Shown piece after piece: positions 1-64,000 of a DNA stretch of 64,000 nucleotides; positions within the stretch are counted from its first letter, which is position 1, and each line of letters starts with the position of its first letter. Source of the stretch: Capsulimonadaceae bacterium (GTDB lineage Bacteria; Armatimonadota; Armatimonadia; Armatimonadales; Capsulimonadaceae); contig OZ244065.1 of assembly GCA_965215505.1 (NCBI GenBank), positions 992,001-1,056,000 of the forward strand, in the 5' to 3' direction. The position numbers were made by a program, and so were the translations under genes. The notes beneath the pieces are model-generated. The model was given only the letters and a program-made list of their open reading frames with translations, had not been told where the DNA came from and searched no databases.

Positions 1-2
1 GG

Positions 3-755
3 GCCTTCGACTGGCTGGAAAAGCGCCCCGACATCGACCCCGCCCGCATGGGCGTCTCGGGCATCAGCCTCGGCGGCGTCCTGGCCCCGCTGGTTGCGGG
101 CGTGGACCGGAGGGCGCGTCTACTCGTGACCATCGTCGGGGGCGTGGACGTTTCCGACGTCGTCTTCGACAGTTTCATCACGTCCGGCCTGCACCCGGCC
201 CTGCTCTATCACGGCGTCACCTTCGACTCGCTGAAGCGAGACATGGCCCCGGTCGAGCCGGCCAACTGGCTGCGCGGCTTCGACCCGAAAAACGCCCTAC
301 TGTTCAACGGCCGCTACGACGTCTTCATCTCGCCCAAGCAGGCCCACCACTTGTCGGAAGCTCTCGGCGGCGCGCGCATCGTCTGGACCCCGACGGGCCA
401 TTACGGCGCGGTCTTCGCCCAGAAGCAGATCGAGGACGTCGGCATCAAGTTCCTGCGGTCGCGCTTCGGCATGGACCCCGCGCCCTACGTCCCGCCGTCC
501 TCGCTGTCCGCGCCCACCATCAAGATCGGCCTGCTGGTCGGCGGGCAGGAGGGCGTCAGCCCCGCCCTCGCCTATCAGGCCATCACGTTCGGCCCGAAAG
601 ACCGGCTTTCCCTGGACGGCCAGCTCACCCTGCACGGGCTGGCCGTCGCGCCCTCGTTCCGGCTGGACGAGAGCAATTCCGTCGGGGTCGAGTTCCCCCT
701 GCTGCACGGCAAGCCCCGCACGCGCCTGTTCTACATGTTCCACTTCGTCCTGTGA
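3..755 (+). CDS. alpha/beta hydrolase (5'-truncated by window edge)
   Basis: Frame is open from base 3 (AFDWLEKRPDIDPARMGVSGISLGG); G-x-S-x-G nucleophile, later Asp (GRYD) and His (TGHY). Confidence 0.8.
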   Translation, partial: AFDWLEKRPDIDPARMGVSGISLGGVLAPLVAGVDRRARLLVTIVGGVDVSDVVFDSFITSGLHPALLYHGVTFDSLKRDMAPVEPANWLRGFDPKNALLFNGRYDVFISPKQAHHLSEALGGARIVWTPTGHYGAVFAQKQIEDVGIKFLRSRFGMDPAPYVPPSSLSAPTIKIGLLVGGQEGVSPALAYQAITFGPKDRLSLDGQLTLHGLAVAPSFRLDESNSVGVEFPLLHGKPRTRLFYMFHFVL

Positions 756-839
756 CGGATTTCACAGTGCGAGCCGTGCCGAGGGGCCATACTATGCCGT
801 AGAGAACGATCAACAAACTTCGTGACCGGGAGGTCCCCC

Positions 840-2336
840 ATGTTCCGCACGCTGACCCACACGCTTTTGTGGAGTGCATTGCTCACTCTTTTCGTCGCCC
901 AGGCGCGGCCGTCCGCCGCCCAATTGCCGGCGTCCTCCTTCGGTCCGGTCGTGTTCCAGGCGCGCGTCCTGGACCGGCAGGGCCGGCCCGTCGCCGGCCT
1001 CCCCCTCCGCTTCACCACCGACCTGAACGGCGTCGCCCGACGCGACAGCGGCTCGGGGGAGGGCGTCATCGCCGGTGCGACACGGACCGTCTCGACCGAC
1101 GCGGCGGGCCTCGCGACCTGGCGGATGTCGGGTCTGCCCTGGACGCATGAGGCGGACTGGTTTAGGGGCCGCGTCTCGCTGACCGTTGCGCTCCCGCAGG
1201 ATGGCCGGCGCGAACTCACCGCGCTGGGCGATGACGCCGCGACGGAGGCTTTGACCTTACCCCAAGCAGATGCCCTGGCTTCGCCGCTCACCATCCAGGT
1301 CTATGAGGAAGCCGACCGGCACATCCGCGGCTTCCCCGTGTGGTCCGCCCTCAACGGGCGGATGGACAAGGTCGTCGTCTTGCTGGAAGGGTTCGACCTG
1401 TACAACCGCATCAGCGCCACCGACCTGATGGGGCTGATCTCGCCCGCCTCGGACGCGCTCCGGGCACGGGGCGTCAGCGTCCTCGTCGTCCACTTCCCCG
1501 ACTCGCACCTGACGCCGGACAGACTGGCCCCCTATGCCGCACAGGCGATCCGGGCGGCGGCGCGGGCCTCCGGCCATCCGGTCGCCGTGGTGGGCCTGAG
1601 CGCGGGCGGCATCATCGCCCGCTATGCCCTGGTCGAAGCCGAAGAGAGCGGGACGCCGCTCCCCGTTAATACGTTCCTCAGCATGGACTGTCCCAACCGG
1701 GGCGCGCGGGTGAACCCGCAGCTCCAGGCCATCGTGCTGCGCTACGGGACGCCCTCCGACAAGGCCGCGCTCGCCAGCGAAGCCGCGCGCGTCCTGCTCA
1801 CCGAACAGCCCGCAGACGTCCGCTGGAAGTGGATCGGCCTGCCGCTTGCGGGCCGCGCCATGCCCGTAAGCGTCCGGGCGGACAGCAGCCTCCACGATGC
1901 CTTCTACGACCGCCTGCACCATCTGAACGACCACAACGGCTACCCGAAGCACTGCCGCCTGGTCGGAGTCGCGAGCGGCAGCCGCCGGGGCGGCTCCCCC
2001 GCCGGACGCCTGCTCACACTCTGGCTGCCCTACACCTACGGCTGGACGCTCCCCGCCGCCGCCGAGGACCGCGCGCCCGGCTCCGTCCTGCCGCCCTACT
2101 ATGTGGGCCGCTTCACGACCGTTTACCCGCTGGGCGTGGCCGGCGCGACTCTCCGCACCGCGCCGACGTTCATCCCGACCGCCTCCGCGCTGGACGCCGG
2201 GCCGGACGAGACGCCGCCGTTCGACGCCTGGTACGCCCTCCCCGACGGCACCCCGCCCATCCCCCACGACTCGGTCGCCCCGGACGAGGCCCGTTTCGTC
2301 GTCGGCATACTCCTGGCGAGCGATTGGGGTAAGTAG
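840..2336 (+). CDS. secreted alpha/beta hydrolase (lipase/esterase-like)
   Basis: GGGAGG RBS before ATG 840; signal peptide; EGFD, GLSAGG and DCPNRGA motifs. Confidence 0.7.
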   Translation: MFRTLTHTLLWSALLTLFVAQARPSAAQLPASSFGPVVFQARVLDRQGRPVAGLPLRFTTDLNGVARRDSGSGEGVIAGATRTVSTDAAGLATWRMSGLPWTHEADWFRGRVSLTVALPQDGRRELTALGDDAATEALTLPQADALASPLTIQVYEEADRHIRGFPVWSALNGRMDKVVVLLEGFDLYNRISATDLMGLISPASDALRARGVSVLVVHFPDSHLTPDRLAPYAAQAIRAAARASGHPVAVVGLSAGGIIARYALVEAEESGTPLPVNTFLSMDCPNRGARVNPQLQAIVLRYGTPSDKAALASEAARVLLTEQPADVRWKWIGLPLAGRAMPVSVRADSSLHDAFYDRLHHLNDHNGYPKHCRLVGVASGSRRGGSPAGRLLTLWLPYTYGWTLPAAAEDRAPGSVLPPYYVGRFTTVYPLGVAGATLRTAPTFIPTASALDAGPDETPPFDAWYALPDGTPPIPHDSVAPDEARFVVGILLASDWGK

Positions 2337-2378
2337 TCTCGGCACGCAGATTAGGCGGAGCCAAGAAGGGCCAAACTC

Positions 2379-3182
2379 TTGAAAGACATCCTTGAACACA
2401 ACCGGGTCGCCTGGGACAAGCTGGGCGAACAGGGGAACCAGTGGACCATCGCCTACGATCCCACGAAGATCGCCGCCGCACGGCGGGGAGAATGGGAACT
2501 CTACTTGACCGAGCAGAGGCCGGTCCCGAAACACTGGTTCCCGCGGCTCGAAGGGGCCGATGTCCTCTGCCTCGCCTCCGGCGGCGGGCAGCAGGCGCCG
2601 CTCCTGGCGGCCGTGGGGGCGAACGTCACCGTGTTCGACAACTCCCCGAACCAGTTGAGTCAGGACCGGCTGGTCGCGGACCGCGAGGGACTGCCGCTGA
2701 CGACGGTCCAGGGGGACATGGCCGACCTGAGCGTGTTCGTCGGGGAAGCCATCTTCGACCTCATCGTCCATCCGGTCTCGAATCTCTTCGTGCCGGACGT
2801 CCGCCCGGTCTGGCGGGAGGCGTACCGCGTGCTGCGTCCGGGCGGCGTGCTGCTGGCAGGCTTCCTCAACCCAGCCTCCTATATTTTCGACCACAACCAG
2901 GCCAACCGGGGCGTCTTCGAGGTCAAATACAAGCTGCCCTATTCCGATATGGGCAGCATGTCGGAGGCGGAACGGGCGGCGGCGTTCGGCGCAGAGTCGC
3001 CGCTGGAGTTCAGTCACAGCCTGGAAGATCAGATCGGTGGCCAGACGGACGCGGGGTTCGTGGTGACGGGGCTGTACGAGGACAAGCGGCGCGGCGACCC
3101 GCTGGCGGAGTTCTTCCCGTCCTACCTCGCGACTCGGGCCTTCAAGCCCCCGAATGTAGGAACGTCCACGGGCCGGGCATGA
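2379..3182 (+). CDS. class I SAM-dependent methyltransferase
   Basis: [11 protein letters not shown] motif I, GDMADL and RVLRPGG motifs; TTG start. Confidence 0.9.
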
Positions 3183-3219
3183 CTTCGGCGTCATGACTTC
3201 GGCGTCATGACTTCGGCGT
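3178..3219. repeat. 3 x 14-bp tandem repeat CATGACTTCGGCGT
   Basis: Three exact copies between convergent genes. Confidence 0.9.
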
Positions 3220-3238
3220 AGAGTTTTCGCTGCGGCCG

Positions 3239-3562
3239 TCATGCCGCCAGCCGCTTTGCCTTCTTCTTGGGGATGACCGCATCGGTGGCCTGGGCGGGGG
3301 TCTGCCTGGCCTGAGCGAGTAGCTGGTCGAAATCAGAGGGCGCGGCGACGCCCTTACCGGCAACGGACGCACGCGCGGCGGCCAGATGCAGTGGGCGTAG
3401 GGTTGCGGAAGCGTCTTCTCGGGGCAGAGTGATCACGGCATCAAACTCTGTGTTGCGGAACATCGTAAACTCCGGCATCTTGTGCCTCTCACATCCGAGG
3501 AGGGCAAGCGCCTGGGCCAACTGGTCGAAGGTAACGGTTTGTGATGGTCGGCTTTTAGTCAT
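3239..3562 (-). CDS. small hypothetical protein, possibly HicA-like fold
   Basis: ORF MTKSRPSQTVTFDQLAQALALLGCER...VITLP; start uncertain. Confidence 0.45.
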   Translation of the reverse strand: MTKSRPSQTVTFDQLAQALALLGCERHKMPEFTMFRNTEFDAVITLPREDASATLRPLHLAAARASVAGKGVAAPSDFDQLLAQARQTPAQATDAVIPKKKAKRLAA

Positions 3563-3765
3563 GGTGGTCAATGACTTTCTCAAGCTCTCTTTGAATCTCA
3601 TTCTTGTATTGCCGGAACAATTCCATAGCGGCCCCTGACTTTCGGGTCTGCTCTCGGGTGTTCTTCGCCTGGGAACGTGCCGCTGTCTGTCCAGCCAGAC
3701 TGCCGCTTCCATCATAGCACGTTTCACGACCGCTAGGCGCGGGCAGGGCTGAGACACCTGCGACC

Positions 3766-3794
3766 TTGACACGCGCCCAGTTTGCTGATAGACT
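3766..3794 (+). promoter_or_regulatory. sigma70-type promoter
   Basis: TTGACA-17 bp-TAGACT upstream of ATG 3823. Confidence 0.7.
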
Positions 3795-3822
3795 CTCTTT
3801 AATCACAATTTGGAGGGAACCC

Positions 3823-4101
3823 ATGGAACCACCCCAGCTTCAGCAGGACAGTGCCGCCTGGCGCTTCTTCGTGCAGGCTTCGTTCGCCATCTCGCTCATC
3901 CTGATGAGTGTCGGGATTTTCGAGCTGCCGGTCAACATCTGGATGCGCGGCTTCCTGGGCATGGGCCTCTTCTTCACGGTCAGCTCGACCATCACCATGG
4001 CGAAGACGATGCGCGACGGTCACGAGTCGCACAAGCTCATCCGGCGGCTGACGGACGCCAAGACCGAGAAAATCCTCCACGAGTACGAACTCAAGCCTTG
4101 A
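3823..4101 (+). CDS. YiaA/YiaB-like two-helix inner membrane protein
   Basis: GGAGGG RBS; two hydrophobic helices followed by AKTMRD motif. Confidence 0.75.
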   Translation: MEPPQLQQDSAAWRFFVQASFAISLILMSVGIFELPVNIWMRGFLGMGLFFTVSSTITMAKTMRDGHESHKLIRRLTDAKTEKILHEYELKP

Positions 4102-4112
4102 AACCAAGAACC

Positions 4113-5915
4113 ATGCCCAACAACCTGAACGCATTACACGACACCGTCAACACGCGCTTCGCCGAGGCCGCGCGCAAGTACCCCGACCGGCCCGCGCTTT
4201 CCAGCAAGCCGCACGGCAGCAAGACCTGGGAAACCTTGACCTACCAGGACCTCGCCGCCCGCGTCCGGCGGGTCGCCCTGGGCCTGCGCGCGCTGGGCAT
4301 CGAGCGGGGGGACCGGGTGGCGATCCTCTCCGAGAACCGGCCCGAGTGGGCCATCCTGGACCTGGCGGCTCTCGCCGCAGGGGCGGTTTCTGTCCCGGTC
4401 TATCCCACCCTGCCCGCCTCGCAGATCGCCCACATCCTGTCCGACAGCGGCGCGAAGGCGGTCGTCGCCGAGAACGCTAAGCAGGCATCGAAGGTGGCTG
4501 AGGCGCGCGCGTCCGCCCCCGAGTTGGCCCTGGTCATCGCGCTGGACGAGGCGGCGGCGAAAGACGGCATCCTCTCGCTCGATGCCGTCGTCGAAGCGGG
4601 CGAGGCGGCGCAATTCGAGGAAAGCTATGAGGCCCGGCGCGACTCGGTCCAGTCGGACGACCTGATGAGTCTGGTCTACACCTCAGGGACGACCGGCAAT
4701 CCCAAAGGGGCGATGCTGACGCATGGCAACATGACGGCCGCCCTGGATGCCGCCAACCACCAGTTCCCGCAGTTCCAGCCGCCCAACGACGTGTTCCTCT
4801 CGTTCCTGCCCCTCTCGCACGTCTTCGAGCGCGTCACCTACAACCTCGCCATCACGCAGGGGGCGCACACGCGCTTCAACGACAGCATCTTCAAGCTCAT
4901 GGACAACCTGGCCGAGCTGGAGCCGACCGTCATGCAGTGCGTCCCGCGCGTCCACGAGAGCATCCACGACCGCGTCTCGGACGGCATCAAGAAGATGCCC
5001 GACCGCCGCCGGACCCTGACCTACTGGGCGCTCGGCGTCGGCGACTCGGTCTCGCGCCGCCGGAACGCGGGCAAGCCCATCAGCCCGCTCCAGTTCCTGC
5101 GCTACCTCATCGCCGACAAGCTGGTGCTGTCCAAGGTCCGGGCGCGGTTCGGCGGGCACCTCAAGTTCTTCGTCAGCGGCGGCGCACCACTCACCCCGAA
5201 GACCGCCCACTTCTTCCTCGCCATCGGCATCCCCATCCTGGAGGGCTGGGGCCTGACCGAGACGACGGCGGCGGCGACCGCCAACCAGTCTGGCCGCGTC
5301 AAGGTCGGCACGGTCGGCGTGCCGATGCTGAACGTCCAGGTCAAGACTGCCGAGGACGGCGAGATCCTGGTCAAAGGCCCGACCGTCATGCGCGGCTACT
5401 GGAACCACCCCGAGGCGACCGCCGAGGTCATTGACGGCGAGGGCTGGTTCCACACCGGCGACATCGGCGAGATAGACGCCAAAGGGTACGTCAAGATCAC
5501 CGACCGCAAGAAGGACATCCTCGTCCTGGCGAACGGCAAGAAGGTCGCCCCCCAGCCCATCGAGAACATGCTCAAGCGCAGCGCCCTCCTGACCGAAGTG
5601 GTCCTGCTCGGCGACGGCTCCGGCACGGTCGGCGCGCTCGTCGTCCCGAACTTCGACGCGCTGAAAGCCTGGGCCAAGGAGCAGGGCAAGGACCTCAAAA
5701 CGAATGAGGCCTTGACCGCCGATTCGGGCGCGCGTAAGTTCGTCAAGTCCGAGATAGACAAGCTCTCCAAGGAGTTGGCTGACTTCGAGAAGATCAAGCG
5801 CGTCGCCCTCATCGCCCACGTCTTCTCCCAGGAAGGCGGCGAATTGACACCCACCTTGAAGGTCAAGCGCCGCGTCGTCGCCGAGAAATACGGGTCACTG
5901 CTGGAAAAGGAATAG
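4113..5915 (+). CDS. fadD: long-chain fatty acid--CoA ligase (AMP-dependent synthetase)
   Basis: YTSGTTGNPKG, FLPLSHVFER, GWGLTET, WFHTGDIG and LTPTLKVKR motifs. Confidence 0.92.
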   Translation: MPNNLNALHDTVNTRFAEAARKYPDRPALSSKPHGSKTWETLTYQDLAARVRRVALGLRALGIERGDRVAILSENRPEWAILDLAALAAGAVSVPVYPTLPASQIAHILSDSGAKAVVAENAKQASKVAEARASAPELALVIALDEAAAKDGILSLDAVVEAGEAAQFEESYEARRDSVQSDDLMSLVYTSGTTGNPKGAMLTHGNMTAALDAANHQFPQFQPPNDVFLSFLPLSHVFERVTYNLAITQGAHTRFNDSIFKLMDNLAELEPTVMQCVPRVHESIHDRVSDGIKKMPDRRRTLTYWALGVGDSVSRRRNAGKPISPLQFLRYLIADKLVLSKVRARFGGHLKFFVSGGAPLTPKTAHFFLAIGIPILEGWGLTETTAAATANQSGRVKVGTVGVPMLNVQVKTAEDGEILVKGPTVMRGYWNHPEATAEVIDGEGWFHTGDIGEIDAKGYVKITDRKKDILVLANGKKVAPQPIENMLKRSALLTEVVLLGDGSGTVGALVVPNFDALKAWAKEQGKDLKTNEALTADSGARKFVKSEIDKLSKELADFEKIKRVALIAHVFSQEGGELTPTLKVKRRVVAEKYGSLLEKE

Positions 5916-5925
5916 ACCGCCTACG

Positions 5926-6028
5926 GCCCCCAATTCTGAAGGAGCGCCCTGTAGGGGCGCTGCTTGCCGCGCCCTCTTCCCCGGTCTGGCTCCTCTCCGG
6001 TCCCCCCAGAATTGGGAGCCAGGGGGCG
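5926..6028. repeat. cluster of REP-like palindromes
   Basis: GTAG-led hairpin GTAGGGGCGC...GCGCCCT at 5951-5975; CCCCCAGAATTGGGAGCCAGGGGGC at ~6002-6028 with a partial inverted copy at ~5927. Confidence 0.6.
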
Positions 6029-6075
6029 ACCTGCGCCCTCCGCGACTTAACCAGAAATAGGGAGCGCCCGGCCCG

Positions 6076-7269
6076 TTGACCGTCTACAGCATCACGCTCC
6101 TGCTGATCGTGGCGACCCTGGTGGCACTGGCCGCGCGCCGCCTCCGAGTCCCCTACACGGTCGGCCTGGTCGTGGCCGGCGCGGGCCTCGCCCTGGCGCA
6201 CGTCCACACCGGCACCGCCCTGACCGGACGGTTGCTGTTCACCGCCCTCCTGCCGCCGCTGCTGTTCGAGGCAGCCCTGAGCCTGTCCTGGGCGGAGCTA
6301 AGGCGGGACGCCCTGCCGATCCTGACCCTGGCGACAGCGGGCGTAGTCGTCTCGGCCCTAGCCGTGGCGGCCGGGATGGCGTTGCTGGTGCATTGGCCCT
6401 GGCCCGCCGCCCTCGTCTTCGGCGTCCTGATCGCCGCCACTGACCCCGTTTCCGTCTTAGCCACTTTCAAGGAAAACGGCGTCGTCGGGCGGCTGCGGCT
6501 GCTGGTCGAGGCCGAAAGCCTGCTCAATGACGGCGTGGCCGCCGTCCTGTTTGCGCTGGCCGTCACCTACGCCCAGGGCGGGGGCGCGGCGGGACACGCG
6601 GGCTGGCTCACCCTGCTGCTCTCGACCGGCGGCGGCCTGCTCATCGGCGCGCTCTGCGGCGGCGTTGCGGTCGCCCTGGCCGGTCGGCCCACCGCCGACC
6701 ATCTGGTCGAGACGGCCCTGACGGCGGCCTCCGCCTACGGCTCGTTCCTGCTGGCCGACCACTTCCACGTCTCGGGTGTCCTGGCAACGGTCACGGCGGG
6801 CCTGGTCATGGGCAACGTCGGGGCCTTGCAGACCGCCGACTCGCGGTTTTTCAGCGAGCGGGGCCGCGAGGTCGTCCTCGCCTTCTGGGACTTCGCCGCC
6901 TTCGTCGCCAACTCCCTCATCTTCCTGCTGATCGGCCAGGGCAACGCCGCCATCGGCTTCTCCGGGCTGGGGCTGACCGCCATCGCCGCCGCCGTTGTTC
7001 TCGTCTGGGCGGGCCGGGCCCTGACCGTCTATCCTCTCTGCGCCCTGTTCGCCCGGTCGCGCCTGCGGATTGCGCGTCACCACCAGCACGTCCTGTTCTG
7101 GGGCGGCATGCGCGGCGCTTTAGCCTTGGCACTGGCCCTGAGCCTGCCGCCGGAGATGTCGTATCGAAGCCAGATCGTGATCGCCACCTTCAGCGTCGTG
7201 GCCTTCTCGGTCATCGTCCAGGGGATCGCCATGCCCCTCCTGCTGAAACGCTGGAACCTGCTGCCGTGA
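6076..7269 (+). CDS. CPA1-family Na+/H+ antiporter
   Basis: LLPPLLFE, ATDPVSV, ESLLNDG and WGGMRGAL motifs; many TM helices. Confidence 0.92.
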   Translation: MTVYSITLLLIVATLVALAARRLRVPYTVGLVVAGAGLALAHVHTGTALTGRLLFTALLPPLLFEAALSLSWAELRRDALPILTLATAGVVVSALAVAAGMALLVHWPWPAALVFGVLIAATDPVSVLATFKENGVVGRLRLLVEAESLLNDGVAAVLFALAVTYAQGGGAAGHAGWLTLLLSTGGGLLIGALCGGVAVALAGRPTADHLVETALTAASAYGSFLLADHFHVSGVLATVTAGLVMGNVGALQTADSRFFSERGREVVLAFWDFAAFVANSLIFLLIGQGNAAIGFSGLGLTAIAAAVVLVWAGRALTVYPLCALFARSRLRIARHHQHVLFWGGMRGALALALALSLPPEMSYRSQIVIATFSVVAFSVIVQGIAMPLLLKRWNLLP

Positions 7270-7301
7270 GCCATGCGTCTATAAACAACTGGAACATCGC
7301 G

Positions 7302-7805
7302 ATGGAACATCAACTTAGCTTCACCGTTACGAAAGACCTTGCGACGACCGCCTCGCGTCGCTTCTGGCTTCAGCATGTCGGTTGGGACGGGTTGATTTGG
7401 TGGGCAGTCATTTCCGTGGGGCTTATTATCGCCAGTATTCTCAACTGGCCGAATTGGTTCAACGGCGTATTCGGCGGTCTATTGGCACTTGTGGTCGTTT
7501 GCTTACCGTGGCTTGGGCCAGTCGGCTACTTCACGTTCATGCGCCGGGCATCCCGAAGGTACGACCGAATGCAGAACAAGCTGATCTCATACCACTTTAC
7601 CGAGAAGGGTCTAGAGACGAAATCGGATTTAGGGAGCGCAGAGATTCCCTGGCGGATGCTGAAAAAAGTGCAGTGCTATCCTGAAGTTTGGCTGCTGATT
7701 TTCGGGCGTGGTTCTTATGCGTATCTCCCCATTGCAGAGATGACCGAGCCGTTGAAGGGCTATATACTTCAGCAAGCAGAGCAGCACGGCGTCCAAGCGG
7801 CCTGA
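7302..7805 (+). CDS. YcxB-like membrane protein
   Basis: Two TM helices then YHFTEKGL...EIPW...YLP pattern; lower GC; start may be GTG 7266. Confidence 0.65.
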   Translation: MEHQLSFTVTKDLATTASRRFWLQHVGWDGLIWWAVISVGLIIASILNWPNWFNGVFGGLLALVVVCLPWLGPVGYFTFMRRASRRYDRMQNKLISYHFTEKGLETKSDLGSAEIPWRMLKKVQCYPEVWLLIFGRGSYAYLPIAEMTEPLKGYILQQAEQHGVQAA

Positions 7806-7863
7806 CGCAGTCATCACGGTCGTTTGATTCTATAGCACATGTTTGATGAGGTACAATTAACCT

Positions 7864-8103
7864 ATGAGCGTTCAAGAGATAGAGGCCGCCGTCACTCAGC
7901 TCCCCTCGCCCGAACTTGCCCAATTTAGGGCATGGTTTGAGGAGTATCAAGCCGACCTTTGGGATCAACAGATCGAGCAAGATGTCCTGTCAGGCCGATT
8001 GAATGCCCTCGCGGATCAGGCTAATTGGGAGTTTGAGGCGGGCCGCTGTCATCTCATGGTCCCTTGTCTCTCAAAGAGGCGTGATAAAGAGGGCAGCAAA
8101 TGA
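7864..8103 (+). CDS. small putative antitoxin-like protein
   Basis: MSVQEIEAAVTQL...WDQQIEQD..SGRL resembles addiction-module antitoxins; TACAAT sits 6 nt before the ATG. Confidence 0.55.
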   Translation: MSVQEIEAAVTQLPSPELAQFRAWFEEYQADLWDQQIEQDVLSGRLNALADQANWEFEAGRCHLMVPCLSKRRDKEGSK

Positions 8104-8561
8104 GAAGATGGCAACAAGCATTTGTTGTTCTCGCACTCGTCTCGGTTGTTGCCCTGGGCGGGATCTCACTCTACCATGTCATACTTAACGACCAGTTGAA
8201 TATGGAAGCAAAAGCAGGGAATTTGTCGGCTGTGCAGATTCTACTGCGCCGAGGTGCTGACATAGAGGGGCGCAGTATTCACTTCAAGACGCCCCTCATG
8301 TCTGCCGCCGAAGGCGGGAACGGGAACGTCATCCTGTTCTTGCTGGGCCGCGGGGCCGATGTGAACGCCCACAACGGGTCGGGTTCCGTTCTGATGTGGG
8401 CAGTCGCGAGCGGGAACGCAGGGGTCGTCCGCACTTTGTTGTTTCGCGGCGCGGACGTCAACTGGCGCAGCGGCGCGGGGGACACGGCCCTGGAAATGGC
8501 GAAGGAATACAAGCAGCCGGCAATCGCCAAGATGCTTCAGTCCGCCGGGGCCAGGAACTAG
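8100..8561 (+). CDS. ankyrin-repeat protein with N-terminal signal/anchor
   Basis: TPLMSAA...GADVNA, SVLMWAV...GADVN and TALEMA repeats. Confidence 0.88.
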   Translation: MRRWQQAFVVLALVSVVALGGISLYHVILNDQLNMEAKAGNLSAVQILLRRGADIEGRSIHFKTPLMSAAEGGNGNVILFLLGRGADVNAHNGSGSVLMWAVASGNAGVVRTLLFRGADVNWRSGAGDTALEMAKEYKQPAIAKMLQSAGARN

Positions 8562-8613
8562 GGGTCGCCCACTGGTTAAAATACGGCGTTTTGGGGAAGC
8601 CGCGCCCCCCGCG

Positions 8614-8642
8614 TTGACATCTCACCCCATAACTGGTATACT
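8614..8642 (+). promoter_or_regulatory. sigma70-type promoter of hrcA
   Basis: TTGACA-17 bp-TATACT, 12 nt upstream of the ATG. Confidence 0.75.
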
Positions 8643-8654
8643 ATTGTCGGCACA

Positions 8655-9704
8655 ATGTATCTTGATGACAGAAAACAGAAGATTTTAGGCGCGGTCGTGC
8701 GCGACTACGTCGAGACGGTCAAGCCGCTCGGCTCCGAGGATCTGGCCGCCCGGCACCAGTGGGGCATCAAGAGCGCGACGATCCGCAACGAGATGGCGGA
8801 GCTTGCCGATCTTGGATTCCTGCGCCAGCCGCACACCAGCGCGGGCCGCATCCCCTCCGACCAGGGTTACCGGTTCTATGTGGACCACCTCATGGTGACG
8901 CAGGAGATGGAGGAGTCGGTCCGGCCCGTCCTGGACGCCGAGGACCAGGCTTTGGAGATGGAGCGGCTGCTGCGGCGCACCTGCGCCCTGCTGACCCAGG
9001 CCACGTCGTACACCTCCGTCGCCACCCCGCCGCGACCCGCCGACACCCAGGTCCGGCAGATCTTCCTGACGCCCGCCGGGGAGGACCGCCTGCTGGTCGT
9101 CATGCTCCTCAGCACCGGACAGGTGGAGAACCGCCTGCTGTGCCCGTCCCAGGCCGACGCGCACGCCGCCTCGCCCGCCGACATCATCGCCCTGGGAAAT
9201 GCTCTCAACGCCGCCTTCGGCGGGCAGCCGCTTGAGGCACTGGCCGGGCAGAACGCCGAGGCCCCCACCGAGTTCGCGCCCCCCCTGCGCTCCCTGTATG
9301 CGATGCTGACGAATGCCGCCCGGCAGATGGCGCAGGCCGCCGTGGACGAGGACAGCGTCTACATGGAGGGCGCGAGCGAGATCCTGCGCCAGCCCGAGTT
9401 CCGCGATGTCGCCAAGATCGAGAGCGTCCTGGACACCTTGCAGCGCGGGACACTGCTGTTCCAGACCCTCTCGCGCGCCCTGCTCGGGCCGGACGTCACC
9501 GTCGTCATCGGGGCGGAAAACCACGTCCCCGCCATGACCGAGTGCAGCGTCGTCACGGCTTCCTACTACGTCGGCACCCGCAAGCGCGGCACCATCGGCG
9601 TCGTCGGCCCGACCCGCATGAACTACGACCGGGCGGTCCCCGCCGTCGGCTTCTTCTCCGGCTCCCTCAGCCGCACCCTCACCCGCCTGGCAGGGCTGTC
9701 CTAA
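8655..9704 (+). CDS. hrcA: heat-inducible transcription repressor HrcA
   Basis: SATIRNEMAEL, QPHTSAGRIPSDQGYRFYVD and GVVGPTRMNY motifs. Confidence 0.96.
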   Translation: MYLDDRKQKILGAVVRDYVETVKPLGSEDLAARHQWGIKSATIRNEMAELADLGFLRQPHTSAGRIPSDQGYRFYVDHLMVTQEMEESVRPVLDAEDQALEMERLLRRTCALLTQATSYTSVATPPRPADTQVRQIFLTPAGEDRLLVVMLLSTGQVENRLLCPSQADAHAASPADIIALGNALNAAFGGQPLEALAGQNAEAPTEFAPPLRSLYAMLTNAARQMAQAAVDEDSVYMEGASEILRQPEFRDVAKIESVLDTLQRGTLLFQTLSRALLGPDVTVVIGAENHVPAMTECSVVTASYYVGTRKRGTIGVVGPTRMNYDRAVPAVGFFSGSLSRTLTRLAGLS

Positions 9705-9780
9705 AAACGGCGGCCCTGTCCGAAAGCCGCCCTGCTTGTGGTACAATGGTTGCCAACCACTCATAAGGAGGGCAACCCCG

Positions 9781-10689
9781 TTGCATTCTTTCCACGCACC
9801 CACGCTCCGCCCTCTCGCCACGCTCCTCGCCGCCGCCGGGGCGTTCCTGCCGGCCGGCCCCGGACGGGCACAGACGCCCGCCCCTGCTCCGCCCGTCACG
9901 GCCCCTGTCCCTACTCCGGCCCCGCCCGCGACTCCGGCCCCGCCCGCAGCTCCGACCCCGCCCGCAGCGCCGGTCCTCGACCTGATGCCGCTCAAGAAGG
10001 CGCTCAGGCCCCTCTCCGGCGGCGGGCTGCTCCAGTCGCATTCCAATTTCCAGATGACCGGCAGCAAGCAGGGCCTCTCCTTCACCTTCCGCGAGGAGGC
10101 CCACATCGTCGCCAAGCGGCCGGGCCGCTTCCGGGCGGAGCTGACCCAGTTCTCCGCCGACAACGTCCCGCAGCAGCGGCTCGTGGTCGTCTCCAACGGA
10201 GTCACCGTCTGGACCTACCGGCCCGGCACGCGCCAGTATTCCGTGACCACGTTCAAGGCGTTCGAGGCGGCGAACAACGACGTCACCGCGCTCGGCCTGG
10301 CCGTCGGCGGCTTCTTCCTGGGCGACGGGCACCAGCTCACTCAAGGGTTCCAGGGCCTGACCAAAGGCAACAGCGCCGACGTCTTGACTGTGCTGGCCGG
10401 CCTGGGCGTGAACCTCTCCAGCAAAATGCAGGCGGGCAGTGATGAGGACGACCTGGCCTACCTCATGACGCTCACCAAGCAGGGGTTAACCTACCGCTTC
10501 ATCGTGAACTCGGCCGGCGATGCGCTCCGGCAGGTGGAACTCCGGGGGGCGCAGAAGGGGATACAGATCGCCTTCAAAGAGAAGATCACCCAGCTCGCCC
10601 CGCTGACGACCGTTCCCAGGGACACGTTCACCTTCACGCCCCCGCCGGGCACGGTCAAGGTGGCGACGGTGTCCGTGGACCCGTTCTGA
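9781..10689 (+). CDS. secreted LolA/DUF2092-like protein
   Basis: AAGGAGG RBS before TTG 9781; signal peptide; KRPGRFR, VSNGVTVWTY and FTFTPPPG pattern. Confidence 0.65.
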   Translation: MHSFHAPTLRPLATLLAAAGAFLPAGPGRAQTPAPAPPVTAPVPTPAPPATPAPPAAPTPPAAPVLDLMPLKKALRPLSGGGLLQSHSNFQMTGSKQGLSFTFREEAHIVAKRPGRFRAELTQFSADNVPQQRLVVVSNGVTVWTYRPGTRQYSVTTFKAFEAANNDVTALGLAVGGFFLGDGHQLTQGFQGLTKGNSADVLTVLAGLGVNLSSKMQAGSDEDDLAYLMTLTKQGLTYRFIVNSAGDALRQVELRGAQKGIQIAFKEKITQLAPLTTVPRDTFTFTPPPGTVKVATVSVDPF

Positions 10690-10703
10690 CCGCGCCGCGC
10701 GGC

Positions 10704-10733
10704 TTGACACCCTCCCCCTAAACTCGGTATAAT
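10704..10733 (+). promoter_or_regulatory. sigma70-type promoter of the Rrf2-iscS operon
   Basis: TTGACA-18 bp-TATAAT. Confidence 0.8.
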
Positions 10734-10740
10734 GGGAGGG

Positions 10741-10765
10741 AATTTACGACCTTAGAGGTCGGAGA
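10741..10765. promoter_or_regulatory. candidate Rrf2/IscR operator
   Basis: CGACCT-tag-AGGTCG inverted repeat with the GAC-N7-GTC spacing of IscR type-1 sites, just downstream of the -10. Confidence 0.55.
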
Positions 10766-10783
10766 AAGGGGCGGTGCGGAACC

Positions 10784-11284
10784 ATGTTAAGCCTGTCCAA
10801 ACGCGCCGACTACGCCCTCCTCGCGCTGTCGCACCTGGCCGTGACCCAGGCCGCCGCCCCGGAGCGGCTGGTCAACACCAAAGAGATCGCCGAACAGTAC
10901 GAGATCCCGGCCGAGCTGCTGGCGAAGCTCCTGCAATCACTCGCCAAGAGCGGCCTCGTCGCCTCCCACCCCGGCCCCACCGGCGGCTACAAGCTGCTCC
11001 GCGCGCCCAACGCCATCACCGTGGCCGAGGTGCTGACCGTCATCGACGGCCCCCTCTCCATCCTCCCCTGCTCCAACGGCCTGGGACACACCTGCAAGCA
11101 GTTCAGCCACTGCACCATCCGCGACCCGATGGCCGAAATCGAGATCCGCGTCAAAGCCTTATTGCAGGAGATCACCCTGGAAGACGTCAGCGGCTCCGGC
11201 GCGGCCCCCGCCCCGTCCGACTGGCCGCCGTTCCAGGACTTTTCGAATCGCCGGTTCGCCGCCGGGCTGACGGTAGGGAAATAA
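10784..11284 (+). CDS. iscR: Rrf2-family Fe-S transcriptional regulator (IscR-like)
   Basis: KRADYAL, EIAEQYEIP and GPTGGYKL motifs; three Cys (C-x7-C-x5-C); directly upstream of iscS. Confidence 0.85.
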   Translation: MLSLSKRADYALLALSHLAVTQAAAPERLVNTKEIAEQYEIPAELLAKLLQSLAKSGLVASHPGPTGGYKLLRAPNAITVAEVLTVIDGPLSILPCSNGLGHTCKQFSHCTIRDPMAEIEIRVKALLQEITLEDVSGSGAAPAPSDWPPFQDFSNRRFAAGLTVGK

Positions 11285-11285
11285 C

Positions 11286-12479
11286 ATGGTTCGCCTGCCG
11301 ATCTACCTGGACAACAACGCGACGACCCGGACCGACCCGCGCGTGGTCGAGGCCATGCTGCCCTACTTCGCCGAGGTCTACGGCAACGCCGCCTCGCGCG
11401 CCCATTCCTTCGGGTGGGCTGCCGAAGAGGCCGTCGCCCGCGCCCGCGCACAGGTCGCCTCGCTCCTCGGGGCGGACCCGCGCGAGATCGTCTGGACTTC
11501 GGGCGCGACCGAGTCGGACAACCTGGCCCTCAAAGGCGTCATGGAGCGGTACGCCGACAAGGGCGACCACATGGTCACGGTCACGACCGAACACAAGGCC
11601 GTTCTCGATGCCGCCAAGCACCTGGAAGGCACGGGCCGCCGCGTCACCTATCTCGGCGTGGACCGGCAGGGCCGCATTGACATGGACGCCCTGGAGAACG
11701 CCCTGACTGACCGGACCGTGCTGGTTTCCGTCATGATGGGCAGCAACGAGGTCGGGACGCTCCAGCCCGTCGCCGAGATCGGCGCGCTCTGCCGCGCGCG
11801 CGGCGTCCTGTTCCACACCGACGCGACCCAGTGCATCGGCAAGATGCCCGTCAATGTCCAGGACCTCCCCGTTGATCTGATGTCCCTCACCGCCCACAAG
11901 ATGCACGGGCCGAAGGGCGTCGGCGCGCTCTACGTCCGGCGGCGCGCGCCCCGCGTCCGGCTGTCCGCCCAGATGGACGGCGGCGGCCACGAGCAGGGGA
12001 TGCGTTCAGGCACTCTGAACGTGCCGGGCATCGTCGGCTTCGGCAAAGCGTGTGAAATTTGTCAAAACGAACTGTCCTGGGAGCAGGAACACCTGACCCG
12101 CCTGCGTGACCGGCTGATCCGGGGCGTGCTGGGAACGATTAAAGGCACGGCCCTGAATGGCCATCCGACCGAGCGCCTGCCGCACAACGCCAGCATCGCG
12201 TTTGAAGGCGTCGAGGGCGACGCCCTGGTGACCGCCCTCTCGGAGGTCGCCCTGTCCACCGGCTCCGCCTGTTCGTCCGAGTCGCTGGAACCAAGCTACG
12301 TCCTCAGAGCGTTAGGGATGGGGGACGCGCGCGCCTACTCCTCGGTCCGGTTCGGCGTCTCGCGCTTCACGACCGACGAGGAGATAGATTACGTTTTGGA
12401 CCGGCTGCCCGAGGCCGTCGCCCGCCTGCGGCGGCTTTCCGCCACGCGGACGCCCGCGCTGGCCGGGAGCGCGGCCTGA
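11286..12479 (+). CDS. iscS: cysteine desulfurase IscS
   Basis: IYLDNNATT, TSGATESDN, HTDATQ, AHKMHGPKG, RSGTLN and STGSAC motifs. Confidence 0.96.
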   Translation: MVRLPIYLDNNATTRTDPRVVEAMLPYFAEVYGNAASRAHSFGWAAEEAVARARAQVASLLGADPREIVWTSGATESDNLALKGVMERYADKGDHMVTVTTEHKAVLDAAKHLEGTGRRVTYLGVDRQGRIDMDALENALTDRTVLVSVMMGSNEVGTLQPVAEIGALCRARGVLFHTDATQCIGKMPVNVQDLPVDLMSLTAHKMHGPKGVGALYVRRRAPRVRLSAQMDGGGHEQGMRSGTLNVPGIVGFGKACEICQNELSWEQEHLTRLRDRLIRGVLGTIKGTALNGHPTERLPHNASIAFEGVEGDALVTALSEVALSTGSACSSESLEPSYVLRALGMGDARAYSSVRFGVSRFTTDEEIDYVLDRLPEAVARLRRLSATRTPALAGSAA

Positions 12480-12480
12480 C

Positions 12481-12885
12481 ATGGACGCCTGCCCGCACTG
12501 TCACCGCCGGCTGCTTTCCCATATCAGCGCCCGGTGCAACTGGTGCGGGACGGAGATCACGGATGCGGCTTATTTAGTGCAGGCCGAAGTGGAGCGGGCC
12601 ACGTCCCGCGCGGAAGACGCCCTGCACTCTTTGCAGTCGCTGACCATCAGCCAGACGACGTACAGAAGTACGCAGATAGGTTACGCCGCCGGTAACTTCA
12701 GCGCGCCGCTGATGAGTCCTTATGACACAGCCGCGCTTGTCTCCAAGCGGGCCGAGTATGAGGCATGGGAACAGGCCAGGCGGGCGGCGGTATTCCACGC
12801 ACAGCAGCAAAGGGCATCGGAAGAGACGCCCGCCGAAGAGCCTGCCGCCGAGGCGCAGGACCGGTTCGGACACCTGGAACTATAA
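12481..12885 (+). CDS. zinc-ribbon hypothetical protein
   Basis: CPHC-x10-CNWCG at the N-terminus. Confidence 0.7.
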   Translation: MDACPHCHRRLLSHISARCNWCGTEITDAAYLVQAEVERATSRAEDALHSLQSLTISQTTYRSTQIGYAAGNFSAPLMSPYDTAALVSKRAEYEAWEQARRAAVFHAQQQRASEETPAEEPAAEAQDRFGHLEL

Positions 12886-12889
12886 GGCA

Positions 12890-13216
12890 ATGAACGAGAA
12901 CGAAACCTGGCCCCCGGCACCGGGGCCTCAGAACATTCCCCAGCAGGCGGCCCAGGAGGCGGGAACCGTCGTCTGCCCCACCTGCAAGCGGAAGCTGCTG
13001 ACGCAGACCAGCCCGCTCTGCAACTGGTGCGGCGCGCAGATAGACAACCCCGAATACCAGGCGCGGGCCGCCCAGAGCCGTCAGGAGCGCGACCAGCAGG
13101 AGCGGGCCGAACTGGAGTCGGTCATTCAGGAGGAAGCCCAGCACGGCATCCTGGGCCGGCTGAAGCGGCTCGGCAAGCAGAACAAGGTCGCGCCGCCGAA
13201 AAGCCCGCTGGTGTGA
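12890..13216 (+). CDS. zinc-ribbon hypothetical protein (paralog of upstream gene)
   Basis: CPTC-x10-CNWCG; ATG 12890 follows the upstream stop. Confidence 0.7.
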   Translation: MNENETWPPAPGPQNIPQQAAQEAGTVVCPTCKRKLLTQTSPLCNWCGAQIDNPEYQARAAQSRQERDQQERAELESVIQEEAQHGILGRLKRLGKQNKVAPPKSPLV

Positions 13217-13218
13217 GC

Positions 13219-13863
13219 ATGGAATCGCCCTCCACCGTCAGCCTGACGGCCCTCCCCGCCCCGGAGACGCTGCGGCGCATCTGCAAGGCGGTGGCGGCGC
13301 TGGAAGCGCTCCTACAGCCGACCGACTGGCTGCGGCGCAATCTCTACTTTCCAGATTGGGGCGGCGGCCTGGAAGTCGCTAAGGTGGACAACGGGGCAGG
13401 GGACACCCTGTTCTGCCTCTTCTCCCCGGTCGGCACGGTCATCAAGGGCTTTGACCACGAATCGCCGCTGAGTCCGCACGCGCAGGAAGAGTATCAGGTC
13501 TGGCCGGGCATCTATGAGGGTCTGCCCGCGCCCCTGTCCGCTCTCCTCGACGACCCGGCTTTCGAGCGGGATGACGTCACCTTCTGCCTCTGGTGGCCTG
13601 CCGGCGGCACGGCCTGGGAGACGGGTCCCGTCGAGTTCCCACCCGACGGCGATGACGGCTCCTCCTTCCTCCTCGGCATGCTGTCCCGCTCGGCGGAGGA
13701 GTACGCCGACTGGGCGCAGGATTATCACGGGATGGGGGTCGCACTGGAACCCGTCCGGCAGGTATACGCGCGCCTGACCCTCGATGAAGAGACGGCGCGG
13801 CGCATCAACCCGTCAGCCGATTACGAGGCGGTCCGGCAGGAGATCGCATCCATACTCGCCTGA
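13219..13863 (+). CDS. conserved hypothetical protein
   Basis: Coupled ATG; DNGAGD...IKGFDHES...VTFCLW...DDGS looks like a conserved family. Confidence 0.7.
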   Translation: MESPSTVSLTALPAPETLRRICKAVAALEALLQPTDWLRRNLYFPDWGGGLEVAKVDNGAGDTLFCLFSPVGTVIKGFDHESPLSPHAQEEYQVWPGIYEGLPAPLSALLDDPAFERDDVTFCLWWPAGGTAWETGPVEFPPDGDDGSSFLLGMLSRSAEEYADWAQDYHGMGVALEPVRQVYARLTLDEETARRINPSADYEAVRQEIASILA

Positions 13864-13903
13864 CCGTACCCGGCTGAACAGACTATCAAGGAAAGCAGAC
13901 ACT

Positions 13904-14779
13904 ATGCAACAAGACCCGGCGGAAGAGCCGCTGAAGAACGTCCCGCTCGAATCCGCCATCCTCGGCATGCGGATGGCCCTGACGGACGAGGAGGGGGCCG
14001 AAGCGCGGCAGGCCTTCCTGGACCTCCTGCGCGACAGCATCCTGGCCGTGCCGACCATGAGCGCCGTGCCGACCAACCCTGACGGCTCCATCGCGCCCAA
14101 CGCCGACATCCAGCTCATCATCGCCACCAACCCCGAGGGCGTCAGCGGCGTCCCCGCCTTCACGCAGCTCGGCATCCTCCGGGCCGCACTGCCGCAACTC
14201 GAGAACGGGATGTTCCTGTCCGGCGCGCAGCTCGGCGGCATCCTCGCCGGCAGCGAACACCTACTGTTCGTGGACGGCCCGGACGTCCACGCCGAGGTCG
14301 GCCCGGACGAACTGGCGATGATGGCCCAGACCGCCCAGATGATGGCCCAGATGCAGCAGCAGGCGGCGGGCAGCAACGAGCGCCTGGAAGCGGCTCTGGC
14401 GGCCTTGCACCACAGCGACAACACCGAGAATCGCGGGGCGGTCGTCCAGGCCTTCCTGGAAGAGTTCAGCCGCATCCCCGTGGCGGGCGACTCCGACGAG
14501 GACGCCGAGTGCGTCGTCCTCAGCACCGGTGCCCCCGAGGACACGCCCCAGACGCCCCAGGAGCTGGAGCTGCTGACCGAGAACGACGCCCTGCTCTGCT
14601 TCACCAGCGAGGCCGCCATGCGCGTCTGGGACACGGCGGGCCGCAGCGCCGTCGTCCTGCCCGGCCCGGTCATCGCCCAGCTCGCCGCCCAGGCGGGCGT
14701 CTTGACCCTGCTGCTGAACAAGGGGCACGAGACGCAGCGCGCCCTGAAGCTCGAAGAAGGCCGCATCGAGGTCGTTTGA
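13904..14779 (+). CDS. SseB-family protein (two SseB-like domains)
   Basis: Duplicated acidic domains with LAVP...PAFT and RIPV...LCFTS patterns. Confidence 0.6.
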   Translation: MQQDPAEEPLKNVPLESAILGMRMALTDEEGAEARQAFLDLLRDSILAVPTMSAVPTNPDGSIAPNADIQLIIATNPEGVSGVPAFTQLGILRAALPQLENGMFLSGAQLGGILAGSEHLLFVDGPDVHAEVGPDELAMMAQTAQMMAQMQQQAAGSNERLEAALAALHHSDNTENRGAVVQAFLEEFSRIPVAGDSDEDAECVVLSTGAPEDTPQTPQELELLTENDALLCFTSEAAMRVWDTAGRSAVVLPGPVIAQLAAQAGVLTLLLNKGHETQRALKLEEGRIEVV

Positions 14780-14888
14780 TTAGGAAACCGGCAAAATCAC
14801 CCGCCCCCGCCCCGCACGTTTGCCGTGACGGGATGGGGGCGGACCGGCGATAATAGGCTTAGTCTTCTCCCGAAAGCGAGCCTACTCC

Positions 14889-15230
14889 ATGTCTTCCGCC
14901 ATGTCTTCCGTCCTGTCCCCCGTCGCCGCCGTCCCCGAATGCGAATCCGCCCGCCGCGTCGCCGCCGTCTGCCGCCGCCCCGAGGCCGAAGCCGTCCAGG
15001 CCCAGGTCGCCGCCGCCGTTCCCCACCCCACCAGTGCCGACGTCCTCTGGCTCACCTGGGTGCAGTGGCGCGCGTTGGGCCGCGAACGCATGGTCCGCGA
15101 GACCGGCCTATCCCTCTGGACCCTCACCGACCGTCTGCGTCAGCTCCGCGAGGCGGGTGCCCCCGTCCTGTCCTCCTCCGAGGAGCGTGAACTGATCGCG
15201 CGGGGCAGGTTCCACGGGGAGTGGGCTTAG
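14889..15230 (+). CDS. hypothetical protein
   Basis: 113-aa ORF with host-like codon usage; possible HTH (TGLSLWTLTDRLRQL). Confidence 0.45.
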   Translation: MSSAMSSVLSPVAAVPECESARRVAAVCRRPEAEAVQAQVAAAVPHPTSADVLWLTWVQWRALGRERMVRETGLSLWTLTDRLRQLREAGAPVLSSSEERELIARGRFHGEWA

Positions 15231-15249
15231 GCAAGGAATGCGGCGGAAG

Positions 15250-15380
15250 GACGAGTGGATGAATCCACTCGCTTCGCTGGGATTCGTCCACGGGACAAGT
15301 AGATCGGGACGATGTCGTCTCCTTCTCCCTTCTGTCCTCTGGACAGGTCTGCCCGGAGCGAGTGAATTCATTCACTCGTC
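15250..15380. repeat. REPIN/MITE-like composite inverted element
   Basis: GACGAGTGGATGAATCCACTCGC and inverted copy GCGAGTGAATTCATTCACTCGTC, with inner GTCCACGGGAC / GTCCTCTGGAC inverted pair. Confidence 0.7.
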
Positions 15381-15410
15381 TGCTGCTCGTCCCTCTCCTC
15401 TTGCCCCTCC

Positions 15411-16193
15411 CTATGCCGCCTCCCACGCCCGCCGCAGCACGTCCAGCGCCTCGGGGGCCTGGCTCGGCAGGTCTTCCCACGACCCCTCAATGCTGATGCG
15501 GCCGTCATACCCGCTCGCCTTGACCACGGCCAAATAGTCGCGCAGGAACTCGAAATCCGCCGCGACGGGCGCGCGGCGGCCCACCGCCCCGGCGATATGG
15601 ACGTGGCGCAGCAGGGGCATAGACTGGCGCGTCTCCTCATAGCTCTGGCCGCCGTGGTCCACATGGTACAGGTCGCTCAGGACGGCGACGGCGGGGTGGT
15701 TCACTTCCCGTGCCAGCGCGATCCCTTCAGCGACGCTGTTGATGAAGTTGCACTCGGTCACGTTCAGCGGCTCGATGGCGATGGTGATCCCGTGCCGTTC
15801 CGCCGCCGCCCCGCCCCGCCCCAGGAACTCCCGCACCTGCCTCTGCGCCTCTTCCAAAGGCCAGCCCTCCGGGATGCCGCGCGCCGCCCCGCTCCCGAAC
15901 ACGGCCACCTCCCCGCCCAATGCAGATGCCCGCGCGAAGGCCGACTCCAGATACCGCTCCTGCCTCCCCGCGTCCACGTCCGGCCCCACCACCTTCAGGT
16001 CGACGGGCAGCAGGACGTTGTACGCCTCGGGCTTCAGGGCGGAAGACGCGAAGGCCGCCAGCAGCGGCGGCATCACGTCTCCCTCCGGCTGCTCGGGCCG
16101 CAGGGCACCCGCCACCGCGAGTTCTATGTAGTCGTAGCCGGCCCCGGCCAGCGCGTCCCGGTTCTCCGGCCCCGTACAGATGCCAAATCGCAT
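15411..16193 (-). CDS. sugar phosphate isomerase/epimerase (xylose isomerase-like TIM barrel)
   Basis: GYDYIE, VFGSG, IAIEPLN, DLYH, HVHIA and ISIE motifs. Confidence 0.9.
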   Translation of the reverse strand: MRFGICTGPENRDALAGAGYDYIELAVAGALRPEQPEGDVMPPLLAAFASSALKPEAYNVLLPVDLKVVGPDVDAGRQERYLESAFARASALGGEVAVFGSGAARGIPEGWPLEEAQRQVREFLGRGGAAAERHGITIAIEPLNVTECNFINSVAEGIALAREVNHPAVAVLSDLYHVDHGGQSYEETRQSMPLLRHVHIAGAVGRRAPVAADFEFLRDYLAVVKASGYDGRISIEGSWEDLPSQAPEALDVLRRAWEAA

Positions 16194-16309
16194 GGTATTC
16201 TCCTCCGCCTTTATCCCCTGTTAGCCGCGGCCCCCGGTTCCTCCTGCCTACATTTAGTAGACTCGCCCGAAAAAAAAGCGTATATGTAGCGAAAAAGTTG
16301 CGCGCGCGC

Positions 16310-16338
16310 TTGTCAAATAGCAACAACCGTGCTATAAT
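16310..16338 (+). promoter_or_regulatory. sigma70-type promoter of the phoU operon
   Basis: TTGTCA-17 bp-TATAAT with extended TG. Confidence 0.75.
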
Positions 16339-16375
16339 GGGCAAAGTTCGTAACGAGTCGGAATAAAACGCAGTG

Positions 16376-17065
16376 ATGTTGAACACACGACAAAGCTTCC
16401 ATGACGAGCTGGCCGCTCTGGAGCAGGAACTCCTGCTCATGGGCACCCTGACAGGTGCGATGCTCGGCCAGGCCGTCGAGGCCGTCCAGCAGAACGATGT
16501 CGCGCTGGCCGAGCGGGTCCTGGTCCAGGACGACGCCGTGGACGAGATGGACCGCAAGATCGAGGCCCAATGCATCCGCTTGCTCGCCTTGCAGCAGCCG
16601 ATGGCCCGCGACCTGCGGCAGATCGAGAGCGCCCTGAAGGTCATCACCGACCTGGAGCGGATCGGCGACCACGCCGTGGATATCGCCAAGATCGCCCGCA
16701 AGCTGACCCAGGAGTTCTATCTAAAGGCACCCCTCCTGGACATCGGGCCGCTGGCGCAGACGGCCCGGACGATGCTGCACGAGAGTCTGGAAAGCCTGGT
16801 CCGGCATGACCTGGCGCTTGCCGTGCGCGTCTGCGACGACGACGACCAGGCCGACGACGCTTTCAAATCCCTACGCGATGAGCTGCTGGCCCTGACCCAG
16901 AACCAGCCGTCCCTCGTCTTCCCCGCCTCGTACATGCTGCTGGCCGTTGTTTATTTGGAACGCATCGCCGACCACGCCACCAACATCGCCGAGCGCGTCT
17001 ACTACATCGAAACCGGGGACCGCAAGCCGCTCGGGCGACGCACCGCGCGCCCCGAGGACTCGTGA
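16376..17065 (+). CDS. phoU: phosphate signalling complex protein PhoU
   Basis: LQQPMARDLR, DLERIGDHA and YLERIADHATNIAE motifs. Confidence 0.95.
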   Translation: MLNTRQSFHDELAALEQELLLMGTLTGAMLGQAVEAVQQNDVALAERVLVQDDAVDEMDRKIEAQCIRLLALQQPMARDLRQIESALKVITDLERIGDHAVDIAKIARKLTQEFYLKAPLLDIGPLAQTARTMLHESLESLVRHDLALAVRVCDDDDQADDAFKSLRDELLALTQNQPSLVFPASYMLLAVVYLERIADHATNIAERVYYIETGDRKPLGRRTARPEDS

Positions 17066-17724
17066 GCGAAGTCGCCGACAACCTGGACCGGCTGAACGGG
17101 CAGATCGCCCAGGCGGCGGCGCGGGCGGGGCGCAGTCCGGATGAGATCACCCTGGTTGCCGTCACCAAAAAGCAGGCCGCCGCCACGGTGGCCGAGGCGC
17201 TGGCGGCGGGCGCGGGCGACGTAGGCGAGAACTATGTCCAGGAAGCGCAGGAAAAGCGGGCCGCCGTTCCTGGTGGCCGCTGGCACCTGTTGGGGCATTT
17301 GCAGGGAAACAAGGCGAAACTGGCCGTGTCGCTCTTCGACCTGATCCAGAGCGTGGACAGCGTCAAGCTCGCACAAACGCTTGGCAGGCACACGCAGGCG
17401 GCCAATGCGGCGCAGGAGATTTTGCTGCAAGTGCATCTCGGGGACGAGGCGACCAAGACCGGGCTGCCGCCCGAGATGGCGCGGGATGCTGCGGCCGAGA
17501 TCGCCGCGATTGACGGGATCGCCCTGCGCGGCCTGATGGGGATCGCCCCCTTCGGCGTGGACCCCCGGCCCCACTTCCGGGACCTGCGGCGGCTCTTCGA
17601 GGCGCTGCCGCCGGAAAACCGCCTGGTCCTCTCGATGGGCATGAGCGGCGACTTCGAGGCCGCCATCGAAGAGGGCGCGACGATGGTCCGGGTCGGCACG
17701 GCGATCTTTGGGGCGCGGACATGA
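17062..17724 (+). CDS. yggS: YggS/PLPBP pyridoxal phosphate homeostasis protein
   Basis: LVAVTK, GENYVQE, WHLLGHLQGNK and LSMGMSGDF...GATMVRVGT motifs. Confidence 0.95.
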   Translation: MSEVADNLDRLNGQIAQAAARAGRSPDEITLVAVTKKQAAATVAEALAAGAGDVGENYVQEAQEKRAAVPGGRWHLLGHLQGNKAKLAVSLFDLIQSVDSVKLAQTLGRHTQAANAAQEILLQVHLGDEATKTGLPPEMARDAAAEIAAIDGIALRGLMGIAPFGVDPRPHFRDLRRLFEALPPENRLVLSMGMSGDFEAAIEEGATMVRVGTAIFGART

Positions 17725-17782
17725 CAGGCACTAGAGGACACGACAGCAGGACAGACACGACGACAGGAGGCTAGACAGCGCG

Positions 17783-18298
17783 ATGAACCAGAATGCGGAA
17801 GCGGAAGACTATGAAGAAAATGCCCCCGCCCGAGAAGGCGGCTTGTGGTCCCGTATCATGAAGCCGTTCAAAGGGCAGGACGACTACGAGGAGGACGAGG
17901 ACATGGCCGCCGAGAACCTGACCCAGCAGATTCCCGTATCCGCCCGCGCCAACGGCGGCTCTTACAACCCGCTCAAGCGAGGGACGACGTTGCGAATCGA
18001 CCAGGCCCGCCAGACCCGGATCACCGTTCGCCGCTCCGTCCAGACCTTCGACGACGCCCGCCGCGCCGCCGACGGCCTGAAGGACGGACAGCAGCAGATC
18101 GTCAACCTGGAGCAGACCCCCGCCGACATGGCCGAGCGCATCACCGACTTCCTGAACGGCGCGACCTATGCCCTCGACGGCAGCGTGGAGAAGATCGGCG
18201 AACAGGTCTACCTGTTCACCCCCTCCACCGTCGTCATTGACATCGAGGACAAGCCCGCCACGACCGGCGTCCGCGCCGCCATCTTCGACCGGGGCTAG
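17783..18298 (+). CDS. sepF: cell division protein SepF
   Basis: IVNLE...RITDFLNGATYALDG...YLFTP; conserved yggS-sepF-proC context. Confidence 0.93.
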   Translation: MNQNAEAEDYEENAPAREGGLWSRIMKPFKGQDDYEEDEDMAAENLTQQIPVSARANGGSYNPLKRGTTLRIDQARQTRITVRRSVQTFDDARRAADGLKDGQQQIVNLEQTPADMAERITDFLNGATYALDGSVEKIGEQVYLFTPSTVVIDIEDKPATTGVRAAIFDRG

Positions 18299-18310
18299 GG
18301 CCGTCCGAAT

Positions 18311-19123
18311 ATGCTCCGCGACAAGACATTGGCCGTGCTGGGTGCGGGCATGATGGGCGGCGCGCTGGCGCGCGGGCTGGTCGCCTGCGGTGCCATGCCC
18401 CCGTCCGGCCTCCGGCTCTACGACACGCACGCGGCCAAAGCCGAAGCCCTGGCCGCCGAGCTTGGGCCGGGCGCGCTCGCCGCGTCCTCGGCCCAGGCCG
18501 CCGTTCTTAACGTCGACCTGATCCTGCTGGCCGTCAAGCCGCCCATGGTCGCGGGCGTCCTGGCCGGGATCGCGCCGTTCGTGCTGCCCTCCCAGCTCGT
18601 CATCTCCCTGGCGGCGGGCGTCCGGCTCGCCAAGATGGAGGCCCTGCTGCCCGGCATCCCCGTCGTCCGCACCATGCCGAACACCCCCTGCCTCGTCGGC
18701 AAGGGGGCCACCGCCCTCAGCCGCGGCACACACGCCACCGAGGAACATTTAGGGTTGGCCCAGTCCCTCTTCGCCGCCGTCGGCCTGTCCGTCGAGGTCC
18801 CCGAAACCCTGCTTGATGCCGTGACCGGCCTGTCCGGCTCCGGCCCCGCCTACGTCTATCTGATGATCGAGGCCCTCGCCGACGGCGGCGTCAAGGAGGG
18901 CCTGACCCGCGACACCGCCCGCCTCCTCGCCGCCCAGACCGTGCTGGGCGCGGCCCAGATGGTCCTCTCCTCCGACCAGCACCCCGCCCAGCTCAAGGAC
19001 AACGTCACCACGCCCGGCGGCACCACCATCGCCGCCCTCCACGTCCTAGAGCGCGCCGGCATCCGCACCGCCCTCATTGACGCCATCCAGGCGGCGGCGG
19101 AGCGGTCACGCGAGCTTTCCTGA
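18311..19123 (+). CDS. proC: pyrroline-5-carboxylate reductase
   Basis: GAGMMG, AVKP, RTMPNTP, GSGPAY and VTTPGGTT motifs. Confidence 0.96.
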   Translation: MLRDKTLAVLGAGMMGGALARGLVACGAMPPSGLRLYDTHAAKAEALAAELGPGALAASSAQAAVLNVDLILLAVKPPMVAGVLAGIAPFVLPSQLVISLAAGVRLAKMEALLPGIPVVRTMPNTPCLVGKGATALSRGTHATEEHLGLAQSLFAAVGLSVEVPETLLDAVTGLSGSGPAYVYLMIEALADGGVKEGLTRDTARLLAAQTVLGAAQMVLSSDQHPAQLKDNVTTPGGTTIAALHVLERAGIRTALIDAIQAAAERSRELS

Positions 19124-19305
19124 TAGCATCAGGCTGTCCGTGTCCGTCCGCGTGTTCCCCATCCAGCCGAACAGCGGCGTCCCCCCCCCTTTCCTGATGA
19201 GGGTATTACCAAAGATGCAGCCTGACCGCACGGTCCCCGGAGGGTGGAGAAACCGGATAAGCTCGCCGGATGCCTGAGCAACACTCGGTCCGGGCGGCAT
19301 CCGGC

Positions 19306-20373
19306 TCATTTGGCGGGCGGCGGGGCCGTAGCGGGAGCCGGGCCGACAGTAACGGTAACGGTCGGTACGGCAGAGGGATACGGTTGCAGGTACATCTTGC
19401 CGCCGGGGAAGTCCATCAGGACGCGGTAGCCCGAAAGGACATCCAGGCCAAGGACAGACGGAGTGGCTAGTGTTTTTGTACGCATCTTCCTGTTAAATAC
19501 CGTCAGCGGAAGGTCATTCAGAGTGAGAGGCCCAAGATGGAACTCGCCTACCTTCTCCGTGTCGACGGTTTCATTCCCGAACAAGTTAATCTCCTGCTGT
19601 TGGTCTACCGCCTTCAGGCCAAGTTGTTTCGCCAACTGGCTAGAAACACACGTCTTGTTGGAGCCAATATCCAGCATCAAACGTTCTTCAGCGTTGACGC
19701 CATGATCGGAGAACTGGGCCTGCACCCACCGGACGCCCTTATCATCTGCAAGAGGCAAGACGTAAGGGGCTGTGAACTTTAATTTCGTCAATGCGGCAGA
19801 CTCCACTGCGCCAGGGTAAGAGAACGTGAAAGTGTGATGGTGGGTATCCAGAAGAAGGGCTACATAGCGCAACATGTTCATGCCAATGATGCCATCGTAT
19901 GAGGAGCCAGGGTGTAGCACGAACGCTTTCTCCTCCGCAACCACCATTTCCTGGTTATTGAAGATCAGCCCGCCGATGTTCACTCCCGATAGTAGTGCCA
20001 TCGATGATTGTTCCCTCCCTTCTATGAAGAAAAAGGGTTTCCCATCATCAGCGACAGCAGGAACTAAGCGTAATTTAAGCTTCTTCGCAAGAGACTGGCT
20101 GATGACACTCGTTGAAGTGCCGGTGTCCACAACGAAGGTGGCAATGGTTGTTCCGTTGAGCGTGACTTGTACTAGCGGCTGCCCCAGAATGAGGGTTCCG
20201 ACAGAGTTTGGTAGGTAACTCATTGTAATGAGGTGTTGTTTTGGCGAGGCGGCTGCCGTATCCATTTGGGCTATGGAACCATGGAGGCTGAAGTTGAGGA
20301 GAAACAACACCAAGATGGCTATCCGCCAGCACCTTTTGTGCCTTGTATACTTTATTGCCCGAAAGATTGACAT
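19306..20373 (-). CDS. secreted aspartyl protease with two retropepsin-like domains
   Basis: VVDTGTS...DGIIG and MLDIGSN...SVLG; signal peptide; markedly lower GC. Confidence 0.85.
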   Translation of the reverse strand: MSIFRAIKYTRHKRCWRIAILVLFLLNFSLHGSIAQMDTAAASPKQHLITMSYLPNSVGTLILGQPLVQVTLNGTTIATFVVDTGTSTSVISQSLAKKLKLRLVPAVADDGKPFFFIEGREQSSMALLSGVNIGGLIFNNQEMVVAEEKAFVLHPGSSYDGIIGMNMLRYVALLLDTHHHTFTFSYPGAVESAALTKLKFTAPYVLPLADDKGVRWVQAQFSDHGVNAEERLMLDIGSNKTCVSSQLAKQLGLKAVDQQQEINLFGNETVDTEKVGEFHLGPLTLNDLPLTVFNRKMRTKTLATPSVLGLDVLSGYRVLMDFPGGKMYLQPYPSAVPTVTVTVGPAPATAPPPAK

Positions 20374-20457
20374 GATTTTCTCCTGAAGTAGCGGAAGCTG
20401 GCATCAATGGCTTGACACCAAAAATGTCGGCTTCCGCTGGAAAGGGACATGGGAGGG

Positions 20458-20649
20458 TTATCGGAAGCCGCCCTTGTATCCAAAGGTGAAGCCGTTGAGA
20501 CTAGAAAAGCCTGCGGAGAAACCGCCGGACGAGAAGTTCACGGCACCGCATGAGGTTCCGAGTCCTGTGCCTACGTTGTATTTCAACCCACCTGTGGCTG
20601 AAAATCCGCCCTCGGGCTGGCCGTTCACGGCCTGGTCGCAGTAGTGCAC
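20458..20649 (-). pseudogene. Gly-rich C-terminal fragment of a truncated foreign gene
   Basis: Low-GC 63-aa frame that is cut off at the duplicated proC end. Confidence 0.4.
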
Positions 20650-20656
20650 ACTTATG

Positions 20657-20696
20657 TTGACGCGATCCAGGCAGCGGAGCGGTCGCGCGAGCTTTC
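20657..20696 (+). repeat. second, diverged copy of the proC 3' end
   Basis: TTGACGCGATCCAGGCAGCGGAGCGGTCGCGCGAGCTTTC matches 19077-19119 (DAIQAA(A)ERSRELS). Confidence 0.85.
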
Positions 20697-21505
20697 TAAC
20701 TACCGCAATCCGTCACCACCAGCCCCAGTAGCGCCGTCCGCATCCCCGCCCGCTCCAAGTTCTGTCGGCTGCTGGAATACGGCGCGGCGTTGCCGACGGC
20801 CAGGTCACAGCCCTCTTCCAAGGCGTCCGCCAGCCGCCGCTGGATCAGGGCGGCCTGGCAGCCCCGGCGGCGGTACTGCGGCAATGTAGCCCCCGCCGTC
20901 AGGTGGCCGATGCCGTCGCGGATGTCCATGGAGGCGGCGGCAGCGGGGACGCCGTCCACCAGGGCCATGTAGAGGCGGGAGCCGGGCAGGCTGTTCTCCG
21001 GGCGCTCCGTCCGCAGTATGCCCTCGCGCTCCTCTGGCGGCACCTCGAAGACGTCCATGAAGAGCTGAAAGCAATCCTCGCGCGCCGTGCCGTCTGCCCT
21101 TAGCACCGTGACACCCGGCGGCGGGGGCGGGGCGGCAGTGGGAACGCCGTAAAGGGTGCTGATGGGGCCGGTGACGAGCAGGGACTTCTCCGCCAGGCGG
21201 AGGGCCGTTTCCGGCTCGATAGATTGGTCGGTAATCTGGAAGTCGCAGCGCAGGCCGTCTTCGCGGTAGAAGTTGAGAATGGCATCGAGCGAGCCGAGAT
21301 CATCCAGCCCAAGGCCGAAGACCCGGCTGGCGTGGATGAACCCCCCGTCGAGGTATTTGACGGCGACCGCCGGGCCGAACTCCCGCAGGCTCGCCCCCAT
21401 CGGGTTCCCGTCCAATCCCTCGCAGAGCCGGGCGCGCAGGACCGCGCTGTCACGGTAGAAGCGGTTGATGCGCGCGGCCAGTTCCGATGTTAGCGTCAGT
21501 TCCAT
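20696..21505 (-). CDS. GNAT-family N-acetyltransferase
   Basis: ATLPQYRRRGCQAALI and SRQNLERAG motifs. Confidence 0.88.
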   Translation of the reverse strand: MELTLTSELAARINRFYRDSAVLRARLCEGLDGNPMGASLREFGPAVAVKYLDGGFIHASRVFGLGLDDLGSLDAILNFYREDGLRCDFQITDQSIEPETALRLAEKSLLVTGPISTLYGVPTAAPPPPPGVTVLRADGTAREDCFQLFMDVFEVPPEEREGILRTERPENSLPGSRLYMALVDGVPAAAASMDIRDGIGHLTAGATLPQYRRRGCQAALIQRRLADALEEGCDLAVGNAAPYSSSRQNLERAGMRTALLGLVVTDCGS

Positions 21506-21537
21506 AAGGGCAAAGCCTCTCCTATCCACACCAGGGG

Positions 21538-22941
21538 CTATTTGCCGCTGAGGAACTTGCGCGCCATTCGTTCCGCGCCCGCCTTGTCGTCCGGCGCGAG
21601 GCGGCCTTCCACGACTTCACCGGTCAGGTACTCCTTCAGCTCGCCCAGCTTCTTGCCCGGCGGCAGGCGGAGCAGGGCCATGAGTTCTTTGCCGTCGAGC
21701 GGGGAGGTCAGTGCGCTGATGTCCTGCGCCTCCTGAATGGGCGTCATGCGGGCGCGCAGGTTCGCCCCGCGCGAGACCGGGGCGGGGCCGGGGGCAAGGG
21801 CGGACACATCCGCACGGTTGACGGCGAACAGGTCGTCCAGGTGCGGCCCCAGGTCGCGCATCAGGCGGCGCACGGCGGCGTCGGTCCATTCGTCGTGGTA
21901 CTCGCCGATCCGCATGTGCTGGGCGACCAGCGTGGTGACGGCCTGAGTTTCATCATTGGGGAACTTCAGGCGCCCCATCCAGCGGCGGGTCATGTCCGCC
22001 CCGACATCGGCGTGGCCGTAGAAGTGGACGCGGCCGTCCTCCCCCACCCCCTTCGTGCGCGGCTTGCCCACGTCATGGAACAGCGTCCCCAGCCGCAGGA
22101 TCAGCGAGGCTTCGGACGGCAGGCTGCCCAGGGCGAGGAGGCTATGCTCCCAGACGGTGTAGGCATGTGCATCGTTCTGAGTGACGCCGACCATTTCTAG
22201 AAGCTCGGGCGCGAACTGTGCCAGCAGGCCGCTGTCTTTGAGCAGTTCCAGGCCGAGCGGCGCGCGGGCCGTCATCAGGGTCTTGCAGAACTCGTCGCGG
22301 ATGCGCTCGTAGGAGATGACGCGCGTCCGATCGGGGTTGATGTCGTTCAGCCGCGTGGCCCGCTGGCGCATGGCCTTCCAGGTGATCGGGTGGATGGCGA
22401 ACCCGAAGCGGGCGGCGAAGCGCACGGCGCGCAGCATCCGCAGGCCGTCGTCCTGGAACGTCAGCAGCGGGTCGGTCGGCGTCCGCAGCGTCTTAGCCTC
22501 GATGTCGGCATAGGCCAGGCCCAAGGGGTCGGTGGTTTCGCCGGTGTGCAGGTTTTCGAGCAGCGTGTTGATCGTGAAGTCGCGCCGCCGGGCGTCGTCC
22601 TGGAGCGTCCCCGGCTGGACTTCGGGCTTGCGGCTGTCCGAAGCGTAGGACTCGACGCGGGCCGTCACCAGCTCCACGTCGCGGCCTTTAACGACCACCA
22701 TCGCCGTGCCGAAGCGCGGATATACGACCGGCTCGAAGTCCGCCGCGCCCCGCCCCCGCAGGAAATAGGCCAGGGCCAGCGCGTCGCCTTCCAGGACGAT
22801 GTCAATGTCGTCCTTGGCCGACGGCAGCCCCATCGCCTTGTCCCGGACGAACCCGCCGACCAGGAACAGATGCCCATCGTACTCCGTCCCCCGCGTCGCC
22901 GCCCGCAGGGTGTTCAAGATAGTCTCGGTGTCCGTGTTCAT
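21538..22941 (-). CDS. cca: CCA tRNA nucleotidyltransferase / poly(A) polymerase family, with HD domain
   Basis: LVGGFVRD...DIDI, RRDFTIN, LRMLRAVRF, ERIRDE and FHDVGK motifs; ATG 22941 lies 7 nt after TATAAT. Confidence 0.88.
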   Translation of the reverse strand: MNTDTETILNTLRAATRGTEYDGHLFLVGGFVRDKAMGLPSAKDDIDIVLEGDALALAYFLRGRGAADFEPVVYPRFGTAMVVVKGRDVELVTARVESYASDSRKPEVQPGTLQDDARRRDFTINTLLENLHTGETTDPLGLAYADIEAKTLRTPTDPLLTFQDDGLRMLRAVRFAARFGFAIHPITWKAMRQRATRLNDINPDRTRVISYERIRDEFCKTLMTARAPLGLELLKDSGLLAQFAPELLEMVGVTQNDAHAYTVWEHSLLALGSLPSEASLILRLGTLFHDVGKPRTKGVGEDGRVHFYGHADVGADMTRRWMGRLKFPNDETQAVTTLVAQHMRIGEYHDEWTDAAVRRLMRDLGPHLDDLFAVNRADVSALAPGPAPVSRGANLRARMTPIQEAQDISALTSPLDGKELMALLRLPPGKKLGELKEYLTGEVVEGRLAPDDKAGAERMARKFLSGK

Positions 22942-22964
22942 TGGGGCGATTATACCCACATGGA

Positions 22965-23093
22965 TGCCACGGGTCGAAACCCGAGGCTCGGAAATGCTCA
23001 CCGTCCAGGGGACGGAAAGACACGGAAGCCAAATGCCGGAGGGCGTCCCCTGGACGCTGGGCTTGTCTCAGCCTCGGGTTTCAACCCGTGGCA
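22965..23093. repeat. REPIN/MITE-like composite inverted element
   Basis: TGCCACGGGTCGAAACCCGAGGCT and inverted AGCCTCGGGTTTCAACCCGTGGCA, with inner CGTCCAGGGGACG / CGTCCCCTGGACG. Confidence 0.75.
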
Positions 23094-23137
23094 CCCTTGT
23101 CAGGCACAGTGGGGCCTCCATCGGGTACACTCTCCCC

Positions 23138-23596
23138 ATGCTCATCCCACTCATCACCCAAAGCCTCACGCGCGGTTTCAAGACCGGGCTGGCCCTGGCC
23201 GCCGCCACGAACGCCGTCATCATGCTCGCCAGCGACAAGGAGAACGGCTCGCCGTGGGCCGCCCTCAACTGCGTCGCCCACATCGTGGACGGCGACGACA
23301 AGGAACAGCCGACCGACTATGCGCCGCGCGAGTCGCGCCTCGGCGTCTTCATCAACGGCACGGCCATGTGCGCCTGGGGCGTGCTTTACGAGGGCGCTCT
23401 GCTGGTCACGAAGACCAAGAGCAGCCCGCTGACGGCGGCCCTGGCGGTCGGGGCGGCCTGGGTCATTGACTACAAGATCGTGCCCAAACAGTACACGCCC
23501 GGCATCGAGAAGCGGCTCAGTCCGCGCTCGGTCCTGCTGTCCTACACGGCGATGGCCGTCATGTTCAGCCTGTCACCGCTGTGGAATAAGAAGTAG
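23138..23596 (+). CDS. membrane protein
   Basis: About 4 hydrophobic helices; TACACT 6 nt before the ATG. Confidence 0.7.
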   Translation: MLIPLITQSLTRGFKTGLALAAATNAVIMLASDKENGSPWAALNCVAHIVDGDDKEQPTDYAPRESRLGVFINGTAMCAWGVLYEGALLVTKTKSSPLTAALAVGAAWVIDYKIVPKQYTPGIEKRLSPRSVLLSYTAMAVMFSLSPLWNKK

Positions 23597-23648
23597 GTCG
23601 CCCGGTCTTCATGTCCTGACGCGCTTTCTCGTGTTATAATGAAGCATC

Positions 23649-26183
23649 ATGCGCTTCGCCCGGCAGTCCCTTCTCGCCTGCGGCCTGCTCCTCGCGACCG
23701 CCGGCGAGGGGCGGGCGCAGGCCCCGACCACTATCCCAGCCGCTCCCGCCTCCCCCGGTCCGACCACGCCGCCCGCCACGGCCCCGACCCTGCCGCCGGT
23801 GTCTTCCGCCACGCCCCCGGCCGCCCCGCCCGTGCCCGCGTCCGCCTCGCCCTCCGGCAGTCCAGTCCAGCCGCTCCCGACGGCTTCCCCCACGACGGGC
23901 GGCGGGCCGCTGGTACCCTCGGCGCAGGAGACGCCGCTGCCGGGAAGCGCGCCGGGCGGCCCGCCGCTAGACCCGAACGATGTGTATTTGCACTACCGTG
24001 CGGACACGTCCGAGTATACGACGCAGGGGACAATCATCGGGCGGGGCAACGTGCAGATCGCCTATCAGGGCTACCTGCTGACCGGGGATCAGGCGGAGCT
24101 GGACACGAACCGGGGGGTCGCGACGTTCTTCGGCCCCGTTCACCTGGTCGGGCCGACCGGACAGACCGCCGAGGTCGGGCCGGGCGGGCGGCTGCGGCTG
24201 AACCTCAACCGGGGCACCTACACGCTGACCGGGGCGCGCTCCATCATCCAGCCTGAGCAGGTCCAGGCGCAGATCGGGCTGATCCAGCCTCTCTATATCT
24301 CCGGCGGACTTGTGCGCGGGCGGCCCGGCTTCATTGACGCCCGCGACGCCTCGCTGACGACCTGCGACTTCCCCGACCCGCACTACTCGTTCACCGCCCG
24401 CGAAGCGTATGTCATCCCCGGAAAGCGGCTGGTGGGGCGCAACGTCTCCTTCTACCGCCGGGGCCACCGCGTCTTCAGCATCCCCTACCTGTTCGTCCCG
24501 CTCGACCAGCGGCTGGCCCGGCAGACCCTCTTCCCGACCGTCGGGCAGACGCCCGACGAGGGCTACTTCATCAAGTTCGCCTTCGGGTACGCCCTGACGT
24601 CCGCCCTGCCGGGCATCCTGCGGGTGGAAGAGTTCCAGAAGAAGGGAACGGGCCTGGGCTTTGACCAGAGCTACGGGTCAACCGCCCGGCCCACGCGCGG
24701 GTCCGGCCTGTTCACCTTCTACAGCCTGTACGACAAGAGCCAGGGGACGGAAGACATCAACGGCAGCCTCAACCACGTCCAGCGGTTCGGCACGGTCAAC
24801 GCGACCCTGAACTCGCAGTACCAGCAGAATTCCTACTTCACCGGCCTGAGCCGGTCCCAGTCCCAGAACACCACGCTGGGGCTGAACCGGAACGTGGGCA
24901 ACCTCAGCACGTCGCTGACGACGACGCTCAACCAGAACTCGTTCGGGTATGGGCAGTCACAGACCTTGACCTCATCGCTGGACAACACCTACCAGCCGAC
25001 GTCAAGCTCACAGCTCGAAACGAAGTTCGACTTCTCGCAGTTCAACTCGCCGGGCTTCGGCGGGCTGGGCGGCAGCAGCCGTCAGGAGCTTGACTCGAAC
25101 CTGGACTACCGCAACCGGGGGAAGCTGTTCGACGTGGAGGTGCTGGCGACCAAGTACACGCAGCTCGCCTCCGGCGGCGGCTCAACGCAGTTCCTCGGCG
25201 GCCTGGAGCGGCTGCCCGAACTGCGGCTGGCGACGGATGCCATCCGGATGCCGCTGCTGCGGCGCGTCCTGCCGAAGACCACCCGGATGGACCTCTCCGT
25301 CGGCGACTTCAACGAGCCGTCGTCGCTGACCAAGTCCCAGCGCGCCCGGTTCAACCTGGACCTCGGCACGACGACGCAGAAGATCACGGGCCGCAGCTCG
25401 CTGGATTACGGCGGCTCCTTCCAGCAGGGCTTCTACGGCGACGACACCGCCCAGTATGTCCTGAACGGTCAGAGCGCCTACCGCCTGCGGGTCGGCAGCA
25501 AGTCCACGGTGGGCGCGACCTACACCTACCTGCGCCCCTACGGCTACACCCCCTTCCAGTTCGATTACACCGGCAACACGAACCTCGCCGGCCTGAACCT
25601 AGCTCTCCAGGAGTCGCAGGCCTTCCAGCTCGCGGTCGGGACGGGCTACGACTTCAACCGGACGCAGAGTACGCCCGGCTACCGGGCGACCCCCTTCCAG
25701 AGCGTGTCGGCCCAGGCGCTCTATACGCCGGTCCAGGCGGTGCGCTTCCGCACGACGCTTTCCTATGACCTGAACTACAGCCGCCTCCTGGACATGACAA
25801 ACGCCCTGCGCGTCCGAGGCCCCGACCAGACCGCGCTGGACCTCTCGGGGCGGTTCTCCCCGATGCTGAACCGGTACACGACCGTCAGCGCCAACCTGAA
25901 CTTCCCCTTCTTCCGCGATCGCCGCGAGGACGCCGGCTACCGCATCCGCGCCATCACCGGCTACAACGGCATCACCAGCCGCTTCGACTACAAGGGCCTC
26001 GCCCTCACCCGCTCCTGGCACGATTATGAGCTGAACCTGACCTACCTGGACACGCCCAACGGCCTGCGCCCCGGCTCCACGTTCAACCTCACCTTCCGCC
26101 TCAAAGCCTTCCCCGCCTACGAGCCGTTCGCCACCGGCCAGTACGGGCAGTCGCTCGACACGGGCATCGGCGAGACTTTGTAG
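23649..26183 (+). CDS. lptD: LptD-like outer-membrane beta-barrel (LPS assembly protein family)
   Basis: Signal peptide, OstA-like GRGNVQI, TTCDFPDPHY, IPYLFVP and ERLPEL motifs; beta-strand-rich C-terminus. Confidence 0.75.
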   Translation: MRFARQSLLACGLLLATAGEGRAQAPTTIPAAPASPGPTTPPATAPTLPPVSSATPPAAPPVPASASPSGSPVQPLPTASPTTGGGPLVPSAQETPLPGSAPGGPPLDPNDVYLHYRADTSEYTTQGTIIGRGNVQIAYQGYLLTGDQAELDTNRGVATFFGPVHLVGPTGQTAEVGPGGRLRLNLNRGTYTLTGARSIIQPEQVQAQIGLIQPLYISGGLVRGRPGFIDARDASLTTCDFPDPHYSFTAREAYVIPGKRLVGRNVSFYRRGHRVFSIPYLFVPLDQRLARQTLFPTVGQTPDEGYFIKFAFGYALTSALPGILRVEEFQKKGTGLGFDQSYGSTARPTRGSGLFTFYSLYDKSQGTEDINGSLNHVQRFGTVNATLNSQYQQNSYFTGLSRSQSQNTTLGLNRNVGNLSTSLTTTLNQNSFGYGQSQTLTSSLDNTYQPTSSSQLETKFDFSQFNSPGFGGLGGSSRQELDSNLDYRNRGKLFDVEVLATKYTQLASGGGSTQFLGGLERLPELRLATDAIRMPLLRRVLPKTTRMDLSVGDFNEPSSLTKSQRARFNLDLGTTTQKITGRSSLDYGGSFQQGFYGDDTAQYVLNGQSAYRLRVGSKSTVGATYTYLRPYGYTPFQFDYTGNTNLAGLNLALQESQAFQLAVGTGYDFNRTQSTPGYRATPFQSVSAQALYTPVQAVRFRTTLSYDLNYSRLLDMTNALRVRGPDQTALDLSGRFSPMLNRYTTVSANLNFPFFRDRREDAGYRIRAITGYNGITSRFDYKGLALTRSWHDYELNLTYLDTPNGLRPGSTFNLTFRLKAFPAYEPFATGQYGQSLDTGIGETL

Positions 26184-26188
26184 CCGAC

Positions 26189-26722
26189 ATGAAACCAGAC
26201 ACATTCCTGCAAGCCCTGCACGACTGGCAGAACTTCTACACGCTGCTCGGCGAAGTGTCCGCGACGCTCGCCGGCCTTATGTTCGTCGCCGCCAGCCTCG
26301 GCGCGCGCCTGATCAATGAGGAGGACGATCCCAAAGTGCGGACATTCCTCACGCCCACGGTCGTCTACTTCTCGAACGTGCTGCTGCTGTCCGCCCTGAT
26401 GAATGTCCCGACGCAGACTCGGACGGCGCTGACCGTCCAGCTCGCCGCCGCCGGCCTGATTGGGGCGGGGTACAGCCTGTCCCACCTGCCCCGCCTCCGG
26501 GGCTTCCAGCAGGACAAGGCGTTCAGCCGCCAGACCTGGACATGGAACCTGCTCCTCCCCTTGTTCAGCGCCCTGTGGCTGCTGGGAGCCGCCCTCGTCC
26601 TGCCCCGATCCGTCGCGGGAGGACTGGACGCCGCGGCGGCGGGCGTCCTGCTGCTCGTCGCGGTCGGCCTCCACAACGCCTGGACCGTCACCCTCAACAT
26701 CGTCTTACGCACCCCGGCGTGA
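26189..26722 (+). CDS. membrane protein
   Basis: WQNFYTLLG..SATLAGLMFVA...NAW pattern; several TM helices. Confidence 0.7.
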   Translation: MKPDTFLQALHDWQNFYTLLGEVSATLAGLMFVAASLGARLINEEDDPKVRTFLTPTVVYFSNVLLLSALMNVPTQTRTALTVQLAAAGLIGAGYSLSHLPRLRGFQQDKAFSRQTWTWNLLLPLFSALWLLGAALVLPRSVAGGLDAAAAGVLLLVAVGLHNAWTVTLNIVLRTPA

Positions 26723-26741
26723 GCGTGTTAAACTTGATACC

Positions 26742-27800
26742 TTAAGCGAGGGCATACCAGGTGGAGCGGCCCTGCCCGTACCGTCCCAGCGTTCCGGCCT
26801 GAACCAGTGCATTTAGACGCGCCTTGATCGTGCTGCGGCTTTCCCCCGTCAGCGCCTCGATCTGAGCGGTCGTCACGCGCCCGTGTTCGCGCGCTATCTC
26901 CAATATCTGCACCGAAAGCGTGGGCAGGGCGGTCCCCCACGCCTGCTCGCGGGCGACCTTCTGTTCCAGGCGCGCTTTCTGCCGCTGCAAGGCGCGCAGG
27001 AAGAACAGCACCCAGGGTTCCCAGTCCGGCCTCTCATCGGTCAGCGTCCCCTGCGTCCGGCGAAGCGACAGGTAATAACCTTCCTTGCTGGCCTCGATGA
27101 CGCTCTCCAGTGAGCTATAAGGCACATAGCCATAGCCGGCGCGCAGGAGCAGCAAAGTCGTTAGTACGCGCGACAGCCGCCCGTTGCCGTCCTGAAACGG
27201 ATGGATCGCCAGGAAGCGGACGACGAAGATGGCGATCACCAACAGCGGGTGCCATAGCCCCGCCCCCAATGACTCGCCGGTCCAGGCAACGAGTTCCTGC
27301 ATCCGCCAGGATGTTTCCAGCGGTGATGTGGTCTGGAAGACGACGCCCAAGCTTTTTCCCTCCGCATCAAACGCCTCGACGTGGTTAGGCAGTTTTTTGT
27401 ATTCGCCCCGGTGCCGGACGTCTTTCGAGCTATGCCTGAGAAGCATTTGGTGAAGCTGCTTGACATGGTTCTCGGTCAGAGGGATCGCCTCCCAGTCTGA
27501 GAAAATCGTTCCCATCACCTCGGCATAGCCGGCGACTTCCTCCTCATCACGCGAGCGGAAGGAGTTCGTTTCCAGACCTGTCAACAGTCGCTCCACCTCG
27601 CGGTCACTCAAGCGTGCGCCTTCGATGCGCGTAGAGGAGCCTACGCTCTCGATGGTAGCGATTCGGCGCAGGGCGGCGAGTCGCTCAGGAGCAAGGGCAC
27701 GCAGAGAGCGCCATGCACCTTTGAATTCATCGATCTCCCCGATGAGTCGCAGCATCTCCGGCGTGATGTGCAAGGCGGAATTTTGGGCTTCAGCATCCAT
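26742..27800 (-). CDS. Fic-domain protein (class II) with C-terminal winged HTH
   Basis: Catalytic HPFQDGNGRLSR; N-terminal inhibitory SSTRIEG; C-terminal HTH-like region; lower GC. Confidence 0.92.
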   Translation of the reverse strand: MDAEAQNSALHITPEMLRLIGEIDEFKGAWRSLRALAPERLAALRRIATIESVGSSTRIEGARLSDREVERLLTGLETNSFRSRDEEEVAGYAEVMGTIFSDWEAIPLTENHVKQLHQMLLRHSSKDVRHRGEYKKLPNHVEAFDAEGKSLGVVFQTTSPLETSWRMQELVAWTGESLGAGLWHPLLVIAIFVVRFLAIHPFQDGNGRLSRVLTTLLLLRAGYGYVPYSSLESVIEASKEGYYLSLRRTQGTLTDERPDWEPWVLFFLRALQRQKARLEQKVAREQAWGTALPTLSVQILEIAREHGRVTTAQIEALTGESRSTIKARLNALVQAGTLGRYGQGRSTWYALA

Positions 27801-27814
27801 GTCCACAATCCTAC

Positions 27815-27854
27815 CCGATTAGAGCCGATTATGTCCAATTAGAGCCGATTACAC
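27815..27854. repeat. four 10-bp direct repeats (CCrATTA...) upstream of fic
   Basis: CCGATTAGAG CCGATTATGT CCAATTAGAG CCGATTACAC. Confidence 0.8.
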
Positions 27855-27872
27855 CATCAATCCTGCTGCCTC

Positions 27873-27905
27873 CTTCATATCTTCTTCATCTTTGTGCGTT
27901 ACAGT
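27873..27905 (+). promoter_or_regulatory. OmpR-type box promoter 1
   Basis: CTTCAT-N5-CTTCAT-N10-TACAGT. Confidence 0.65.
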
Positions 27906-27940
27906 GCTTCTAATTCCCCCGCGCAAAGGACATACCAACG

Positions 27941-29047
27941 ATGCACCGTCTCATCAAGCCCCTCGCCCTCGCCGCCGTGCCGGTCTTCCTGCTCACCCTC
28001 TCCGGCTGCGGAGGCGGCGGAGGCACGACGAGCAGTACCACCAGTACGGGGGGCGGGCAGACCGCTTCGGCCCTCCCCGCCGCCCTGAACGTCTACGTCA
28101 CCGACGGCTTCAGCGACCAGTACAAGCAGGTCCTGGTGACGCTCTACAAGATCGAGCTGACGACCGACGGCACGAACTACACGACCGTCTTCACTTCATC
28201 CGCCGGGCAGACGATCAACCTCTCCTCGCTCGCCGCAACAACCGCCCTGCTCGCCAGCGTCAACGTCCCGGCGGGGACCTACACGCAGGCGCGGATCACC
28301 TTCGGGGACCACTTCACCCTGGTCGGCCAGGACGGCACCAGCACCAGCGTCGCCGTGGACCCCAGCATCGGGACGGCAGCTAATGGCATGGTCGCGCTCA
28401 CCGTCGCGACGCCCACCAAGTGCGTCTCAGGGCAGTCTTCGGCCCTGTTCCTGGACTTCAAGCTGGCCGAGTTCACCCTCGTGGGCAACCTCCTGCGGCC
28501 CCAGGTCGGGCCGGGCGACCCCGGACCGAACGGCATGAAGCCGTGTAACGGCAGCCTGATGGGGACAATCGCGAACCTCGTGGCCGGGACCAGCTTCGAC
28601 CTGCAAGGGCCGGACGGGCACACCGTCCATGTCGTGCTGTCGGCGACGACCACGACGCTCAGCGGCCAGACCGGCGCGGCCATCACGCTCGCCAACGGCC
28701 AGAAGGTTTCCGTCGAGGGGGCCTTCACCGCGTCCACGCAGACGGTCGCGGCGACCTCGGTCACGCTCAACGACTACACCACGACGCAGCGCGAGCAGGC
28801 GGAGGGGACGGTCGCCAGCGTCAGCGCGGCGGCAAACACCTTCGTCCTGACGGTCCAGCGGGCGGGCGGCATCCAGCCGACGGGCGGGACGATCACGGTC
28901 CAGGTCGGGGCGGCGACGGTCTACATGAAGGGCCGGAACCAGTCCGCCGGCTTCGCCGACGTCACTGCCGGGGCGATGGTGAACGTGCAGGGGACGTTCG
29001 ATGCCACCACGCAGACCCTGACGGCCCGTTCGGTCGGTTTCCATTGA
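27941..29047 (+). CDS. lipoprotein with DUF4382- and DUF5666-like domains
   Basis: Lipobox LSGC; VYVTD...INL...GTYTQARI...LDF; repeated OB-like G-I...V.V.G domains. Confidence 0.75.
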   Translation: MHRLIKPLALAAVPVFLLTLSGCGGGGGTTSSTTSTGGGQTASALPAALNVYVTDGFSDQYKQVLVTLYKIELTTDGTNYTTVFTSSAGQTINLSSLAATTALLASVNVPAGTYTQARITFGDHFTLVGQDGTSTSVAVDPSIGTAANGMVALTVATPTKCVSGQSSALFLDFKLAEFTLVGNLLRPQVGPGDPGPNGMKPCNGSLMGTIANLVAGTSFDLQGPDGHTVHVVLSATTTTLSGQTGAAITLANGQKVSVEGAFTASTQTVAATSVTLNDYTTTQREQAEGTVASVSAAANTFVLTVQRAGGIQPTGGTITVQVGAATVYMKGRNQSAGFADVTAGAMVNVQGTFDATTQTLTARSVGFH

Positions 29048-29051
29048 CGGC

Positions 29052-29087
29052 GGACCGCCCCGCTGCGTAAGCGCACGGGGGCGGTCC
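29052..29087. terminator. GC-rich hairpin, likely bidirectional terminator
   Basis: GGACCGCCCC...GGGGCGGTCC; no clear U-tract. Confidence 0.5.
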
Positions 29088-29226
29088 TAGCGGCTGCGGG
29101 CAGGGGCAGTGGCAGCAGACCGACGCGCAGGCCGGGCAGAGTCTTCCGGCCGTAGTCACGCCGGAAGGCCTGCTTCATTTTGAAGGGGCATGGCGTCTCG
29201 TTCTGTCCGTGCGGTTCCAGAGCAGC

Positions 29227-29308
29227 AGGATATTCAGGAGGGATGAAGGAAAGATGAAAGGCGCACCGGCCGCTCCTTCATGTCGCCTTCATCTTTGCCC
29301 TGTAAGAT
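29227..29308. promoter_or_regulatory. divergent pair of OmpR-type box promoters
   Basis: Plus strand: CTTCAT-N5-CTTCAT-N10-TAAGAT (29276-29308). Minus strand: TTTCAT-N5-CTTCAT-N10-TATCCT (29259-29227). Confidence 0.65.
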
Positions 29309-29360
29309 GATCTCAAAAAACACTTGAACGGCCGGAGTCCACTCCGGGAGGTATCGAGAA

Positions 29361-30320
29361 ATGAAAACACACCTGATTTTGCCGCTGTCGCTGGCCGCCG
29401 CGCTGCTCCCGATTTCGGCGGGGGCCGACCCCCTGGTCCTGACCAACGTGCCCGCTCGGGTGGCGGCGGCGCGTCTGGGGGCAAAGTACGGCATCGGCAT
29501 CGTACTCACGGAAAACGCCGGTCGGCGCGTCAACGTCTCCATCGAGGATGAGGACGGCGCGGACGATGCGGGCGCGCGCCTCCAGACGGTCAACGCCCTG
29601 GCGAACGCCCTCCGGCTGGACTTCACGAAGACGATCGTGGTCAGCCGGTCCGCACTCGACCGGGCCATGAGCGCCGGTGCCGATGCGGCGGCGGGTGCCC
29701 CGGCGGACCCCGACACGACCGGGGCGGTGGACTCGGCGGCCTCCGTCCCGTTCGGCGCGACGCGGCTGCGGACGCGGGAGGCGATCACGCTCATCGCCAA
29801 TGTTGACGACGCCTACGCCCAGATCGCCGGTGACATCGGCGGGTTCGTGACGCTGTCCAGGCCGACTCTCACCGTCGCACAGGCGGAGAAGGAGATCGCC
29901 AAGCAGACGGGGACCACCTGGAAGGCCGTCTACACCCTGGCCCCGCGCGAGCGCGTCGCCTCGGCGGTGTCGCCGCTGATCTTCTTCCCCGACCGGCAGT
30001 GGGAGGCCGAGCAGCGGCGTCAGGAGCAGGAAGCGGAGCGGCAGTACGCACAGGAGCAGGCGGCGGCGTATCAGGCTTATCAGCAGGCCGCCGCCCGGCA
30101 GCAGGCGCTCCCTCAGAGGGATACCCGCGTCACTACACAGGGCGCGCAGGGCATGAACAGCCAGGGCATGAACAATCAGGGCGGCAGCGGGAGCGGGTAC
30201 GGTTACTACGGCGACCCGAACCAGAACGGCGGCTACGAGGCGAACGGCGGCTACGGCGTTGACATGAACACCAGCGGCAACGCGGGCGGGAACTTCCCCA
30301 ACCATGTCGTCGGGAACTGA
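29361..30320 (+). CDS. secreted hypothetical protein
   Basis: GGGAGG RBS; signal peptide; Q/G/N-rich tail. Confidence 0.7.
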   Translation: MKTHLILPLSLAAALLPISAGADPLVLTNVPARVAAARLGAKYGIGIVLTENAGRRVNVSIEDEDGADDAGARLQTVNALANALRLDFTKTIVVSRSALDRAMSAGADAAAGAPADPDTTGAVDSAASVPFGATRLRTREAITLIANVDDAYAQIAGDIGGFVTLSRPTLTVAQAEKEIAKQTGTTWKAVYTLAPRERVASAVSPLIFFPDRQWEAEQRRQEQEAERQYAQEQAAAYQAYQQAAARQQALPQRDTRVTTQGAQGMNSQGMNNQGGSGSGYGYYGDPNQNGGYEANGGYGVDMNTSGNAGGNFPNHVVGN

Positions 30321-30335
30321 CACCGCGAGGCTGCC

Positions 30336-31022
30336 ATGAAGATCTTACTCATCGAGGACGAGGAGGCGATCGCCGCCGTCGTCAAGAAGGGCCTGGAGCG
30401 GGCGCAGTATCAGGTCACCGTGGCGGCGGACGGAGCCGCCGGGCTGGAGATGGCGACCCAGGAACTCTACTCGCTGATCGTCCTGGACCTGATGCTGCCG
30501 CGCCTGGACGGCTGGGGGGTCTGCCGCGCCCTGCGGGAGCGCGGCGACCCCATCCCCATCCTGATGCTGTCCGCCCGCGACGCCGTCGAGGACCGGGTGA
30601 CCGGCCTGGGCCTGGGCGCGGACGACTATCTGCCCAAGCCGTTCGCCTTCGCCGAGCTGCTGGCCCGCGTCCAGGCCCTCCTGCGCCGGGACAGGAGACA
30701 TAAGGGGCGGCAGATCGTCATCGAGGACCTAGAACTGGACACCCAGCTCCGGCGCGTCCGGCGTGCCGGGCTGGGGGTGGAACTGTCTCCGCGCGAATAC
30801 GCGCTGCTGGAGGCGCTCGCCACTCACGAGGGGCAGGTGCTGACCCGCGAACTCATCCTGGAGCGGGTCTGGCTGGACGAGGAGAGCTACTCGAATACTG
30901 TGGACGTCTGCGTCGGGACTCTGCGGAAGAAGATAGACGCCGGGCATCCGGTGAAGCTGATCCAGACCGTACATCGCGTCGGCTACACCCTGCGGCGTCC
31001 GTCCGAGGGGACCTCCGCATGA
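30336..31022 (+). CDS. OmpR/PhoB-family response regulator
   Basis: LLIEDE, LDLMLP, GADDYLPKPF and LRKKID...IQTVHRVGY motifs. Confidence 0.96.
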   Translation: MKILLIEDEEAIAAVVKKGLERAQYQVTVAADGAAGLEMATQELYSLIVLDLMLPRLDGWGVCRALRERGDPIPILMLSARDAVEDRVTGLGLGADDYLPKPFAFAELLARVQALLRRDRRHKGRQIVIEDLELDTQLRRVRRAGLGVELSPREYALLEALATHEGQVLTRELILERVWLDEESYSNTVDVCVGTLRKKIDAGHPVKLIQTVHRVGYTLRRPSEGTSA

Positions 31023-32575
31023 GATCGCCGGATAGAATGGCCTTCCGGCTGTCGTCCGTCCGCACGCGGCTGACCCTGTGGAGCGTGGCGGTGCTGGCCC
31101 TGGCGCTGCTCGTCTTCGCGGGGGCTTTGCGCTCCATCATCCAGGTGAACCTCGACGCCGCGATCAACCGCAGCCTCATGCAGCAGGCGCGCGGACATCA
31201 GCGGATGACCGCACGGATGCTGGAGACACGCCCCGACGGCTCCGGGCCTCAAGGCCCCGGACCTGGGGGACCTGACTTTGGACCCAGCGGTTTCGGACCT
31301 CCGGGCAGCGGCCCGCCCGGCCCTGGGCCTGATTTTCAGGGACGGCCCCCTGGGGACGGCCCAAAGCCGTCTAAGCCGCCCGTCATCGGGCAGGGCGGGG
31401 AACTGGCGGCCCGCGTTCTTGACCTGCATGGGCGGGCCTTGTTGGGATGGTCGGCCAGCACGCCCTGGGACCCGGACACGTTCCCGCTCTCGGCGCGGGG
31501 GCAGGAAGTCTACTCGACTGTCCATCTGAGTTTGCAGTCCGTGCGCGTCTTTTCCGTGCCCATCCTCCTGCATGGAAAGGCCGTCGGCGTTGTGCAGACG
31601 GCCGCCTCCCTCAGCGAAGCGGATGCCGAGATGAGGCACCTGACGCGCGCCCTGCTGACCCTGATTCCTCTGGTGCTGCTGATCGCCGGGGCGGGCGGCG
31701 CTCTCCTGACCGGGGGGACACTGCGGCCCATCCGCGGCATCACGCAGGCGGCGAACCGGATCAGCGCCGAGAACCTTTCGGGGCGGCTGACGGTCTCCGG
31801 CAGCGACGAGTTCTCGGACCTGGCAGCCACCTTCAACAGCATGCTGGCGCGGCTGGAAGGGTCCTTCCACAAGCTCACCGTCGCCTACGAACAGGAGCGC
31901 CGCTTCACCGCCGACGCCTCCCACGAGCTGCGGACCCCGCTGACCGTCATCAAGGCCCACGCCAGCCTTTCGCTGGATGGGGAGCCGACGGCGGTGGAGT
32001 ATCGGGAGTCCATGGAGGCCATTGACGCGGCCGTGGACCAGACCAACCGCCTGGTCCAATCCCTCCTGCTGCTCGCCCGGTCGGACGCGGGCAAACTGCC
32101 CCTCTGCCTCGGCCCCGTTTCCGTGGCGGGCGTCGGAAGACGGGCCGCTCAGGTTGCGGGGAGCGCCGCCGACGTGTCCCTGCGCGTCTGCATCACCGAG
32201 GCGGTCCCGCCGGTCGAGGGCGACGCCGAGGCGCTGCTCCAGGTCTTTTCTAATCTGCTGACCAATGCCGCGCGGCACACGGGGCCGGGCGGCGAGATCA
32301 CGCTGACGGTCCGGGGCGGCGACAGGAATGCCATCGTGACGGTGGCGGACACCGGCGAGGGAATCGCGCCGGAACACCTGCCGCACCTCTTCGAGCGCTT
32401 CTACCGGGTCGAGTCGTCGCGCTCGCGCGGCAAGGGCGGGACGGGCCTGGGTCTTGCGATCTGCCGGGAGATCGTCCACGCCCATCAGGGCACCATCGCC
32501 GTCGAGAGCGTCGTAGGCCAGGGGACCGCCGTCCACGTCACTCTGCCATACACGCAGGCGGCACCGGGCGGCTAG
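31019..32575 (+). CDS. HAMP-domain sensor histidine kinase
   Basis: Two TMs, HAMP, DASHELRTPL, NLLTNA, DTGEGI and GTGLGL motifs. Confidence 0.96.
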   Translation: MRSPDRMAFRLSSVRTRLTLWSVAVLALALLVFAGALRSIIQVNLDAAINRSLMQQARGHQRMTARMLETRPDGSGPQGPGPGGPDFGPSGFGPPGSGPPGPGPDFQGRPPGDGPKPSKPPVIGQGGELAARVLDLHGRALLGWSASTPWDPDTFPLSARGQEVYSTVHLSLQSVRVFSVPILLHGKAVGVVQTAASLSEADAEMRHLTRALLTLIPLVLLIAGAGGALLTGGTLRPIRGITQAANRISAENLSGRLTVSGSDEFSDLAATFNSMLARLEGSFHKLTVAYEQERRFTADASHELRTPLTVIKAHASLSLDGEPTAVEYRESMEAIDAAVDQTNRLVQSLLLLARSDAGKLPLCLGPVSVAGVGRRAAQVAGSAADVSLRVCITEAVPPVEGDAEALLQVFSNLLTNAARHTGPGGEITLTVRGGDRNAIVTVADTGEGIAPEHLPHLFERFYRVESSRSRGKGGTGLGLAICREIVHAHQGTIAVESVVGQGTAVHVTLPYTQAAPGG

Positions 32576-32646
32576 CGCCGCCTGCACTCCAGCGCCCCGG
32601 CAGTCGTTCGGTCTTCGCGGTCGTATCTCCCTCAGCATCCGCTTTC

Positions 32647-32679
32647 CCTCATTTCTTCCTCACATCTCCCCCTCATACT
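32647..32679 (+). promoter_or_regulatory. OmpR-type box promoter 3
   Basis: CCTCAT-N5-CCTCAC-N10-CATACT. Confidence 0.55.
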
Positions 32680-32723
32680 GTAATCAGTTGCCGCAAGGAA
32701 CAATGGGCTGGAGGAGAACAGAC

Positions 32724-33509
32724 ATGACCACTCGCACACAGGCACCGGACGGACTCGACCGTCGAAGCGCACTCCGCCTGATCGGCGGCCTCGTCAGCAC
32801 GGCGTTCGTGGCCGGGTGCGGAGGCGGGGGCGGCTCGACGACGGGCGGCCTCACGACGACAGGAACCACGACGACCGCGACGGGCGCGACCGGGGCGGTC
32901 ACCCCGGAGGGTGAGATCGGCCCGTACTTCACCAACGACAGCACCACAGGCTATAACCGGAGCAGCATCCTGTCCAACCTGGACGGCACCAGCACCCAGA
33001 CCGGCATCCCACTCACACTGAAGATCTACATCTACGACTCCGAGAACGGCTTCGCTGCCCTGGCCGGGGCACAGGTGGACATCTGGCACTGCAACGCCCA
33101 AGGCGTCTACTCGAACGAGTCGGTCGAAGGCACCCTAGGCCAGACCTGGCTGCGCGGCTACCAGCTCACCGACTCGGCCGGGTCGGTGACCTTCACGACC
33201 ATCATCCCCGGCTGGTATCAGGGCCGGACGACGCACATCCACCTGCGCGTGCGCTCTTCCTACAGCGAAGCCTCCTCGACGAGCGACGGCATCAACACGA
33301 CGCAGCTCTTCTTTTCACAGACTGTCCTAGACTACATCTACGCGAACGTCTCCCCCTATAACACAAAGGGGAAGGACACGACGACGAACGCGAGCGACCA
33401 CGTCTACACGCCGGAGACGAAGGGGGAGACGTTGCTGACCCTGACGGGCGACTACACGGACGGCTACGCGGCGACGTTCGCCATCAATCTGCCGATCACG
33501 AGCGCCTGA
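32724..33509 (+). CDS. intradiol ring-cleavage dioxygenase-like Tat lipoprotein
   Basis: DRRSAL twin-Arg, VAGC lipobox; GPYF, VDIWHCNAQGVYS and PGWYQGRTTHIH motifs. Confidence 0.85.
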   Translation: MTTRTQAPDGLDRRSALRLIGGLVSTAFVAGCGGGGGSTTGGLTTTGTTTTATGATGAVTPEGEIGPYFTNDSTTGYNRSSILSNLDGTSTQTGIPLTLKIYIYDSENGFAALAGAQVDIWHCNAQGVYSNESVEGTLGQTWLRGYQLTDSAGSVTFTTIIPGWYQGRTTHIHLRVRSSYSEASSTSDGINTTQLFFSQTVLDYIYANVSPYNTKGKDTTTNASDHVYTPETKGETLLTLTGDYTDGYAATFAINLPITSA

Positions 33510-33540
33510 TGGCAGGAGCCGATCCACAAGGAGAAACACG

Positions 33541-34326
33541 ATGAAGACACGACTGTTCCGAAGGGGCTGCTCCGCTTTGGCGGGCCTCACACTGATGACG
33601 ACCATGCTGGCAGCCGGTGCCGTGGCCCAGGTGCCAGACGGCCCCGGCGGTGGCGGGCCGCCGCCCGGCGGGCCTGATGGCGGTCCCCCTCCGGGTGGGC
33701 CTGGCGGTCCGGGGCAAGGCGCAGACGCCCGCGCGGCCTTCCGAGGCCCCTCCCCGTTCGCCGTCGGCACGGTCAATGCGGTGGAGGCGGGCGCGGGGAC
33801 GATCACAATCGTCTCGCAGTTCGGTGGCGGCAGTAACTCTCAGGTGATCAGGGTCAGCCCGGATGCACAGATCGTCACCCAATCCGAAGTCGCGGTGGCC
33901 GATCTGAAGGTCGGCGATCAGGTGCAGGTACAGGGCGTTCCGACCGGAATCGCCGTCTCGTCGGTCATCGCCGGCAAGGCTCCGGTCGGCCTGTCCGGCA
34001 GCGGAGGCTTCGGCCCCGGCGGGCCGGGCGGGACCGCCACCCCGCCGAGTTTCGCCACGGCTAAGGGAACGATCAAGGCTCTGCCCACGAGAGCGGACCC
34101 ACACCTCACGGTCAGCCTGTCGGCAGACATACAGCTCTCCCTGAAGATCGCCGACGGCACGAAGATCACCCGGTACACGGTGCTGAAAATCTCCGACATC
34201 AAGAGCGGCGACCGCGTCATGGCGTCCGGCGAAACCGCCGCCGACGGGGCGCGGACCGCCGGCATGGTGGCAATCAATCTGCCCGCACAGAACGGTTTCG
34301 GCAGGCCCAACGGCCCCCGCCGGTAG
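33541..34326 (+). CDS. secreted G/P-rich protein with DUF5666-like OB domains
   Basis: AAGGAG RBS; signal peptide; DLKVGDQV.V.G and DIKSGDRV..SG repeats. Confidence 0.65.
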   Translation: MKTRLFRRGCSALAGLTLMTTMLAAGAVAQVPDGPGGGGPPPGGPDGGPPPGGPGGPGQGADARAAFRGPSPFAVGTVNAVEAGAGTITIVSQFGGGSNSQVIRVSPDAQIVTQSEVAVADLKVGDQVQVQGVPTGIAVSSVIAGKAPVGLSGSGGFGPGGPGGTATPPSFATAKGTIKALPTRADPHLTVSLSADIQLSLKIADGTKITRYTVLKISDIKSGDRVMASGETAADGARTAGMVAINLPAQNGFGRPNGPRR

Positions 34327-34471
34327 GGCATGAGCAGCATCGCCGCGTACAAAGCTCGGTCAAATGAGCGTATATGCGGCGGCATCTGCGATTAATATGC
34401 CGCTCACAAGCGTATAAAGAACCGGTCACGGATGACCCGATAAACATCCTGTGAATGGAAAGGTAGTACGA

Positions 34472-37132
34472 ATGACACTCACAAGGATTCTGCTCCGCTA
34501 CGTCCTGCCCCTGTTTACCCTCAGCCTCGTCGCTCTCTGCCAGAGGGCCCCCGCCGCCCCACTCGCCGACCGGGTGGCCGTGGCCGGGAACGCCCCCGCC
34601 GTGGCCGCCGCCAGGTCGGCGGGCCGCCTGTCTGGAACCACGCCGGTCAGCATCGCGCTCACCCTCCCCCTGCGGAACCAGGCCGCCTTGGAGGACCTGC
34701 TCGCCCGCCTCCACGACCCGTCCGACCCGGACTATGGGCACTATCTGACCCCGGCGCAGTTCGCCGCACGCTTCAGCCCGACCAAGGCCGACTACGAGGC
34801 CGTGGCCGCCTTCGCCCGCGCCCAGGGCCTGACCGTGACCGGGACCCACGCGAACCGGCTCCTGCTCGACGTTTCCGGCCCGGCGAGTTCGGTAGAAACC
34901 GCCTTCGCCGTCCGCCTGAACCGCTATCAGGCGGCGGATGGCCAGGAGTTCCGCGCGCCGGACGCCGCCCCGTCTGTGCCTCGCGCCCTGGCCGGGCGAC
35001 TGACGGGCGTCGCCGGCCTGAGCGACGCGGCCGTCCGACGTCCGCACAATGTCCGCCTGTCTGACGAGGCGGCCCTCCGGCCGGAGGTGTCCGGGCGTCC
35101 CGCCGCGGGCACCAGCCCCAGGGGTGGCCTGGCACCCACCGACATCAAGGCCGCCTATAACCTGAGCGGCGTCTCCCTCGACGGCACGGGCCAGACGCTC
35201 GCCCTGTTCGAGCTGGACGGCTACAATCCCACCGACATCAGCGCCTACGAGAGCCGCTTCGGCCTGCGGAGCGTCCCGCTCCAGAACGTCCTCCTGGACG
35301 GCGCTCCGGGCACGGCGGGGACGAACGCGGACGAGGTGACGCTCGACATTGAGCTGCAAATCGCACTCGCGCCAGGTGCGAGCAAAATCCTGGTCTACGA
35401 GACCGGCCCCACCGACGCCGATACCCTGGATGCCTACAGCCGGATCGCCGACGACGACCTGGCGAAGCAGATCAGCACCTCCTGGGGGCTGGATGAGCCA
35501 GACAGCGCCCCGAGTACGCTCCAGGCCGAAAACCCCATCTTCCAGCAGATGGCCGTCCAAGGTCAGACCATCTACGCCGCCTCGGGTGACAACGGGGCCT
35601 ACGACACCGGCAGCCGGGCGGACGGCGTGAGCGTGGATGATCCCGCCTCGCAGCCCTATGTCTGCGGGGTCGGCGGAACGACGCTGACGACGAGCGGGGC
35701 GGGCGGTGCCTACGCCTCTGAAACCACCTGGAACGGCGGGAGCGTCGCGAACGGCGCGGGCGGGGGCGGCATCAGCACGGTTTGGGCGACCCCGACCTGG
35801 CAGGAGTCGGCAGTCTCGGCGGCTTCAGGGGGGTCTACGACGATGCGGAACGTGCCGGACGTCTCACTGAACACGAATCCGAACACGGGCTATGCGATCT
35901 ATGTCGGGGGGGCGTGGCAGGTCTACGGCGGGACGAGCTGCGCCGCGCCGCTCTGGGCCGGGTTCACTGCTCTGGTCAACCAGCAGCGCACCGCCAACGG
36001 GTTATCATCACTCGGACAGGCAGCCCCCGTCCTCTATCCGCTCCTGGCCGGCGCGCGCTATGCCGCTGATTTCCACGACATCGCCAACGGCAGCACGAAC
36101 CTGTATTATCCGGCTGTGACGGGCTATGACGATGCTACCGGGCTGGGAACGCTCGACGGGGCCAACCTGCTGGCGGACCTCGTACCGGCCGCCACCGGTC
36201 GCACGCATCTGCTGTGGAACAACACCGACGGGCGCGTCATGCTGTGGAGCATCGCCCAGAACGGTTCCTTCACCCTCAACGGCTTCGGGCCGTACACCGA
36301 CGGTGCCCCCCAGAACCTCTGGCATGCCACCGCCGTCGCGACGGGACCGGACGGCAAGAGCCACCTGCTCTGGAACAACACGGACGGGCGCGTCATGCTC
36401 TGGACGGTAGATGACAGCGGCAGCTTCACCCTGGCGGGCTACGGCCCGTACACCGACAATGGCGCGAACAATCTGTGGAGCGCCACCGGGGTTTCGGTGG
36501 GTCCGGACAACGTCGTGCATCTGCTGTGGAACAACACCGACGGGCGCGTTATGCTGTGGAACGTCGCCCAGGACTTCAGCTTCACGATGGCGGGCTACGG
36601 GCCGTACACGGATAATGGGGCAAACAATCTCTGGTCGGCCACCGCCCTCGCCACAGGCTCCGACAACAAGACGCGCATCGTCTGGAATAACACCGACCAT
36701 CGTGTCATGCTGTGGAGCGTAGACAGCGGCTATAACTTCACCCTGGCCGGCTTCGGCCCTTACACCGACAACGCGCCGGGCAACACATGGTCAGCGGTGG
36801 GCGTGTCGGCGGGTCCGAGTGGCACGACCCATCTGCTTTGGTCCAACACAGACCGCCGCATGATGTTTTGGGATGTGGACAGCTCGTTCAACTTCACACT
36901 GGCAGGCTTCGGCCCCTACACAGACGGTTCTCCTGCGAACCTGTGGAACGCGGCGGCTCTGGCAACGGGGCCGGACGGACTGAGCCACGTCTTGTGGGGT
37001 AACACGGACGACCGGGCCATGCTGTGGGGGGTGGACAGCTCTTTCGACTTTACCGTCTCGGGCTACGGGCCATACACCGATAACGGCGCGAACAACCTGT
37101 GGAGCACCACCGCCGTCTCAGCGGGGCCATGA
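34472..37132 (+). CDS. S53 (sedolisin/kumamolisin) peptidase with pro-domain and six C-terminal 52-aa repeats
   Basis: YLTPAQF...FSP pro-domain; EVTLDIE, SGDNG, GGTSCAAP and GYDDATGLG motifs. Confidence 0.93.
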   Translation: MTLTRILLRYVLPLFTLSLVALCQRAPAAPLADRVAVAGNAPAVAAARSAGRLSGTTPVSIALTLPLRNQAALEDLLARLHDPSDPDYGHYLTPAQFAARFSPTKADYEAVAAFARAQGLTVTGTHANRLLLDVSGPASSVETAFAVRLNRYQAADGQEFRAPDAAPSVPRALAGRLTGVAGLSDAAVRRPHNVRLSDEAALRPEVSGRPAAGTSPRGGLAPTDIKAAYNLSGVSLDGTGQTLALFELDGYNPTDISAYESRFGLRSVPLQNVLLDGAPGTAGTNADEVTLDIELQIALAPGASKILVYETGPTDADTLDAYSRIADDDLAKQISTSWGLDEPDSAPSTLQAENPIFQQMAVQGQTIYAASGDNGAYDTGSRADGVSVDDPASQPYVCGVGGTTLTTSGAGGAYASETTWNGGSVANGAGGGGISTVWATPTWQESAVSAASGGSTTMRNVPDVSLNTNPNTGYAIYVGGAWQVYGGTSCAAPLWAGFTALVNQQRTANGLSSLGQAAPVLYPLLAGARYAADFHDIANGSTNLYYPAVTGYDDATGLGTLDGANLLADLVPAATGRTHLLWNNTDGRVMLWSIAQNGSFTLNGFGPYTDGAPQNLWHATAVATGPDGKSHLLWNNTDGRVMLWTVDDSGSFTLAGYGPYTDNGANNLWSATGVSVGPDNVVHLLWNNTDGRVMLWNVAQDFSFTMAGYGPYTDNGANNLWSATALATGSDNKTRIVWNNTDHRVMLWSVDSGYNFTLAGFGPYTDNAPGNTWSAVGVSAGPSGTTHLLWSNTDRRMMFWDVDSSFNFTLAGFGPYTDGSPANLWNAAALATGPDGLSHVLWGNTDDRAMLWGVDSSFDFTVSGYGPYTDNGANNLWSTTAVSAGP
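36203..37129 (+). repeat. 6 x 156-bp (52-aa) coding repeat
   Basis: HLLWNNTDGRVMLW...FTLAGYGPYTDNGANNLWSATA...GP repeated six times. Confidence 0.9.
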
Positions 37133-37142
37133 CCTGAGCCGC

Positions 37143-37176
37143 AAAAATCCCCTCGGCCTTTAAAGGCCGAGGGGAT
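37143..37176 (-). terminator. intrinsic terminator after tRNA-Trp (probably bidirectional)
   Basis: Perfect palindrome ATCCCCTCGGCCTTTAAAGGCCGAGGGGAT with an A5 run giving a U-tract on the minus strand. Confidence 0.85.
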
Positions 37177-37182
37177 ATTGGA

Positions 37183-37255
37183 CGGGAGCACCAGGATTCG
37201 AACCCGGGACCTTTCACTTTGGAGGCGAACGCACTACCAGCTGTGCTATACTCCC
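37183..37255 (-). tRNA. trnW: tRNA-Trp (CCA)
   Basis: GGGAGTA-TA-GCAC.AGCTGGTA.GTGC-G-TTCGC.CTCCAAA.GTGAA-AGGTC-CCGGG.TTCGAAT.CCTGG-TGCTCCC-G cloverleaf. Confidence 0.95.
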
Positions 37256-37302
37256 ATGTCGTTTTGTGAGGATAAGGGGCGGGTAAAGCCCGCCCCGACC
37301 GC

Positions 37303-37464
37303 CTACTTCGCTTCGCGGTGCAGCCGATGGACGCGGCAGCGGGGGCAGTACTTGTTCAGTTCCAGCCGCTCCGGGTGCTGACGCTTGTTCTTGGTGGTCG
37401 CATACGTCCGCTCCTTGCATTCACTGCAAGCGAGGGTGATGATGACCCGTGCTTCATTAGCCAT
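37303..37464 (-). CDS. rpmG: 50S ribosomal protein L33 (Zn-binding C+ form); absent from the ORF track
   Basis: [53 protein letters not shown]. Confidence 0.97.
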
Positions 37465-37524
37465 GTCTGTGTCCTATGGTGTCAGGCCGGGGCGAAAGAA
37501 GTTCACCCCGGCAGAGTCTCTGTC

Positions 37525-38718
<1,194 letters not shown>

Positions 38719-38754
38719 GTTCTAACTTCCTCGTTTGTTCTATGCTTAAGTGTG

Positions 38755-38822
38755 TGGTGCCCACGAAGGGAATCGGACCCCTGGCTTTTTCCTTGCGGAG
38801 AAGCCTAACCCAGTTCCGGGGC
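38755..38822 (-). ncRNA. 68-nt tRNA-like element (pseudo-tRNA or tRNA mimic) in the tuf leader
   Basis: GCCCCG...CGTGGGC-ACCA acceptor, AGGGG.TCCGATT.CCCTT T-arm, no D-stem, GCAA-capped stem in the anticodon position. Confidence 0.7.
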
Positions 38823-38859
38823 ATTGTCTGCGCCCCACCGGTGTGGTGAGACGCCATGG

Positions 38860-38888
38860 ATTATACCCCAAGGCGCGCGCGATTGCAA
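38860..38888 (-). promoter_or_regulatory. sigma70-type promoter of tuf
   Basis: TTGCAA-17 bp-TATAAT on the minus strand. Confidence 0.8.
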
Positions 38889-38909
38889 CCCCTCCTCCGA
38901 ACACGTTCC

Positions 38910-38938
38910 TTGACACCCGAACGAAATGGGCGTATACT
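38910..38938 (+). promoter_or_regulatory. sigma70-type promoter of the first eCIS gene
   Basis: TTGACA-17 bp-TATACT, back to back with the tuf promoter. Confidence 0.8.
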
Positions 38939-38993
38939 TTGCCTGGCTGCGGTGACCTTTCTGCACCTAAACCTCCGTTCAAGGGGAACGAAA

Positions 38994-40202
38994 ATGATCC
39001 AGGACGTTGATGAGACTTTAAGCGCTCTGTTGTCCGCCGAACTGAGCAGGGTCCCCGGCTGCGGCATTACCGACCGGGGACAGATCACCTTCGACCCACC
39101 CGGCGTGGCGGAGGGAGCGGCGGCAGACTCGATGCGCCTCAACCTCTACCTACACGATGTTCGCGAGAACCGCTCCGTCCGTGAGAGCGGCCTGCGGCTC
39201 ACCCGGAAGCCCGGCGAGGACACGGTCGGCGTGCGCCGCCCCCCCGTCAACCTCGACCTCTCCTACCTCGTCACCGCCTACGCCGGGGGCGACGCGGCGG
39301 GGGAACACCGCCTGCTGTCGGAGGCGCTGGGCGTACTGCTCCGCTTCCAGGACGTGCCGGGAGAGTACCTGCGCGGCGTCTTGGAAGAGCAGGGCGTCAC
39401 GCTCGCCGTGGCCCAGCCGGACCACCTCGCGAGCGCCGACCCGCCCGCGCTCTGGCAGGCCCTGGGGGGGCGGATGCGGACCGCCCTCAGCCTGGTCGTC
39501 ACGGCGCAGTTCAACCCCTACGAGACGCGCTGGACCAAGGTGGTGCGCGAGATGGTGATCGGCGTCGGCCTCGGGACGCCGCCGCACGGCCCGCAGCGCC
39601 CCCTGGACGTTTCCTCCATCCGGGTCAGCGTGGCGGGCGTCGTGCTGGACCAGGGCGCGGAGGCGCCGCTGCCGGGCGCCCGCGTGGCCGTGGAGGGCTG
39701 TCCGGGGGAAGCGACCACGGACGCGGGCGGCTTCTTCTCCCTGCTCAACCTGCCGCCCGGCCCGCACACGCTCCGGGTCAGCCGCGCCGGCTACCGGAGC
39801 CGGGAGGCTCAGGTGGTCGCGCCCGCCCCAGGGCACCCCGAGCAGCTGGAGCCGTGCGTCATCACGCTGCACCCGCTGGGAGACGCCGAGCGCGCCCTGG
39901 AGGCGGCGGCGCGGGCGGCGGAGGCCCGCAGCCTGCCGGGCGTCGCCGACAAAGGCCGCCTGTACCACGCCTCCCTGTCCGGCCTGCTCCGCCGCGAGGA
40001 CGGCCTCCCCGCCGCCTATGTCTCGGTCGAGGCGGGCGGCAAGCGGACCACGACCGACGCCGACGGCATCTACTGCTTCCTCGACCTGCCCCCCGGCCCG
40101 CACACGATCACCGCCGACCTGCCGGGGGTTGGACTGCGCGAAATCACCCCCGCCTCCGCCGCCCCGAGGCAGGAAAAAACGGCCACAAAAAAATCTTCGT
40201 AA
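38994..40202 (+). CDS. eCIS Pvc16/Afp16 (DUF4255) tail terminator with carboxypeptidase-regulatory-like domains
   Basis: MIQDVDETL...ITFDPP...LNLYLHDVREN...LSYLVTAY...EHRLL; two C-terminal TTDA.G.F/Y...LPPGPHT domains. Confidence 0.88.
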   Translation: MIQDVDETLSALLSAELSRVPGCGITDRGQITFDPPGVAEGAAADSMRLNLYLHDVRENRSVRESGLRLTRKPGEDTVGVRRPPVNLDLSYLVTAYAGGDAAGEHRLLSEALGVLLRFQDVPGEYLRGVLEEQGVTLAVAQPDHLASADPPALWQALGGRMRTALSLVVTAQFNPYETRWTKVVREMVIGVGLGTPPHGPQRPLDVSSIRVSVAGVVLDQGAEAPLPGARVAVEGCPGEATTDAGGFFSLLNLPPGPHTLRVSRAGYRSREAQVVAPAPGHPEQLEPCVITLHPLGDAERALEAAARAAEARSLPGVADKGRLYHASLSGLLRREDGLPAAYVSVEAGGKRTTTDADGIYCFLDLPPGPHTITADLPGVGLREITPASAAPRQEKTATKKSS

Positions 40203-40217
40203 ACACGCCGCATGTCA

Positions 40218-40246
40218 TTGACAAAGCGTGGAAGTGGTGATACAAT
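40218..40246 (+). promoter_or_regulatory. sigma70-type promoter of the eCIS structural operon
   Basis: TTGACA-17 bp-TACAAT. Confidence 0.8.
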
Positions 40247-40252
40247 CGCCTC

Positions 40253-40668
40253 AGTGCCCCCGAGGAAGACGGCGGCACTCCCGCCAAACTCAGCACACTT
40301 AAGTACCAAGAACTCTCTGCACGACCTATCACGCTGTAAGACCTGTAAGACCCAGTCGCCTGCCCATTCCGCAAGGTTTCATACAGATCGGATTGGACAC
40401 GAGATTCCGCCGCATCCCGAAGGTGCGGCGCCCGAGTGATCCGAACTAGGTGCCGCAGTACGTTTGCCCCACCTCCCTTAAATGCTCGCCAGATGAACGC
40501 TCGCTAAGGTCCTAGCGATTCGCCGCCGCAAGGCTCGAGTCCCGGTGCCCTCCCGTAGGCCCTGACTCTGCCCTTCGCGCCCGGCGCGTCGCCTTCCCGC
40601 TCGTCCTGCCGTAGCCGTAGTTGTTTCACTGTCCAACGCTGAACTACCATCACAAAGGAGCGCCCCCC
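40253..40668 (+). ncRNA. candidate structured 5' leader RNA (~415 nt)
   Basis: Non-coding stretch between promoter and sheath RBS with many stem-loops, two with GCAA tetraloops. Confidence 0.5.
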
Positions 40669-42570
40669 ATGCCAGAGTATCTCGCCCCAGGATTGTTCGT
40701 CGAGGAGATCGACAGCGGAAGTAAACCCATCGAAGGGGTCGGCACCAACACGGCCGCCTTCATCGGCTACGCCAAGAGCGGGCCGTTCAACAAGCCGACC
40801 TTCATCAGCGACTGGACCTCGTTCTGCCGCTGGTTCGGCGAGGAGGAAAACGGCCTCACCGCCGCGCTCTGCGCCGAGCTGGGCATGACGGTGTCCGAGG
40901 TCCGCACCGCCAAAGAGGCCTCGCGCAAGGGCTGGACCGAGTTCGCGTCGGCCGCCGTGGACAAGGCGGCAAGGGAGAAGAAGACGGCCACGGTCAAGAG
41001 CTTCCAGCAGCTCCTGAAGGACTACAAGATTGACCGCAGCGGCCTCCCGTACATGGAGGACAGCTACTTGGCGCATGCCGTCAAGGGCTACTACAACAAC
41101 GGCGGCGGGCGGGCCTACATCGTCCGCATCGCTCACCCCAACGACATGAAGGCGCTGGCGGGTAAGCCGGAGGCGGGCACCAAGCCGGTCCGGACCGAGG
41201 CCGCCCCCGCCCAGATCACGGCCGGGCCGCTCCTGCTGACCGCCCAGAAGCCGGGCGCGGCGGGCAACGACATCAAGGTCGAGGTCGAACACGCGGGCGA
41301 CGGCAATGAGTTCAAGCTCAAGATCACTCAGGGCGACGGTGCCCCCGAGATGTTCCCGCCGAACCCCAAAGACAAGCCGCTCACCCTGGAGAGCGTGGCA
41401 GAGACGATCAACCGGCACTCCAAGCTGGTCAGGCTGGAGGTGGCGAAAGACGTCGCCACCGCCGCGCGCCCCGACATGAAGGTCTTCGTGCTGGCGGGCG
41501 GGGCCGAGGCGACCGAGACGCAGCTCGCCAAGGCGTCCGGCACGACCGCCCTCGCCCCCGCCGGCTCGCCGCTCTCCAACGGGCTTGCCAGCCTGCGCGC
41601 GGACGACTTCATCGGCGACGCCGCCCAGCGCAGCGGGCTGGGCGGCCTGGTCCCCGTGGACGGCGTCAACATGATCGCCATCCCGGACCTGATGGCGGGC
41701 GTCTGGAAGCGCGAGAAGATCCTCGTGGGCGACAAGGAGGAGTTCACCGAGGAGACGCTGGTCCTGGACGACAAGCGCCGCGAGGCGATCCTCGCCGACC
41801 AGGCCGCCCTGGTCCAGCACTGCGAGCTGGCGGGCTACCGCATGGCGATCCTCGACCCGCTGCCCGGCCTTTCGCCGCAGGAGGTCAACGACGTCACGAT
41901 GGGGGTCAACTGGGGCTGTGAACACGGCCAGGCGGCCATCTACTACCCGTGGATCAAGATTGCCGACCCCGTGAACAAGGGCCAGCAGATCTTCGTGCCG
42001 CCGTCTGGCCACATGGCGGGCGTCTGGGCGCGCGTCGGCGGCGAGCGGGGCGTCCACAAGGCCCCCGCTAATGAGGCCGTCATGGGCGCGGTGGGCATGG
42101 AGGTGCAGGTCACCAAGGGCGAGCAGGAGATCCTGAACCCCAACGGCATCAACTGCATCCGCTCCTTCCCCGGCACCGGCATCCGCGTCTGGGGCGCGCG
42201 CACCCTGGCGACGCGCGGCAACCCGTCCTGGAAGTACGTCAACGTCCGGCGGCTCTTCAACTACCTCGAAGAGTCCATGGAGCAGAACCTCCAGTGGGTC
42301 GTCTTCGAGCCGAACGACATGGACCTCTGGGGCCGGGTCCGCCGCAACATCTCCGCCTTCCTCTACACCGAGTGGAAGGAGGGCAAGCTGTTCGGCGGTG
42401 CGCCGCAGGAGGCGTTCTACGTCAAGTGCGACGCCGAGACGAACCCGCAGGAGATGATCGACCTGGGCCGGCTGTACTGCGAGATCGGCGTGAACCCGGT
42501 CAAGCCCGCCGAGTTCGTCATCGTCCGCATCGGGCAGTGGTCCGGCGGCGGCAGCATGGCCGAGGCATAG
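40669..42570 (+). CDS. eCIS contractile tail sheath protein
   Basis: AAGGAG RBS; YLAPGLFVEE, AIYYPW, PPSGH.AG, RGVHKAPAN, VWGART, YVNVRR, VFEPND and PVKPAEF motifs. Confidence 0.96.
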   Translation: MPEYLAPGLFVEEIDSGSKPIEGVGTNTAAFIGYAKSGPFNKPTFISDWTSFCRWFGEEENGLTAALCAELGMTVSEVRTAKEASRKGWTEFASAAVDKAAREKKTATVKSFQQLLKDYKIDRSGLPYMEDSYLAHAVKGYYNNGGGRAYIVRIAHPNDMKALAGKPEAGTKPVRTEAAPAQITAGPLLLTAQKPGAAGNDIKVEVEHAGDGNEFKLKITQGDGAPEMFPPNPKDKPLTLESVAETINRHSKLVRLEVAKDVATAARPDMKVFVLAGGAEATETQLAKASGTTALAPAGSPLSNGLASLRADDFIGDAAQRSGLGGLVPVDGVNMIAIPDLMAGVWKREKILVGDKEEFTEETLVLDDKRREAILADQAALVQHCELAGYRMAILDPLPGLSPQEVNDVTMGVNWGCEHGQAAIYYPWIKIADPVNKGQQIFVPPSGHMAGVWARVGGERGVHKAPANEAVMGAVGMEVQVTKGEQEILNPNGINCIRSFPGTGIRVWGARTLATRGNPSWKYVNVRRLFNYLEESMEQNLQWVVFEPNDMDLWGRVRRNISAFLYTEWKEGKLFGGAPQEAFYVKCDAETNPQEMIDLGRLYCEIGVNPVKPAEFVIVRIGQWSGGGSMAEA

Positions 42571-42643
42571 CCTCCGCCCGTCTCGCCCGGCCGATCGCGG
42601 ACGCCGGGCGGGACTCTCACCCTGACACGAAAGGACAGATACC

Positions 42644-43078
42644 ATGGCAGAAGTAACCGGCGCAGTCAGTTTCTACATCGAGGTGGACGGAATCACCGAG
42701 GGCTTCTTCAAAGAGGTTTCCGGCGGCGACATTGATGTGGAAGTCATCGAGCATCGGGGGTCGGGCAAGACCGGCGAGCAGGTCATGTACAAGATCCCCG
42801 GCAACGCCAAGTACGGCAACATCACCATGCGGCGCGGCGTCACGGACGACACCAAGCTGCACGACTGGTTCCAGAAGATCCTGGACAAGGGCGTCGAGGG
42901 CAACCGCAAGAACGGCTCCCTGACCGGCTACGACAAGGCACAGAAGGAGGTCTACAAGATCAACTTCACCAACGCCTGGCCCTGCAAGGCCAAGGGCTTC
43001 GTGGTAGACGCCTCCAAGAACGAGTTCACCCTGGAAGAGTTCGAGATGTGCGTCGAGCGCATCACCCGCGCCAAGTAG
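42644..43078 (+). CDS. eCIS tail tube protein (T4 gp19-like)
   Basis: FKEVSG, KIPGNAKYGNITMRRGVT, RKNGS and NAWPCK motifs. Confidence 0.94.
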   Translation: MAEVTGAVSFYIEVDGITEGFFKEVSGGDIDVEVIEHRGSGKTGEQVMYKIPGNAKYGNITMRRGVTDDTKLHDWFQKILDKGVEGNRKNGSLTGYDKAQKEVYKINFTNAWPCKAKGFVVDASKNEFTLEEFEMCVERITRAK

Positions 43079-43127
43079 GCGAGGAGGCCGAGTAACGGAA
43101 AACAGTAACCACGGAAAACAGTAACCA

Positions 43128-43478
43128 ATGAACAAATCCGCGAAGACCGGCGGACTGCAAACCGAGTTCGACTTCACCCTGCCGCGCGGCTATGTGGACG
43201 ACGCGGGCACGCTGCATAAGCAGGGCAAGATGCGCCTGGCGACCGCCATGGACGAGATTGCCCCGCTGCGCGACCCGCGCGTGCGCGCCAACCAGGCCTA
43301 CCTGGTCATCATCCTGCTCACCCGCGTCATCACCGCGCTGGGCACGGTCGAGGCCATCGACACGAGCGTCGTCGAGAACTTCTTCTCGGCGGACCTGGGC
43401 TACCTCCAGGACTTCTACCGCAAGATCAACGAACTCACCCCCGAGGACGGCTCGGAGGATGCCGACTCGGGGGAATAG
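43128..43478 (+). CDS. eCIS tail assembly chaperone-like protein
   Basis: TEFDFTLPRGYVDD.G.LH..G.MRLATA.DEI...DL.YLQDFY; located right after the tube gene. Confidence 0.85.
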   Translation: MNKSAKTGGLQTEFDFTLPRGYVDDAGTLHKQGKMRLATAMDEIAPLRDPRVRANQAYLVIILLTRVITALGTVEAIDTSVVENFFSADLGYLQDFYRKINELTPEDGSEDADSGE

Positions 43479-43636
43479 TCCGCTACCCCTCGGACCGTCT
43501 GTACGAGGAGGTAGCCTACATCGCCTACCACTTCCACTGGCCGCTCGACCGGATCCTGGAACTGGAACACGCCGAGCGGCACAAGTGGATGGAGGAGATC
43601 AGCAAGATCAACAAGCGGCTCTCCGGGGGCGACTGA
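43472..43636 (+). CDS. DUF6760-like ORF lacking a start codon (probable -1 frameshift extension of the chaperone); absent from the ORF track
   Basis: GIVRYPSDRLYEEVAYIAYHFHWPLDRILELEHAERHKWMEEISKINKRLSGGD in the -1 frame after G GGG GAA TAG. Confidence 0.85.
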   Translation, partial: GIVRYPSDRLYEEVAYIAYHFHWPLDRILELEHAERHKWMEEISKINKRLSGGD

Positions 43637-43722
43637 CGAAACGCGGCAGCAGCCGCGCTCCCGTCGTCCCCTCTTTTCCTTTTATGGAATAATGTGGTTT
43701 GGTAATCTGATAGAGGAAGGAG

Positions 43723-46700
43723 GTGAAAGACAAAGTGAAGACACAGACTCTGATTGAACAAGCGGGCATTGGAGCGGCCGGGAGAAAAGCCAGTGCGTTC
43801 GCCCACGCGCTCGGGGCGCGTTATCACGCCTACACGCAGCACCTTGACTCGGAAACTTACCAAGACCCCGCCACCCATCAATCAAGAACCTATCAGGATG
43901 GCGATCTTACCGGGCCGTATTATCCTAAGTCTGGATACCACGGGCCGCAGTCCGTGTCGCCGTGGCAGACCCTCACGGGTGCCGGAACGGTCGTGTACGT
44001 CAATGGAATGAACAACAACCTGGCCGCGCATGTGGAAGCCGCACAGGCCACAGCAGACAAAGAGAAACACCCAGTCGTCGGGGTCTTCAATGCTACAGGC
44101 ATCACTAAAGCCACGAAGCTTGCGAGCGCCGTCCTCGGCAAGACTTGGAGTGGGCGCCTCGGGACCGGCTTGGGCCTTGCTGCGGACGCGGCCCAATGCC
44201 TTTCGGATGACGAAGGTGATTTTCTTAACAACCCGGCGATCACAACCCTGGTCGAAGTACTGAAACGCGGCTCAAACCGAAACATCGTCGCACATTCCCA
44301 GGGCACACTCATTGTCACCGCCGCGTTGAGGCGGCTAAAGGACAAGGACAGCAAAAAGCGTCGAGACTTCTCCGGCTACAACATTAAGTTCTTTGGCAGT
44401 CCCGCTTCCACGCGCATCGTCGGCCCGAACTACGTCGACGACACATCCAACAACGACGACGCCGTAGCCTCCTTCGCGATGGATGGCTTGTCGCTGCTCA
44501 GGAACACGCGCCGCTTGCCGAAACTGCTGCTGGCTCAGGTCGGCATTCACACCTCCGCCTTCGGTGATAATGAACTCAGCCGCTACAACAATCGCATCCT
44601 GACGCCGGACCGCGGGAAGTTTATCGGGCCGCACAACTACGAAAATTATGAGAACGCTTCCCCCACTTTCGACGAGTTGAGCAACGGCAGGGCGCACCTC
44701 CCGTCACACACGCCTAAGCTGGAGAAGACGACTTGGCCGGCGACGCTACGCGCCCTGACCGGCTATAACGCTTGGGGGCCTGCCGCCGCCCGCAAGGCGA
44801 CTAGTGTATCACGCTCCGTTCTCTCTGGAACACTTAATGCACGGAGGTGGATCGGTTCTCGCGCACACGCTTTGAAAGACTGGGCAGGTTCGAAGGCTCA
44901 TGCGGCCTTCAGTTGGTCACGAGATACAGCCCGCGCTGCTGGCAACCGGCTTGACGGTGAAGCCCACGACTCCGGCCAGTGGATGCTTCGGAACCGGGAA
45001 TGGATCGGCGATACCCTGCACGAAGCCTCCACAGTATTTGGTGTTCTCGCCGCAGTGTTGGGTGTTACCGCCCTGGCCATTCCTCCTACGGCACCGTTTC
45101 TGGTGCCGGCGGCTCTGACGTTCGGGGCGGCGGCCGCCGCCGCGCGGGCCTGGCACAGCACCAGCCTGGCGGTCGGGACGATTGACGGCAGCGTCCGCCC
45201 GGAGGCGGCGCTGAATGAGGCGAAGTGGGCGGCCGTGGACACGGCCCTGTCGGTCGCCACCGTCAGCGTCTCCAACGCCCGCTTCATCGCGAGGGCGACG
45301 ACCGTTCCTGGGATGAAGGCCGTCGCGCCGATGCTGAACAATCCGGCGAATACGGCCGTGACGCTCAACCACATCTTGCAGCAGACCAACAAGCTGTTCG
45401 GGCTGAAACTCGGCCTGATCCTGCGGAACCCGATGTTGGCTGCACGGCTCGGCTGGGTCAGCAAGGCCCTCGCCACGGCGAAGTTCGTGAAAAAATTGGT
45501 GGAGATGGGCACGTCCCGCCTCCTCCGCATCGCGCACGGTGTAGCGCACGGCATCGCGGGGGGGGCTAAGTCCGCCTGGAACTTTGCCAAGGATACGGGA
45601 ACTGGACTGCGGCATTGGGGCGAACAGAGAGCACATCAGGCCGGTGAGTTTTTCCATAACCTCAAGGAAAAGTACTACCCCTCGCCTAAGCACGACAATG
45701 CCTCGGGCAGCGCCGCGCAGGACATCGGGCAGTGCGCTACCGACAAGTTTGGCATTCTGGGAATGGGCATGCGCAACGCGGCCACCAACACACTGGCCGG
45801 GGTCATCGGACGGCATGGCAGCCCGACGGCCAAAAACAGCGAGCTGGACCTTCACGCCCATTCGCAGAGCGGCATGAGCGTCTCCGAGGCGTTCCATCCG
45901 CGGGACGGTATGAGCGTCTCCGAGGCGTTCCATCCGCAGGGCGGTATGAGCGTCTCCGAGGCGTTCCATCCGCAGGGCGGTATGAGCGTCTCCGAGGCGT
46001 TCCATCCGCGGGGCGGTATGAGCGTCTCCGAGGCGTTCCATCCGCGGGGCGGTATGAGCGTCTCCGAGGCGTTCCATCCGCGGGGCGGTATGAGCGTCTC
46101 CGAGGCGTTCCATCCGCGGGGCGGTATGAGCGTCTCCGAGGCGTTCCATCCGCGGGGCGGTATGAGCGTCTCCGAGGCGTTCCGGCAGTTGAAAGGCAAG
46201 AGGAAGGACGTGCGCGGGCCGGATGTCCCCACGTTCGGGAATGCCGCCTGGTCCCTGCCCACCCATCTGCTCGGCTACCATAACCATGCGTTCGGTTCCG
46301 GTGTCATTCCCACGCGCGGCGGCTCTACCGCGGGCATCGGGGCGCTCCTGCGGACACCATTTAATCAGTCAAATCCTTTGAACCCGTTCCTGGGCCTGCG
46401 AGGCATGGTTTCCACCCCAGATGCCCATTCGCGGGGCGGCATGAGCGTCTCCGAGGCGTTCCATCCGCAGGGCGGTATGAGCGTCTCCGAGGCGTTCCGG
46501 CAGTTGAAAGGCAAGAGGAAGGACGTGCGCGCGCTTCCTTTCCTGACCGGCCGGAAGCCGAACACTGTCTGGAGCGCACTGGATCGCGGGGTTCGCGGCG
46601 GCAGTAGCGGCTTGGAGCGTGGCCTGCGTGGAAGCGGCACGACTCTGGACACCGGCCTGCGCGGGAGGGGCCAGGACTTGGACACGGGCTGGCGCAACAG

Positions 46701-49700
46701 CGCCGCCGTCTATGGTTCCACCGCGCGCTTGGGCGGCGGGATGCTGGATCACCGCCTCAGCCGCAGCGGCTCCCGGGCCGTCAAGGCAGGGCGTTCCGGC
46801 GCGAACGCTGTGGATGACTCTTTCGATGCCGCCAAAGCCCTCCAACGCAGCGGGTATGGCGACCATCCTGACGTCAACCCCGCCGCCCTGCGCGCGGACC
46901 TCCGCAAGCAGAGCAGCGGCTTCCTCCCGGACGGCAATATCCGCGCCAGGCTCGGCGGACACCTCGGCTTCGACCCCGGCGGCGCGCGCCTGCACACCGG
47001 CCCCGCCGCCGCCGCCGCGTCCCGCCGCCTGAACGCCGAAGCCTTCACCATCGGCAACGATGTCTTCTTCGGCGAAGGCCGCTTCGACCCGCACACGCCC
47101 AAGGGCCTGGGCCTGATCGCCCACGAACTCACCCACGTCGGCCAGCAGACCGGCACGACCGGCAGCAAGGCCCGCTTCTTCAGCGAGGCGGGCGGCGACC
47201 AGATGGAGCGCGAGGCCCAGCAAACCGCAGAACACGTCCTCGCGAACGCCGGAAGCCGCAGCGGCCTATTCGTGGAAGACTACGTCCGCGAGTACGAGGG
47301 CGACGGCGGGCTGACCCAGGCCGACCAGTTGCGGCTGGACCGCATCTCGGTCATGGCGCTGGCCGAGGCGCAGCGGATGCTGGCGAGTCAGGGGATGCAC
47401 GGGAGCGTCAACGCGGACGCGCTGGACGTGGAGGTCGAGATTGACCTCGGCGAGATGAGCGACGGGGAAGCGGCACGGGCGTGGGCGGGAGTGATTGTGG
47501 CGGGTGTCAGTCAGAGCGCCCGGCCGGGTGGCACGTTCACGGAGCCATCGCGCCCACATCTCGCCCGAAAAGAGCTGGACTGGGACTGGAGCAGCACGGT
47601 CGCGCCGCAGGACTGGAAGTACTCCGACCGCATCATCTGGAATGACACGCCCGGTGGAGTCGCCGGAAGGCCGGACAACACGTTCATCAAGGCTGCGGTA
47701 TACAACACAAAAGCACTTGATCCCAGTCAGTATGCCACGATTGGACAGCGCAGCAACTATTACGAGGTCATGAGCAACATCATCCAGCAAAACCCGGCAT
47801 GCAAAGACGTGAAGTTCTTCGATGCGGCGGCCCAGGTCACCAATGCCCGGAGCGTGGGCGCCGTCGAGCATTTCTGGGGGAGCGGTTTCGGCAGCGGGCC
47901 GCTCGCGCTCCGCGGCCCGCAGGCGAAATCTATTTACACCGATGTCAATGCTGAACTATTCACGGCAAACATGGGTGTCATCAACAGCTTGCTATACCGA
48001 ACAAAAGTGCCGACAAGCCCACTCGTTCCCGGCTCGACCACCCCCATCTCTGCCACGGCATTTGATCTTGAGATGGTTGAAAAAGAGCAGGGAATTGTTG
48101 AGACTCACCTCGCAAAATACAAGGCCACATTCTCACCAAAGACGATCGCGGAAATCAACCGTGATCTGAACTATAAAGGGGTTTATCGTACCATCGGCGA
48201 GATCACGTTCTGGCCGCTTGGTGACGCGAAGGCAAGCTACTGGGCAAAAGCGGCTCTGGGTGTGGGCGACCTGGACTTTTTCAACCAGACGCACAGGATC
48301 GCCATCGGGAAGGCGAAGGTCTTCGGCCTGCACGGCCTGACCGAGAAAGACTACGCCGCTCACATTCATAGCGCCACCACGCCGTCGTCCGCAGGAGCGG
48401 CAAGTTTATCCACCGCCGGGACACCCGTTGTTCCGCCACAGCGCAGGGCGCTGTCAGGAGCGCCGGCCGATCCAGGCCGATCGGAACGCGCGGCGCAGGC
48501 TGTGGAAGCGCAGGCCACGGCGAGCGCGTTCGCCGACATGCCCTCACGTTCCCTGATGGCAACCCAGTTCGGCTTCCAGCCCTTGCGCTCCCAGGCTTAC
48601 GGCACACTCGAACGGGAGGCCGAACATGTGTCTGCCGCCGTGAGGAGCAACGAACCTCATGCCGCGCCCGCGCTTTCGGCCGCCCCATTGGGCATCCAGA
48701 ATTACGACACTTATGAGCATGTAAAGTTTGGCGGGGAGCCTGGGAACCAGCGGATGGTCACGATCAATGGCGTCGTGGTTTCCTATGGGGAGCTGATCTC
48801 CATGGGTGATTTCTTTGAGAACCCGGACCAGATTTACGACACCCCCCCGGCTCAACTCAAAGCGCTGGTGGAAATGATCCGGCGCCAGGTGGCCGATCCG
48901 AAATCCGTGACCGACAGTGACTGGGCTAAAGTCTCGCCGCGCTACCTCGACCTCGCGACCAAAAACGATGCCCATTTCGCGCCCTCTAATCCTTCGCTGG
49001 TGGCACCTGGCGGCAGCCCCGGCCCGGACCACCGCCAAACCTGGGAACGCCTGCACAAACAGGCGTTGGACCTGGCTCAGGATGGCCAGCCGGACCGGGC
49101 GCTGGCGACCAACGCATTCGGCGATCACTTCCTCACGGATGCGTTCGCGACAGGCCACCTGATCAACAAGGGGGATGTCATGGCAAGGTTCCGGTCCCGA
49201 TTCGCCGACTCGAACACGCGCGCGAGTTTCTTTAAGGCTGTGGCCCGGAACGTCTGGGCGGACTCCTCTGTCGCGGCCTACGTCTCACAGTATGAGACCG
49301 GCGAACCTTACATGCTGGGCTGGCACCCGAACATCGACAGTGCGAGCCGATTCTCCGAGTTCCTCAGTGAAGTTTACAAAGCCCAGCCGGACGTGATCGA
49401 CAACGCAGTGGTCAAAATTATCCATGACCGCCTGAATGACACGGTGGGCGGGCTGGAAGTGCATAACGCGGCGGGACAACTTTGGCATCTTTCCGGTGAC
49501 GACACTCTCAACAGCGAGAGTCTGGATATGGGGCGGCGCGCTGTGGATCAGTCGCAGAAAAACATCTTAGGCATCAATTCCAGTCGTGTTCCCTCGCCTG
49601 GAAGTAAAAATGGCAAGGGATACACGGGAGACCTACAGCCGTTGTACAAAAAGGTATGGAACTACTGTCCAATCCCGACCGATGCCAGCGTCAAGGCGAT

Positions 49701-49833
49701 CCATGATGTGATCGAGACAATGACAAACCCGAGTGCCCAGGAGACCATTGTGGCGGCCGGCGCTATGATTCGAGAAAAAATTCACACGATCATTGAAGAG
49801 GCTGTCCGGCTTAAGAAGCTACGCAAAGCCTAA
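43723..49833 (+). CDS. 2036-aa multidomain eCIS cargo/effector (lipase, DUF4157, phospholipase C-like)
   Basis: AGGAGG RBS before GTG; AHSQG hydrolase; A.AFTIGNDVFF...LIAHELTHVGQQ (DUF4157); YGELISMGDFF...NAFGDHFLTDAFATGH. Confidence 0.85.
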   Translation: MKDKVKTQTLIEQAGIGAAGRKASAFAHALGARYHAYTQHLDSETYQDPATHQSRTYQDGDLTGPYYPKSGYHGPQSVSPWQTLTGAGTVVYVNGMNNNLAAHVEAAQATADKEKHPVVGVFNATGITKATKLASAVLGKTWSGRLGTGLGLAADAAQCLSDDEGDFLNNPAITTLVEVLKRGSNRNIVAHSQGTLIVTAALRRLKDKDSKKRRDFSGYNIKFFGSPASTRIVGPNYVDDTSNNDDAVASFAMDGLSLLRNTRRLPKLLLAQVGIHTSAFGDNELSRYNNRILTPDRGKFIGPHNYENYENASPTFDELSNGRAHLPSHTPKLEKTTWPATLRALTGYNAWGPAAARKATSVSRSVLSGTLNARRWIGSRAHALKDWAGSKAHAAFSWSRDTARAAGNRLDGEAHDSGQWMLRNREWIGDTLHEASTVFGVLAAVLGVTALAIPPTAPFLVPAALTFGAAAAAARAWHSTSLAVGTIDGSVRPEAALNEAKWAAVDTALSVATVSVSNARFIARATTVPGMKAVAPMLNNPANTAVTLNHILQQTNKLFGLKLGLILRNPMLAARLGWVSKALATAKFVKKLVEMGTSRLLRIAHGVAHGIAGGAKSAWNFAKDTGTGLRHWGEQRAHQAGEFFHNLKEKYYPSPKHDNASGSAAQDIGQCATDKFGILGMGMRNAATNTLAGVIGRHGSPTAKNSELDLHAHSQSGMSVSEAFHPRDGMSVSEAFHPQGGMSVSEAFHPQGGMSVSEAFHPRGGMSVSEAFHPRGGMSVSEAFHPRGGMSVSEAFHPRGGMSVSEAFHPRGGMSVSEAFRQLKGKRKDVRGPDVPTFGNAAWSLPTHLLGYHNHAFGSGVIPTRGGSTAGIGALLRTPFNQSNPLNPFLGLRGMVSTPDAHSRGGMSVSEAFHPQGGMSVSEAFRQLKGKRKDVRALPFLTGRKPNTVWSALDRGVRGGSSGLERGLRGSGTTLDTGLRGRGQDLDTGWRNSAAVYGSTARLGGGMLDHRLSRSGSRAVKAGRSGANAVDDSFDAAKALQRSGYGDHPDVNPAALRADLRKQSSGFLPDGNIRARLGGHLGFDPGGARLHTGPAAAAASRRLNAEAFTIGNDVFFGEGRFDPHTPKGLGLIAHELTHVGQQTGTTGSKARFFSEAGGDQMEREAQQTAEHVLANAGSRSGLFVEDYVREYEGDGGLTQADQLRLDRISVMALAEAQRMLASQGMHGSVNADALDVEVEIDLGEMSDGEAARAWAGVIVAGVSQSARPGGTFTEPSRPHLARKELDWDWSSTVAPQDWKYSDRIIWNDTPGGVAGRPDNTFIKAAVYNTKALDPSQYATIGQRSNYYEVMSNIIQQNPACKDVKFFDAAAQVTNARSVGAVEHFWGSGFGSGPLALRGPQAKSIYTDVNAELFTANMGVINSLLYRTKVPTSPLVPGSTTPISATAFDLEMVEKEQGIVETHLAKYKATFSPKTIAEINRDLNYKGVYRTIGEITFWPLGDAKASYWAKAALGVGDLDFFNQTHRIAIGKAKVFGLHGLTEKDYAAHIHSATTPSSAGAASLSTAGTPVVPPQRRALSGAPADPGRSERAAQAVEAQATASAFADMPSRSLMATQFGFQPLRSQAYGTLEREAEHVSAAVRSNEPHAAPALSAAPLGIQNYDTYEHVKFGGEPGNQRMVTINGVVVSYGELISMGDFFENPDQIYDTPPAQLKALVEMIRRQVADPKSVTDSDWAKVSPRYLDLATKNDAHFAPSNPSLVAPGGSPGPDHRQTWERLHKQALDLAQDGQPDRALATNAFGDHFLTDAFATGHLINKGDVMARFRSRFADSNTRASFFKAVARNVWADSSVAAYVSQYETGEPYMLGWHPNIDSASRFSEFLSEVYKAQPDVIDNAVVKIIHDRLNDTVGGLEVHNAAGQLWHLSGDDTLNSESLDMGRRAVDQSQKNILGINSSRVPSPGSKNGKGYTGDLQPLYKKVWNYCPIPTDASVKAIHDVIETMTNPSAQETIVAAGAMIREKIHTIIEEAVRLKKLRKA
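45868..46183 (+). repeat. 36-bp in-frame tandem repeat, 9 units (last partial)
   Basis: GGCGGTATGAGCGTCTCCGAGGCGTTCCATCCGCRG = GGMSVSEAFHP(R/Q). Confidence 0.97.
46423..46531 (+). repeat. second block of the 36-bp repeat (2 units) with the same flanks
   Basis: AHSRGGMSVSEAFHPQGGMSVSEAFRQLKGKRKDVR duplicates the first block's ends. Confidence 0.93.
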
Positions 49834-49936
49834 CCTTATACTCAGCCCGCTTGACAGACGCATGGCGCTGCCCGCCGGCCGACACGATCCCTCGTTAAGC
49901 GACAGATGCGTATCAGAAAAATGAAGTGAGGGAACC

Positions 49937-50254
49937 ATGCCGGTCAATATTCGCCGCCTGCGCTGCCGGGTGATGGTCAAGACGGGCGGGCGCGACGCGC
50001 CCGTGGCGCACCACTCCGAGGGGCCGAAGCGGCCTTCGCTGCACTTCGCATTGCCGGAGCCGGAGCCGCGCGCCGAGGCGGTCCCGCCGGAGCCGGCCAA
50101 TCCGGTGAGGGAGGAGCCGCAGGCGGTCACGCCGGGGCCGGAGCAGGAGGTCAGGAAGGCCGACCCGCGCGCGGTGGCCGACCGGGTTTATGAGCTGATG
50201 CGGCAGGAGATCGCCCTGAGCCGCCAGCGCGGCGGGAGCGGGCGGGGCGGGTAG
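49937..50254 (+). CDS. small eCIS-associated hypothetical protein
   Basis: GAGGG RBS; C-terminal DPRAVADRVYELMRQEIALSRQRG helix. Confidence 0.7.
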   Translation: MPVNIRRLRCRVMVKTGGRDAPVAHHSEGPKRPSLHFALPEPEPRAEAVPPEPANPVREEPQAVTPGPEQEVRKADPRAVADRVYELMRQEIALSRQRGGSGRGG

Positions 50255-50288
50255 GCATGGGGCCGAGGGCGGCGATAAAGGAGCAGTC

Positions 50289-50843
50289 ATGGCAGGCATT
50301 CTGGACAGCGTGAAGGGCGGACGGGGGAAGCTCGGCCACATCGGGGGACAGCTCGGCGCACATGCGCGGCTACCTCGCGGCCTAGTGGCGGCACCGACCG
50401 GGCCGAGCGATCCGCAGCGGCGGGACCCCTACGTCAACCTCCGCTTCGCCATCGAGATAGACCACGTCACCGTCGCCCTCTTCACGGAATGCTCCGCGCT
50501 GACCATCGAGACGGAGACCTTCGAGTACCAGGAAGGCGGCGTGAACACCTACACGCACAAGCTGCCGACGCGCACCAAATACGGCAACATCACCCTGAAG
50601 CGCGGCATGGACGACTCACAGGAGCTGTACCAGTGGTATCTGCTCAACGTGAGTGGCCAGACCAAGCGGCGGAACCTCTCGATCATTCTGTATGACCTAT
50701 ACGGCGGCCCGGCCCGACGCTGGGACCTCATGGGGGCCTACCCCTGCAAGTGGACGGGGCCGGACCTGCGCGTCGATACGGGCGCGGTCGCCATCGAAAC
50801 TGTGGAGTTCGCCCACTCCGGACTGATTCCGAGCGGCAACTAG
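50289..50843 (+). CDS. second eCIS tail tube protein (gp19-like)
   Basis: DPY...F.IEI...FTECS.L...YQEGG.N...KLP...YGNITLKRG...AYPCKWTGP...AIET.E. Confidence 0.93.
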   Translation: MAGILDSVKGGRGKLGHIGGQLGAHARLPRGLVAAPTGPSDPQRRDPYVNLRFAIEIDHVTVALFTECSALTIETETFEYQEGGVNTYTHKLPTRTKYGNITLKRGMDDSQELYQWYLLNVSGQTKRRNLSIILYDLYGGPARRWDLMGAYPCKWTGPDLRVDTGAVAIETVEFAHSGLIPSGN

Positions 50844-50865
50844 AAGGCTCCAGAACACACCCGCG

Positions 50866-53800
50866 ATGACCTCAGAACAACAACAGGCGTTGGACGCGCT
50901 CCCCGCGCCGGCGTCATTGGACCGCATCACCCGCTTCCTGAGCGACCTCGGGCAGCAGGGGAACGCGCCCCTGGGCGCGTCGGGCCGGTCGGCGCAGGCC
51001 TTCGCCGCCTCCCTCGCGGGCGGGGCGCACAGCTTCAGCGCGCGGCAGGCGTCCGGCTGGGTGGCGATCCTCATGGACCGCTACCAGATCAAGATGGGCG
51101 AGATCCAGGAGTTCGCCCTCTGGTTCGTCCGGCGGCAGGAGATACTTTCCCAGACGTCGGACCTGGTCGAGCGCGCGCCCGAGCCGGTGCTTGCACGTCC
51201 CCAGGCACCCGATCCAGTCCTTGCGATGCCCCCGGCGGCGGAACGGGCGTCCAGGGCGGTGCAGGCGGAGGGGATGAGTGCGACACTCGCCGCCGACGGC
51301 CCCGCTCAGGCCGGTTATACTAAGGCCAGTCCCGGCGCACCGCCGCCGCGGACGGCTCTGCGCCGTCAGGCGGTCACGGCATCGCCGGACGCCCTGCCGC
51401 CCTCAGAAGGGGGGCGGGGGCGAGAAGCCCAGGATGCCGAGCCTGACGCGACGGAAGAGTGGCCCCGACGCCGGCAGGCCGATTCCAAGGGGCAAACCAC
51501 CGCCGGCTCCGCGCGCCGTCGCCGCATCGAGCGCGGGCCGGTCCGGGCAGGCGATGACGCGCCGCCGGGCGATGCCACCGGAGAAGGAACGCCACAGACG
51601 GGGATGCCGGAGGAAGAAGCCCCACCGGCCAAGCGGCCCTTCCGGCTGATGCCGCACATGATCACCCGTCCGGCGTTCGTCACCAATGTCGGGCTTGCCG
51701 GGATGCTGGCGGGCCTCACCTTGTCGCCTGGGGCGGCGATGGCCCAGGACGCGCCAGACATGGCGCTCGCCCTCCCGCAGATGCTTGGCTCGGGGCCGAT
51801 GGGCGGGCCGCTGCCGATGTACCCCCCTTTCGCGGGGGCCGGGCCGATGGGCGGGCCGCTGCCGATGTCCCCCGCTCAGGGCGGGATTTCCCCGCTGGGT
51901 GTGCCCGCCTTCACGCCGACGGTGACGCCGCTGGCATCCGCCGCCGTCGCGCCGCCGTCAACGGTCTGGCTGGGGATGCCCGCCCCGGCTCCGCCTCCGC
52001 CTGATGCCGATGCTCCAGGCTCGGTGGCGTTCCCCGCGACTCGGCCGGCGGCATCGCCGGGCATCGCCTCCCCCACCCCGCCCGCGCCGGACATGACCCT
52101 CCTGCCGGGAGTGTCACCGGAAACGCTGGGCATTCAGGCGATCCCCCCGCCCCAGGCCGTCGGGACACAGCCGCCTGTTTCCGCATTTGTGCCACAAACG
52201 GGTGTGCCGAGGCTTCCATCCGATGGTCCCGCTTCGTCCCAACCGCCGGTCGCTCCGCCCGCGCCGACTAACGCCTCGCCTGATGCGGCATTGCCGCCGC
52301 CTACACCACAATCGCCCGCCTTGATGGGTCTTGCCGCCGGGAGCGCCGCTCTGGCCGCCGCCGAACAACTCGGCGCGCGCCAGCCGCAGGCCGCACCGAG
52401 CGATCAGGCCACACCAGGCGATGCGACGACCACCCCAACGGGTGTCACCCTGCCTACTCCCGCCCTAATCGTGCCGACCATCATATCACCTGAGATGGCG
52501 CTGCCGTCGCCTCCGCCGCAGCCAGAGCCGCCGACGTCCGCAGCGATGAGCCTGGCCGCCGGGGGTGACGCACTGGCCGCCGCCGAACGATATGTCCAGG
52601 CCGCACCGCCCGTGCCGTCCGCGTCGCCGCCTGATGCATCCCGGCCCGCCTCCGCCGCTCCTGCTTTGGCGGGGCTGGTGGCCGGGAGCGCCGCGCTGGC
52701 CGTCGCGGACCGGTTCCGCAGTTCCCATTCGCCGCCCGCGCTAGGCGGCACCCGGCCACTCTCGGCGGGGGCCAGCCTGCCGCCACCCGGCGCGGGGCCT
52801 TCCCCCATGACCGTCTTTCTGGGAAGCGCGCCCCGTTCGGAAGCGCCCGACGCCGCCATGACGTCCGCGCCACCTTCGCCCTTCGCCGCGACGCCCGAGA
52901 TGGGGCAGCTCACCCTGCTGGCTCCGCCCTTGCAGATCGCCTCCGCCCAGGCCGAGCGGGGCGGCATCGCGGCCTCCGTGGACTGGCAGACCCTGGCCGG
53001 CGGCGCGGGGCCGCTGGATGAGGGGGGCCTGGCACGTCTCAAGCAGGTCCTGCCCGCACAGGCCAGCGTCCTCTATCCGGCCCTGAAGCCGGGGAGTCTG
53101 GGACCGGGGGCGGTGAACCTGCCGCTCTCGGCCCCTCTGGTCCAGTCCCTTCTCCAGAAGAGCTATGGCGGCGTCGGCATGGGGATGGCGACGCGGGCCG
53201 CCGACATGGCGGCCTCGCTGGGAGGGGGGAAGCCAGCCGCCGCGCCGCTCCCCGCACAGATCGTCCCCGGTCGGCGTCCGTCCGGGACGGCCGCGGGCGT
53301 CCTCGGGCATCCCGACGAGGTGCAGGGCGGGGCGGGCGCTCTGGGGCAGGCGGGCAAGGGGCAGGCCACGCGCGGCGGCGTCCTGGACTTCCTCGGCCTC
53401 CCGGTGCGCCTCGCGCCGAGCCTCGGCGGGCGGTCCGATCTGGCCCGCGAAACCACCCTCCGCAATGCGGGCCAGGGTCCGGTCGCATCGCAGCAGACCC
53501 TGCGCCCGGAGCAGTTCGCGCCCCTGCGGAACCGCCTGTTCCCCGCCTTCAGCAGCATGGCCGTCGAGCCTGACAAGGGCGCCTGGCGCAGAGCCGCCCC
53601 CGCCTTCGGCCTGCGCGACGGCAGCCCGACCACGCTGCTCTCGCCGGACGCCCGCGTCCCGGTCCAGACCCCGACCATGCCGCAGCCGCCGTCCCGCAGC
53701 AGGCCGCCGGCGTCTTCACCGTCCGCTACGCTGTCGGGTTTACCGCCCGCCGCGCTCTCGGGCGGGCAGCACGCCGCGTCTTTACGCGCACCGTCTTTGC

Positions 53801-55137
53801 GTGCGGCGTCTCTGCTCGGGACATCGGCGCCGACGCCCACCCTGCTCTCGCCTTCGATGCTCGCAACGGGGCACAAGGCTCCGGCAGTCCCAGGGCGGCC
53901 TTCTGCGCTCGGCTCCTCGCTGGCGGCGGGCGGGCAGCACACGCCCGATACCCCGATGACGCACGGGCTGGGGGCCGCCATGGGCGCATTGCCTCGGGCA
54001 CGCACCCCATTGGACGCCCCCGGAGGAGCCGGTTTCGTGCCGCCCCACAGCGTATCGCTGCCGTTCCCGTCGGCCCATCCTTTGCTGACCGGACGGAACG
54101 GGACACCTCTCACGGCAAGCCAGCACGTCCTCGCGCCCTTGGGACCGGCAGTTGGTCGCACGAGCGGCATTGGACACCACTTGGACCTGGAGCCGTCACA
54201 TCATCCCCTATCTAGCCACACGCTTTCGTCGGCCGGCTCGGCGCATCTGCCGTCAGGCCCAACGCATGGGTCTACGAGGCACGGGCCACTTTCTGGGCCT
54301 AAGTCATCCCCCGGCTTTGGGCCGCTCGTTCAACACTCTTTCGCCGCGCCTCCAAACACACAAGGAGGGATGCGCTCGCTGCCAGCCACCGCCAGGGGTA
54401 GTTACCATGCAGGCCGGGGGCCACTCACCGCCCCGCCCCTGACGGGGTCGCGTGGCCGGGCGTCCGGCCACCGCCTGCCGCTTTCCAGCGCGTTCGTTCC
54501 GGCCGGTGGGCGTTCGGCAGGCCACAGCCGCCACGCGCATGCGAACGCGCGGCCCTGGGGGGACTCTCTGAGCCTGCCGACACCGCGCCGGATTTCAGCG
54601 TCGCACTCCGTTCCGGCACCCGACCCGTCTCTGGGCTTCTCCCACACAGGCGGCGCGGGCGGGCATCGGGGCGCTTCACACCTCTCCGCCGGCCTGCCTT
54701 TAGCCGCCCTGGCTCTGCCGCACCGGGCCGTGGCTCCGACAAACTTCCCCGATTCGCGGCTCATCAGCTCGCCCCACATGGCCGCCCCCTTCAGTGCGCG
54801 CGCCGCATCGCTGGCGAGATCGGTGCAGCCGGGGGGGCGACCGAGGGGGGCGGGCGTGGCAGGGGGTTTCAACGGCCCGGCCCCGGCGATGCGCCTGGCA
54901 CCGCGAGTGCTGCGCCGGCCCGGTGCGGACACGGCGGCGATGCCGCCCATGACGATACAGCGGTCGGAGACGACTGCGAGCGCCACCCCGGCTCAGAACA
55001 GGAGCGCCCCGGCTCATGCCCACGCTCCGTCCGGGCCGTCCGGCTCGGCGACCGGCGAGGTGAACGCCCTAGCGGGGGAGGTCTGGGCGCTCCTCAAGCG
55101 GCGGCTGGCGACCGAGGCGGAGCGGCGCGGGCGTTGA
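50866..55137 (+). CDS. 1423-aa Pro/Ala-rich low-complexity eCIS protein (possible tape-measure-like)
   Basis: Long open frame between tube 2 and the LysM gene, ending in VNALAGEVWALLKRRLATEAERRGR. Confidence 0.7.
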   Translation: MTSEQQQALDALPAPASLDRITRFLSDLGQQGNAPLGASGRSAQAFAASLAGGAHSFSARQASGWVAILMDRYQIKMGEIQEFALWFVRRQEILSQTSDLVERAPEPVLARPQAPDPVLAMPPAAERASRAVQAEGMSATLAADGPAQAGYTKASPGAPPPRTALRRQAVTASPDALPPSEGGRGREAQDAEPDATEEWPRRRQADSKGQTTAGSARRRRIERGPVRAGDDAPPGDATGEGTPQTGMPEEEAPPAKRPFRLMPHMITRPAFVTNVGLAGMLAGLTLSPGAAMAQDAPDMALALPQMLGSGPMGGPLPMYPPFAGAGPMGGPLPMSPAQGGISPLGVPAFTPTVTPLASAAVAPPSTVWLGMPAPAPPPPDADAPGSVAFPATRPAASPGIASPTPPAPDMTLLPGVSPETLGIQAIPPPQAVGTQPPVSAFVPQTGVPRLPSDGPASSQPPVAPPAPTNASPDAALPPPTPQSPALMGLAAGSAALAAAEQLGARQPQAAPSDQATPGDATTTPTGVTLPTPALIVPTIISPEMALPSPPPQPEPPTSAAMSLAAGGDALAAAERYVQAAPPVPSASPPDASRPASAAPALAGLVAGSAALAVADRFRSSHSPPALGGTRPLSAGASLPPPGAGPSPMTVFLGSAPRSEAPDAAMTSAPPSPFAATPEMGQLTLLAPPLQIASAQAERGGIAASVDWQTLAGGAGPLDEGGLARLKQVLPAQASVLYPALKPGSLGPGAVNLPLSAPLVQSLLQKSYGGVGMGMATRAADMAASLGGGKPAAAPLPAQIVPGRRPSGTAAGVLGHPDEVQGGAGALGQAGKGQATRGGVLDFLGLPVRLAPSLGGRSDLARETTLRNAGQGPVASQQTLRPEQFAPLRNRLFPAFSSMAVEPDKGAWRRAAPAFGLRDGSPTTLLSPDARVPVQTPTMPQPPSRSRPPASSPSATLSGLPPAALSGGQHAASLRAPSLRAASLLGTSAPTPTLLSPSMLATGHKAPAVPGRPSALGSSLAAGGQHTPDTPMTHGLGAAMGALPRARTPLDAPGGAGFVPPHSVSLPFPSAHPLLTGRNGTPLTASQHVLAPLGPAVGRTSGIGHHLDLEPSHHPLSSHTLSSAGSAHLPSGPTHGSTRHGPLSGPKSSPGFGPLVQHSFAAPPNTQGGMRSLPATARGSYHAGRGPLTAPPLTGSRGRASGHRLPLSSAFVPAGGRSAGHSRHAHANARPWGDSLSLPTPRRISASHSVPAPDPSLGFSHTGGAGGHRGASHLSAGLPLAALALPHRAVAPTNFPDSRLISSPHMAAPFSARAASLARSVQPGGRPRGAGVAGGFNGPAPAMRLAPRVLRRPGADTAAMPPMTIQRSETTASATPAQNRSAPAHAHAPSGPSGSATGEVNALAGEVWALLKRRLATEAERRGR

Positions 55138-55198
55138 CGGGGGCGCGGCACAGAGGGACGGGCGAGGGGTCGTAAGAAGGACCGAGGGAGGGAAGACC

Positions 55199-55969
55199 AT
55201 GCGGATACTGACTGGCGGGACGGGAAAGAGCGGGGCGGGGCTTGCCGGGACGAGGCGAGGCGAGGCGGGACACGGCGGGGCGGCTCACGCCCTGGGAGCG
55301 CCGACCAAGGCGACGGTCATCAATCTCGACAAGGACCCGCGAAGCCCCGCCCTGGAGTGCCTGTTCAACCCCACGGAATACTCGTTCACGATGGGCAACA
55401 ACTGGACGCCCAAGCGGGCCAACGGGCGCGAGATGTCGTTCCTGGAATACACCGGCGGCGACAACAGCACCCTCACCCTGGACCTGTTCTTCGACACGGT
55501 CGAGCCGCGCGCCGTCCACGGGCAAGTCCACACGGATGTGACCGAGTACGTCAAGACACTGCGGGAGTTCATGACGCCCTCCGTCGGAAGCCCCGGCACG
55601 AAGAACAAGCGCCCACCCTACCTGCTCTTCCAGTGGGGGAAGGGGTACAGCTTCAAATCCGTCCTGCGGAGCATGTCCGTCCGCTATACCCTGTTCAACC
55701 AGGGCGGCGATCCGGTCCGCTGCACGGCGAACGTCACCCTGGTCAGCCTTGAAACCGACTCGCCGGAGAACCAGCAGGGGACCAACCCGACCTCCTTCGC
55801 CGAGGCCGGGCACAAGCGGCGCGAGGTGATGCCGCAGGACACCCTGGCCCTGATCTCCTTCCAGGAGTACGGCACCCCGAATCACTGGCGGCGCATCGCC
55901 GAGGCCAACGGCATGGAAGACCCCAGGGACCTGCGGCCCGGACAGGTCCTCGCCATCCCGCCGGCTTAG
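55199..55969 (+). CDS. eCIS tube-initiator protein with LysM domain (Afp7/Pvc7-like)
   Basis: CLFNPTEYS, LDLFFDT, PPYLLFQWG, YTLF...G.PVR and DTL..I...YG....WR.IAEAN...PGQVL.IP motifs. Confidence 0.92.
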   Translation: MRILTGGTGKSGAGLAGTRRGEAGHGGAAHALGAPTKATVINLDKDPRSPALECLFNPTEYSFTMGNNWTPKRANGREMSFLEYTGGDNSTLTLDLFFDTVEPRAVHGQVHTDVTEYVKTLREFMTPSVGSPGTKNKRPPYLLFQWGKGYSFKSVLRSMSVRYTLFNQGGDPVRCTANVTLVSLETDSPENQQGTNPTSFAEAGHKRREVMPQDTLALISFQEYGTPNHWRRIAEANGMEDPRDLRPGQVLAIPPA

Positions 55970-56002
55970 GCTGGAAAGTCGGAATGGAAAGGAAACCCCG
56001 CC

Positions 56003-57937
56003 ATGCCTCTCGCCTTGAACGAACTTTCAGCCAGAATGGACCAGCCCGTGGGCCTGGGGGCGTCCTATGGCCGCGCCGCCGAGGGGATGCGGACCTACTT
56101 CACGCTGAAGCTGAACGGCTCCCAGGCCGGCGACGACCTGCTGAACGACATCCTGGACCTGACGGTCGAGAACAGCCTGCACCTGCCGGACATGTGTACG
56201 CTGCGGATACAGGAAGGCGTCTTCGCCGATCCGGGGCGGCGCGAGGCGTTCCACTGGTCCGGCTCGGACGCCTTCACGGCGGGGACGAAGGTGGAGGTGA
56301 TCGGCGGCCGGTCGTCACTGGACGCCGGCCCGATCTTCGTCGGCGAGGTGGCCTCGCTGGAGATGGACATTTCCTCCCACGGCCTGCCCACCCTGCTGGT
56401 ACGCTGCTATGACCACTCGCACCGGCTGCACCGGGGCCGCTACAGCCGGTCCTTCCAGAACATGACCGACGCCGACATCGTGAGCCAGGTCTGCACCGAG
56501 GCCGGCCTGACCGCCTCGGCGGACGCCACGACCCCGGTCCACGACTGGGTGTTCCAGAACAACCAGACCAACTGGGAGTTCCTGAACGAGCGGGCCGCCC
56601 ACGCCGGCTGTCGCCTGTTCGGGGCCGGCGACAAGCGGATGCACCTGAAGACCCTCGCGGCCGGTCCCGAGGGACCCGTGACCCTGACGTGGGGCAGCGA
56701 CCTGATCTCCTTCCGCCCGCGCCTCAATGCCGCCTCACAGGTCAGCGAGGTGTCTGTCCACGGCTGGGACCCGGCGCAGAAGCAGGCCATCGTCGGGACC
56801 GCCACGACGCCGAACGGCCTGCCCAGCACCGGCGCCCCGTCCCGGCAGGCCGCCATGGGCGGGTTCCAGGGCGACGCCAAGATGCGGATCACGGACCGGC
56901 CCGTCCACTCGCAGACTGAGGCGGAGAAGATCGCGCAGTCGGTCTGCGACGACATCGGGGGCCAGTACATGGAGGCGGAGGGCCTGACTCAATGGGACGC
57001 CCGCATCCTGCCCGGCAAACAGGTCAAGATCACCAATGTCGGCTCCCGCTTCTCCGGCGACTACACCGTGACCGCCACCACGCACGTCATGAGCGTGGCG
57101 GAGGGCTTCACCACACTGTTCTCCTGCACCGGGAAGCAGCCGGGAACCGTCCTGTCCGCCCTGGATGGGTCGGGCGGGGCCAAACGCACGGCTTTGGGCG
57201 GGAACATCGTGGTGGGCATCGTCACGAACAACAAGGACGACAAGAACCTGGGCCGAGTCAAGGTGAAGTACCCCTGGCTGTCGGACAACGACGAGAGTTT
57301 CTGGGCGCGGGTCGTCTCGCCCATGGGCGGCCCGACGCGCGGCTTCTACTTCCTGCCGGAAGTGGATGACGAGGTGCTGGTCGCCTTCGAACACGGCGAC
57401 ATCCGCCGTCCCTACGTCCTCGGCGCGCTCTGGAACGGGGTGGACGCCCCGGTCGAGGGCAACGATGCCGCCGTGGAGGGCGGCAAGGTCATCCACCGGA
57501 TCATCAAGACGCGCATCGGGCATACCATCCTGCTCGACGACAAGGACGACAAGGGCGAGATGAAGATGACCACCAAGAGTGGCCACTTCCTGACCCTGAA
57601 CGACCGGGACGAGAACGTCACCGCCCAGACCAAGGACGGCCACAAGGTCCTGCTGGACGACCAGAACGGCAAGATCGTCGTCGTGGACAAGACCGGCGGC
57701 AACAAGATGACGATCCAGAGCAGCGACAACTCGATCACCATCGAGTGCGTCGGCGACTTCAGCGTGAAGGCGACCGGCAGGGTCAATATCGAGGGCCAGG
57801 CGGGCGTGACCGTGACGACACCCGCGCAGATGAGCATTCACTCCGACACCCAGATGAAGATAGACGCCGGTGTCGAGGTCGCCATTGAGGGCGGGATTAC
57901 TGACATCAAGGGCCTCCTCGTCAAGATCAATTCGTAG
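56003..57937 (+). CDS. vgrG: VgrG-like spike protein (Afp8/Pvc8-like)
   Basis: HRLHRGR...F, Q.NQTNWEFL, GRVKVKYPWL, WARV and FLPEVDDEVLVAFEHGD..RPYVLG.LWNG motifs. Confidence 0.95.
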   Translation: MPLALNELSARMDQPVGLGASYGRAAEGMRTYFTLKLNGSQAGDDLLNDILDLTVENSLHLPDMCTLRIQEGVFADPGRREAFHWSGSDAFTAGTKVEVIGGRSSLDAGPIFVGEVASLEMDISSHGLPTLLVRCYDHSHRLHRGRYSRSFQNMTDADIVSQVCTEAGLTASADATTPVHDWVFQNNQTNWEFLNERAAHAGCRLFGAGDKRMHLKTLAAGPEGPVTLTWGSDLISFRPRLNAASQVSEVSVHGWDPAQKQAIVGTATTPNGLPSTGAPSRQAAMGGFQGDAKMRITDRPVHSQTEAEKIAQSVCDDIGGQYMEAEGLTQWDARILPGKQVKITNVGSRFSGDYTVTATTHVMSVAEGFTTLFSCTGKQPGTVLSALDGSGGAKRTALGGNIVVGIVTNNKDDKNLGRVKVKYPWLSDNDESFWARVVSPMGGPTRGFYFLPEVDDEVLVAFEHGDIRRPYVLGALWNGVDAPVEGNDAAVEGGKVIHRIIKTRIGHTILLDDKDDKGEMKMTTKSGHFLTLNDRDENVTAQTKDGHKVLLDDQNGKIVVVDKTGGNKMTIQSSDNSITIECVGDFSVKATGRVNIEGQAGVTVTTPAQMSIHSDTQMKIDAGVEVAIEGGITDIKGLLVKINS

Positions 57938-57955
57938 ACAGGAAGGATCAAAAAG

Positions 57956-58348
57956 ATGCCGCAGCATGTCTGTAACGGCGCGGTGATGATGTGTTCGTTC
58001 GGCGTCGCCCCCTCCACGCTGATCGTCCTGCCGATCAACCGGGTGCTGACCAGCAATCAGCCCGCCGCGAACATCATGGACCACCTACCGATGGTCAACG
58101 TCATGCCGTTCGGGATGTGCATGACCCCGAGCAACCCGCAGGTGGCGGCGGCCACGGCGGCGGCCCTGGGCGTGCTGACGCCGATGCCCTGCGTCCCGAT
58201 GACGGAGGCCGCGCCCTGGGTGCCCGGCGCGGTGACTGTCCTGGAAGGGGGCCAGCCCGCCCTGGACAACACCTCCCAGCTCCTGTGCATGTGGGGCGGG
58301 GTCATCACGATCTCCGTGCCGGGCCAGTTCACCGAGGAGATTCCCTGA
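57956..58348 (+). CDS. PAAR-like spike tip protein (DUF4280)
   Basis: CSFG, PAANIMD, PFGMC, PCVP and C.WGG.I motifs. Confidence 0.92.
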   Translation: MPQHVCNGAVMMCSFGVAPSTLIVLPINRVLTSNQPAANIMDHLPMVNVMPFGMCMTPSNPQVAAATAAALGVLTPMPCVPMTEAAPWVPGAVTVLEGGQPALDNTSQLLCMWGGVITISVPGQFTEEIP

Positions 58349-58755
58349 TGCCCGACCCGACCAAAGACTTTTTGGGAGCCGGCTGGAAGTTCCCGCCGCG
58401 CCTGGATGCGCGGGGCTGCATCGAGCTGGTCTCGCAGGAGCAGGACATCGAGGAGGCCATCCAGATCATCCTGCTGACCAACAAGGGCGAGCGGCCGATG
58501 CGGCCCGAGTTCGGGTCCGAGCTGTCCCGGCTGACCTTCGCGCCCATCAACACGGCCACGGCGGGACTGGCCGCGCGCTACGTCCGCGAGGCCCTTGCCC
58601 GCTGGGAGCCGCGCATCGGCGTCACTCAAGTCTACGCGCAGCCGGACCCCGGCCACGAGAACCGCCTGATGATCAGCATTGATTACACCATCCCGGCGAC
58701 GAACTCGGACCGGAACCTCGTGTTCCCGTTCTACACGATCCCCGGAGAAGACTGA
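58348..58755 (+). CDS. baseplate GPW/gp25-family protein
   Basis: FLG.GW.FP, IL.T..GERPMRPEFG, WEPRI and NLVFPFY motifs; TGATG coupling. Confidence 0.95.
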   Translation: MPDPTKDFLGAGWKFPPRLDARGCIELVSQEQDIEEAIQIILLTNKGERPMRPEFGSELSRLTFAPINTATAGLAARYVREALARWEPRIGVTQVYAQPDPGHENRLMISIDYTIPATNSDRNLVFPFYTIPGED

Positions 58756-58791
58756 GATGAGAATACTGAGAAGAGAGGACTGAGAAGAGCC

Positions 58792-60954
58792 ATGTCCCTG
58801 AACGCGCCCAACCTCGACGACCGCACCTTCCAGGACATCGTGGACGACGTCAAGCGCCAGATCGGGCGGCGCTGCCCGGAGTGGACCGACCACAACGTCT
58901 CCGACCCCGGCGTCACGCTCATCGAGCTGTTCGCCTGGATGACGGACATGACGCTGTTCCGGCTCAACCAGGTCCCCGAGCGCAACTACATCAAGTTCCT
59001 GGAGATGATCGGCGTCTCGCTCCAGCCGCCCGCCCCGGCCCAGACCGACCTGCGCTTCCGCCTGTCCCGCGTCATCGAGGACCGGGACGGCGAGGAGGCC
59101 TTCGAGCGCCTGCTGCGCGCCCGCGAGACGGTCGCCGCCACCGTCCGCACCGACACCGAGATGTCCATCGAGTTCGCGACCGACGAGGACCTGCGCCTGG
59201 TCCGCCCCCGGCTGACCTATGTGACGGCCCTGCCGGCCGCCGAGGGCGGCGTCCCGAGCGAGGACGGGGCCGGGGCGCGCGACTTCATCGCGGGGAAGGA
59301 GGCCGCCGGGCAGGAAGCGTTCCGGCTCTTCAGCCCCGTCCCGCGCAGCGGCGACGCCCTGTATCTGGGCTTCGGGGGCGACGTTTCGGGCAACCTCATC
59401 CAGCTCGAGGCGGCCTGCGTCACCTCGGCGGCGACCGGGCTGGACCCCGACTACCCGGCCCAGCGCTGGGAGGTGTGGAACGGCGTCGAAAGCCGGTGGG
59501 ACGTTTTACAGGACGTGCGTGACACCACCTGCGGCTTCAACCTGCCGCCGGGCCGGCTTTATCAGGGCGAGCCGACCGGCCTGATCGAGCTGCCCCTGCC
59601 GCCCGGCCTCCTGCCGCGCCTGATCGGCGGGCGGCGCGCGACCTGGGTCCGGTGCCGCTACACCCCGGACCTGCCGCCGCGCGGCCCGGAGGGGAAACGC
59701 CCCACGCCTTACCAGAAGCCGCCGGAGTTCACGCGCCTCGAAGCCCGGACGGTCGGCGGCACCGCCCCCGCCTCCAACTGCGCCACGGTGAGCTTCCGCG
59801 ACCTGGGGCAGAGCGACGGCGCTTCGGGCCAGGTCTTCCGGCTCGCCCACCGCCCCATCCTGCCGCGCCGGCCCGGCGAGACGATCCTGATCGGGCCGCA
59901 GGGGACGCCGCGCGACGAGCTGGCCGAGTGGACCGAGGTGGAGGACTTCTCCGAGAGCGGGGCCGAGGACCGCCACTTCGTCTGCGACTCGGCGGCCGGA
60001 GAGGTCCTGTTCGGGCCGCTCGTCCCCGAGCCGGACGGCGGCAAGCCGCGCCAGTACGGCGCGGTCCCGGAGCGCGGCCACACCATCACCTTCTCGGCCT
60101 ACCGGCACGGCGGCGGCACGCGCGGGAACGTCGCGGCAGGCCAGGTCAGCATCCTTAAGTCCTCGATCCCGTACATCGCCGAGGTGACCAACCCGCGCCG
60201 CGCCGACGGCGGCCGGGAGCAGGAGATGCTGGAGCGCGCCAAGCTGCGCGCGCGCGCCATGCTGCGCCAGCGCGAGCGGGCGGTGACGGCGGAGGACTAC
60301 GAATTCCTCGCGGCCCAGGCCTCGTCGGGGGTCGCCCGCGCCCGCTGCGTCCAGCCCCGCGCCGTCCACGGCGCGGGCACGAACGGCGAACACATCCCGC
60401 CGGGCGTCGTGCGCGTCCTGCTCGTTCCCGCCCTGGGCGAAGCCGTGACGGTGCCGCGCCCCGCCGACCTGCACGTCCCGCCGCGCATCCGGCAGGACGT
60501 CCAGGAGTATCTGGACGAGCGCCGCCTGCTCACGACCGTCTTGGAAGTCGGCGAGCCGGAATACGTCTACGTCTCAACCGACATCACGCTGGTCGCCGAC
60601 CCGAGGGCGGACGCGGACCAGGTCGTCCGGGGCGTCCGGGCGCGTCTGGAAACCTTCCTGCACCCGCTGCGGGGCGGCCCGAACGGCGACGGCTGGCCGT
60701 TCCGCCGAGGCCTGCGTCTGGCCGACCTTTACGCGCAGGTCCAGGCGGCCTCGGGCGTCGCCTTCCTGACCGACGCCAGGATCTACGTTTCCCGCGTGAC
60801 CAACCCACAGGACGGGCTGTTCTCGCCGGAGCGGCAGGTTTCCAACGCGGAAGGCGTCCCGATGGGGGACAACGACCTGATCTGCACCCGCGAACACCGA
60901 ATCCGTGCCATCCCGATGTCACAGGTGGGACAGGAAGACGCGGCCTACGCCTGA
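58792..60954 (+). CDS. baseplate J-like assembly protein (Afp11-like)
   Basis: PNLDDRTFQD, PEWTDHNVSDPGVTLIE, RLNQVP, RAVTAEDYE and GWPF motifs. Confidence 0.95.
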   Translation: MSLNAPNLDDRTFQDIVDDVKRQIGRRCPEWTDHNVSDPGVTLIELFAWMTDMTLFRLNQVPERNYIKFLEMIGVSLQPPAPAQTDLRFRLSRVIEDRDGEEAFERLLRARETVAATVRTDTEMSIEFATDEDLRLVRPRLTYVTALPAAEGGVPSEDGAGARDFIAGKEAAGQEAFRLFSPVPRSGDALYLGFGGDVSGNLIQLEAACVTSAATGLDPDYPAQRWEVWNGVESRWDVLQDVRDTTCGFNLPPGRLYQGEPTGLIELPLPPGLLPRLIGGRRATWVRCRYTPDLPPRGPEGKRPTPYQKPPEFTRLEARTVGGTAPASNCATVSFRDLGQSDGASGQVFRLAHRPILPRRPGETILIGPQGTPRDELAEWTEVEDFSESGAEDRHFVCDSAAGEVLFGPLVPEPDGGKPRQYGAVPERGHTITFSAYRHGGGTRGNVAAGQVSILKSSIPYIAEVTNPRRADGGREQEMLERAKLRARAMLRQRERAVTAEDYEFLAAQASSGVARARCVQPRAVHGAGTNGEHIPPGVVRVLLVPALGEAVTVPRPADLHVPPRIRQDVQEYLDERRLLTTVLEVGEPEYVYVSTDITLVADPRADADQVVRGVRARLETFLHPLRGGPNGDGWPFRRGLRLADLYAQVQAASGVAFLTDARIYVSRVTNPQDGLFSPERQVSNAEGVPMGDNDLICTREHRIRAIPMSQVGQEDAAYA

Positions 60955-60975
60955 CGGGCGCGGCCAGGATGCCTC

Positions 60976-62142
60976 ATGGCTATTGAACAACAACCTGCCG
61001 GCGCTCAGGTCCCGCACCCGCTCCGCGCGGCGAACGGCGAGCGCCCCGCGCCGACCGCTGCGAGCGACTTTTCGGTCGAGCTGGTCTTCGACGAGGTGAC
61101 GCTGACCTTGCAGCAGGCCCACGCGCCGCCGCCTCCCGAGCGCCGCCCCGTCTCGCACTACGTCGGCGCGCAGCCCGGCGTAGATGTCCGCCTCCAGTCG
61201 GGGGACGACCGCCCGCGCCTGGTCCGGCTTTCCGCCCGGAGCGACGCCCCCGGCTGGAACCCGCACTGGGTCCGGTGGTCTTATACGGTGCGGCGGACGC
61301 CCGCCGACCTGGGCGGGGACGCATTGGCGGCCCAGGACGCTCTCGCCGAGGACGGGCGCGTGCTGGCCCTGCTGCTCCTGCCCGGCGAGCGGCGCGCGGC
61401 GACTTTGGAGTTCCACACGGCCCTCGACGGCGAGACGCCCCCCGGCGATTACCCGTTCGAGGTCGTGCTGACGGAAGCCGAAACCGGGGCGGAGACGTGC
61501 GCGGTCGGCCTGGCCCGGCTGCGCCACCCGCCCGCCGGCCTGCTCCAGAACCTACCCGCGCTCTACACGCAGACCCCGGCCACCCTGCCCCGGAAGTCCG
61601 ACCCTTACGAGGAACCGCCCTTCTTCGAGCGGTTCCTGCGCGGGTTCGAGGACGCGGGCGAGCCGCTGAACGAACTACTGGCGAGCCTGCACCGGCATTT
61701 CGACGCCGACTCCGCGCCCTCTGACTTCCTGCCCTGGCTGGCGACCTGGGTGGCGCTCGATCTGGACGAGAACTGGCTCCAGCTCCGGCGCCGCCGCCTG
61801 ATCAAAGAGGCGATCTGGCTGTACCGCTGGCGCGGCACCCGGCGGGGCCTGTCCCGTTACCTGGAGCTTTACTCGGGCGTCAAGCCGGAGATCAACGACC
61901 AGCCGTTCGCCGGGATGCGTCTCGGCCCAGGCACCTTGCTGGGGCGGGACACGGTGCTGGGCGGCGTCCAGCCGCACACGTTCGTCGTGACGATGGCCGT
62001 GCCGGACCCCTCGGCTCTGAGCGAGGAGACGATCCGGCTGATCATCGAGTCCCAGAAGCCGGCCCATGCCGCCTATGACCTCCGCATCGTCGAGCGCGAA
62101 GCGGGCCGCGCCGCGCCGCCGGAACTGCTTGAAGACGTGTAA
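60976..62142 (+). CDS. phage tail protein I-like baseplate protein with N-terminal extension
   Basis: LPALY...FFERFL..FE...AP.DFLPWLA.W...YRWRGT..GL...KPAH. Confidence 0.9.
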   Translation: MAIEQQPAGAQVPHPLRAANGERPAPTAASDFSVELVFDEVTLTLQQAHAPPPPERRPVSHYVGAQPGVDVRLQSGDDRPRLVRLSARSDAPGWNPHWVRWSYTVRRTPADLGGDALAAQDALAEDGRVLALLLLPGERRAATLEFHTALDGETPPGDYPFEVVLTEAETGAETCAVGLARLRHPPAGLLQNLPALYTQTPATLPRKSDPYEEPPFFERFLRGFEDAGEPLNELLASLHRHFDADSAPSDFLPWLATWVALDLDENWLQLRRRRLIKEAIWLYRWRGTRRGLSRYLELYSGVKPEINDQPFAGMRLGPGTLLGRDTVLGGVQPHTFVVTMAVPDPSALSEETIRLIIESQKPAHAAYDLRIVEREAGRAAPPELLEDV

Positions 62143-62178
62143 GCCCTAAGAAGTGAAGACCTGAAGAGGAGACCACCC

Positions 62179-63363
62179 GTGCCACTGGAAACCATGATCG
62201 CGAACAAGATCACCGGCATCCGGCCATTCAACGAGCTGCCGATAGACGCCGAGATCTGGAAGCAGGCGCACGACCACCACCACCTGCACCGCTATTTGCA
62301 TGCGGTGGCCGCCCACCGGCCCGGCGTCGTCACCGGCCTGGAAGTGGTCGCCTCGACGGTCAAGGACCGCACCGTCGTGGTCGCGCCCGGCGTCGCAATC
62401 GACTCGGAGGGGCAGACCCTGGTCGTCTCCGCGCCGGTCCCCCTGGAGATAGACCCGGTGCGCGGCAACGTCTACGTCACGCTGGCCTTCCAGCGCGAGC
62501 GGGACACGCGCTCCGCCGTCACCGTGGGCGGCGGGCAGGAACACTACCGGGAGATGGAGGGGCGCAAGCTGATCACGGTCAAGGAGCTGCCGAAGACGGC
62601 CTATATCGAGCTGGCGCGCATTTACTCGTCGGCGGCGGACAAGCCCGTCAAAGACGCCGCCAACCCGTCCGCCCCAGCCTTCGACGAGGTCAACCTGCTG
62701 TTCCGCCCGCTGGCATTCCCGCACTGCTACGCCGACACATCGGTCGGGGAACTCTCCTATGTGCCCAAGACGACCGCCTCGCCCTGGAACCCGAACCGCT
62801 CCGGCCTGTGGAACCTGCTGCGGGAGGGCAGCGGGCGGGGCTTCCACCTCGGCTTCACCGGCACCCTGGGATTGAAGGCGCTCGGCGCGGGCCAAGACGC
62901 CGGGCCGGAGCCGTCGCTGCTGTATGTGGCCGGGCGTCAGGGCTTCCAGCCCTTGGGGGAGCCGGAGCAGGACGGCCTCAAGAGGTTCCTTGACGGCGGC
63001 GGCCTGCTCTTGGGGGAGGCGGGGCAGGGCAGCGCGGAGTTCGCCGACGGTTTCAAGGAACTGGCCGGGAGGATGGGCGCGAAGCTGAAACCGGCCGGGA
63101 AGAGCCACCCGCTCCTGACCGCGCACTACGTCTTCTCCGCGCCGCCGCCCGGCGGGCAGGGTCAGGGCGAACTCCTGGCGGACATGGAGGCGGGCATCGT
63201 TTTCAGCAGCTACGACTACGGCGCGGCCTGGTCGGGGGAGGTCGAGAGGCCGGACGCGCCCGACGCGCGCGAGCGGATTCGGCAGGCCCAGGAGTTCGGC
63301 CTGAACTTCATCGCCGCCGCCGCCCGGCGGCGGCGGTTCCGCGAACTCGCCCGCCTGGGCTGA
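62179..63363 (+). CDS. eCIS-associated protein with C-terminal DUF4159-like domain
   Basis: GVV.GLEV...V.PGVAID..G N-domain; LKRFLDGGGLLL...HPL...DYG..W...FGLN C-domain. Confidence 0.75.
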   Translation: MPLETMIANKITGIRPFNELPIDAEIWKQAHDHHHLHRYLHAVAAHRPGVVTGLEVVASTVKDRTVVVAPGVAIDSEGQTLVVSAPVPLEIDPVRGNVYVTLAFQRERDTRSAVTVGGGQEHYREMEGRKLITVKELPKTAYIELARIYSSAADKPVKDAANPSAPAFDEVNLLFRPLAFPHCYADTSVGELSYVPKTTASPWNPNRSGLWNLLREGSGRGFHLGFTGTLGLKALGAGQDAGPEPSLLYVAGRQGFQPLGEPEQDGLKRFLDGGGLLLGEAGQGSAEFADGFKELAGRMGAKLKPAGKSHPLLTAHYVFSAPPPGGQGQGELLADMEAGIVFSSYDYGAAWSGEVERPDAPDARERIRQAQEFGLNFIAAAARRRRFRELARLG

Positions 63364-63398
63364 GGCATCTTCGGCGACAGCATCCAACAGAGGAGATC

Positions 63399-64000
63399 GT
63401 GGCACGAGTGGCAAGAACCAGAGGGCCTGAAAAGCTCAGTTTTGTGCGGAATCCCGCCCTCGGCAGCCTCCTCGCCGCGCCGGCGGGCGGGCGGGCGGAG
63501 GCGGAGTTCGATTTCATCAACGACAGCCCCGAGGTCGCGGCTTTCGAGCTGGCGGTGGACGGCCTTTCCCCGGACTGGCTGGGCGGGGTCGGCCCGCAGT
63601 CCGGCGCGATGGCGGCGGCCTCGGGCGGCGGCACCCTGCGGCTGCTGGTGGCCCCGCCACTCACGGCCAGTGTCGGCCAGTACGACTTCTCGGTCCGCAT
63701 CCTGTGCGGGGGGGATGCCATCGCGCCCGCGACCCCGCTCGTGCTACAGGTCGAGCCGGCGGCGGAGGCCTCCCCACTGGCCGCTACGCCCACAGCGCCG
63801 CCGCTGCCGCCGGAGCCGGTCACGGGTGCCGCCATGGTCTTCGCGCCCGAGCCTGTGCCCGAGCCTTTCGCCCCGGCGGCGGAAGCGGGGCAGGCCGAAC
63901 GGCCGCCCGCGCCGCGCCGCCGTCCGGTCGTGTCCAAAACGCCTCCCGCCGAAGCGCCCACCGTTGAAGCGCCCGCCACCGAAGCGCCCGCTGCCGAAGC
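63399..64000 (+). CDS. eCIS-associated Ig-like/Pro-rich protein (3'-truncated); absent from the ORF track
   Basis: AGGAG RBS, GTG start; MARVART...FELAVDGLSPDW...GQYDFSVRI; appears open to the window end. Confidence 0.7.
   Translation, partial: MARVARTRGPEKLSFVRNPALGSLLAAPAGGRAEAEFDFINDSPEVAAFELAVDGLSPDWLGGVGPQSGAMAAASGGGTLRLLVAPPLTASVGQYDFSVRILCGGDAIAPATPLVLQVEPAAEASPLAATPTAPPLPPEPVTGAAMVFAPEPVPEPFAPAAEAGQAERPPAPRRRPVVSKTPPAEAPTVEAPATEAPAAE

Follow-up and report, generated by a model that had tools for sequence, protein, structure and literature searches.

tRNA-like folds can be found embedded in longer transcripts, as in mascRNA/MALAT1 and in bacterial operon mRNAs, where they recruit RNase P and set the end or the stability of the RNA. 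The thrS operator, located in the leader of a translation gene, is a mimic of the anticodon arm of tRNA-Thr; it overlaps the ribosome-binding site and binds ThrRS. Regarding the enzymes that handle tRNAs, those reading the elbow and the acceptor end use the coaxial stack of acceptor and T stems, the T loop with the GG of the elbow, the G1:C72 pair and U(-1), and the CCA is an anti-determinant for RNase Z. According to the parts available of three sources, t-elements are cleaved by RNase P/Z and define mRNA ends, and they are CCA-tailed and base-modified but not aminoacylated (PMC1920247; bioRxiv 10.1101/2024.09.09.612099; PMC6546412). In E. coli and Salmonella, a tRNA-Thr(GGT) gene lies directly upstream of the tuf copy that is outside the str operon, in the cluster thrU-tyrU-glyT-thrT-tufB, as far as the available part of the source goes (PMC6134099). 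The locus described below has the same position and ancestry as this gene and as the equivalent Thr-Tyr-(Gly)-Thr(GGT)-tuf clusters. One preprint, in the part available, mentions tRNAs and "pseudo-tRNAs" upstream of genes including that of EF-Tu in general terms. In the open-access literature searched, we found no account of tRNA-like elements in the tuf leader of a bacterium.

Such an element can be found on the minus strand of the window, i.e., the whole stretch of 64,000 nt that was analyzed, which belongs to the genome designated G000. Window positions are used as coordinates throughout (Table 1). The order on this strand is promoter, hairpin, tRNA-like element, spacer, tuf, rpmG and tRNA-Trp, the latter being the presumed end of the tuf transcription unit. 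The hairpin, the 68-nt element, their coordinates and the 36 nt separating the 3' end of the element from the tuf ATG are all present as given in the preliminary description. Two promoter-like sites were detected in the 2.4 kb scanned, against 0.2 expected, and the position of the promoter predicts a transcript start at about 38852-38855. The second, identical tuf copy of the genome (G000:C1:2036673-2037866) is located 3' of fusA and has no element. Two other explanations of the leader were rejected, a leader peptide and a terminator or attenuator. A leader peptide (ORF 38699-38857, 52 aa) would have no ribosome-binding site 5' of the ORF, and the lengths of the element among species (67, 68, 76, 78 and 85-89 nt) break a common frame. 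The hairpin is not followed by the U-run of a terminator or attenuator. As for sequestration of the Shine-Dalgarno sequence by the element, just 4-5-nt complementarities, none of them conserved, were seen by eye in the printed leaders.

Table 1. Features of the tuf leader and of the genes downstream in the window (window positions, all on the minus strand).
Feature	Position	Strand	Evidence or remark
Sigma-70-type promoter, TTGCAA-17-TATAAT	38860-38888	-	Promoter scan, 10/12 consensus positions
5' leader hairpin, 10 bp including 2 G-U, 5-nt loop, -18.2 kcal/mol	38830-38854 (38854-38845 with 38839-38830)	-	Fold
Seven unpaired bases between leader hairpin and element, the last one being U at 38823		-	Sequence
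U(-1), directly 5' of the acceptor stem	38823	-	T in 14/14 elements
tRNA-like element (TLE), 68 nt, from tRNA-Thr(GGT)	38755-38822	-	Fold, homology; covariance model R1, 65.5 bits
Acceptor stem, 5' strand	38816-38822	-	G1:C72 and C2:G71 in 14/14; pairs 3-5 covary; positions 6 and 7 often mismatched
UGG, element positions 11-13	38810-38812	-	Invariant alignment columns
Middle helix with GCAA loop, replacing anticodon arm and variable loop	38783-38805	-	Fold; homologous to tRNA-Thr anticodon stem
T arm, T loop TCCGATT	38766-38782	-	92% mean pairwise identity among copies
Acceptor stem, 3' strand	38759-38765	-	Sequence
Discriminator A	38758	-	Sequence
CCA	38755-38757	-	Sequence
A-rich 36-nt spacer with Shine-Dalgarno GAGGAAG (38726-38732)	38719-38754	-	Sequence
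tuf (EF-Tu, 397 aa), ATG at 38718	37525-38718	-	One of two identical genomic copies
rpmG (ribosomal protein L33)	37303-37464	-	Pfam PF00471, E = 3.1e-23
tRNA-Trp(CCA)	37179-37256	-	ARAGORN; Rfam 65.2 bits

The fold of the window element consists of an acceptor stem of 4 + 3 pairs around a bulged U, with one mismatch besides this one bulge, a GCAA-capped helix, a T arm and a terminal ACCA. It agrees with the preliminary description, in which acceptor stem with bulge, T arm and CCA are retained, the D stem is absent and a GNRA-capped helix replaces the anticodon arm. On its predicted fold, the element is unable to decode, as it lacks a D stem and its middle helix ends in a small loop. This loop comprises 4-7 nt by fold and 4-6 nt by hand alignment of 14 copies, and the stem below it is not anticodon-stem-like; the earlier claim of a non-decoding RNA thus holds for all 14 copies, each with a tetra- to hexaloop on the middle helix. 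Likewise, the D arm, the 7-nt anticodon loop and a call by a tRNA finder, which would be expected of a canonical tRNA, are lacking, ARAGORN making no call at any of the 14 loci. In the window, ARAGORN found tRNA-Trp alone and called the element neither a tRNA nor a tmRNA. The likeness to the tRNA-like domain of tmRNA that had been put forward concerns shape only, since G3:U70, a tag frame and an ARAGORN tmRNA call are all missing; pair 3:70 is C:G in 13 copies and U:G in the remaining one. A match to a known Rfam family, which the preliminary description had named as a finding that would speak against it, did not turn up: with Rfam 15, the window element gave no match at gathering score and, at E <= 10, only a chance one (E = 9.3), and no match at E <= 1, RF00005 (tRNA) included, was obtained with four other copies. 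This structured RNA is thus missed by both tRNA finders and Rfam and left blank in genome annotation. The fold energy of the window element is ordinary (z = -0.37, 66 of 200 shuffles folding equally well), and the whole-element z-scores among copies, from -2.6 to +0.7, are not significant, for which reason thermodynamic stability was discarded as evidence. What sets the element above chance is homology to tRNA-Thr and synteny, not fold energy.

The element is, judging from similarity and position, derived from a tRNA-Thr(GGT) gene that ancestrally lay between the promoter and tuf. In a blastn search of 41 related genomes, a 36-nt segment of the 3' half, reaching from the middle helix (3' strand) to the acceptor end, is 83-86% identical to real tRNA-Thr(GGT) (E 5e-5 to 2e-3), and the sequences matched are normal tRNA-Thr(GGT) per ARAGORN at most loci. 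Aligned with the real genes, the element has lost about 8 nt of the D arm and its anticodon loop is rewritten, while the T arm and the 3' acceptor strand are nearly intact. In other genera of the order, tuf is preceded at a distance of 38-265 nt by a real tRNA-Thr(GGT) (18 genomes), which often closes a Thr(TGT)-Tyr-Thr(GGT) cluster, and in G024 the leader hairpin also precedes a real tRNA-Thr. Significant similarity is therefore combined with a genomic position shared with a real tRNA gene, which bears out the derivation from a tRNA that was first proposed. In G000, the canonical Thr(TGT)-Tyr-Thr(GGT) cluster can be found at C1:5305606-5305992, 4.3 Mb away and far from either tuf copy. The discriminator is U in real tRNA-Thr(GGT) and a purine (A or G) in all 14 elements. 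Regarding the CCA, it is encoded in 15 of the 18 genomes having a tuf-adjacent real tRNA-Thr(GGT) and in none of the 15 having a non-adjacent gene, counts that are dominated by few lineages and include the tRNA-Thr(GGT) of G000 itself; about a third of the tRNA genes of G000 encode CCA (20/63 by a crude script test). Among distant bacteria, many Tyr-Gly-Thr(GGT)-tuf clusters can be found next to EF-Tu relatives of 71-79% identity (66 loci of sufficient length screened, of 80 listed), and the Thr(GGT)-tuf arrangement of the order mirrors that of many Proteobacteria. A simple T-arm screen, which may miss degenerate copies, detected no extra tRNA-like element beside tuf in these 66 distant loci.

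Non-canonical look-alikes before tuf were first seen in six relatives. A covariance model, R1, built from ten copies and searched against 71 genomes of the order, yielded 14 matches of 58-94 bits, the next best (42.5 bits) being a real tRNA-Thr. All 14 matches are in genus g1 and lie directly before the tuf ATG, and ARAGORN calls no tRNA at any of them; the element was detected in 14 of the 24 g1 genomes and in none of the 47 other genomes of the order. The remaining ten g1 genomes gave real-tRNA scores only, even in a more sensitive search, and three of them are informative (G015, G013 and G016), the rest being fragmented with this tuf copy not assembled. G015 has the ancestral real tRNA-Thr before tuf. 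In G013 and G016, this tuf copy follows a short plain leader without element, and the element is evidently dispensable in these two species. A pattern scan of metagenomes matched at least 118 stretches, of which 80 were kept; the 12 R1 matches listed among them reach 36.5 bits at most and provide no new member. Nine of these 12 listed matches are ordinary tRNAs, and no tuf is present in their 11 loci. The metagenome matches L243, L236 and L241 overlap no ARAGORN tRNA.

In a tree of rpoB, i.e., of one gene and obtained by a quick search, the element is present in both deep clades of genus g1. G015, with its real tRNA, is sister to G006/G002/G009 (support 99), and G013/G016/G017 are nested beside the clade of the long type. 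These placements imply at least one loss together with a second origin, a reversion or an exchange of the tuf locus between species. As the 76-nt and long types share CUGGCGGAG, which real tRNA does not have, common descent or exchange is favored over independent origin. A comparable situation can be found in genus g10 of the sister family, where two units precede tuf, a real tRNA-Thr(GGT) and, next to tuf, a second, tRNA-like copy; the latter has kept its D arm and has an anticodon loop of 16 or 21 nt (Rfam tRNA 48 and 31.3 bits). On these sequences, the tuf-adjacent copy is thus taken to have lost decoding at least twice, in g1 and in g10, with a working copy kept.

The 14 copies fall into three size classes, namely 67-68 nt (G000 and G022), 76-78 nt (G009, G006 and G018) and 85-89 nt (nine species), the long rod-like middle helix of the latter having conserved internal loops. 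Every copy is preceded by a TTG(C/A/T)A(A/T)-17-TATA(A/C)T promoter and sits between this predicted promoter and the tuf ATG, i.e., in an mRNA untranslated region as is the case for t-elements. The leader hairpin, with differing sequence, can be found in 12 of them. U(-1) is invariant, the remaining leader being about 53% identical, and as a reference T occupies position -1 in 21 of the 63 ARAGORN tRNA calls of G000. Also common to all copies are the pairs G1:C72 and C2:G71, a UGG at positions 11-13, at a fixed distance from the 5' end, a nearly invariant T arm and a single hairpin in the middle region despite lengths of 21-42 nt. The UGG is the remnant of the D-loop G18-G19 and would have a role in the contact between D loop and T loop. 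From the T loop to the discriminator, 12 nt are counted in 13/14. The 3' end is RCCA in 11 copies and AUCA in three (UCA in G019, G020 and G023), and it lies 36-52 nt from the ATG. In the spacer, the block ACGA...GGAAG is kept and the rest diverges at about the neutral rate.

Divergence was calculated as the mean over the 91 pairs formed by the 14 species, with synonymous third positions of rpoB (0.35) serving as neutral yardstick. Values were 0.09 for the T arm, 0.21 for the 5' 17 nt of the element, 0.35 for the spacer and 0.47 for the 5' leader; the middle helix, with 0.44, evolves at about the neutral rate, yet the helix is kept. The 5' 17 nt show no divergence (0.00) in four same-type pairs, as against 0.23-0.37 for rpoB synonymous positions. 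The T arm of G000 is identical to that of G006, although their RpoB proteins are 87% identical, and this identity extends to species with rpoB synonymous divergence of 0.36-0.42, in which the neighboring leader and middle have diverged by about 50%. Covariation among tuf upstream regions, which the preliminary description had proposed to examine across the phylum, was found among the copies of genus g1: in the 14-copy alignment, which was fitted to the model and hence leans towards structure, 96.2% of the cells are paired as against 87.9 +/- 1.1 in shuffles, and slid controls reach 32-57%. Double changes occur in 10 of 21 pairs as against 3.7 +/- 1.2, a number matched by none of 500 shuffles; as the 14 species are kin, these counts overstate independent support. 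On the evidence of this comparison, the element is maintained and is not a simple decaying pseudogene. A normal tRNA in relatives together with unconserved changes had been named as the mark of such a pseudogene; the former can indeed be found, in other genera and in G015, but the changes are conserved in 14 species.

A functionless relic of tRNA-Thr, conserved through recent ancestry, gene conversion or hitch-hiking with tuf, is accordingly considered unlikely. It is consistent with the real tRNA of the outgroups and of G015, with the loss of the element in G013 and G016, with the non-significant fold z-scores and with the comparison of G000 and G022, where the 5' 17 nt differ by 0.29 and rpoB synonymous positions by 0.23, i.e., the 5' half keeps pace with synonymous sites in its divergence. 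The short subtype of the window is apparently the least constrained, and decay at a neutral rate with loss of pairing is otherwise not observed overall. Gene conversion is conceivable, the T arms of element and real gene being identical. This explanation was nevertheless rejected, as the real gene offers no equivalent of the conserved 5' 17 nt, as the derived A49G and the discriminator persist beside the T arm, which would limit conversion tracts to 16 nt or less, and as the T loop of G005 and G014 differs from that of their own real tRNA and is still canonical. Further arguments against a relic are the T arm remaining identical at rpoB synonymous divergence of 0.36-0.42 between flanks that are about 50% diverged, and the helix surviving insertions of about 20 nt as well as double changes. 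In addition, truly broken, truncated tRNA-Thr fragments, which can be found in G021 and G020 (L010 and L195), look quite different.

Considering what is kept, the element may be the bacterial counterpart of organellar t-elements, i.e., a tRNA-type processing signal for RNase P, a reading to which we give an even chance. Once the genome had a canonical tRNA-Thr(GGT) at another site, the tuf-adjacent copy would have lost its D stem and anticodon loop and kept the "top half" of the tRNA, consisting of the acceptor stem, the T arm, an elbow-capable UGG, the 12-layer length of acceptor and T stems, U(-1) and the encoded RCCA. From the promoter at 38888-38860, a transcript comprising hairpin, element, tuf, rpmG and tRNA-Trp would start, as suggested by the layout, and the element would fold as a three-way junction, in agreement with the covariation. 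RNase P would read this fold as a pre-tRNA and cut off the hairpin leader between U(-1) and G1. The element could then remain at the 5' end of the tuf mRNA as a paired cap, with the CCA shielding it from RNase Z, or a cut in the A-rich spacer could free it, as in the release of the real tRNA-Thr. Either way, it would act as a tRNA-type module for processing and stability of a very highly expressed mRNA.

With regard to the two roles suggested in the preliminary description, the predicted anatomy is better fitted by a processing signal than by EF-Tu sensing, because the UGG, the T loop, U(-1) and the 12-nt acceptor/T length are what elbow-reading processing enzymes use. As the hairpin also precedes a real tRNA in G024, the whole layout is that of a pre-tRNA. 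In the genome of the window, genes can be found for an RNase P RNA of class A (222 bits; G000:C1:1094785-1095190), for RNase Z, whose score exceeds the curated cut-off, and for RNases J and E/G. Retention of the RCCA for the contact with the GGU of L15 in RNase P RNA was discarded, this motif not being seen in G000, where the 3' strand of L15 reads CCUUUGC as against the family consensus GGGUAG in a low-confidence part of the alignment. The absence of the element from G013 and G016, the weak constraint on the short subtype and the non-significant z-scores stand against the processing reading. The observation that it explains least well is the unchanged 5' 17 nt in the four same-type pairs. Such invariance exceeds the need of a purely structural signal and hints at a sequence-specific partner of this segment. 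The locus offers a natural experiment on which parts of a tRNA matter once decoding is unneeded: in 14 species with a spare tRNA-Thr, selection retained the minihelix of acceptor and T arm together with the elbow contact, U(-1) and the CCA, and let the D stem and the anticodon arm go.

Alternatively, the transcript could be cut on both sides of the element, releasing a stable, CCA-ended tRNA-like RNA of 67-89 nt that acts in trans and might be charged by ThrRS or serve as a decoy or competitor for tRNA enzymes. It would account for RCCA being encoded in 11/14 elements when about a third of the tRNA genes of G000 have CCA, for the conserved internal loops in the rod-like middle helix of the 85-89-nt type and for the invariant G1:C72 and C2:G71, which are acceptor-stem identity elements for ThrRS. 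However, the anticodon, the major ThrRS identity element, is gone, all 14 copies have A or G where the discriminator used to be U, and the sequence of the middle helix drifts freely (0.44). Together with the absence of the element from G013 and G016, and with the fact that plant t-elements, the nearest precedent, are not aminoacylated in the available parts of the sources, this makes a released RNA improbable.

Quite unlikely, too, is a regulatory mimic whose partner is a tRNA-binding product of the same operon (EF-Tu or L33) or some other factor that binds tRNA, with feedback on the translation or stability of the tuf-rpmG mRNA. Such a mimic would make use of the acceptor stem, T arm and CCA, which are retained and are the tRNA parts contacted by EF-Tu; the 5' 17 nt, unchanged in four same-type pairs beyond structural need, and the presence of the element only on the tuf copy outside the str operon are in line with it. 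However, EF-Tu binds uncharged tRNA weakly, and a CCA internal to the transcript allows no aminoacylation unless it is first cut out. UCA moreover replaces CCA in 3/14 copies, the invariant UGG/T-loop elbow is not an EF-Tu contact, and the element ends 36-52 nt from the ATG with no conserved Shine-Dalgarno pairing noticed by eye in the printed leaders. According to the available part of the source, the Salmonella copy outside the str operon, tufB, is the autoregulated one (Brandis 2016, cited in PMC6134099), but the site of this regulation is at the beginning of the coding sequence or close to it and not in a tRNA gene (PMC6134099). EF-Tu sensing, judged jointly with the binding of L33 or another factor, finds no direct support in this analysis.

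It is very unlikely that the acceptor/T-arm mimic gauges the tRNA-handling machinery, be it through free EF-Tu, through L33 or through how heavily RNase P and tRNA processing are loaded, and adjusts tuf-rpmG to it. If it did, a tRNA gene serving both for decoding and for control in cis of the EF-Tu gene downstream would have been duplicated, one copy then being a tRNA only and the other a regulator only, and this would have occurred at least twice within the order (g1 and g10). An uncleaved structure, in which hairpin and three-way junction protect the 5' end or aid folding without any tRNA enzyme, is highly improbable in spite of the stable hairpin at the predicted 5' end in 12/14 and the RNase J and RNase E/G genes of G000, since any stable hairpin would do and the T loop, UGG, U(-1), 12-nt length and RCCA would be left unexplained.

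Returning to the processing signal and its closest relatives, several known systems share part of this architecture. As in the tRNA-like domain of tmRNA, acceptor stem, T arm and CCA are combined with the absence of a D stem and with a long helix at the site of the anticodon stem. Unlike tmRNA, the element has C3:G70 in place of G3:U70 and neither a tag reading frame nor pseudoknots nor an ARAGORN tmRNA call; it descends from tRNA-Thr and is embedded in an mRNA leader. In the thrS operator, the anticodon arm that is mimicked is exactly the part lost in the element. The signal of mascRNA/MALAT1 is eukaryotic and acts at a 3' end, whereas E. coli secG-leuU involves real tRNAs, and neither of them is a degenerate tRNA kept in a tuf leader. 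Co-transcription of the element with tuf can be presumed by analogy with the tRNA-tufB operon of E. coli and Salmonella; the upstream gene of that operon, in contrast, is a working tRNA, while here it is non-decoding and the working copy is located elsewhere. The t-elements of plant mitochondria and Haloferax are the most similar, being tRNA-homologous, non-decoding and located in mRNA leaders or trailers. According to the available parts of the sources, RNase P and/or RNase Z presumably cut them, and only a subset of tRNA enzymes recognizes them. Differences are nonetheless found: the present element is bacterial, lies in a tuf leader and is known from its sequence, with cleavage proposed; it has no D stem and carries a rod helix of variable length (21-42 nt); and it encodes RCCA, whereas Arabidopsis t-elements have no encoded CCA according to the available part of the source (bioRxiv 10.1101/2024.09.09.612099). 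It would constitute a t-element-like, tRNA-derived processing module, found so far in one bacterial genus and matching no Rfam family. If cleavage is confirmed, the 14 elements would be natural minimal substrates for RNase P and RNase Z, and the t-element principle of organelles and archaea would also apply in a free-living bacterium, at a gene that ranks among its most highly expressed.

Within the order, encoding of the 3' CCA differs between copies of the canonical tRNA-Thr(GGT) gene: it is present in the tuf-adjacent gene in 15/18 genomes and in none of 15 non-adjacent copies, these genomes being phylogenetically non-independent. Because the CCA thus tracks adjacency to tuf, a genomic CCA is suggested to be important to the presumed tRNA-tuf co-transcript, for example by blocking RNase Z. 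With regard to RNase P, the P15/P16 internal loop has GGGUAG on its 3' side in the family consensus, whereas the class A RNA of G000, the genome holding the window, reads CCUUUGC there; judging from a low-confidence alignment at this loop, the GGU for pairing with the tRNA 3' CCA seems to be absent from it.

The T loop of the canonical tRNA-Thr(GGT) is TCCGATT order-wide (loci L003-L029 and L064-L079; G000:C1:5305921-5305992), which places a C at position 55, a pseudouridine site that is U in nearly all tRNAs. TTCGATT is confined to the tRNA-like elements of two genomes, G005 and G014.

Genus g10, which belongs to the sister family, has the canonical tRNA-Thr(GGT) followed by a second tRNA-like copy and then by tuf. 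The D arm of this second copy is intact and its anticodon loop comprises 21 or 16 nt; the tuf-adjacent copy looks to have independently lost decoding. Truncated tRNA-Thr(GGT) genes lacking the 5' half are found in G020 and G021, probably as scars or attachment-site duplicates from integrated elements.

Elsewhere in G000, six tRNA genes (Arg, Asn, Met, Gly, Phe, and Lys) are packed on one strand at C1:2219562-2221409 and could together form a mobile tRNA island. Outside this run, ARAGORN also makes several odd calls, among them a tRNA at 1991483 whose anticodon has 2 bases, and Gly and Arg tRNAs of excess length.

Coordinates of the RNAs, genes and site discussed (L, extracted locus; C1, contig of G000)
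Feature	Position	Strand	Genome
Second tRNA-like copy	L017:336-421	-	g10
Second tRNA-like copy	L018:173-252	-	g10
Class A RNase P RNA	L080:1501-1906 = C1:1094785-1095190		G000
tRNA-Thr(GGT) 3' half	L010:1475-1540		G021
tRNA-Thr(GGT) 3' half	L195:301-367	-	G020
Pro-kumamolisin-domain gene	window 34451-37132	+	G000
Pvc16_N-domain gene	window 38856-40202	+	G000
Promoter-like site	window 38910-38938	+	G000

Regarding the genes flanking the tuf unit, the convergent neighbour of tRNA-Trp is a large gene encoding a sedolisin-type peptidase with a pro-kumamolisin activation domain, and therefore no secE-nusG follows tuf-rpmG-tRNA-Trp in G000. Divergent from the tuf promoter lies a gene, with a promoter-like site at 38910-38938, whose translation probably begins at the ATG near 38996. 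Its product combines Pvc16_N, a domain characteristic of contractile injection or phage-tail-like systems, with subsequent carboxypeptidase-regulatory-like domains.

Follow-up and report, generated by a model that had tools for sequence, protein, structure and literature searches.

A modest cis-acting leader that probably tunes the output of bulk eCIS parts in a Capsulimonadaceae bacterium

The long untranslated leader ahead of the eCIS sheath gene of a Capsulimonadaceae bacterium is a real, uncatalogued and modest cis-acting element that lies outside every family we tested, and it probably tunes the amount of bulk eCIS parts made. We studied it in a 64,000-nucleotide stretch of the genome (the window). 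The reading that we favor, with a probability of about 0.45, is that of a cis-acting leader which stabilizes the message for high-copy eCIS parts and, via a bound factor, tunes it. This reading is favored because the promoter and core of the leader are conserved, one stem of the core (in domain H2) covaries, a repeated GTAAGWC box is confined to the sense strand, a hairpin stands at the predicted +1 position, the RNases concerned are present, and the slpA leader offers a precedent. It is the reading that needs the fewest undemonstrated parts, and we infer each of its functional steps.

The available portions of earlier work describe control of eCIS operons mainly via RfaH/AnfA1 and nearby GerE or BTAD regulators (PMC6748792, PMC8213781). 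The locus described here is without NusG-paralogue parts. Its leader nonetheless has a defined core with a covarying stem and a box found across the family, and a hairpin sets the four high-copy genes apart. In a little-studied phylum, these are small and precise targets for tests of whether particle stoichiometry is controlled after initiation. The literature that we searched, which covered few subscription papers, held no account of eCIS leader RNA or antitermination, of contractile injection in Armatimonadota, or of Streptomyces CIS start sites.

Results

The eCIS locus and the promoter of the leader

The leader lies between a pvc16-family gene, which has its own near-consensus promoter, and the sheath gene (Table 1). 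The genome holds one sheath gene and one pvc16 gene, and searches of it with blastn and nhmmer found no second copy of the leader and no mobile repeat. The closest relatives of the sheath are mostly from Capsulimonas, Capsulimonadaceae, and other Armatimonadota. Position suggests that the 116-amino-acid gene encodes the tail assembly chaperone. After the DUF6760 gene, the same strand continues with a 2036-amino-acid eCIS-core protein, a second tube gene, a spike, a baseplate, and further genes, and by rough gene calls the same-strand run extends from 40669 to at least window-equivalent position 68122. On the minus strand at 37183-38718, tuf, a small ribosomal-protein-like gene, and a tRNA gene stand back to back with the eCIS locus. 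A short direct repeat of ~14 nt occupies 43079-43127, between the tube gene and the 116-amino-acid gene. A Pvc15-type AAA ATPase was not found anywhere in the genome with the protein of the G020 locus as the query, the best matches reaching 28 to 34% in the AAA domain only.

Table 1. Features of the leader and its surroundings (window coordinates)
Feature	Position	Strand	Remarks
pvc16 promoter	38910..38938	+	sigma70-like, 11/12
pvc16-family gene	38994..40202	+	Pvc16_N and carboxypeptidase-regulatory-like domains; adjoins leader upstream
Leader promoter	40218..40246	+	sigma70-like, 11/12 consensus bases; -35 at 40218, -10 at 40241, extended -10 TG; position and spacing kept in G018 and G022
+1 hairpin	40253..40279	+	predicted to start within 3 nt of +1 in all three homologues
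Degenerate 9-10-nt repeat array	40317..40352	+	holds two GTAAGWC boxes, 40336-40342 and 40345-40351
Conserved core, ~140 nt	40334..40474	+	identity 74% to G018, 83% to G022
Possible helix H1	40334..40386	+	40334-38 with 40382-86, 40340-43 with 40375-78; sequence nearly invariant, predicted
Domain H2	40388..40444	+	outer stem, A-rich internal loop, inner stem 40408-40430
Hairpin H3	40448..40474	+	closing stem invariant, loop sequence largely conserved
Long hairpin H4	40522..40590	+	counterpart predicted in G022; not alignable in G018
Pre-RBS block, ~25-30 nt	40638..40668	+	identity 91% to G018, 94% to G022; degenerate repeat copy and Shine-Dalgarno 40654-40660
eCIS sheath gene	40669..42570	+	ATG 40669; Pfam Phage_sheath_1
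Tube gene	42644..43078	+	Phage_T4_gp19
116-aa conserved gene	43128..43478	+	no Pfam match
DUF6760 gene	43475..43636	+	
Stable hairpin with pyrimidine/U-rich tail	43625..43690	+	z -4.3; closes four-gene block

Three promoter-like sites were found in 3.5 kb around the leader, against 0.1 in shuffled sequence, and the promoter of the leader predicts a start at about 40253. The resulting leader of 416 nt ranks 7th in length among the leaders behind 246 near-consensus promoters of the genome; leaders of at least 400 nt follow 9 of the 246, some of these probably being gene-calling misses. Four RNA-labelled sequencing runs, two of them probably DNA, contain contigs of relatives that cover parts of the stretch from the sheath gene to the DUF6760 gene, and at 90% likeness none of the four covers the bin 40110-40410; as contigs, they are uninformative on transcription, its start, and its level.

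Distribution and conservation of the leader

Long leaders homologous to that of the window (G000) occur in two further genomes, G018 and G022, all three belonging to one genus (Capsulimonadaceae, Armatimonadota). Among 39 genomes of the family, 10 have a sheath match, and only G018 and G022 share the long leader with this genome; of 38 regions upstream of sheath genes, 3 matched a profile of the three leaders. Ahead of the sheath gene, the other close loci that we read carry either little sequence or sequence unrelated to the leader, and an eCIS can therefore do without the long leader. A search of 71 genomes of the order with model R1 returned 3 strong and 7 weak matches. The two best weak matches were rejected as homologues, both being antisense inside long ORFs, and the other five were seen as alignments only. 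No new homologue emerged from 151 genomes of the phylum, which returned only one of the same weak matches; among 401 phylum genomes searched with DNA, 8 short matches came up at E of 3e-4 to 7e-3, two further sets of 50 and 22 sequence sources gave nothing new above 11.6 bits, and there were no leader matches in viral contigs (three scans) or plasmids. The G022 locus (L090, G022:C213, 2961-5158) is an eCIS remnant with pvc16, the full leader, and a sheath gene that lacks most of its middle; an mnmG-family gene follows the remnant sheath gene.

The promoter, its spacing, and the +1 bases are kept in all three homologues. Promoter identity is 66% to G018 and 77% to G022 (shuffled partners, 44 and 45), and that of the 5' segment is 65% and 74% (shuffled partners, 59 and 62). 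The core is well above its shuffled partners (52% for G018 and 51% for G022), as is the pre-RBS block (46 and 57); the middle segment, at 54% and 66%, stays close to them (51 and 56). Downstream of 40480 there is no conservation with G018 except in the last ~30 nt. Fourfold-degenerate sites set a second standard: their identity to G018 is 41% in pvc16 (162 sites), 50% in the sheath gene (279 sites), and 58% in the tube gene (55 sites), and their identity to G022 is 69% in pvc16 (196 sites). As the core and the pre-RBS block are above both the fourfold sites and the shuffles, both are under constraint. No reading frame is conserved across the homologues: the frames of 61 and 75 codons in this window have no counterpart in G018 and meet a stop after 28 codons in G022. 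The cis-regulatory leader RNA proposed in the preliminary description is partly supported, as a conserved noncoding element, with the promoter and the ~140-nt core kept in two relatives, one covarying stem, and no conserved frame.

Judged from these alignments, the constraint on the leader is real and not exceptional. The leader ranks 17th of 59 orthologous upstream regions of at least 250 nt, with a score of 57 against a median of 22, at which nothing is alignable; this background was drawn from 1.22 of the 5.3 Mb of G018. That 16 of the 59 comparable regions are more conserved, that the middle segment is at shuffle level against G018, and that the leader as a whole folds at chance are what would be expected of largely ordinary intergenic DNA that three close loci inherited in common. 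We consider this explanation, together with that of a processed small or particle-associated RNA, very improbable, since core identity is far above that of fourfold sites, the median comparable region has nothing alignable, and H2 covaries, and since no 3' boundary or second copy points to a free RNA.

In an Rfam scan of 17 regions from the top of this background, tRNAs appeared in two and a ZMP/ZTP riboswitch in one, and some other conserved background regions resemble missed coding sequence. A 240-nt block at G000:C1:4313621-4313860 (L178) is conserved with G018 and has no Rfam match; the gene downstream of it resembles an S-layer-homology protein from its translation. Strongly conserved upstream blocks without an Rfam match also lie at G000:C1:936638-937066, 1657836-1658071, and 4364286-4364449 (L174, L179, and L181), and these may be missed genes or uncatalogued RNAs.

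Structure of the core

The core model was drawn from this window alone, mostly from the stems of the preliminary description with H1 added, and the homologues were aligned to it. In that alignment, pairing holds in 96% of cells. Two-sided changes occur in 5 of the 36 pairs, and all 5 belong to the inner stem of H2; shuffles did as well in 2 of 500 cases, and slid controls gave 0 to 2 such pairs. Because the alignment is biased towards the structure and covers three sequences only, the covariation is support and not proof. The changes in the inner stem are compensatory and wobble changes: between G018 and the window, 8 of 20 positions differ and 10 of 10 pairs are kept. The simulated chance of keeping at least 9 pairs is 0.004 to 0.04 starting from this window and 0.007 to 0.17 starting from G018, depending on transition bias.

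In each homologue H2 folds alone into an outer stem, an A-rich internal loop, and an inner stem, with z of -2.3 (window), -4.9 (G018), and -2.0 (G022) on fitted windows; in G022 the inner stem is interrupted by a 2x2 mismatch or insert. The G-U pairs of H2 in G018 favor the sense strand (-24.4 versus -15.0 kcal/mol antisense). This strand preference is seen in G018 only, the antisense strand of H2 folding slightly better in this window and in G022. H1 and H3 are nearly invariant and therefore uninformative on RNA structure versus sequence recognition; indeed, constraint at the DNA level explains every helix other than the H2 inner stem equally well. Among models built from this window alone, those with structure outscored sequence-only ones for G018 (61.8 versus 43.5 bits) and G022 (94.3 versus 77.8), and as the two kinds of model differ in weighting (self-scores of 188.8 versus 151.4), we set this gap aside as evidence.

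Folding of the leader as a whole

The motifs listed in the preliminary description are all in place behind the 11/12 sigma70-type promoter. Its picture of a multi-hairpin leader beyond chance is not confirmed for the whole leader: the 416-nt sequence has a minimum free energy of -125 kcal/mol, no better than that of shuffled sequence (z -0.14; 47 of 100 shuffles fold as well), and the homologous leaders have z of -0.05 and +1.82. Perfect local stems of at least 5 bp number 15 (13.6 in shuffles; 82 of 200 shuffles as high), those of at least 6 bp number 6 (3.1; 17 of 200), and there is one of at least 7 bp (0.7; 105 of 200). Several of the listed hairpins are unsupported. In the full leader, the pair probability is 0.0 for both GCAA hairpins, 0.03 for TCGCTA/TAGCGA, and ~0.12 for the outer TCGGAT/ATCCGA stem (0.33 with the pair span limited to 80 nt); it is ~0.57 for GTAGTT/AACTAC, ~0.75 for the inner stem at 40408-40430, ~0.8 for AGGTG/CACCT, and ~1.0 for GAGTC/GACTC. 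Local folding of 40388-40474, with limits chosen around the hairpins, is better than that of shuffled sequence (z -2.9).

A stem-loop at the 5' end behind a strong promoter, which is a trait of stabilizing leaders, is predicted in all three homologues from predicted starts. The +1 hairpin has energies of -13, -6.9, and -7.1 kcal/mol in the three homologues, being weaker in G018 and G022, and a pair probability of 0.05 in the full leader and 0.58 at a span of 80 nt. For the first 30 nt, folding at least as good is found in 3 of the 81 long leaders of the genome.

Known RNA families and a possible translational switch

Rfam 15 identified one tRNA as its only match in the whole window and none at E of at most 10 in 40200-40700; on the homologous loci it gave two chance-level matches, both outside the leader. 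The suggestion of a riboswitch finds no support, as an Rfam match is lacking and the leader occurs in 3 genomes of one genus, unlike known aptamer families. The c-di-GMP-II class has a closing P1 and a P2 loop that is pseudoknotted to the 3' junction. By eye, a P2-like pairing is possible in this window and lost in G018, and the nested H2 fold holds in all three homologues. Genome searches with RF01786 (c-di-GMP-II) and RF03169 (its GAG variant), in which 150 of 347 and of 6477 candidates, respectively, were scored, did not include the leader among their matches at E of at most 10, which fell at 1 and 2 other places in the genome; the c-di-GMP-II resemblance is therefore unsupported.

A translational switch driven by a riboswitch, a protein, or temperature was considered as well, in which the H2 3' arm (40427-40439) would have two alternative partners, its own 5' arm (on) and the RBS region at 40650-40664 (off). 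RNAalifold pairs the arm with the RBS region in all three homologues; as a duplex partner of the RBS window the arm ranks first here (-20.2 kcal/mol) and in G018 (-12.9, with a margin of 0.8), and a gap of only 1.6 kcal/mol separates the forced off state here from the more stable forced on state. However, the arm ranks only fourth as a partner in G022, the off state is less favorable by 10.9 kcal/mol in G018 and by 3.8 in G022, and its occupancy is ~3% here, 0% in G018, and 0.1% in G022. Together with the failure of the aptamer models to match and a distribution far narrower than that of typical aptamers, this makes the predicted switch quite improbable. In the global ensembles of all three homologues, the Shine-Dalgarno sequence is mostly paired, with differing partners, long-range predictions being unreliable at such length.

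The GTAAGWC box

The repeat array includes a tandem exact 9-mer at 40334 and 40343; among 2000 shuffles, 11 produced an exact 9-mer in tandem. Direct repeats recur with periods of 9-10 and 17-18 nt, and degenerate 10-mer copies number 4, 3, and 5 in the three leaders, one always standing just before the RBS. With this pattern, which was derived from these same sequences, the leader is the only site in the genome with at least three same-strand copies within 400 nt. A de novo motif search, with the three homologues included, recovered the repeat first at width 10 (log-likelihood 39 versus 28 to 30 in two shuffles). The two GTAAGWC boxes are the only copies on either strand in 35 kb of the locus, and in two relatives with 20 kb of sequence the single plus-strand copy sits upstream of the sheath gene.

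The box extends beyond the long leader. Of 8 other close loci, 5 have it before the sheath gene in sense orientation, against 0.19 in shuffles, and none has it in antisense orientation; once the choice among 63 motif variants is allowed for, five box-positive loci of eight were reached in 1 of 500 shuffles, and with 8358 variants in 9 of 500. The eight comprise six family genomes and two metagenome contigs placed with these by similarity, and they exclude L085, a box-bearing near-duplicate of L005 (97%); since these loci are kin, the counts overstate their independence. Those that bear the box lack the long leader, and the box is kept also in intergenic regions of 96 to 130 nt where H2 and H3 are missing. 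By comparison of these sequences, the box predates the long leader and is more widely distributed. It was absent from 10 more distant sheath regions (9 from other families and the distant second sheath locus of G011) and likewise from 13 additional loci of the phylum, among them several repeats of loci already counted. An identity with the rRNA boxA was rejected, as the 450 nt preceding the one clear 16S start lack the motif (3 motif matches examined), and the geometry of an alternative-sigma promoter fits some loci only.

The direct repeats, with their two periods and 3 to 5 copies, would suit GTAAGWC operators at the DNA level for a locus-specific regulator, placed downstream of the promoter, or a nested alternative-sigma promoter, with H2 as a generic stabilizing hairpin near a secondary 5' end. 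The invariance of H1 and H3, the persistence of the box where H2 and H3 are lacking, and the 46 sigma70-family matches in the genome are consistent with that. We nonetheless regard it as distinctly unlikely. Across the genome, regions upstream of genes show no excess of the wider repeat pattern (17 sense and 14 antisense, with 19.5 expected), a second box at fixed distance is by eye not kept in most box-bearing loci, no regulator gene lies in the scanned parts of neighboring loci, and the covarying stem and the pre-RBS block are left unexplained.

Elongation control and the hairpin after the DUF6760 gene

A strong hairpin occurs at the place of the post-DUF6760 hairpin in G018, G034, and several, not all, of the other Armatimonadota loci among the 23 that we read; counterparts lie at ~8975-9040 in L089 and after the DUF6760 gene in L092 (reverse). 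The U-rich tail of the hairpin is displaced. Its position suggests that the sheath, tube, chaperone, and DUF6760 genes form a block of ~3.4 kb inside a longer gene run, and the hairpin may set the stoichiometry of sheath and tube versus baseplate. Of the operon of more than 23 kb that the preliminary description proposed, the same-strand gene run stands, and the hairpin probably marks an internal boundary after the fourth gene.

Such an arrangement raises the possibility of elongation control, in which the C-rich leader would act as a Rho-loading attenuator, or would promote read-through of the post-DUF6760 hairpin into the remaining ~24 kb by a non-NusG or RNA-only device of the put or EAR kind. 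A repeated sense-only box beside hairpins is the layout of elongation-factor loading sites and was counted in favor of this explanation, as were the long same-strand run and the conserved terminator-like hairpin. The genome encodes Rho, and all three leaders have more C than G (154/101, 103/81, and 142/91), the skew ranking 11th of 81 long leaders in the genome; Rho and a C-rich, G-poor untranslated stretch are necessary and not sufficient for a Rho-attenuated leader. Other eCIS carry elongation-control sites between the start site and the first gene, according to the accessible text of PMC6748792. Antitermination by a loaded protein, as first suggested for this leader, is contradicted by a single NusG (one PF02357 match) in each of six genomes (G000, G017, G018, G020, G022, and G026; completeness 91 to 96%), by the absence from all three leaders of the ops sequence as given in the available part of PMC6748792, and by the lack of an intrinsic terminator in the leader. 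The NusG gene lies far from the eCIS locus. No boxA-like pattern matched in the leaders, and no plus-strand intrinsic terminator was found in 38500-42000. A pattern scan of 42000-61999 found 4 weak plus-strand terminator sites and 7 terminator-like sites in total, against 11.0 in shuffles, and the post-DUF6760 hairpin is present also in loci without this leader. We therefore consider elongation control rather unlikely.

Discussion

The stabilizing, factor-tuned leader that we favor would work as follows. Transcription would start at about 40253 from the near-consensus promoter. Most transcripts would span the sheath, tube, chaperone, and DUF6760 genes and end at, or be trimmed to, the hairpin at ~43625-43690, which would give more sheath and tube than baseplate. 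The +1 hairpin, with H2 and H3, would shield the message from 5'-end-dependent decay by RNase J and RNase E/G, both of which the genome encodes. The GTAAGWC box, an older family-wide site amplified here, would be read on the RNA or the nontemplate strand by a factor that tunes output, and the A/C-rich pre-RBS block would support translation. Several points count against this model. The homologues are three only, from one genus, with the G022 locus broken, and their alignment was fitted to structure. The Shine-Dalgarno sequence is mostly paired in predicted global folds, contrary to a simply open RBS, and the +1 hairpin is predicted to be weak in the homologues, at about -7 kcal/mol. Whole-leader folding is at chance, the strand preference of H2 is confined to G018, and conservation is unexceptional.

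Stem-loops at the 5' terminus, of the ompA type, are one parallel for such a stabilizing leader. The closest precedent is the 5' UTR stem-loop of the Lactobacillus slpA S-layer gene, which in the available text of PMC10221546 stabilizes the transcript and exposes the RBS. Like slpA, the present locus joins a strong promoter and a long untranslated stem-loop leader to an abundant structural protein; unlike slpA as that text presents it, this leader has a repeated family-wide box and a conserved core 190 to 330 nt from the start codon, and its predicted folds pair the Shine-Dalgarno sequence instead of exposing it; kinship in sequence between the two leaders is not expected.

Other likenesses are with systems that act on elongation, each as far as the accessible parts of the sources describe it. 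RfaH/ops and AnfA1 control the Photorhabdus PVC and Serratia Afp operons (PMC6748792), and a cryptic class II PVC operator has been described (PMC8213781). The present leader resembles these in having a conserved cis element between the start site and the first structural gene (PMC6748792, PMC8213781) and differs in having neither ops nor a NusG paralogue and, in their place, a structured core of ~140 nt and a different repeated box. With the LoaP-dependent dfn and mln leaders of Bacillus velezensis it shares length, a small conserved hairpin, and a long operon (PMC12691694), whereas here there is no LoaP-like paralogue and no leader terminator. A UNCG-like tetraloop, recalling the LoaP UNCG hairpin in the part of its description available, is possible in H3 of two of the three homologues, without the C-G closing pair, and not in G018. 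The adjacent promoter-proximal hairpins H2 and H3, with no dedicated protein needed, recall put of HK022 and EAR of B. subtilis in the available account (PMC8632103); unlike those, the leader has no Rfam match and few downstream intrinsic terminators, and the likeness comes from predicted structure. Finally, the leader is long and C-rich, has stem-loops, and belongs to a Rho-containing genome, as does the Rho-regulated Salmonella corA leader in the accessible text (PMC5314796), where alternative folds gate a rut site and a termination point; the present leader is likened to it by composition alone.

A bolder form of factor binding would make the leader a dedicated RNA control element for eCIS assembly and have the GTAAGWC boxes recruit a locus-specific factor, with H2/H3 committing polymerase past the DUF6760 hairpin without a NusG paralogue, or with the 3' arm flipping onto the sheath RBS. 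We think this rather unlikely. If true, control by the box and H2/H3 would determine how much sheath and tube is made relative to baseplate and cargo, and it would be an RNA-based route to eCIS regulation of which the literature searched holds no report. Control by CsrA was rejected, as GGA sites are by eye positionally unconserved; the genome has four CsrA-family matches over the cutoff (G000:C1 at 1569869, 616508, 6150864, and 3522904).

Long or conserved noncoding stretches precede sheath genes elsewhere in the loci that we read. L003 (G034) has a 323-nt leader behind a near-consensus promoter before its sheath gene, with a sequence unrelated to the core and one GTAAGWC box, and L014, the second sheath locus of G011, has a 231-nt leader behind a near-consensus promoter, also unrelated in sequence to the core. 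In Chthonomonadales (L045, L047, L048, and L061), a different conserved noncoding box lies ~75 to 115 nt before the sheath ATG; it has an inverted-repeat core and is unrelated to model R1.

Follow-up and report, generated by a model that had tools for sequence, protein, structure and literature searches.

A predicted -1 ribosomal frameshift joining a tail assembly chaperone to DUF6760 in a contractile injection system locus of a Capsulimonadaceae bacterium

Background

That the chaperone genes of tail-like machines undergo frameshifting is firmly established in phages and in tailocins, and a conserved frameshift in the tail assembly chaperones of long-tailed phages was reportedly described by Xu, Hendrix and Duda in 2004. 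In phage lambda, the two products gpG and gpGT are encoded by overlapping reading frames that precede the tape measure gene, and the slip site is G_GGA_AAG. In phage P2, gpE and gpE+E′ result from a -1 frameshift at T_TTT_TTG (annotation of NC_001895), so that a short product and a -1 extended product share their N-terminus, and the extension is often annotated as a small gene of its own ('GpE family phage tail protein').

The locus described here resembles the P2 pair, and that of P2-like tailocins, in that the machine is contractile, the chaperone gene follows a tube gene, the short and extended products are proposed to share their N-terminus, and the extension, DUF6760, is likewise annotated as a separate small gene. 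It differs in that P2 is a virus whereas the host machine here is a chromosomal injection system, the next gene encodes a 2036-aa DUF4157 protein rather than a classical tape measure, the slip site is G-rich and is accompanied by a conserved hairpin formed from the first conserved codons of the extension, and the N-terminal chaperone domain has no detectable sequence similarity to P2 gpE (hhalign probability 0.08%). With lambda and HK97, whose tails are flexible whereas the tail here is contractile, there is no sequence similarity; the fold of their chaperones is common to both, though the structural match is modest, and four relatives of the locus use the lambda-type slip site G_GGA_AAC.

In the available parts of two publications, the Streptomyces class of injection systems and the haloarchaeal system are described without a tape measure or plug (PMC10066040, PMC11566945). 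No published report of a chaperone frameshift in injection systems was found, although the supplements of PMC11126660, PMC10020575 and PMC11566945 may list the genes.

Results and discussion

The injection system locus and its chaperone

The window is the whole stretch of 64,000 nucleotides that was analysed (contig OZ244065.1, positions 992,001 to 1,056,000); coordinates are those of the window, and all features are on the forward strand. A cluster of genes encodes a sheath (PF04984/PF17482), tube proteins (PF06841, two genes), a Pvc16-type cap (PF14065) and an eCIS core (PF13699), and by these sheath, tube, cap and eCIS core genes the locus is identified as an extracellular or cytoplasmic contractile injection system. 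A tube protein gene of the T4 gp19 family (42644..43078; PF06841, E 4.6e-33) lies directly upstream of the short chaperone orf (43128..43478, 0 frame), which encodes 116 amino acids, and an orf of 2036 codons (43723..49833; PF13699, E 3.3e-24) lies directly downstream of the chaperone and DUF6760 pair.

The 116-aa protein matches the 'tail assembly chaperone' family phrog_508 (E 9.4e-6), and its AlphaFold model (pLDDT 86) consists of a folded core (residues 13-102) and a disordered, acidic, glycine-rich tail (residues 103-116). The best matches of the model among solved structures were modest, namely 3klu (Z 6.7) and the HK97 tail assembly chaperone 2ob9 (Z 6.4), followed by 3fgx (Z 5.3) and 5ir0 (Z 4.8), with all others at 3.2 or below; matches in BFVD were to chaperones and to Mu FS-gp41. 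Foldseek found no match in the PDB at E ≤0.001, the HK97 chaperone being ranked first with E 0.43. The chaperone profile had no match among PDB sequences, tblastn of the chaperone had none among phage records, and NCBIfam has no family for the chaperone or for DUF6760. Judging by the model, the 116-aa protein has the tail-assembly-chaperone fold.

Reading frames at the junction

As the sequence-only reading had stated, the chaperone orf ends TCG GGG GAA TAG (43467-43478). The proposed slip site G_GGG_GAA (43469..43475) starts with the third base of the serine codon TCG, and directly on its 3′ side is the 0-frame stop codon TAG (43476..43478), which overlaps the -1 frame codon ATA (43475-43477). 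The -1 frame is open from 43220, following a TAA at 43217-43219, to a TGA at 43634-43636, and its translation is ...GGIVRYPSDRLYEEVAYIAYHFHWPLDRILELEHAERHKWMEEISKINKRLSGGD. The frame scan agrees with the earlier statement that no ATG, GTG or TTG precedes the body of DUF6760 in this frame (the window copy is locus L001 of the survey below), and the orf list of the window contains no orf of at least 40 aa from the usual start codons there. A tandem slip would join 43128-43475 to 43475-43636, adding 53 residues with DUF6760 as a C-terminal extension resembling T or E′, so that a product of 169 aa is predicted beside the 116-aa product resembling G or gpE; these are the lengths that the sequence-only reading had given. 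A Shine-Dalgarno-like hexamer GGAGGA (43454..43459), located 9 nt on the 5′ side of the slip site, may be a stimulator.

The junction is not a product of misassembly, since it is crossed without an inserted or deleted letter by contigs from three other sequencing runs and by a contig of an RNA library (covering 43253-43638; contigs drop rare variants). A scan of 42500-44000 identified no promoter or terminator between the two frames.

DUF6760 and the extension of P2 gpE

The 53 codons that begin at 43475 and are followed by the TGA (43475..43636, -1 frame) match Pfam DUF6760 (PF20546) with an E value of 2.5e-16 and 59.9 bits against a cut-off of 27, covering profile positions 6-52 of 89, and DUF6760 is present as a single copy in the genome. 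By hhalign, DUF6760 matches P2 gpE′ with a probability of 79.7% (E 1.5e-5) and an alignment of seven gpE′ sequences with a probability of 84.7% (E 6.7e-6); the FHWP...W motif of the P2 extension, which is helical and approximately 55 aa long, aligns to DUF6760. PF06528 gives sub-threshold matches in 22 of 38 DUF6760 members, with 14.4 bits against a cut-off of 23 for the window copy. A weak match in a Bordetella myophage falls exactly within the -1 extension of the phage's chaperone gene, which precedes the tape measure gene. These comparisons support remote homology, as opposed to family membership, between DUF6760 and the extension gpE′ that P2 makes by frameshifting, and to that extent the sequence-only reading was right to take DUF6760 for the T segment.

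In a model of a natural in-frame fusion, DUF6760 forms three helices, which should be read as secondary structure only (pLDDT 71 in one of five models and about 40 in the others). The DUF6760 profile matched only designed coiled coils and carbonic anhydrase among PDB sequences (E 0.5-1.6), and no match to any Cis6-type plug chain was obtained there up to E 10. According to the available text of PMC8894136 and PMC12546770, the Cis6/Afp6/Pvc6/Alg6 spike plugs are, like DUF6760, small helical segments of about 55 aa encoded near tube genes, and are needed for assembly; they differ in having a separate gene and in staying in the particle.

Conservation of the frame and of the slip site

Related loci were surveyed with HMMs to locate the two parts, because a survey by regular expressions missed 23 of 85 loci. 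Both parts are present in 83 of the 85 loci fetched, from a total of 511 genome loci; because the loci are related to one another, they do not count as independent observations. Of the 83 loci, which come from two phyla, 81 have DUF6760 in the -1 frame, the exceptions being L015, with an indel in the tail, and L050, with a broken DUF6760. The 0-frame stop codon is found between 8 nt before and 28 nt after the conserved tyrosine codon of DUF6760 in 81 loci, and 62-68 nt on the 5′ side of it in L038 and L055.

The sequence GGGGGAA by itself is present in the window at chance frequency (13 copies, with 13.4 expected); what exceeds chance is its conservation, phase and context in the related loci, not the heptamer alone. 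In the window it is in phase with the upstream frame as G_GGG_GAA, though it does not have the strict form X_XXY_YYZ. GGGGGAA is located at an equal distance from the conserved tyrosine codon in 34 of the 83 loci, whereas GGGGGGA is present in 18, GGGGGGG in 13 and GGGAAAC (the canonical G_GGA_AAC) in four, with other forms in the remainder; the G run begins 15 or 18 nt on the 5′ side of the tyrosine codon in nearly all loci. Two loci of Dehalococcoidia have C_CCU_UUA approximately 70 nt upstream instead of the G run. The types of in-phase site among relatives are G_GGG_GAR, G_GGG_GGN, G_GGA_AAC and C_CCU_UUA, of which the last three have the strict form, and the check that the sequence-only reading had named, for GGGGGAA or other slippery heptamers at eCIS loci, finds in-phase sites kept across the 83 loci. 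To our knowledge, the efficiency of G_GGG_GAA has not been tested. A Shine-Dalgarno-like 4-mer 3-20 nt on the 5′ side of the slip site was counted in 53 of 83 loci without a control for composition, and carries no weight.

The arrangement extends to Cyanobacteria, Actinomycetota, Pseudomonadota, Bacillota and haloarchaea. Ten plasmid loci were fetched out of 46 matching records; eight of them contain DUF6760, in the -1 frame and with an in-phase heptamer in all eight cases. G_GGG_GAA is found in Nostoc and Streptomyces clavuligerus, and G_GGG_GAG in Ralstonia, Burkholderia and Paenibacillus.

The downstream hairpin

The proposed frameshift stimulator is a stem-loop (GCUACCCCUCG / CGAGG-A-GGUAGC, 43482..43515) of 11 base pairs with one bulged A and a loop of 11 nt, which begins 6 nt on the 3′ side of the slip site and has arms made of the codons for R-Y-P-S and Y-E-E-V-A. 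The 40-nt hairpin window folds with -19.2 kcal/mol here and a median of -20.3 kcal/mol over 81 loci. Alignment cells of the stem are paired in 97.7% and 94.4% of cases versus 27-66% when the stem is slid, compensatory changes are present, and synonymous sites are frozen: valine is encoded by GTA in 76 of 82 loci versus 6-7% elsewhere, proline by CCC in 71 of 82 and tyrosine by TAC in 80 of 82. The case for the hairpin rests on this conservation, since the fold of the 100 nt downstream shows no significant excess of stability over shuffled sequences (z -1.21, equalled by 26 of 200 shuffles). At most columns of the stem, conserved residues impose a constraint as well.

The hairpin is missing where it would be superfluous, in the in-frame fusions described below and in the loci with C_CCU_UUA, which lack it at the usual place but have a stem-loop of their own 5-7 nt on the 3′ side of their site. 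In L047 and L070, a GTG start codon is present and the hairpin is lost.

Natural in-frame fusions

Chaperone and DUF6760 are joined in one frame in some relatives. These are the P0183 family, consisting of four 90%-identity clusters of 150-151 aa with 76-100% identity, all with PF20546, as well as P0197 (159 aa) and P0124/P0280 (177/180 aa). The DNA of the P0183 family (L086 and L087) lacks the hairpin (about -5 kcal/mol), and the sister locus L088 requires a -1 shift at G_GGG_GGA. The in-frame fusions have lost the G run as well as the hairpin, which indicates that Gly-Gly is not needed by the protein.

P0124 and P0280 share a 90% cluster with ordinary forms of 113 and 119 aa, and could be variants in G-run length or sequencing errors. 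Four further candidates (P0136, P0152, P0250 and P0263) were dropped, as they contain scrambled stretches that look like read-through of frame errors. The search for chaperone homologues could not reveal fusions, because the best 120 of the 7072 relatives found are all approximately 107-130 aa long; a search for longer proteins with DUF6760 scored only 163 candidates, and a phmmer search with a natural fusion gave tandem duplicated chaperones as its top matches, with no fusions among these.

How DUF6760 is probably expressed

Very probably, the gene pair is a single recoded gene like P2 E/E+E′ (lambda G/GT), here in the service of a contractile injection system. This conclusion is strongly supported by comparison of sequences: conservation of the -1 frame, slip sites in phase, the absent start codons, the hairpin and the in-frame fusions all support the proposal of the sequence-only reading that the eCIS keeps the recoding signal.

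A pair of genes, with DUF6760 translated alone by termination and reinitiation at the codon that overlaps the chaperone stop codon (ATA at 43475-43477 here, ATG or GTG elsewhere) and with the G run resembling a ribosome binding site or merely encoding Gly-Gly, is improbable, although it survives better than the other alternatives. RefSeq gives DUF6760 a CDS of its own, overlapping by 4 nt, in Nostoc (start codon ATA), Halogeometricum, S. clavuligerus, Burkholderia and Haloferax, and the Pfam model extends about five residues further towards the N-terminus than the matched body. Three codons ahead of the tyrosine codon, at a position that overlaps the 0-frame stop codon in most loci, 61 of 83 loci have ATN, GTG or TTG, so that separate initiation is possible in many of them; the codon is ATG in 14 of these, and a minority of loci have overlaps of the form ATGA or GTGA. 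Against this, there is no ATG, GTG or TTG within 10 codons of the conserved tyrosine in 63 of 83 loci, none at all in 54, and no start codon of any kind in translation table 11 in 12, while in seven loci the 0-frame stop codon is on the 3′ side of the conserved tyrosine codon. The G run ends 0-6 nt before the overlap codon, which is very close for a ribosome binding site, and is replaced in six loci by canonical slippery heptamers. The in-frame fusions indicate that the joined protein is viable with the G run lost, and the homologous segment of P2 is made only by frameshifting, according to its annotation.

Transcriptional slippage, by which the polymerase would add or drop a G in the run so that some mRNAs encode the fusion in frame, is less probable still. 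A homopolymer of five to eight G is present in most loci, and run-length variants may explain the in-frame forms within an ordinary cluster; however, the window has only five G, the G_GGA_AAC and C_CCU_UUA of six loci are ribosomal slip sites rather than homopolymers, a conserved hairpin at a distance of 6 nt is in keeping with slippage by the ribosome, and the RNA library contig has no indel at the site, although contigs would not retain a rare variant. That the offset arose by misassembly, or by a recent mutation that shifted the frame of a single gene, is scarcely credible, despite the in-frame versions elsewhere, as the offset is alike in 81 of 83 loci of two phyla and in eight of eight loci of five more, contigs from other runs concur, and the slip site and the stop codon of the short product are conserved.

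With ribosomal frameshifting as the preferred explanation, most ribosomes would translate 43128-43478 and halt at the TAG, releasing the 116-aa chaperone, while a fraction would slip back by one base on G_GGG_GAA. The glycyl-tRNA would re-pair from GGG to GGG and the glutamyl-tRNA from GAA to GGA, the latter through a G-U pair at the second codon position, and the slipped ribosomes would read 53 more codons in the -1 frame, yielding the 169-aa protein with DUF6760 as its gpE′/T extension. The 11-bp hairpin 6 nt downstream probably stimulates the slip, and the adjoining stop codon and the upstream GGAGGA may help.

As chaperone frameshifting is already established in phages and tailocins, the present case extends a known principle and does not introduce a new one. 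It adds a conserved recoding cassette, composed of slip site, 6-nt spacer and hairpin, the slip site being G-rich, unlike those of lambda and P2. It would also provide a function and an expression mechanism for DUF6760, which is annotated as stand-alone, at times with an ATA start codon or a truncated N-terminus.

The giant protein and the predicted client

By analogy with phage tails, both products would act together while the inner tube is being assembled around a protein of the lumen, either a tape measure or a tape-measure-like cargo, and both would be absent from the finished particle. A tape-measure chaperone of the phage type is nonetheless present in injection systems described as lacking a tape measure or plug, among them the Streptomyces class and the haloarchaeal system, and for this reason a lumen client is predicted in them. 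For the engineering of particles, an overlapping pair that was omitted or mis-cloned could explain failed assembly.

A broader reading, which is tentative, is that the -1 frameshift is ancestral and near-universal in chaperone-bearing contractile injection systems of at least seven phyla, including haloarchaea, using G_GGG_GAR and the hairpin, with the ratio of products setting the number of copies of the lumen cargo and DUF6760 serving as the cargo handle. These systems include lineages reported without a tape measure or plug, and G_GGG_GAR would be a slip site that is not known to have been described among the efficient bacterial heptamers. If it is true, a cargo-binding handle in DUF6760 would be a lever for loading engineered cargo.

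The 2036-aa protein is a candidate tape-measure-related effector and may be the client, as the sequence-only reading had suggested; other possible clients encoded downstream are a 105-aa orf, the second tube protein and, in Nostoc-type loci, a protein of about 300-520 aa. It was compared with Tme of the Streptomyces davawensis contractile injection system, as described in the available part of PMC11126660, the main text of which, to that extent, makes no mention of chaperone genes or of frameshifting. Like tme, the giant orf is the largest of its cluster, encodes a DUF4157 domain and a hydrophobic segment, and is located upstream of a gene resembling a tube initiator; here it follows the chaperone pair. 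Unlike Tme as described in that source, it has no nuclease domain detectable by Pfam, and its eCIS core (DUF4157) domain is in mid-protein (residues 1071-1145) rather than near the N-terminus. In 34 of the 83 loci, the pair is followed by a tube-like gene and not by a giant orf; in 17 the next gene is a long open-ended orf, and in 32 it is of another kind.

Gene cluster and the chaperone junction

ORF and Pfam searches of the window placed the region within a contractile injection system (CIS) cluster, which includes a Pvc16-type cap gene (38856-40202), a sheath gene (40621-42570), a gp19-family tube gene (42644-43078), a 116-aa ORF (43128-43478), a 2036-aa ORF carrying an eCIS core/DUF4157 domain (43723-49833), a 105-aa ORF, a second tube-family gene (50289-50843) and a 1423-aa ORF. 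The 116-aa ORF ends in TCG GGG GAA TAG, and the -1 frame has no stop between 43220 and the TGA at 43634-43636, nor any ATG, GTG or TTG ahead of the conserved DUF6760 body; the final 53 codons of this frame match Pfam DUF6760 (E 2.5e-16), the only copy in the 6.18-Mb genome. With the ORF end, the open frame without starts and the DUF6760 match all confirmed, the junction described by the sequence-only reading is correct as written.

That reading proposed a -1 slip on G_GGG_GAA (43469-43475) that joins the chaperone to DUF6760 (PF20546) in a 169-aa product. By itself the heptamer is at chance level in the window (13 seen, 13.4 expected). The comparative evidence of frame, start codons, slip sites, hairpin and natural fusions supports the proposal strongly, and it is very probable that a -1 frameshift yields the fusion.

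Just ahead of the chaperone gene, two tandem copies of a 16-nt unit, ACGGAAAACAGTAACC, occupy 43095-43126 and end one base before the ATG at 43128, with no Shine-Dalgarno sequence between repeat and start codon. On the 3′ side of the DUF6760 stop is a GC stem, CGCGGC-AGCA-GCCGCG (43642-43657), and the summed contig depth in an RNA-library run drops from about 358 to about 12 immediately past 43647. The stem could be an attenuator that separates the giant gene from the chaperone pair, though contig depth is a poor measure.

Frame, start codons and slip sites in related loci

A chaperone scan of one genome per species found 511 loci, of which the best 80 were kept, all from metagenome-assembled genomes of Armatimonadota or Chloroflexota. 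HMMs for each part detected both parts in 83 of 85 loci (here and below these are related loci, hence not independent events); of the other two, one is on the opposite strand at the start of its contig and one stops where its contig ends. Relative to the chaperone frame, DUF6760 is shifted by -1 in 81 of the 83. The exceptions are L015, with an additional frame change in the low-complexity tail, where the frame of ...LGE-stop is still one base ahead of DUF6760, and L050, in which DUF6760 is broken.

Most loci lack a start codon for DUF6760. No ATG, GTG or TTG lies within ten codons of its conserved tyrosine in 63 of the 83 loci; 54 have none at all, and 12 have no table-11 start of any kind. 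The chaperone stop is 3′ of the tyrosine codon in seven loci, and therefore reinitiation cannot yield the conserved N-terminus of DUF6760 there. In four loci of the same genus, GGGGGAA is kept while the preceding bases vary, and the -1 codon overlapping the stop is ATG in two and ATA in two.

Conservation of GGGGGAA or another slippery heptamer, which the sequence-only reading had named as a check, was borne out, in-phase sites of four kinds being kept across the surveyed loci. At 15 nt ahead of the tyrosine codon, the 83 loci have GGGGGAA (34), GGGGGGA (18), GGGGGGG (13), GGGAAAC (4) or other forms, and every strict heptamer found is in the phase needed for X_XXY_YYZ. Two Dehalococcoidia loci without the G run have an in-phase C_CCU_UUA about 70 nt upstream, which puts their acidic linker in the -1 frame. 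That one junction carries four kinds of slip site would be hard to account for other than by ribosomal slippage.

A predicted hairpin downstream of the proposed slip site

A predicted RNA hairpin, GCUACCCCUCG/CGAGG-A-GGUAGC, lies at 43482-43515, 6 nt past the slip site, its arms formed by the codons of R-Y-P-S and Y-E-E-V-A. It was assessed in 76 of 79 distinct 75-nt junction windows, L038 and L055 (with the other slip site) and L050 being omitted. Among the 24 Armatimonadota rows, pairing covers 97.7% of cells versus 27-66% with the partner slid, two-sided changes occur at three pairs, and neither the pairing score nor the covariation score was reached by any of 500 shuffles. The 52 Chloroflexota rows have 94.4% of cells paired versus 33-60% when slid, with six double changes at one pair. 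Synonymous codon use is the stronger evidence, because the hairpin columns also encode conserved residues. In 82 loci (L050 omitted), the valine is GTA in 76, a codon used for 6.1% (window) or 6.9% (pooled) of valines elsewhere in these genes; the proline is CCC in 71 (about 30% elsewhere) and the tyrosine TAC in 80 (50-71% elsewhere).

Over 81 loci the median energy of the 40-nt fold is -20.3 kcal/mol; the window's own value is -19.2 kcal/mol, and its 100-nt fold showed no extra stability versus shuffles (z -1.21). At the same place, the in-frame fusion loci L086 and L087 reach only about -5 kcal/mol, and the C_CCU_UUA loci have no hairpin, each carrying another stem-loop 5-7 nt past its own site; the predicted hairpin is absent from loci where the frameshift model has no need of one. 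Counting against the hairpin, besides the 100-nt fold, are two Chloroflexota loci (L047, L070) in which G7 is followed by GTGA, a GTG start overlapping the stop: they retain the G run and have lost the hairpin (-9.5 and -3.1 kcal/mol). These may be lineages shifting towards separate initiation.

Natural in-frame fusions

Looking for longer DUF6760 proteins turned up P0124 (177 aa), in which the chaperone and a CPHC motif are followed by ...ERLGGVTRYPP...; P0280 (180 aa) is likewise in frame, with a sequence that differs within DUF6760. When P0124 was scored against 1.84 billion representatives, two clean fusions, P0183 (150 aa) and P0197 (159 aa), were found; its other long matches were dropped as tandem chaperone duplications or apparent frame errors. 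P0183 has three relatives of 150-151 aa (76-79% identity), all with PF20546, and a fourth that is an unfused 107-aa form. The DNA of L086 and L087 (GC 0.39-0.43) is in frame, without G run or hairpin. Their sister locus L088 reads CTA GAG GGG GGA ATT TTT..., with a stop 14 codons on, and requires a -1 shift at G_GGG_GGA to enter the same sequence. These natural fusions argue that the joined polypeptide is a real product under selection, and the protein does not need the Gly-Gly that the G run encodes.

Two chaperone domains occur in some lineages, as a tandem pair within a single protein of 244-251 aa (P0127 and P0129, among other top matches of P0124, show the duplication) or in two adjacent genes; in L086-L088 the second chaperone gene alone is joined to DUF6760.

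Breadth in other phyla

By tblastn, the chaperone matched 46 plasmid records, from Streptomyces, Deinococcus, Ralstonia, Nostoc, Burkholderia, Rhodococcus, Paenibacillus, haloarchaea and others. Ten of the 46 were examined: two have the chaperone without DUF6760, and the remaining eight all have DUF6760 in the -1 frame and an in-phase heptamer, which is G_GGG_GAA in Nostoc and S. clavuligerus, G_GGG_GAG in Ralstonia, Burkholderia and Paenibacillus, G_GGG_GGA in Rhodococcus, and G_GGA_AAT or G_GGA_AAC in Halogeometricum and Haloferax. At these loci RefSeq calls DUF6760 as a separate gene, either with a 4-nt overlap, its start being ATA in the Nostoc plasmid (L091), or, in the Rhodococcus plasmid (L096), from a later start that loses the conserved N-terminus. 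The L091 and L096 calls are annotation artefacts of a frameshift left unmodelled.

In haloarchaea, an ATG overlaps the chaperone stop and the hairpin is absent, and therefore separate initiation of DUF6760 is a fair alternative there to the frameshift, for which an in-phase heptamer is present. The experimentally studied CIS cluster of Halogeometricum borinquense carries the pair, with G_GGA_AAT 9 nt ahead of the stop and an ATGA overlap (the haloarchaeal plasmid loci are L092 and L099); the paper on it reports no homologue of a plug or tape measure.

An assembly error at the junction is ruled out by contigs from three other public runs, which span it without indels (for example, in records covering 43408-43591 and 43407-43515), and a 387-nt metatranscriptome-library contig from a close relative aligns gaplessly to 43253-43638 with no sign of a dominant edited RNA, although contigs cannot reveal rare variants and DNA may contaminate the library.

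Many chaperones from outside Armatimonadota (L089, L091, L094, L096 and P0124, for example) have a single CxxC (CPKC, CPHC or CPRC) in the tail just ahead of the slip site, which the window's chaperone lacks, and DUF6760 has invariant histidines (HFHW, LEH). We wondered whether the fusion might form a metal site.

Identity of the two parts

The 116-aa protein matches phrog_508, 'tail assembly chaperone'. Its model (pLDDT 86, disordered tail from residue 103) matched 3klu (Z 6.7) and the HK97 tail assembly chaperone 2ob9 (Z 6.4), both chaperone-type, at the top of an all-against-representatives comparison, followed by two uncharacterised chains (Z 5.3 and 4.8) and other rows at 3.2 or below. 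The best viral-model matches were T4-like baseplate hub assembly proteins (E about 1e-4), several tail or tape-measure chaperones and Mu FS-gp41.

Pfam PF06528 (Phage_P2_GpE) is detected below threshold in 22 of 38 DUF6760 members (best E 7e-4); this family corresponds to the -1 extension of P2 gpE+E' (E 2.1e-22 over that stretch; frameshift annotated in NC_001895). Profile comparison related DUF6760 to the P2 segment (79.7%, E 1.5e-5) and to a seven-phage alignment of it (84.7%, E 6.7e-6), both pairing ...VAYIAYHFHWP...LEH.ER.RW... with ...ADIAVIFHWPPSE...L.EL..WR.... In Bordetella myophages, a weak tblastn match of DUF6760 (E 0.1) in the -1 frame overlaps the chaperone gene's end and occupies the whole unannotated gap ahead of the tape measure gene. 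No sequence match was obtained between DUF6760 and the Cis6/Pvc6 plugs of solved particles. The general phage tail-chaperone frameshift is reportedly treated by Xu et al. (2004), and T4-like chaperones are said to be the subject of a 2022 paper in Virology.

Chaperone recoding of the P2 E/E+E' type is highly likely to be a conserved CIS feature, and the CIS version very probably combines a G-rich slip site with a hairpin embedded in coding sequence. The literature searched yielded no mention of DUF6760, and searches for CIS or eCIS with frameshift or tail assembly chaperone gave only unrelated papers or reference-list matches. The main texts of Streptomyces and haloarchaeal CIS papers mention neither frameshift nor tail assembly chaperone (PMC11126660, PMC10066040, PMC11566945); there a typical tape measure is described as absent and, in the haloarchaeal paper, the plug too.

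The giant protein and the possible client

The sequence-only reading suggested the giant protein encoded next as the client. In outline, the giant ORF resembles Tme, a tape-measure-related effector of the S. davawensis CIS: each is the largest ORF of its cluster, has DUF4157 and lies upstream of the tube initiator (PMC11126660). Among the 83 loci, the pair is followed by a tube-like gene in 34, by a long ORF that extends beyond the obtained DNA in 17 and by something else in 32; in Nostoc, Burkholderia and haloarchaea the following gene is of the tube family. By gene order, the pair is apparently not tied to a giant or Tme-like gene. DUF6760 is very conserved, which makes a conserved core part, or the conserved end of a lumen protein, its more likely partner.

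The giant protein itself looks like a multi-domain effector. Its features are an AHSQG motif of lipase type (aa 190-194), accompanied by a weak match to the DUF676 esterase family, one strongly hydrophobic stretch (aa 434-479), about 14 near-identical 12-residue repeats, GGMSVSEAFHP(R/Q), with a few interruptions (aa 717-925, window about 45870-46500), and an HExxH motif (HELTH, aa 1134-1138) inside the eCIS core/DUF4157 domain.
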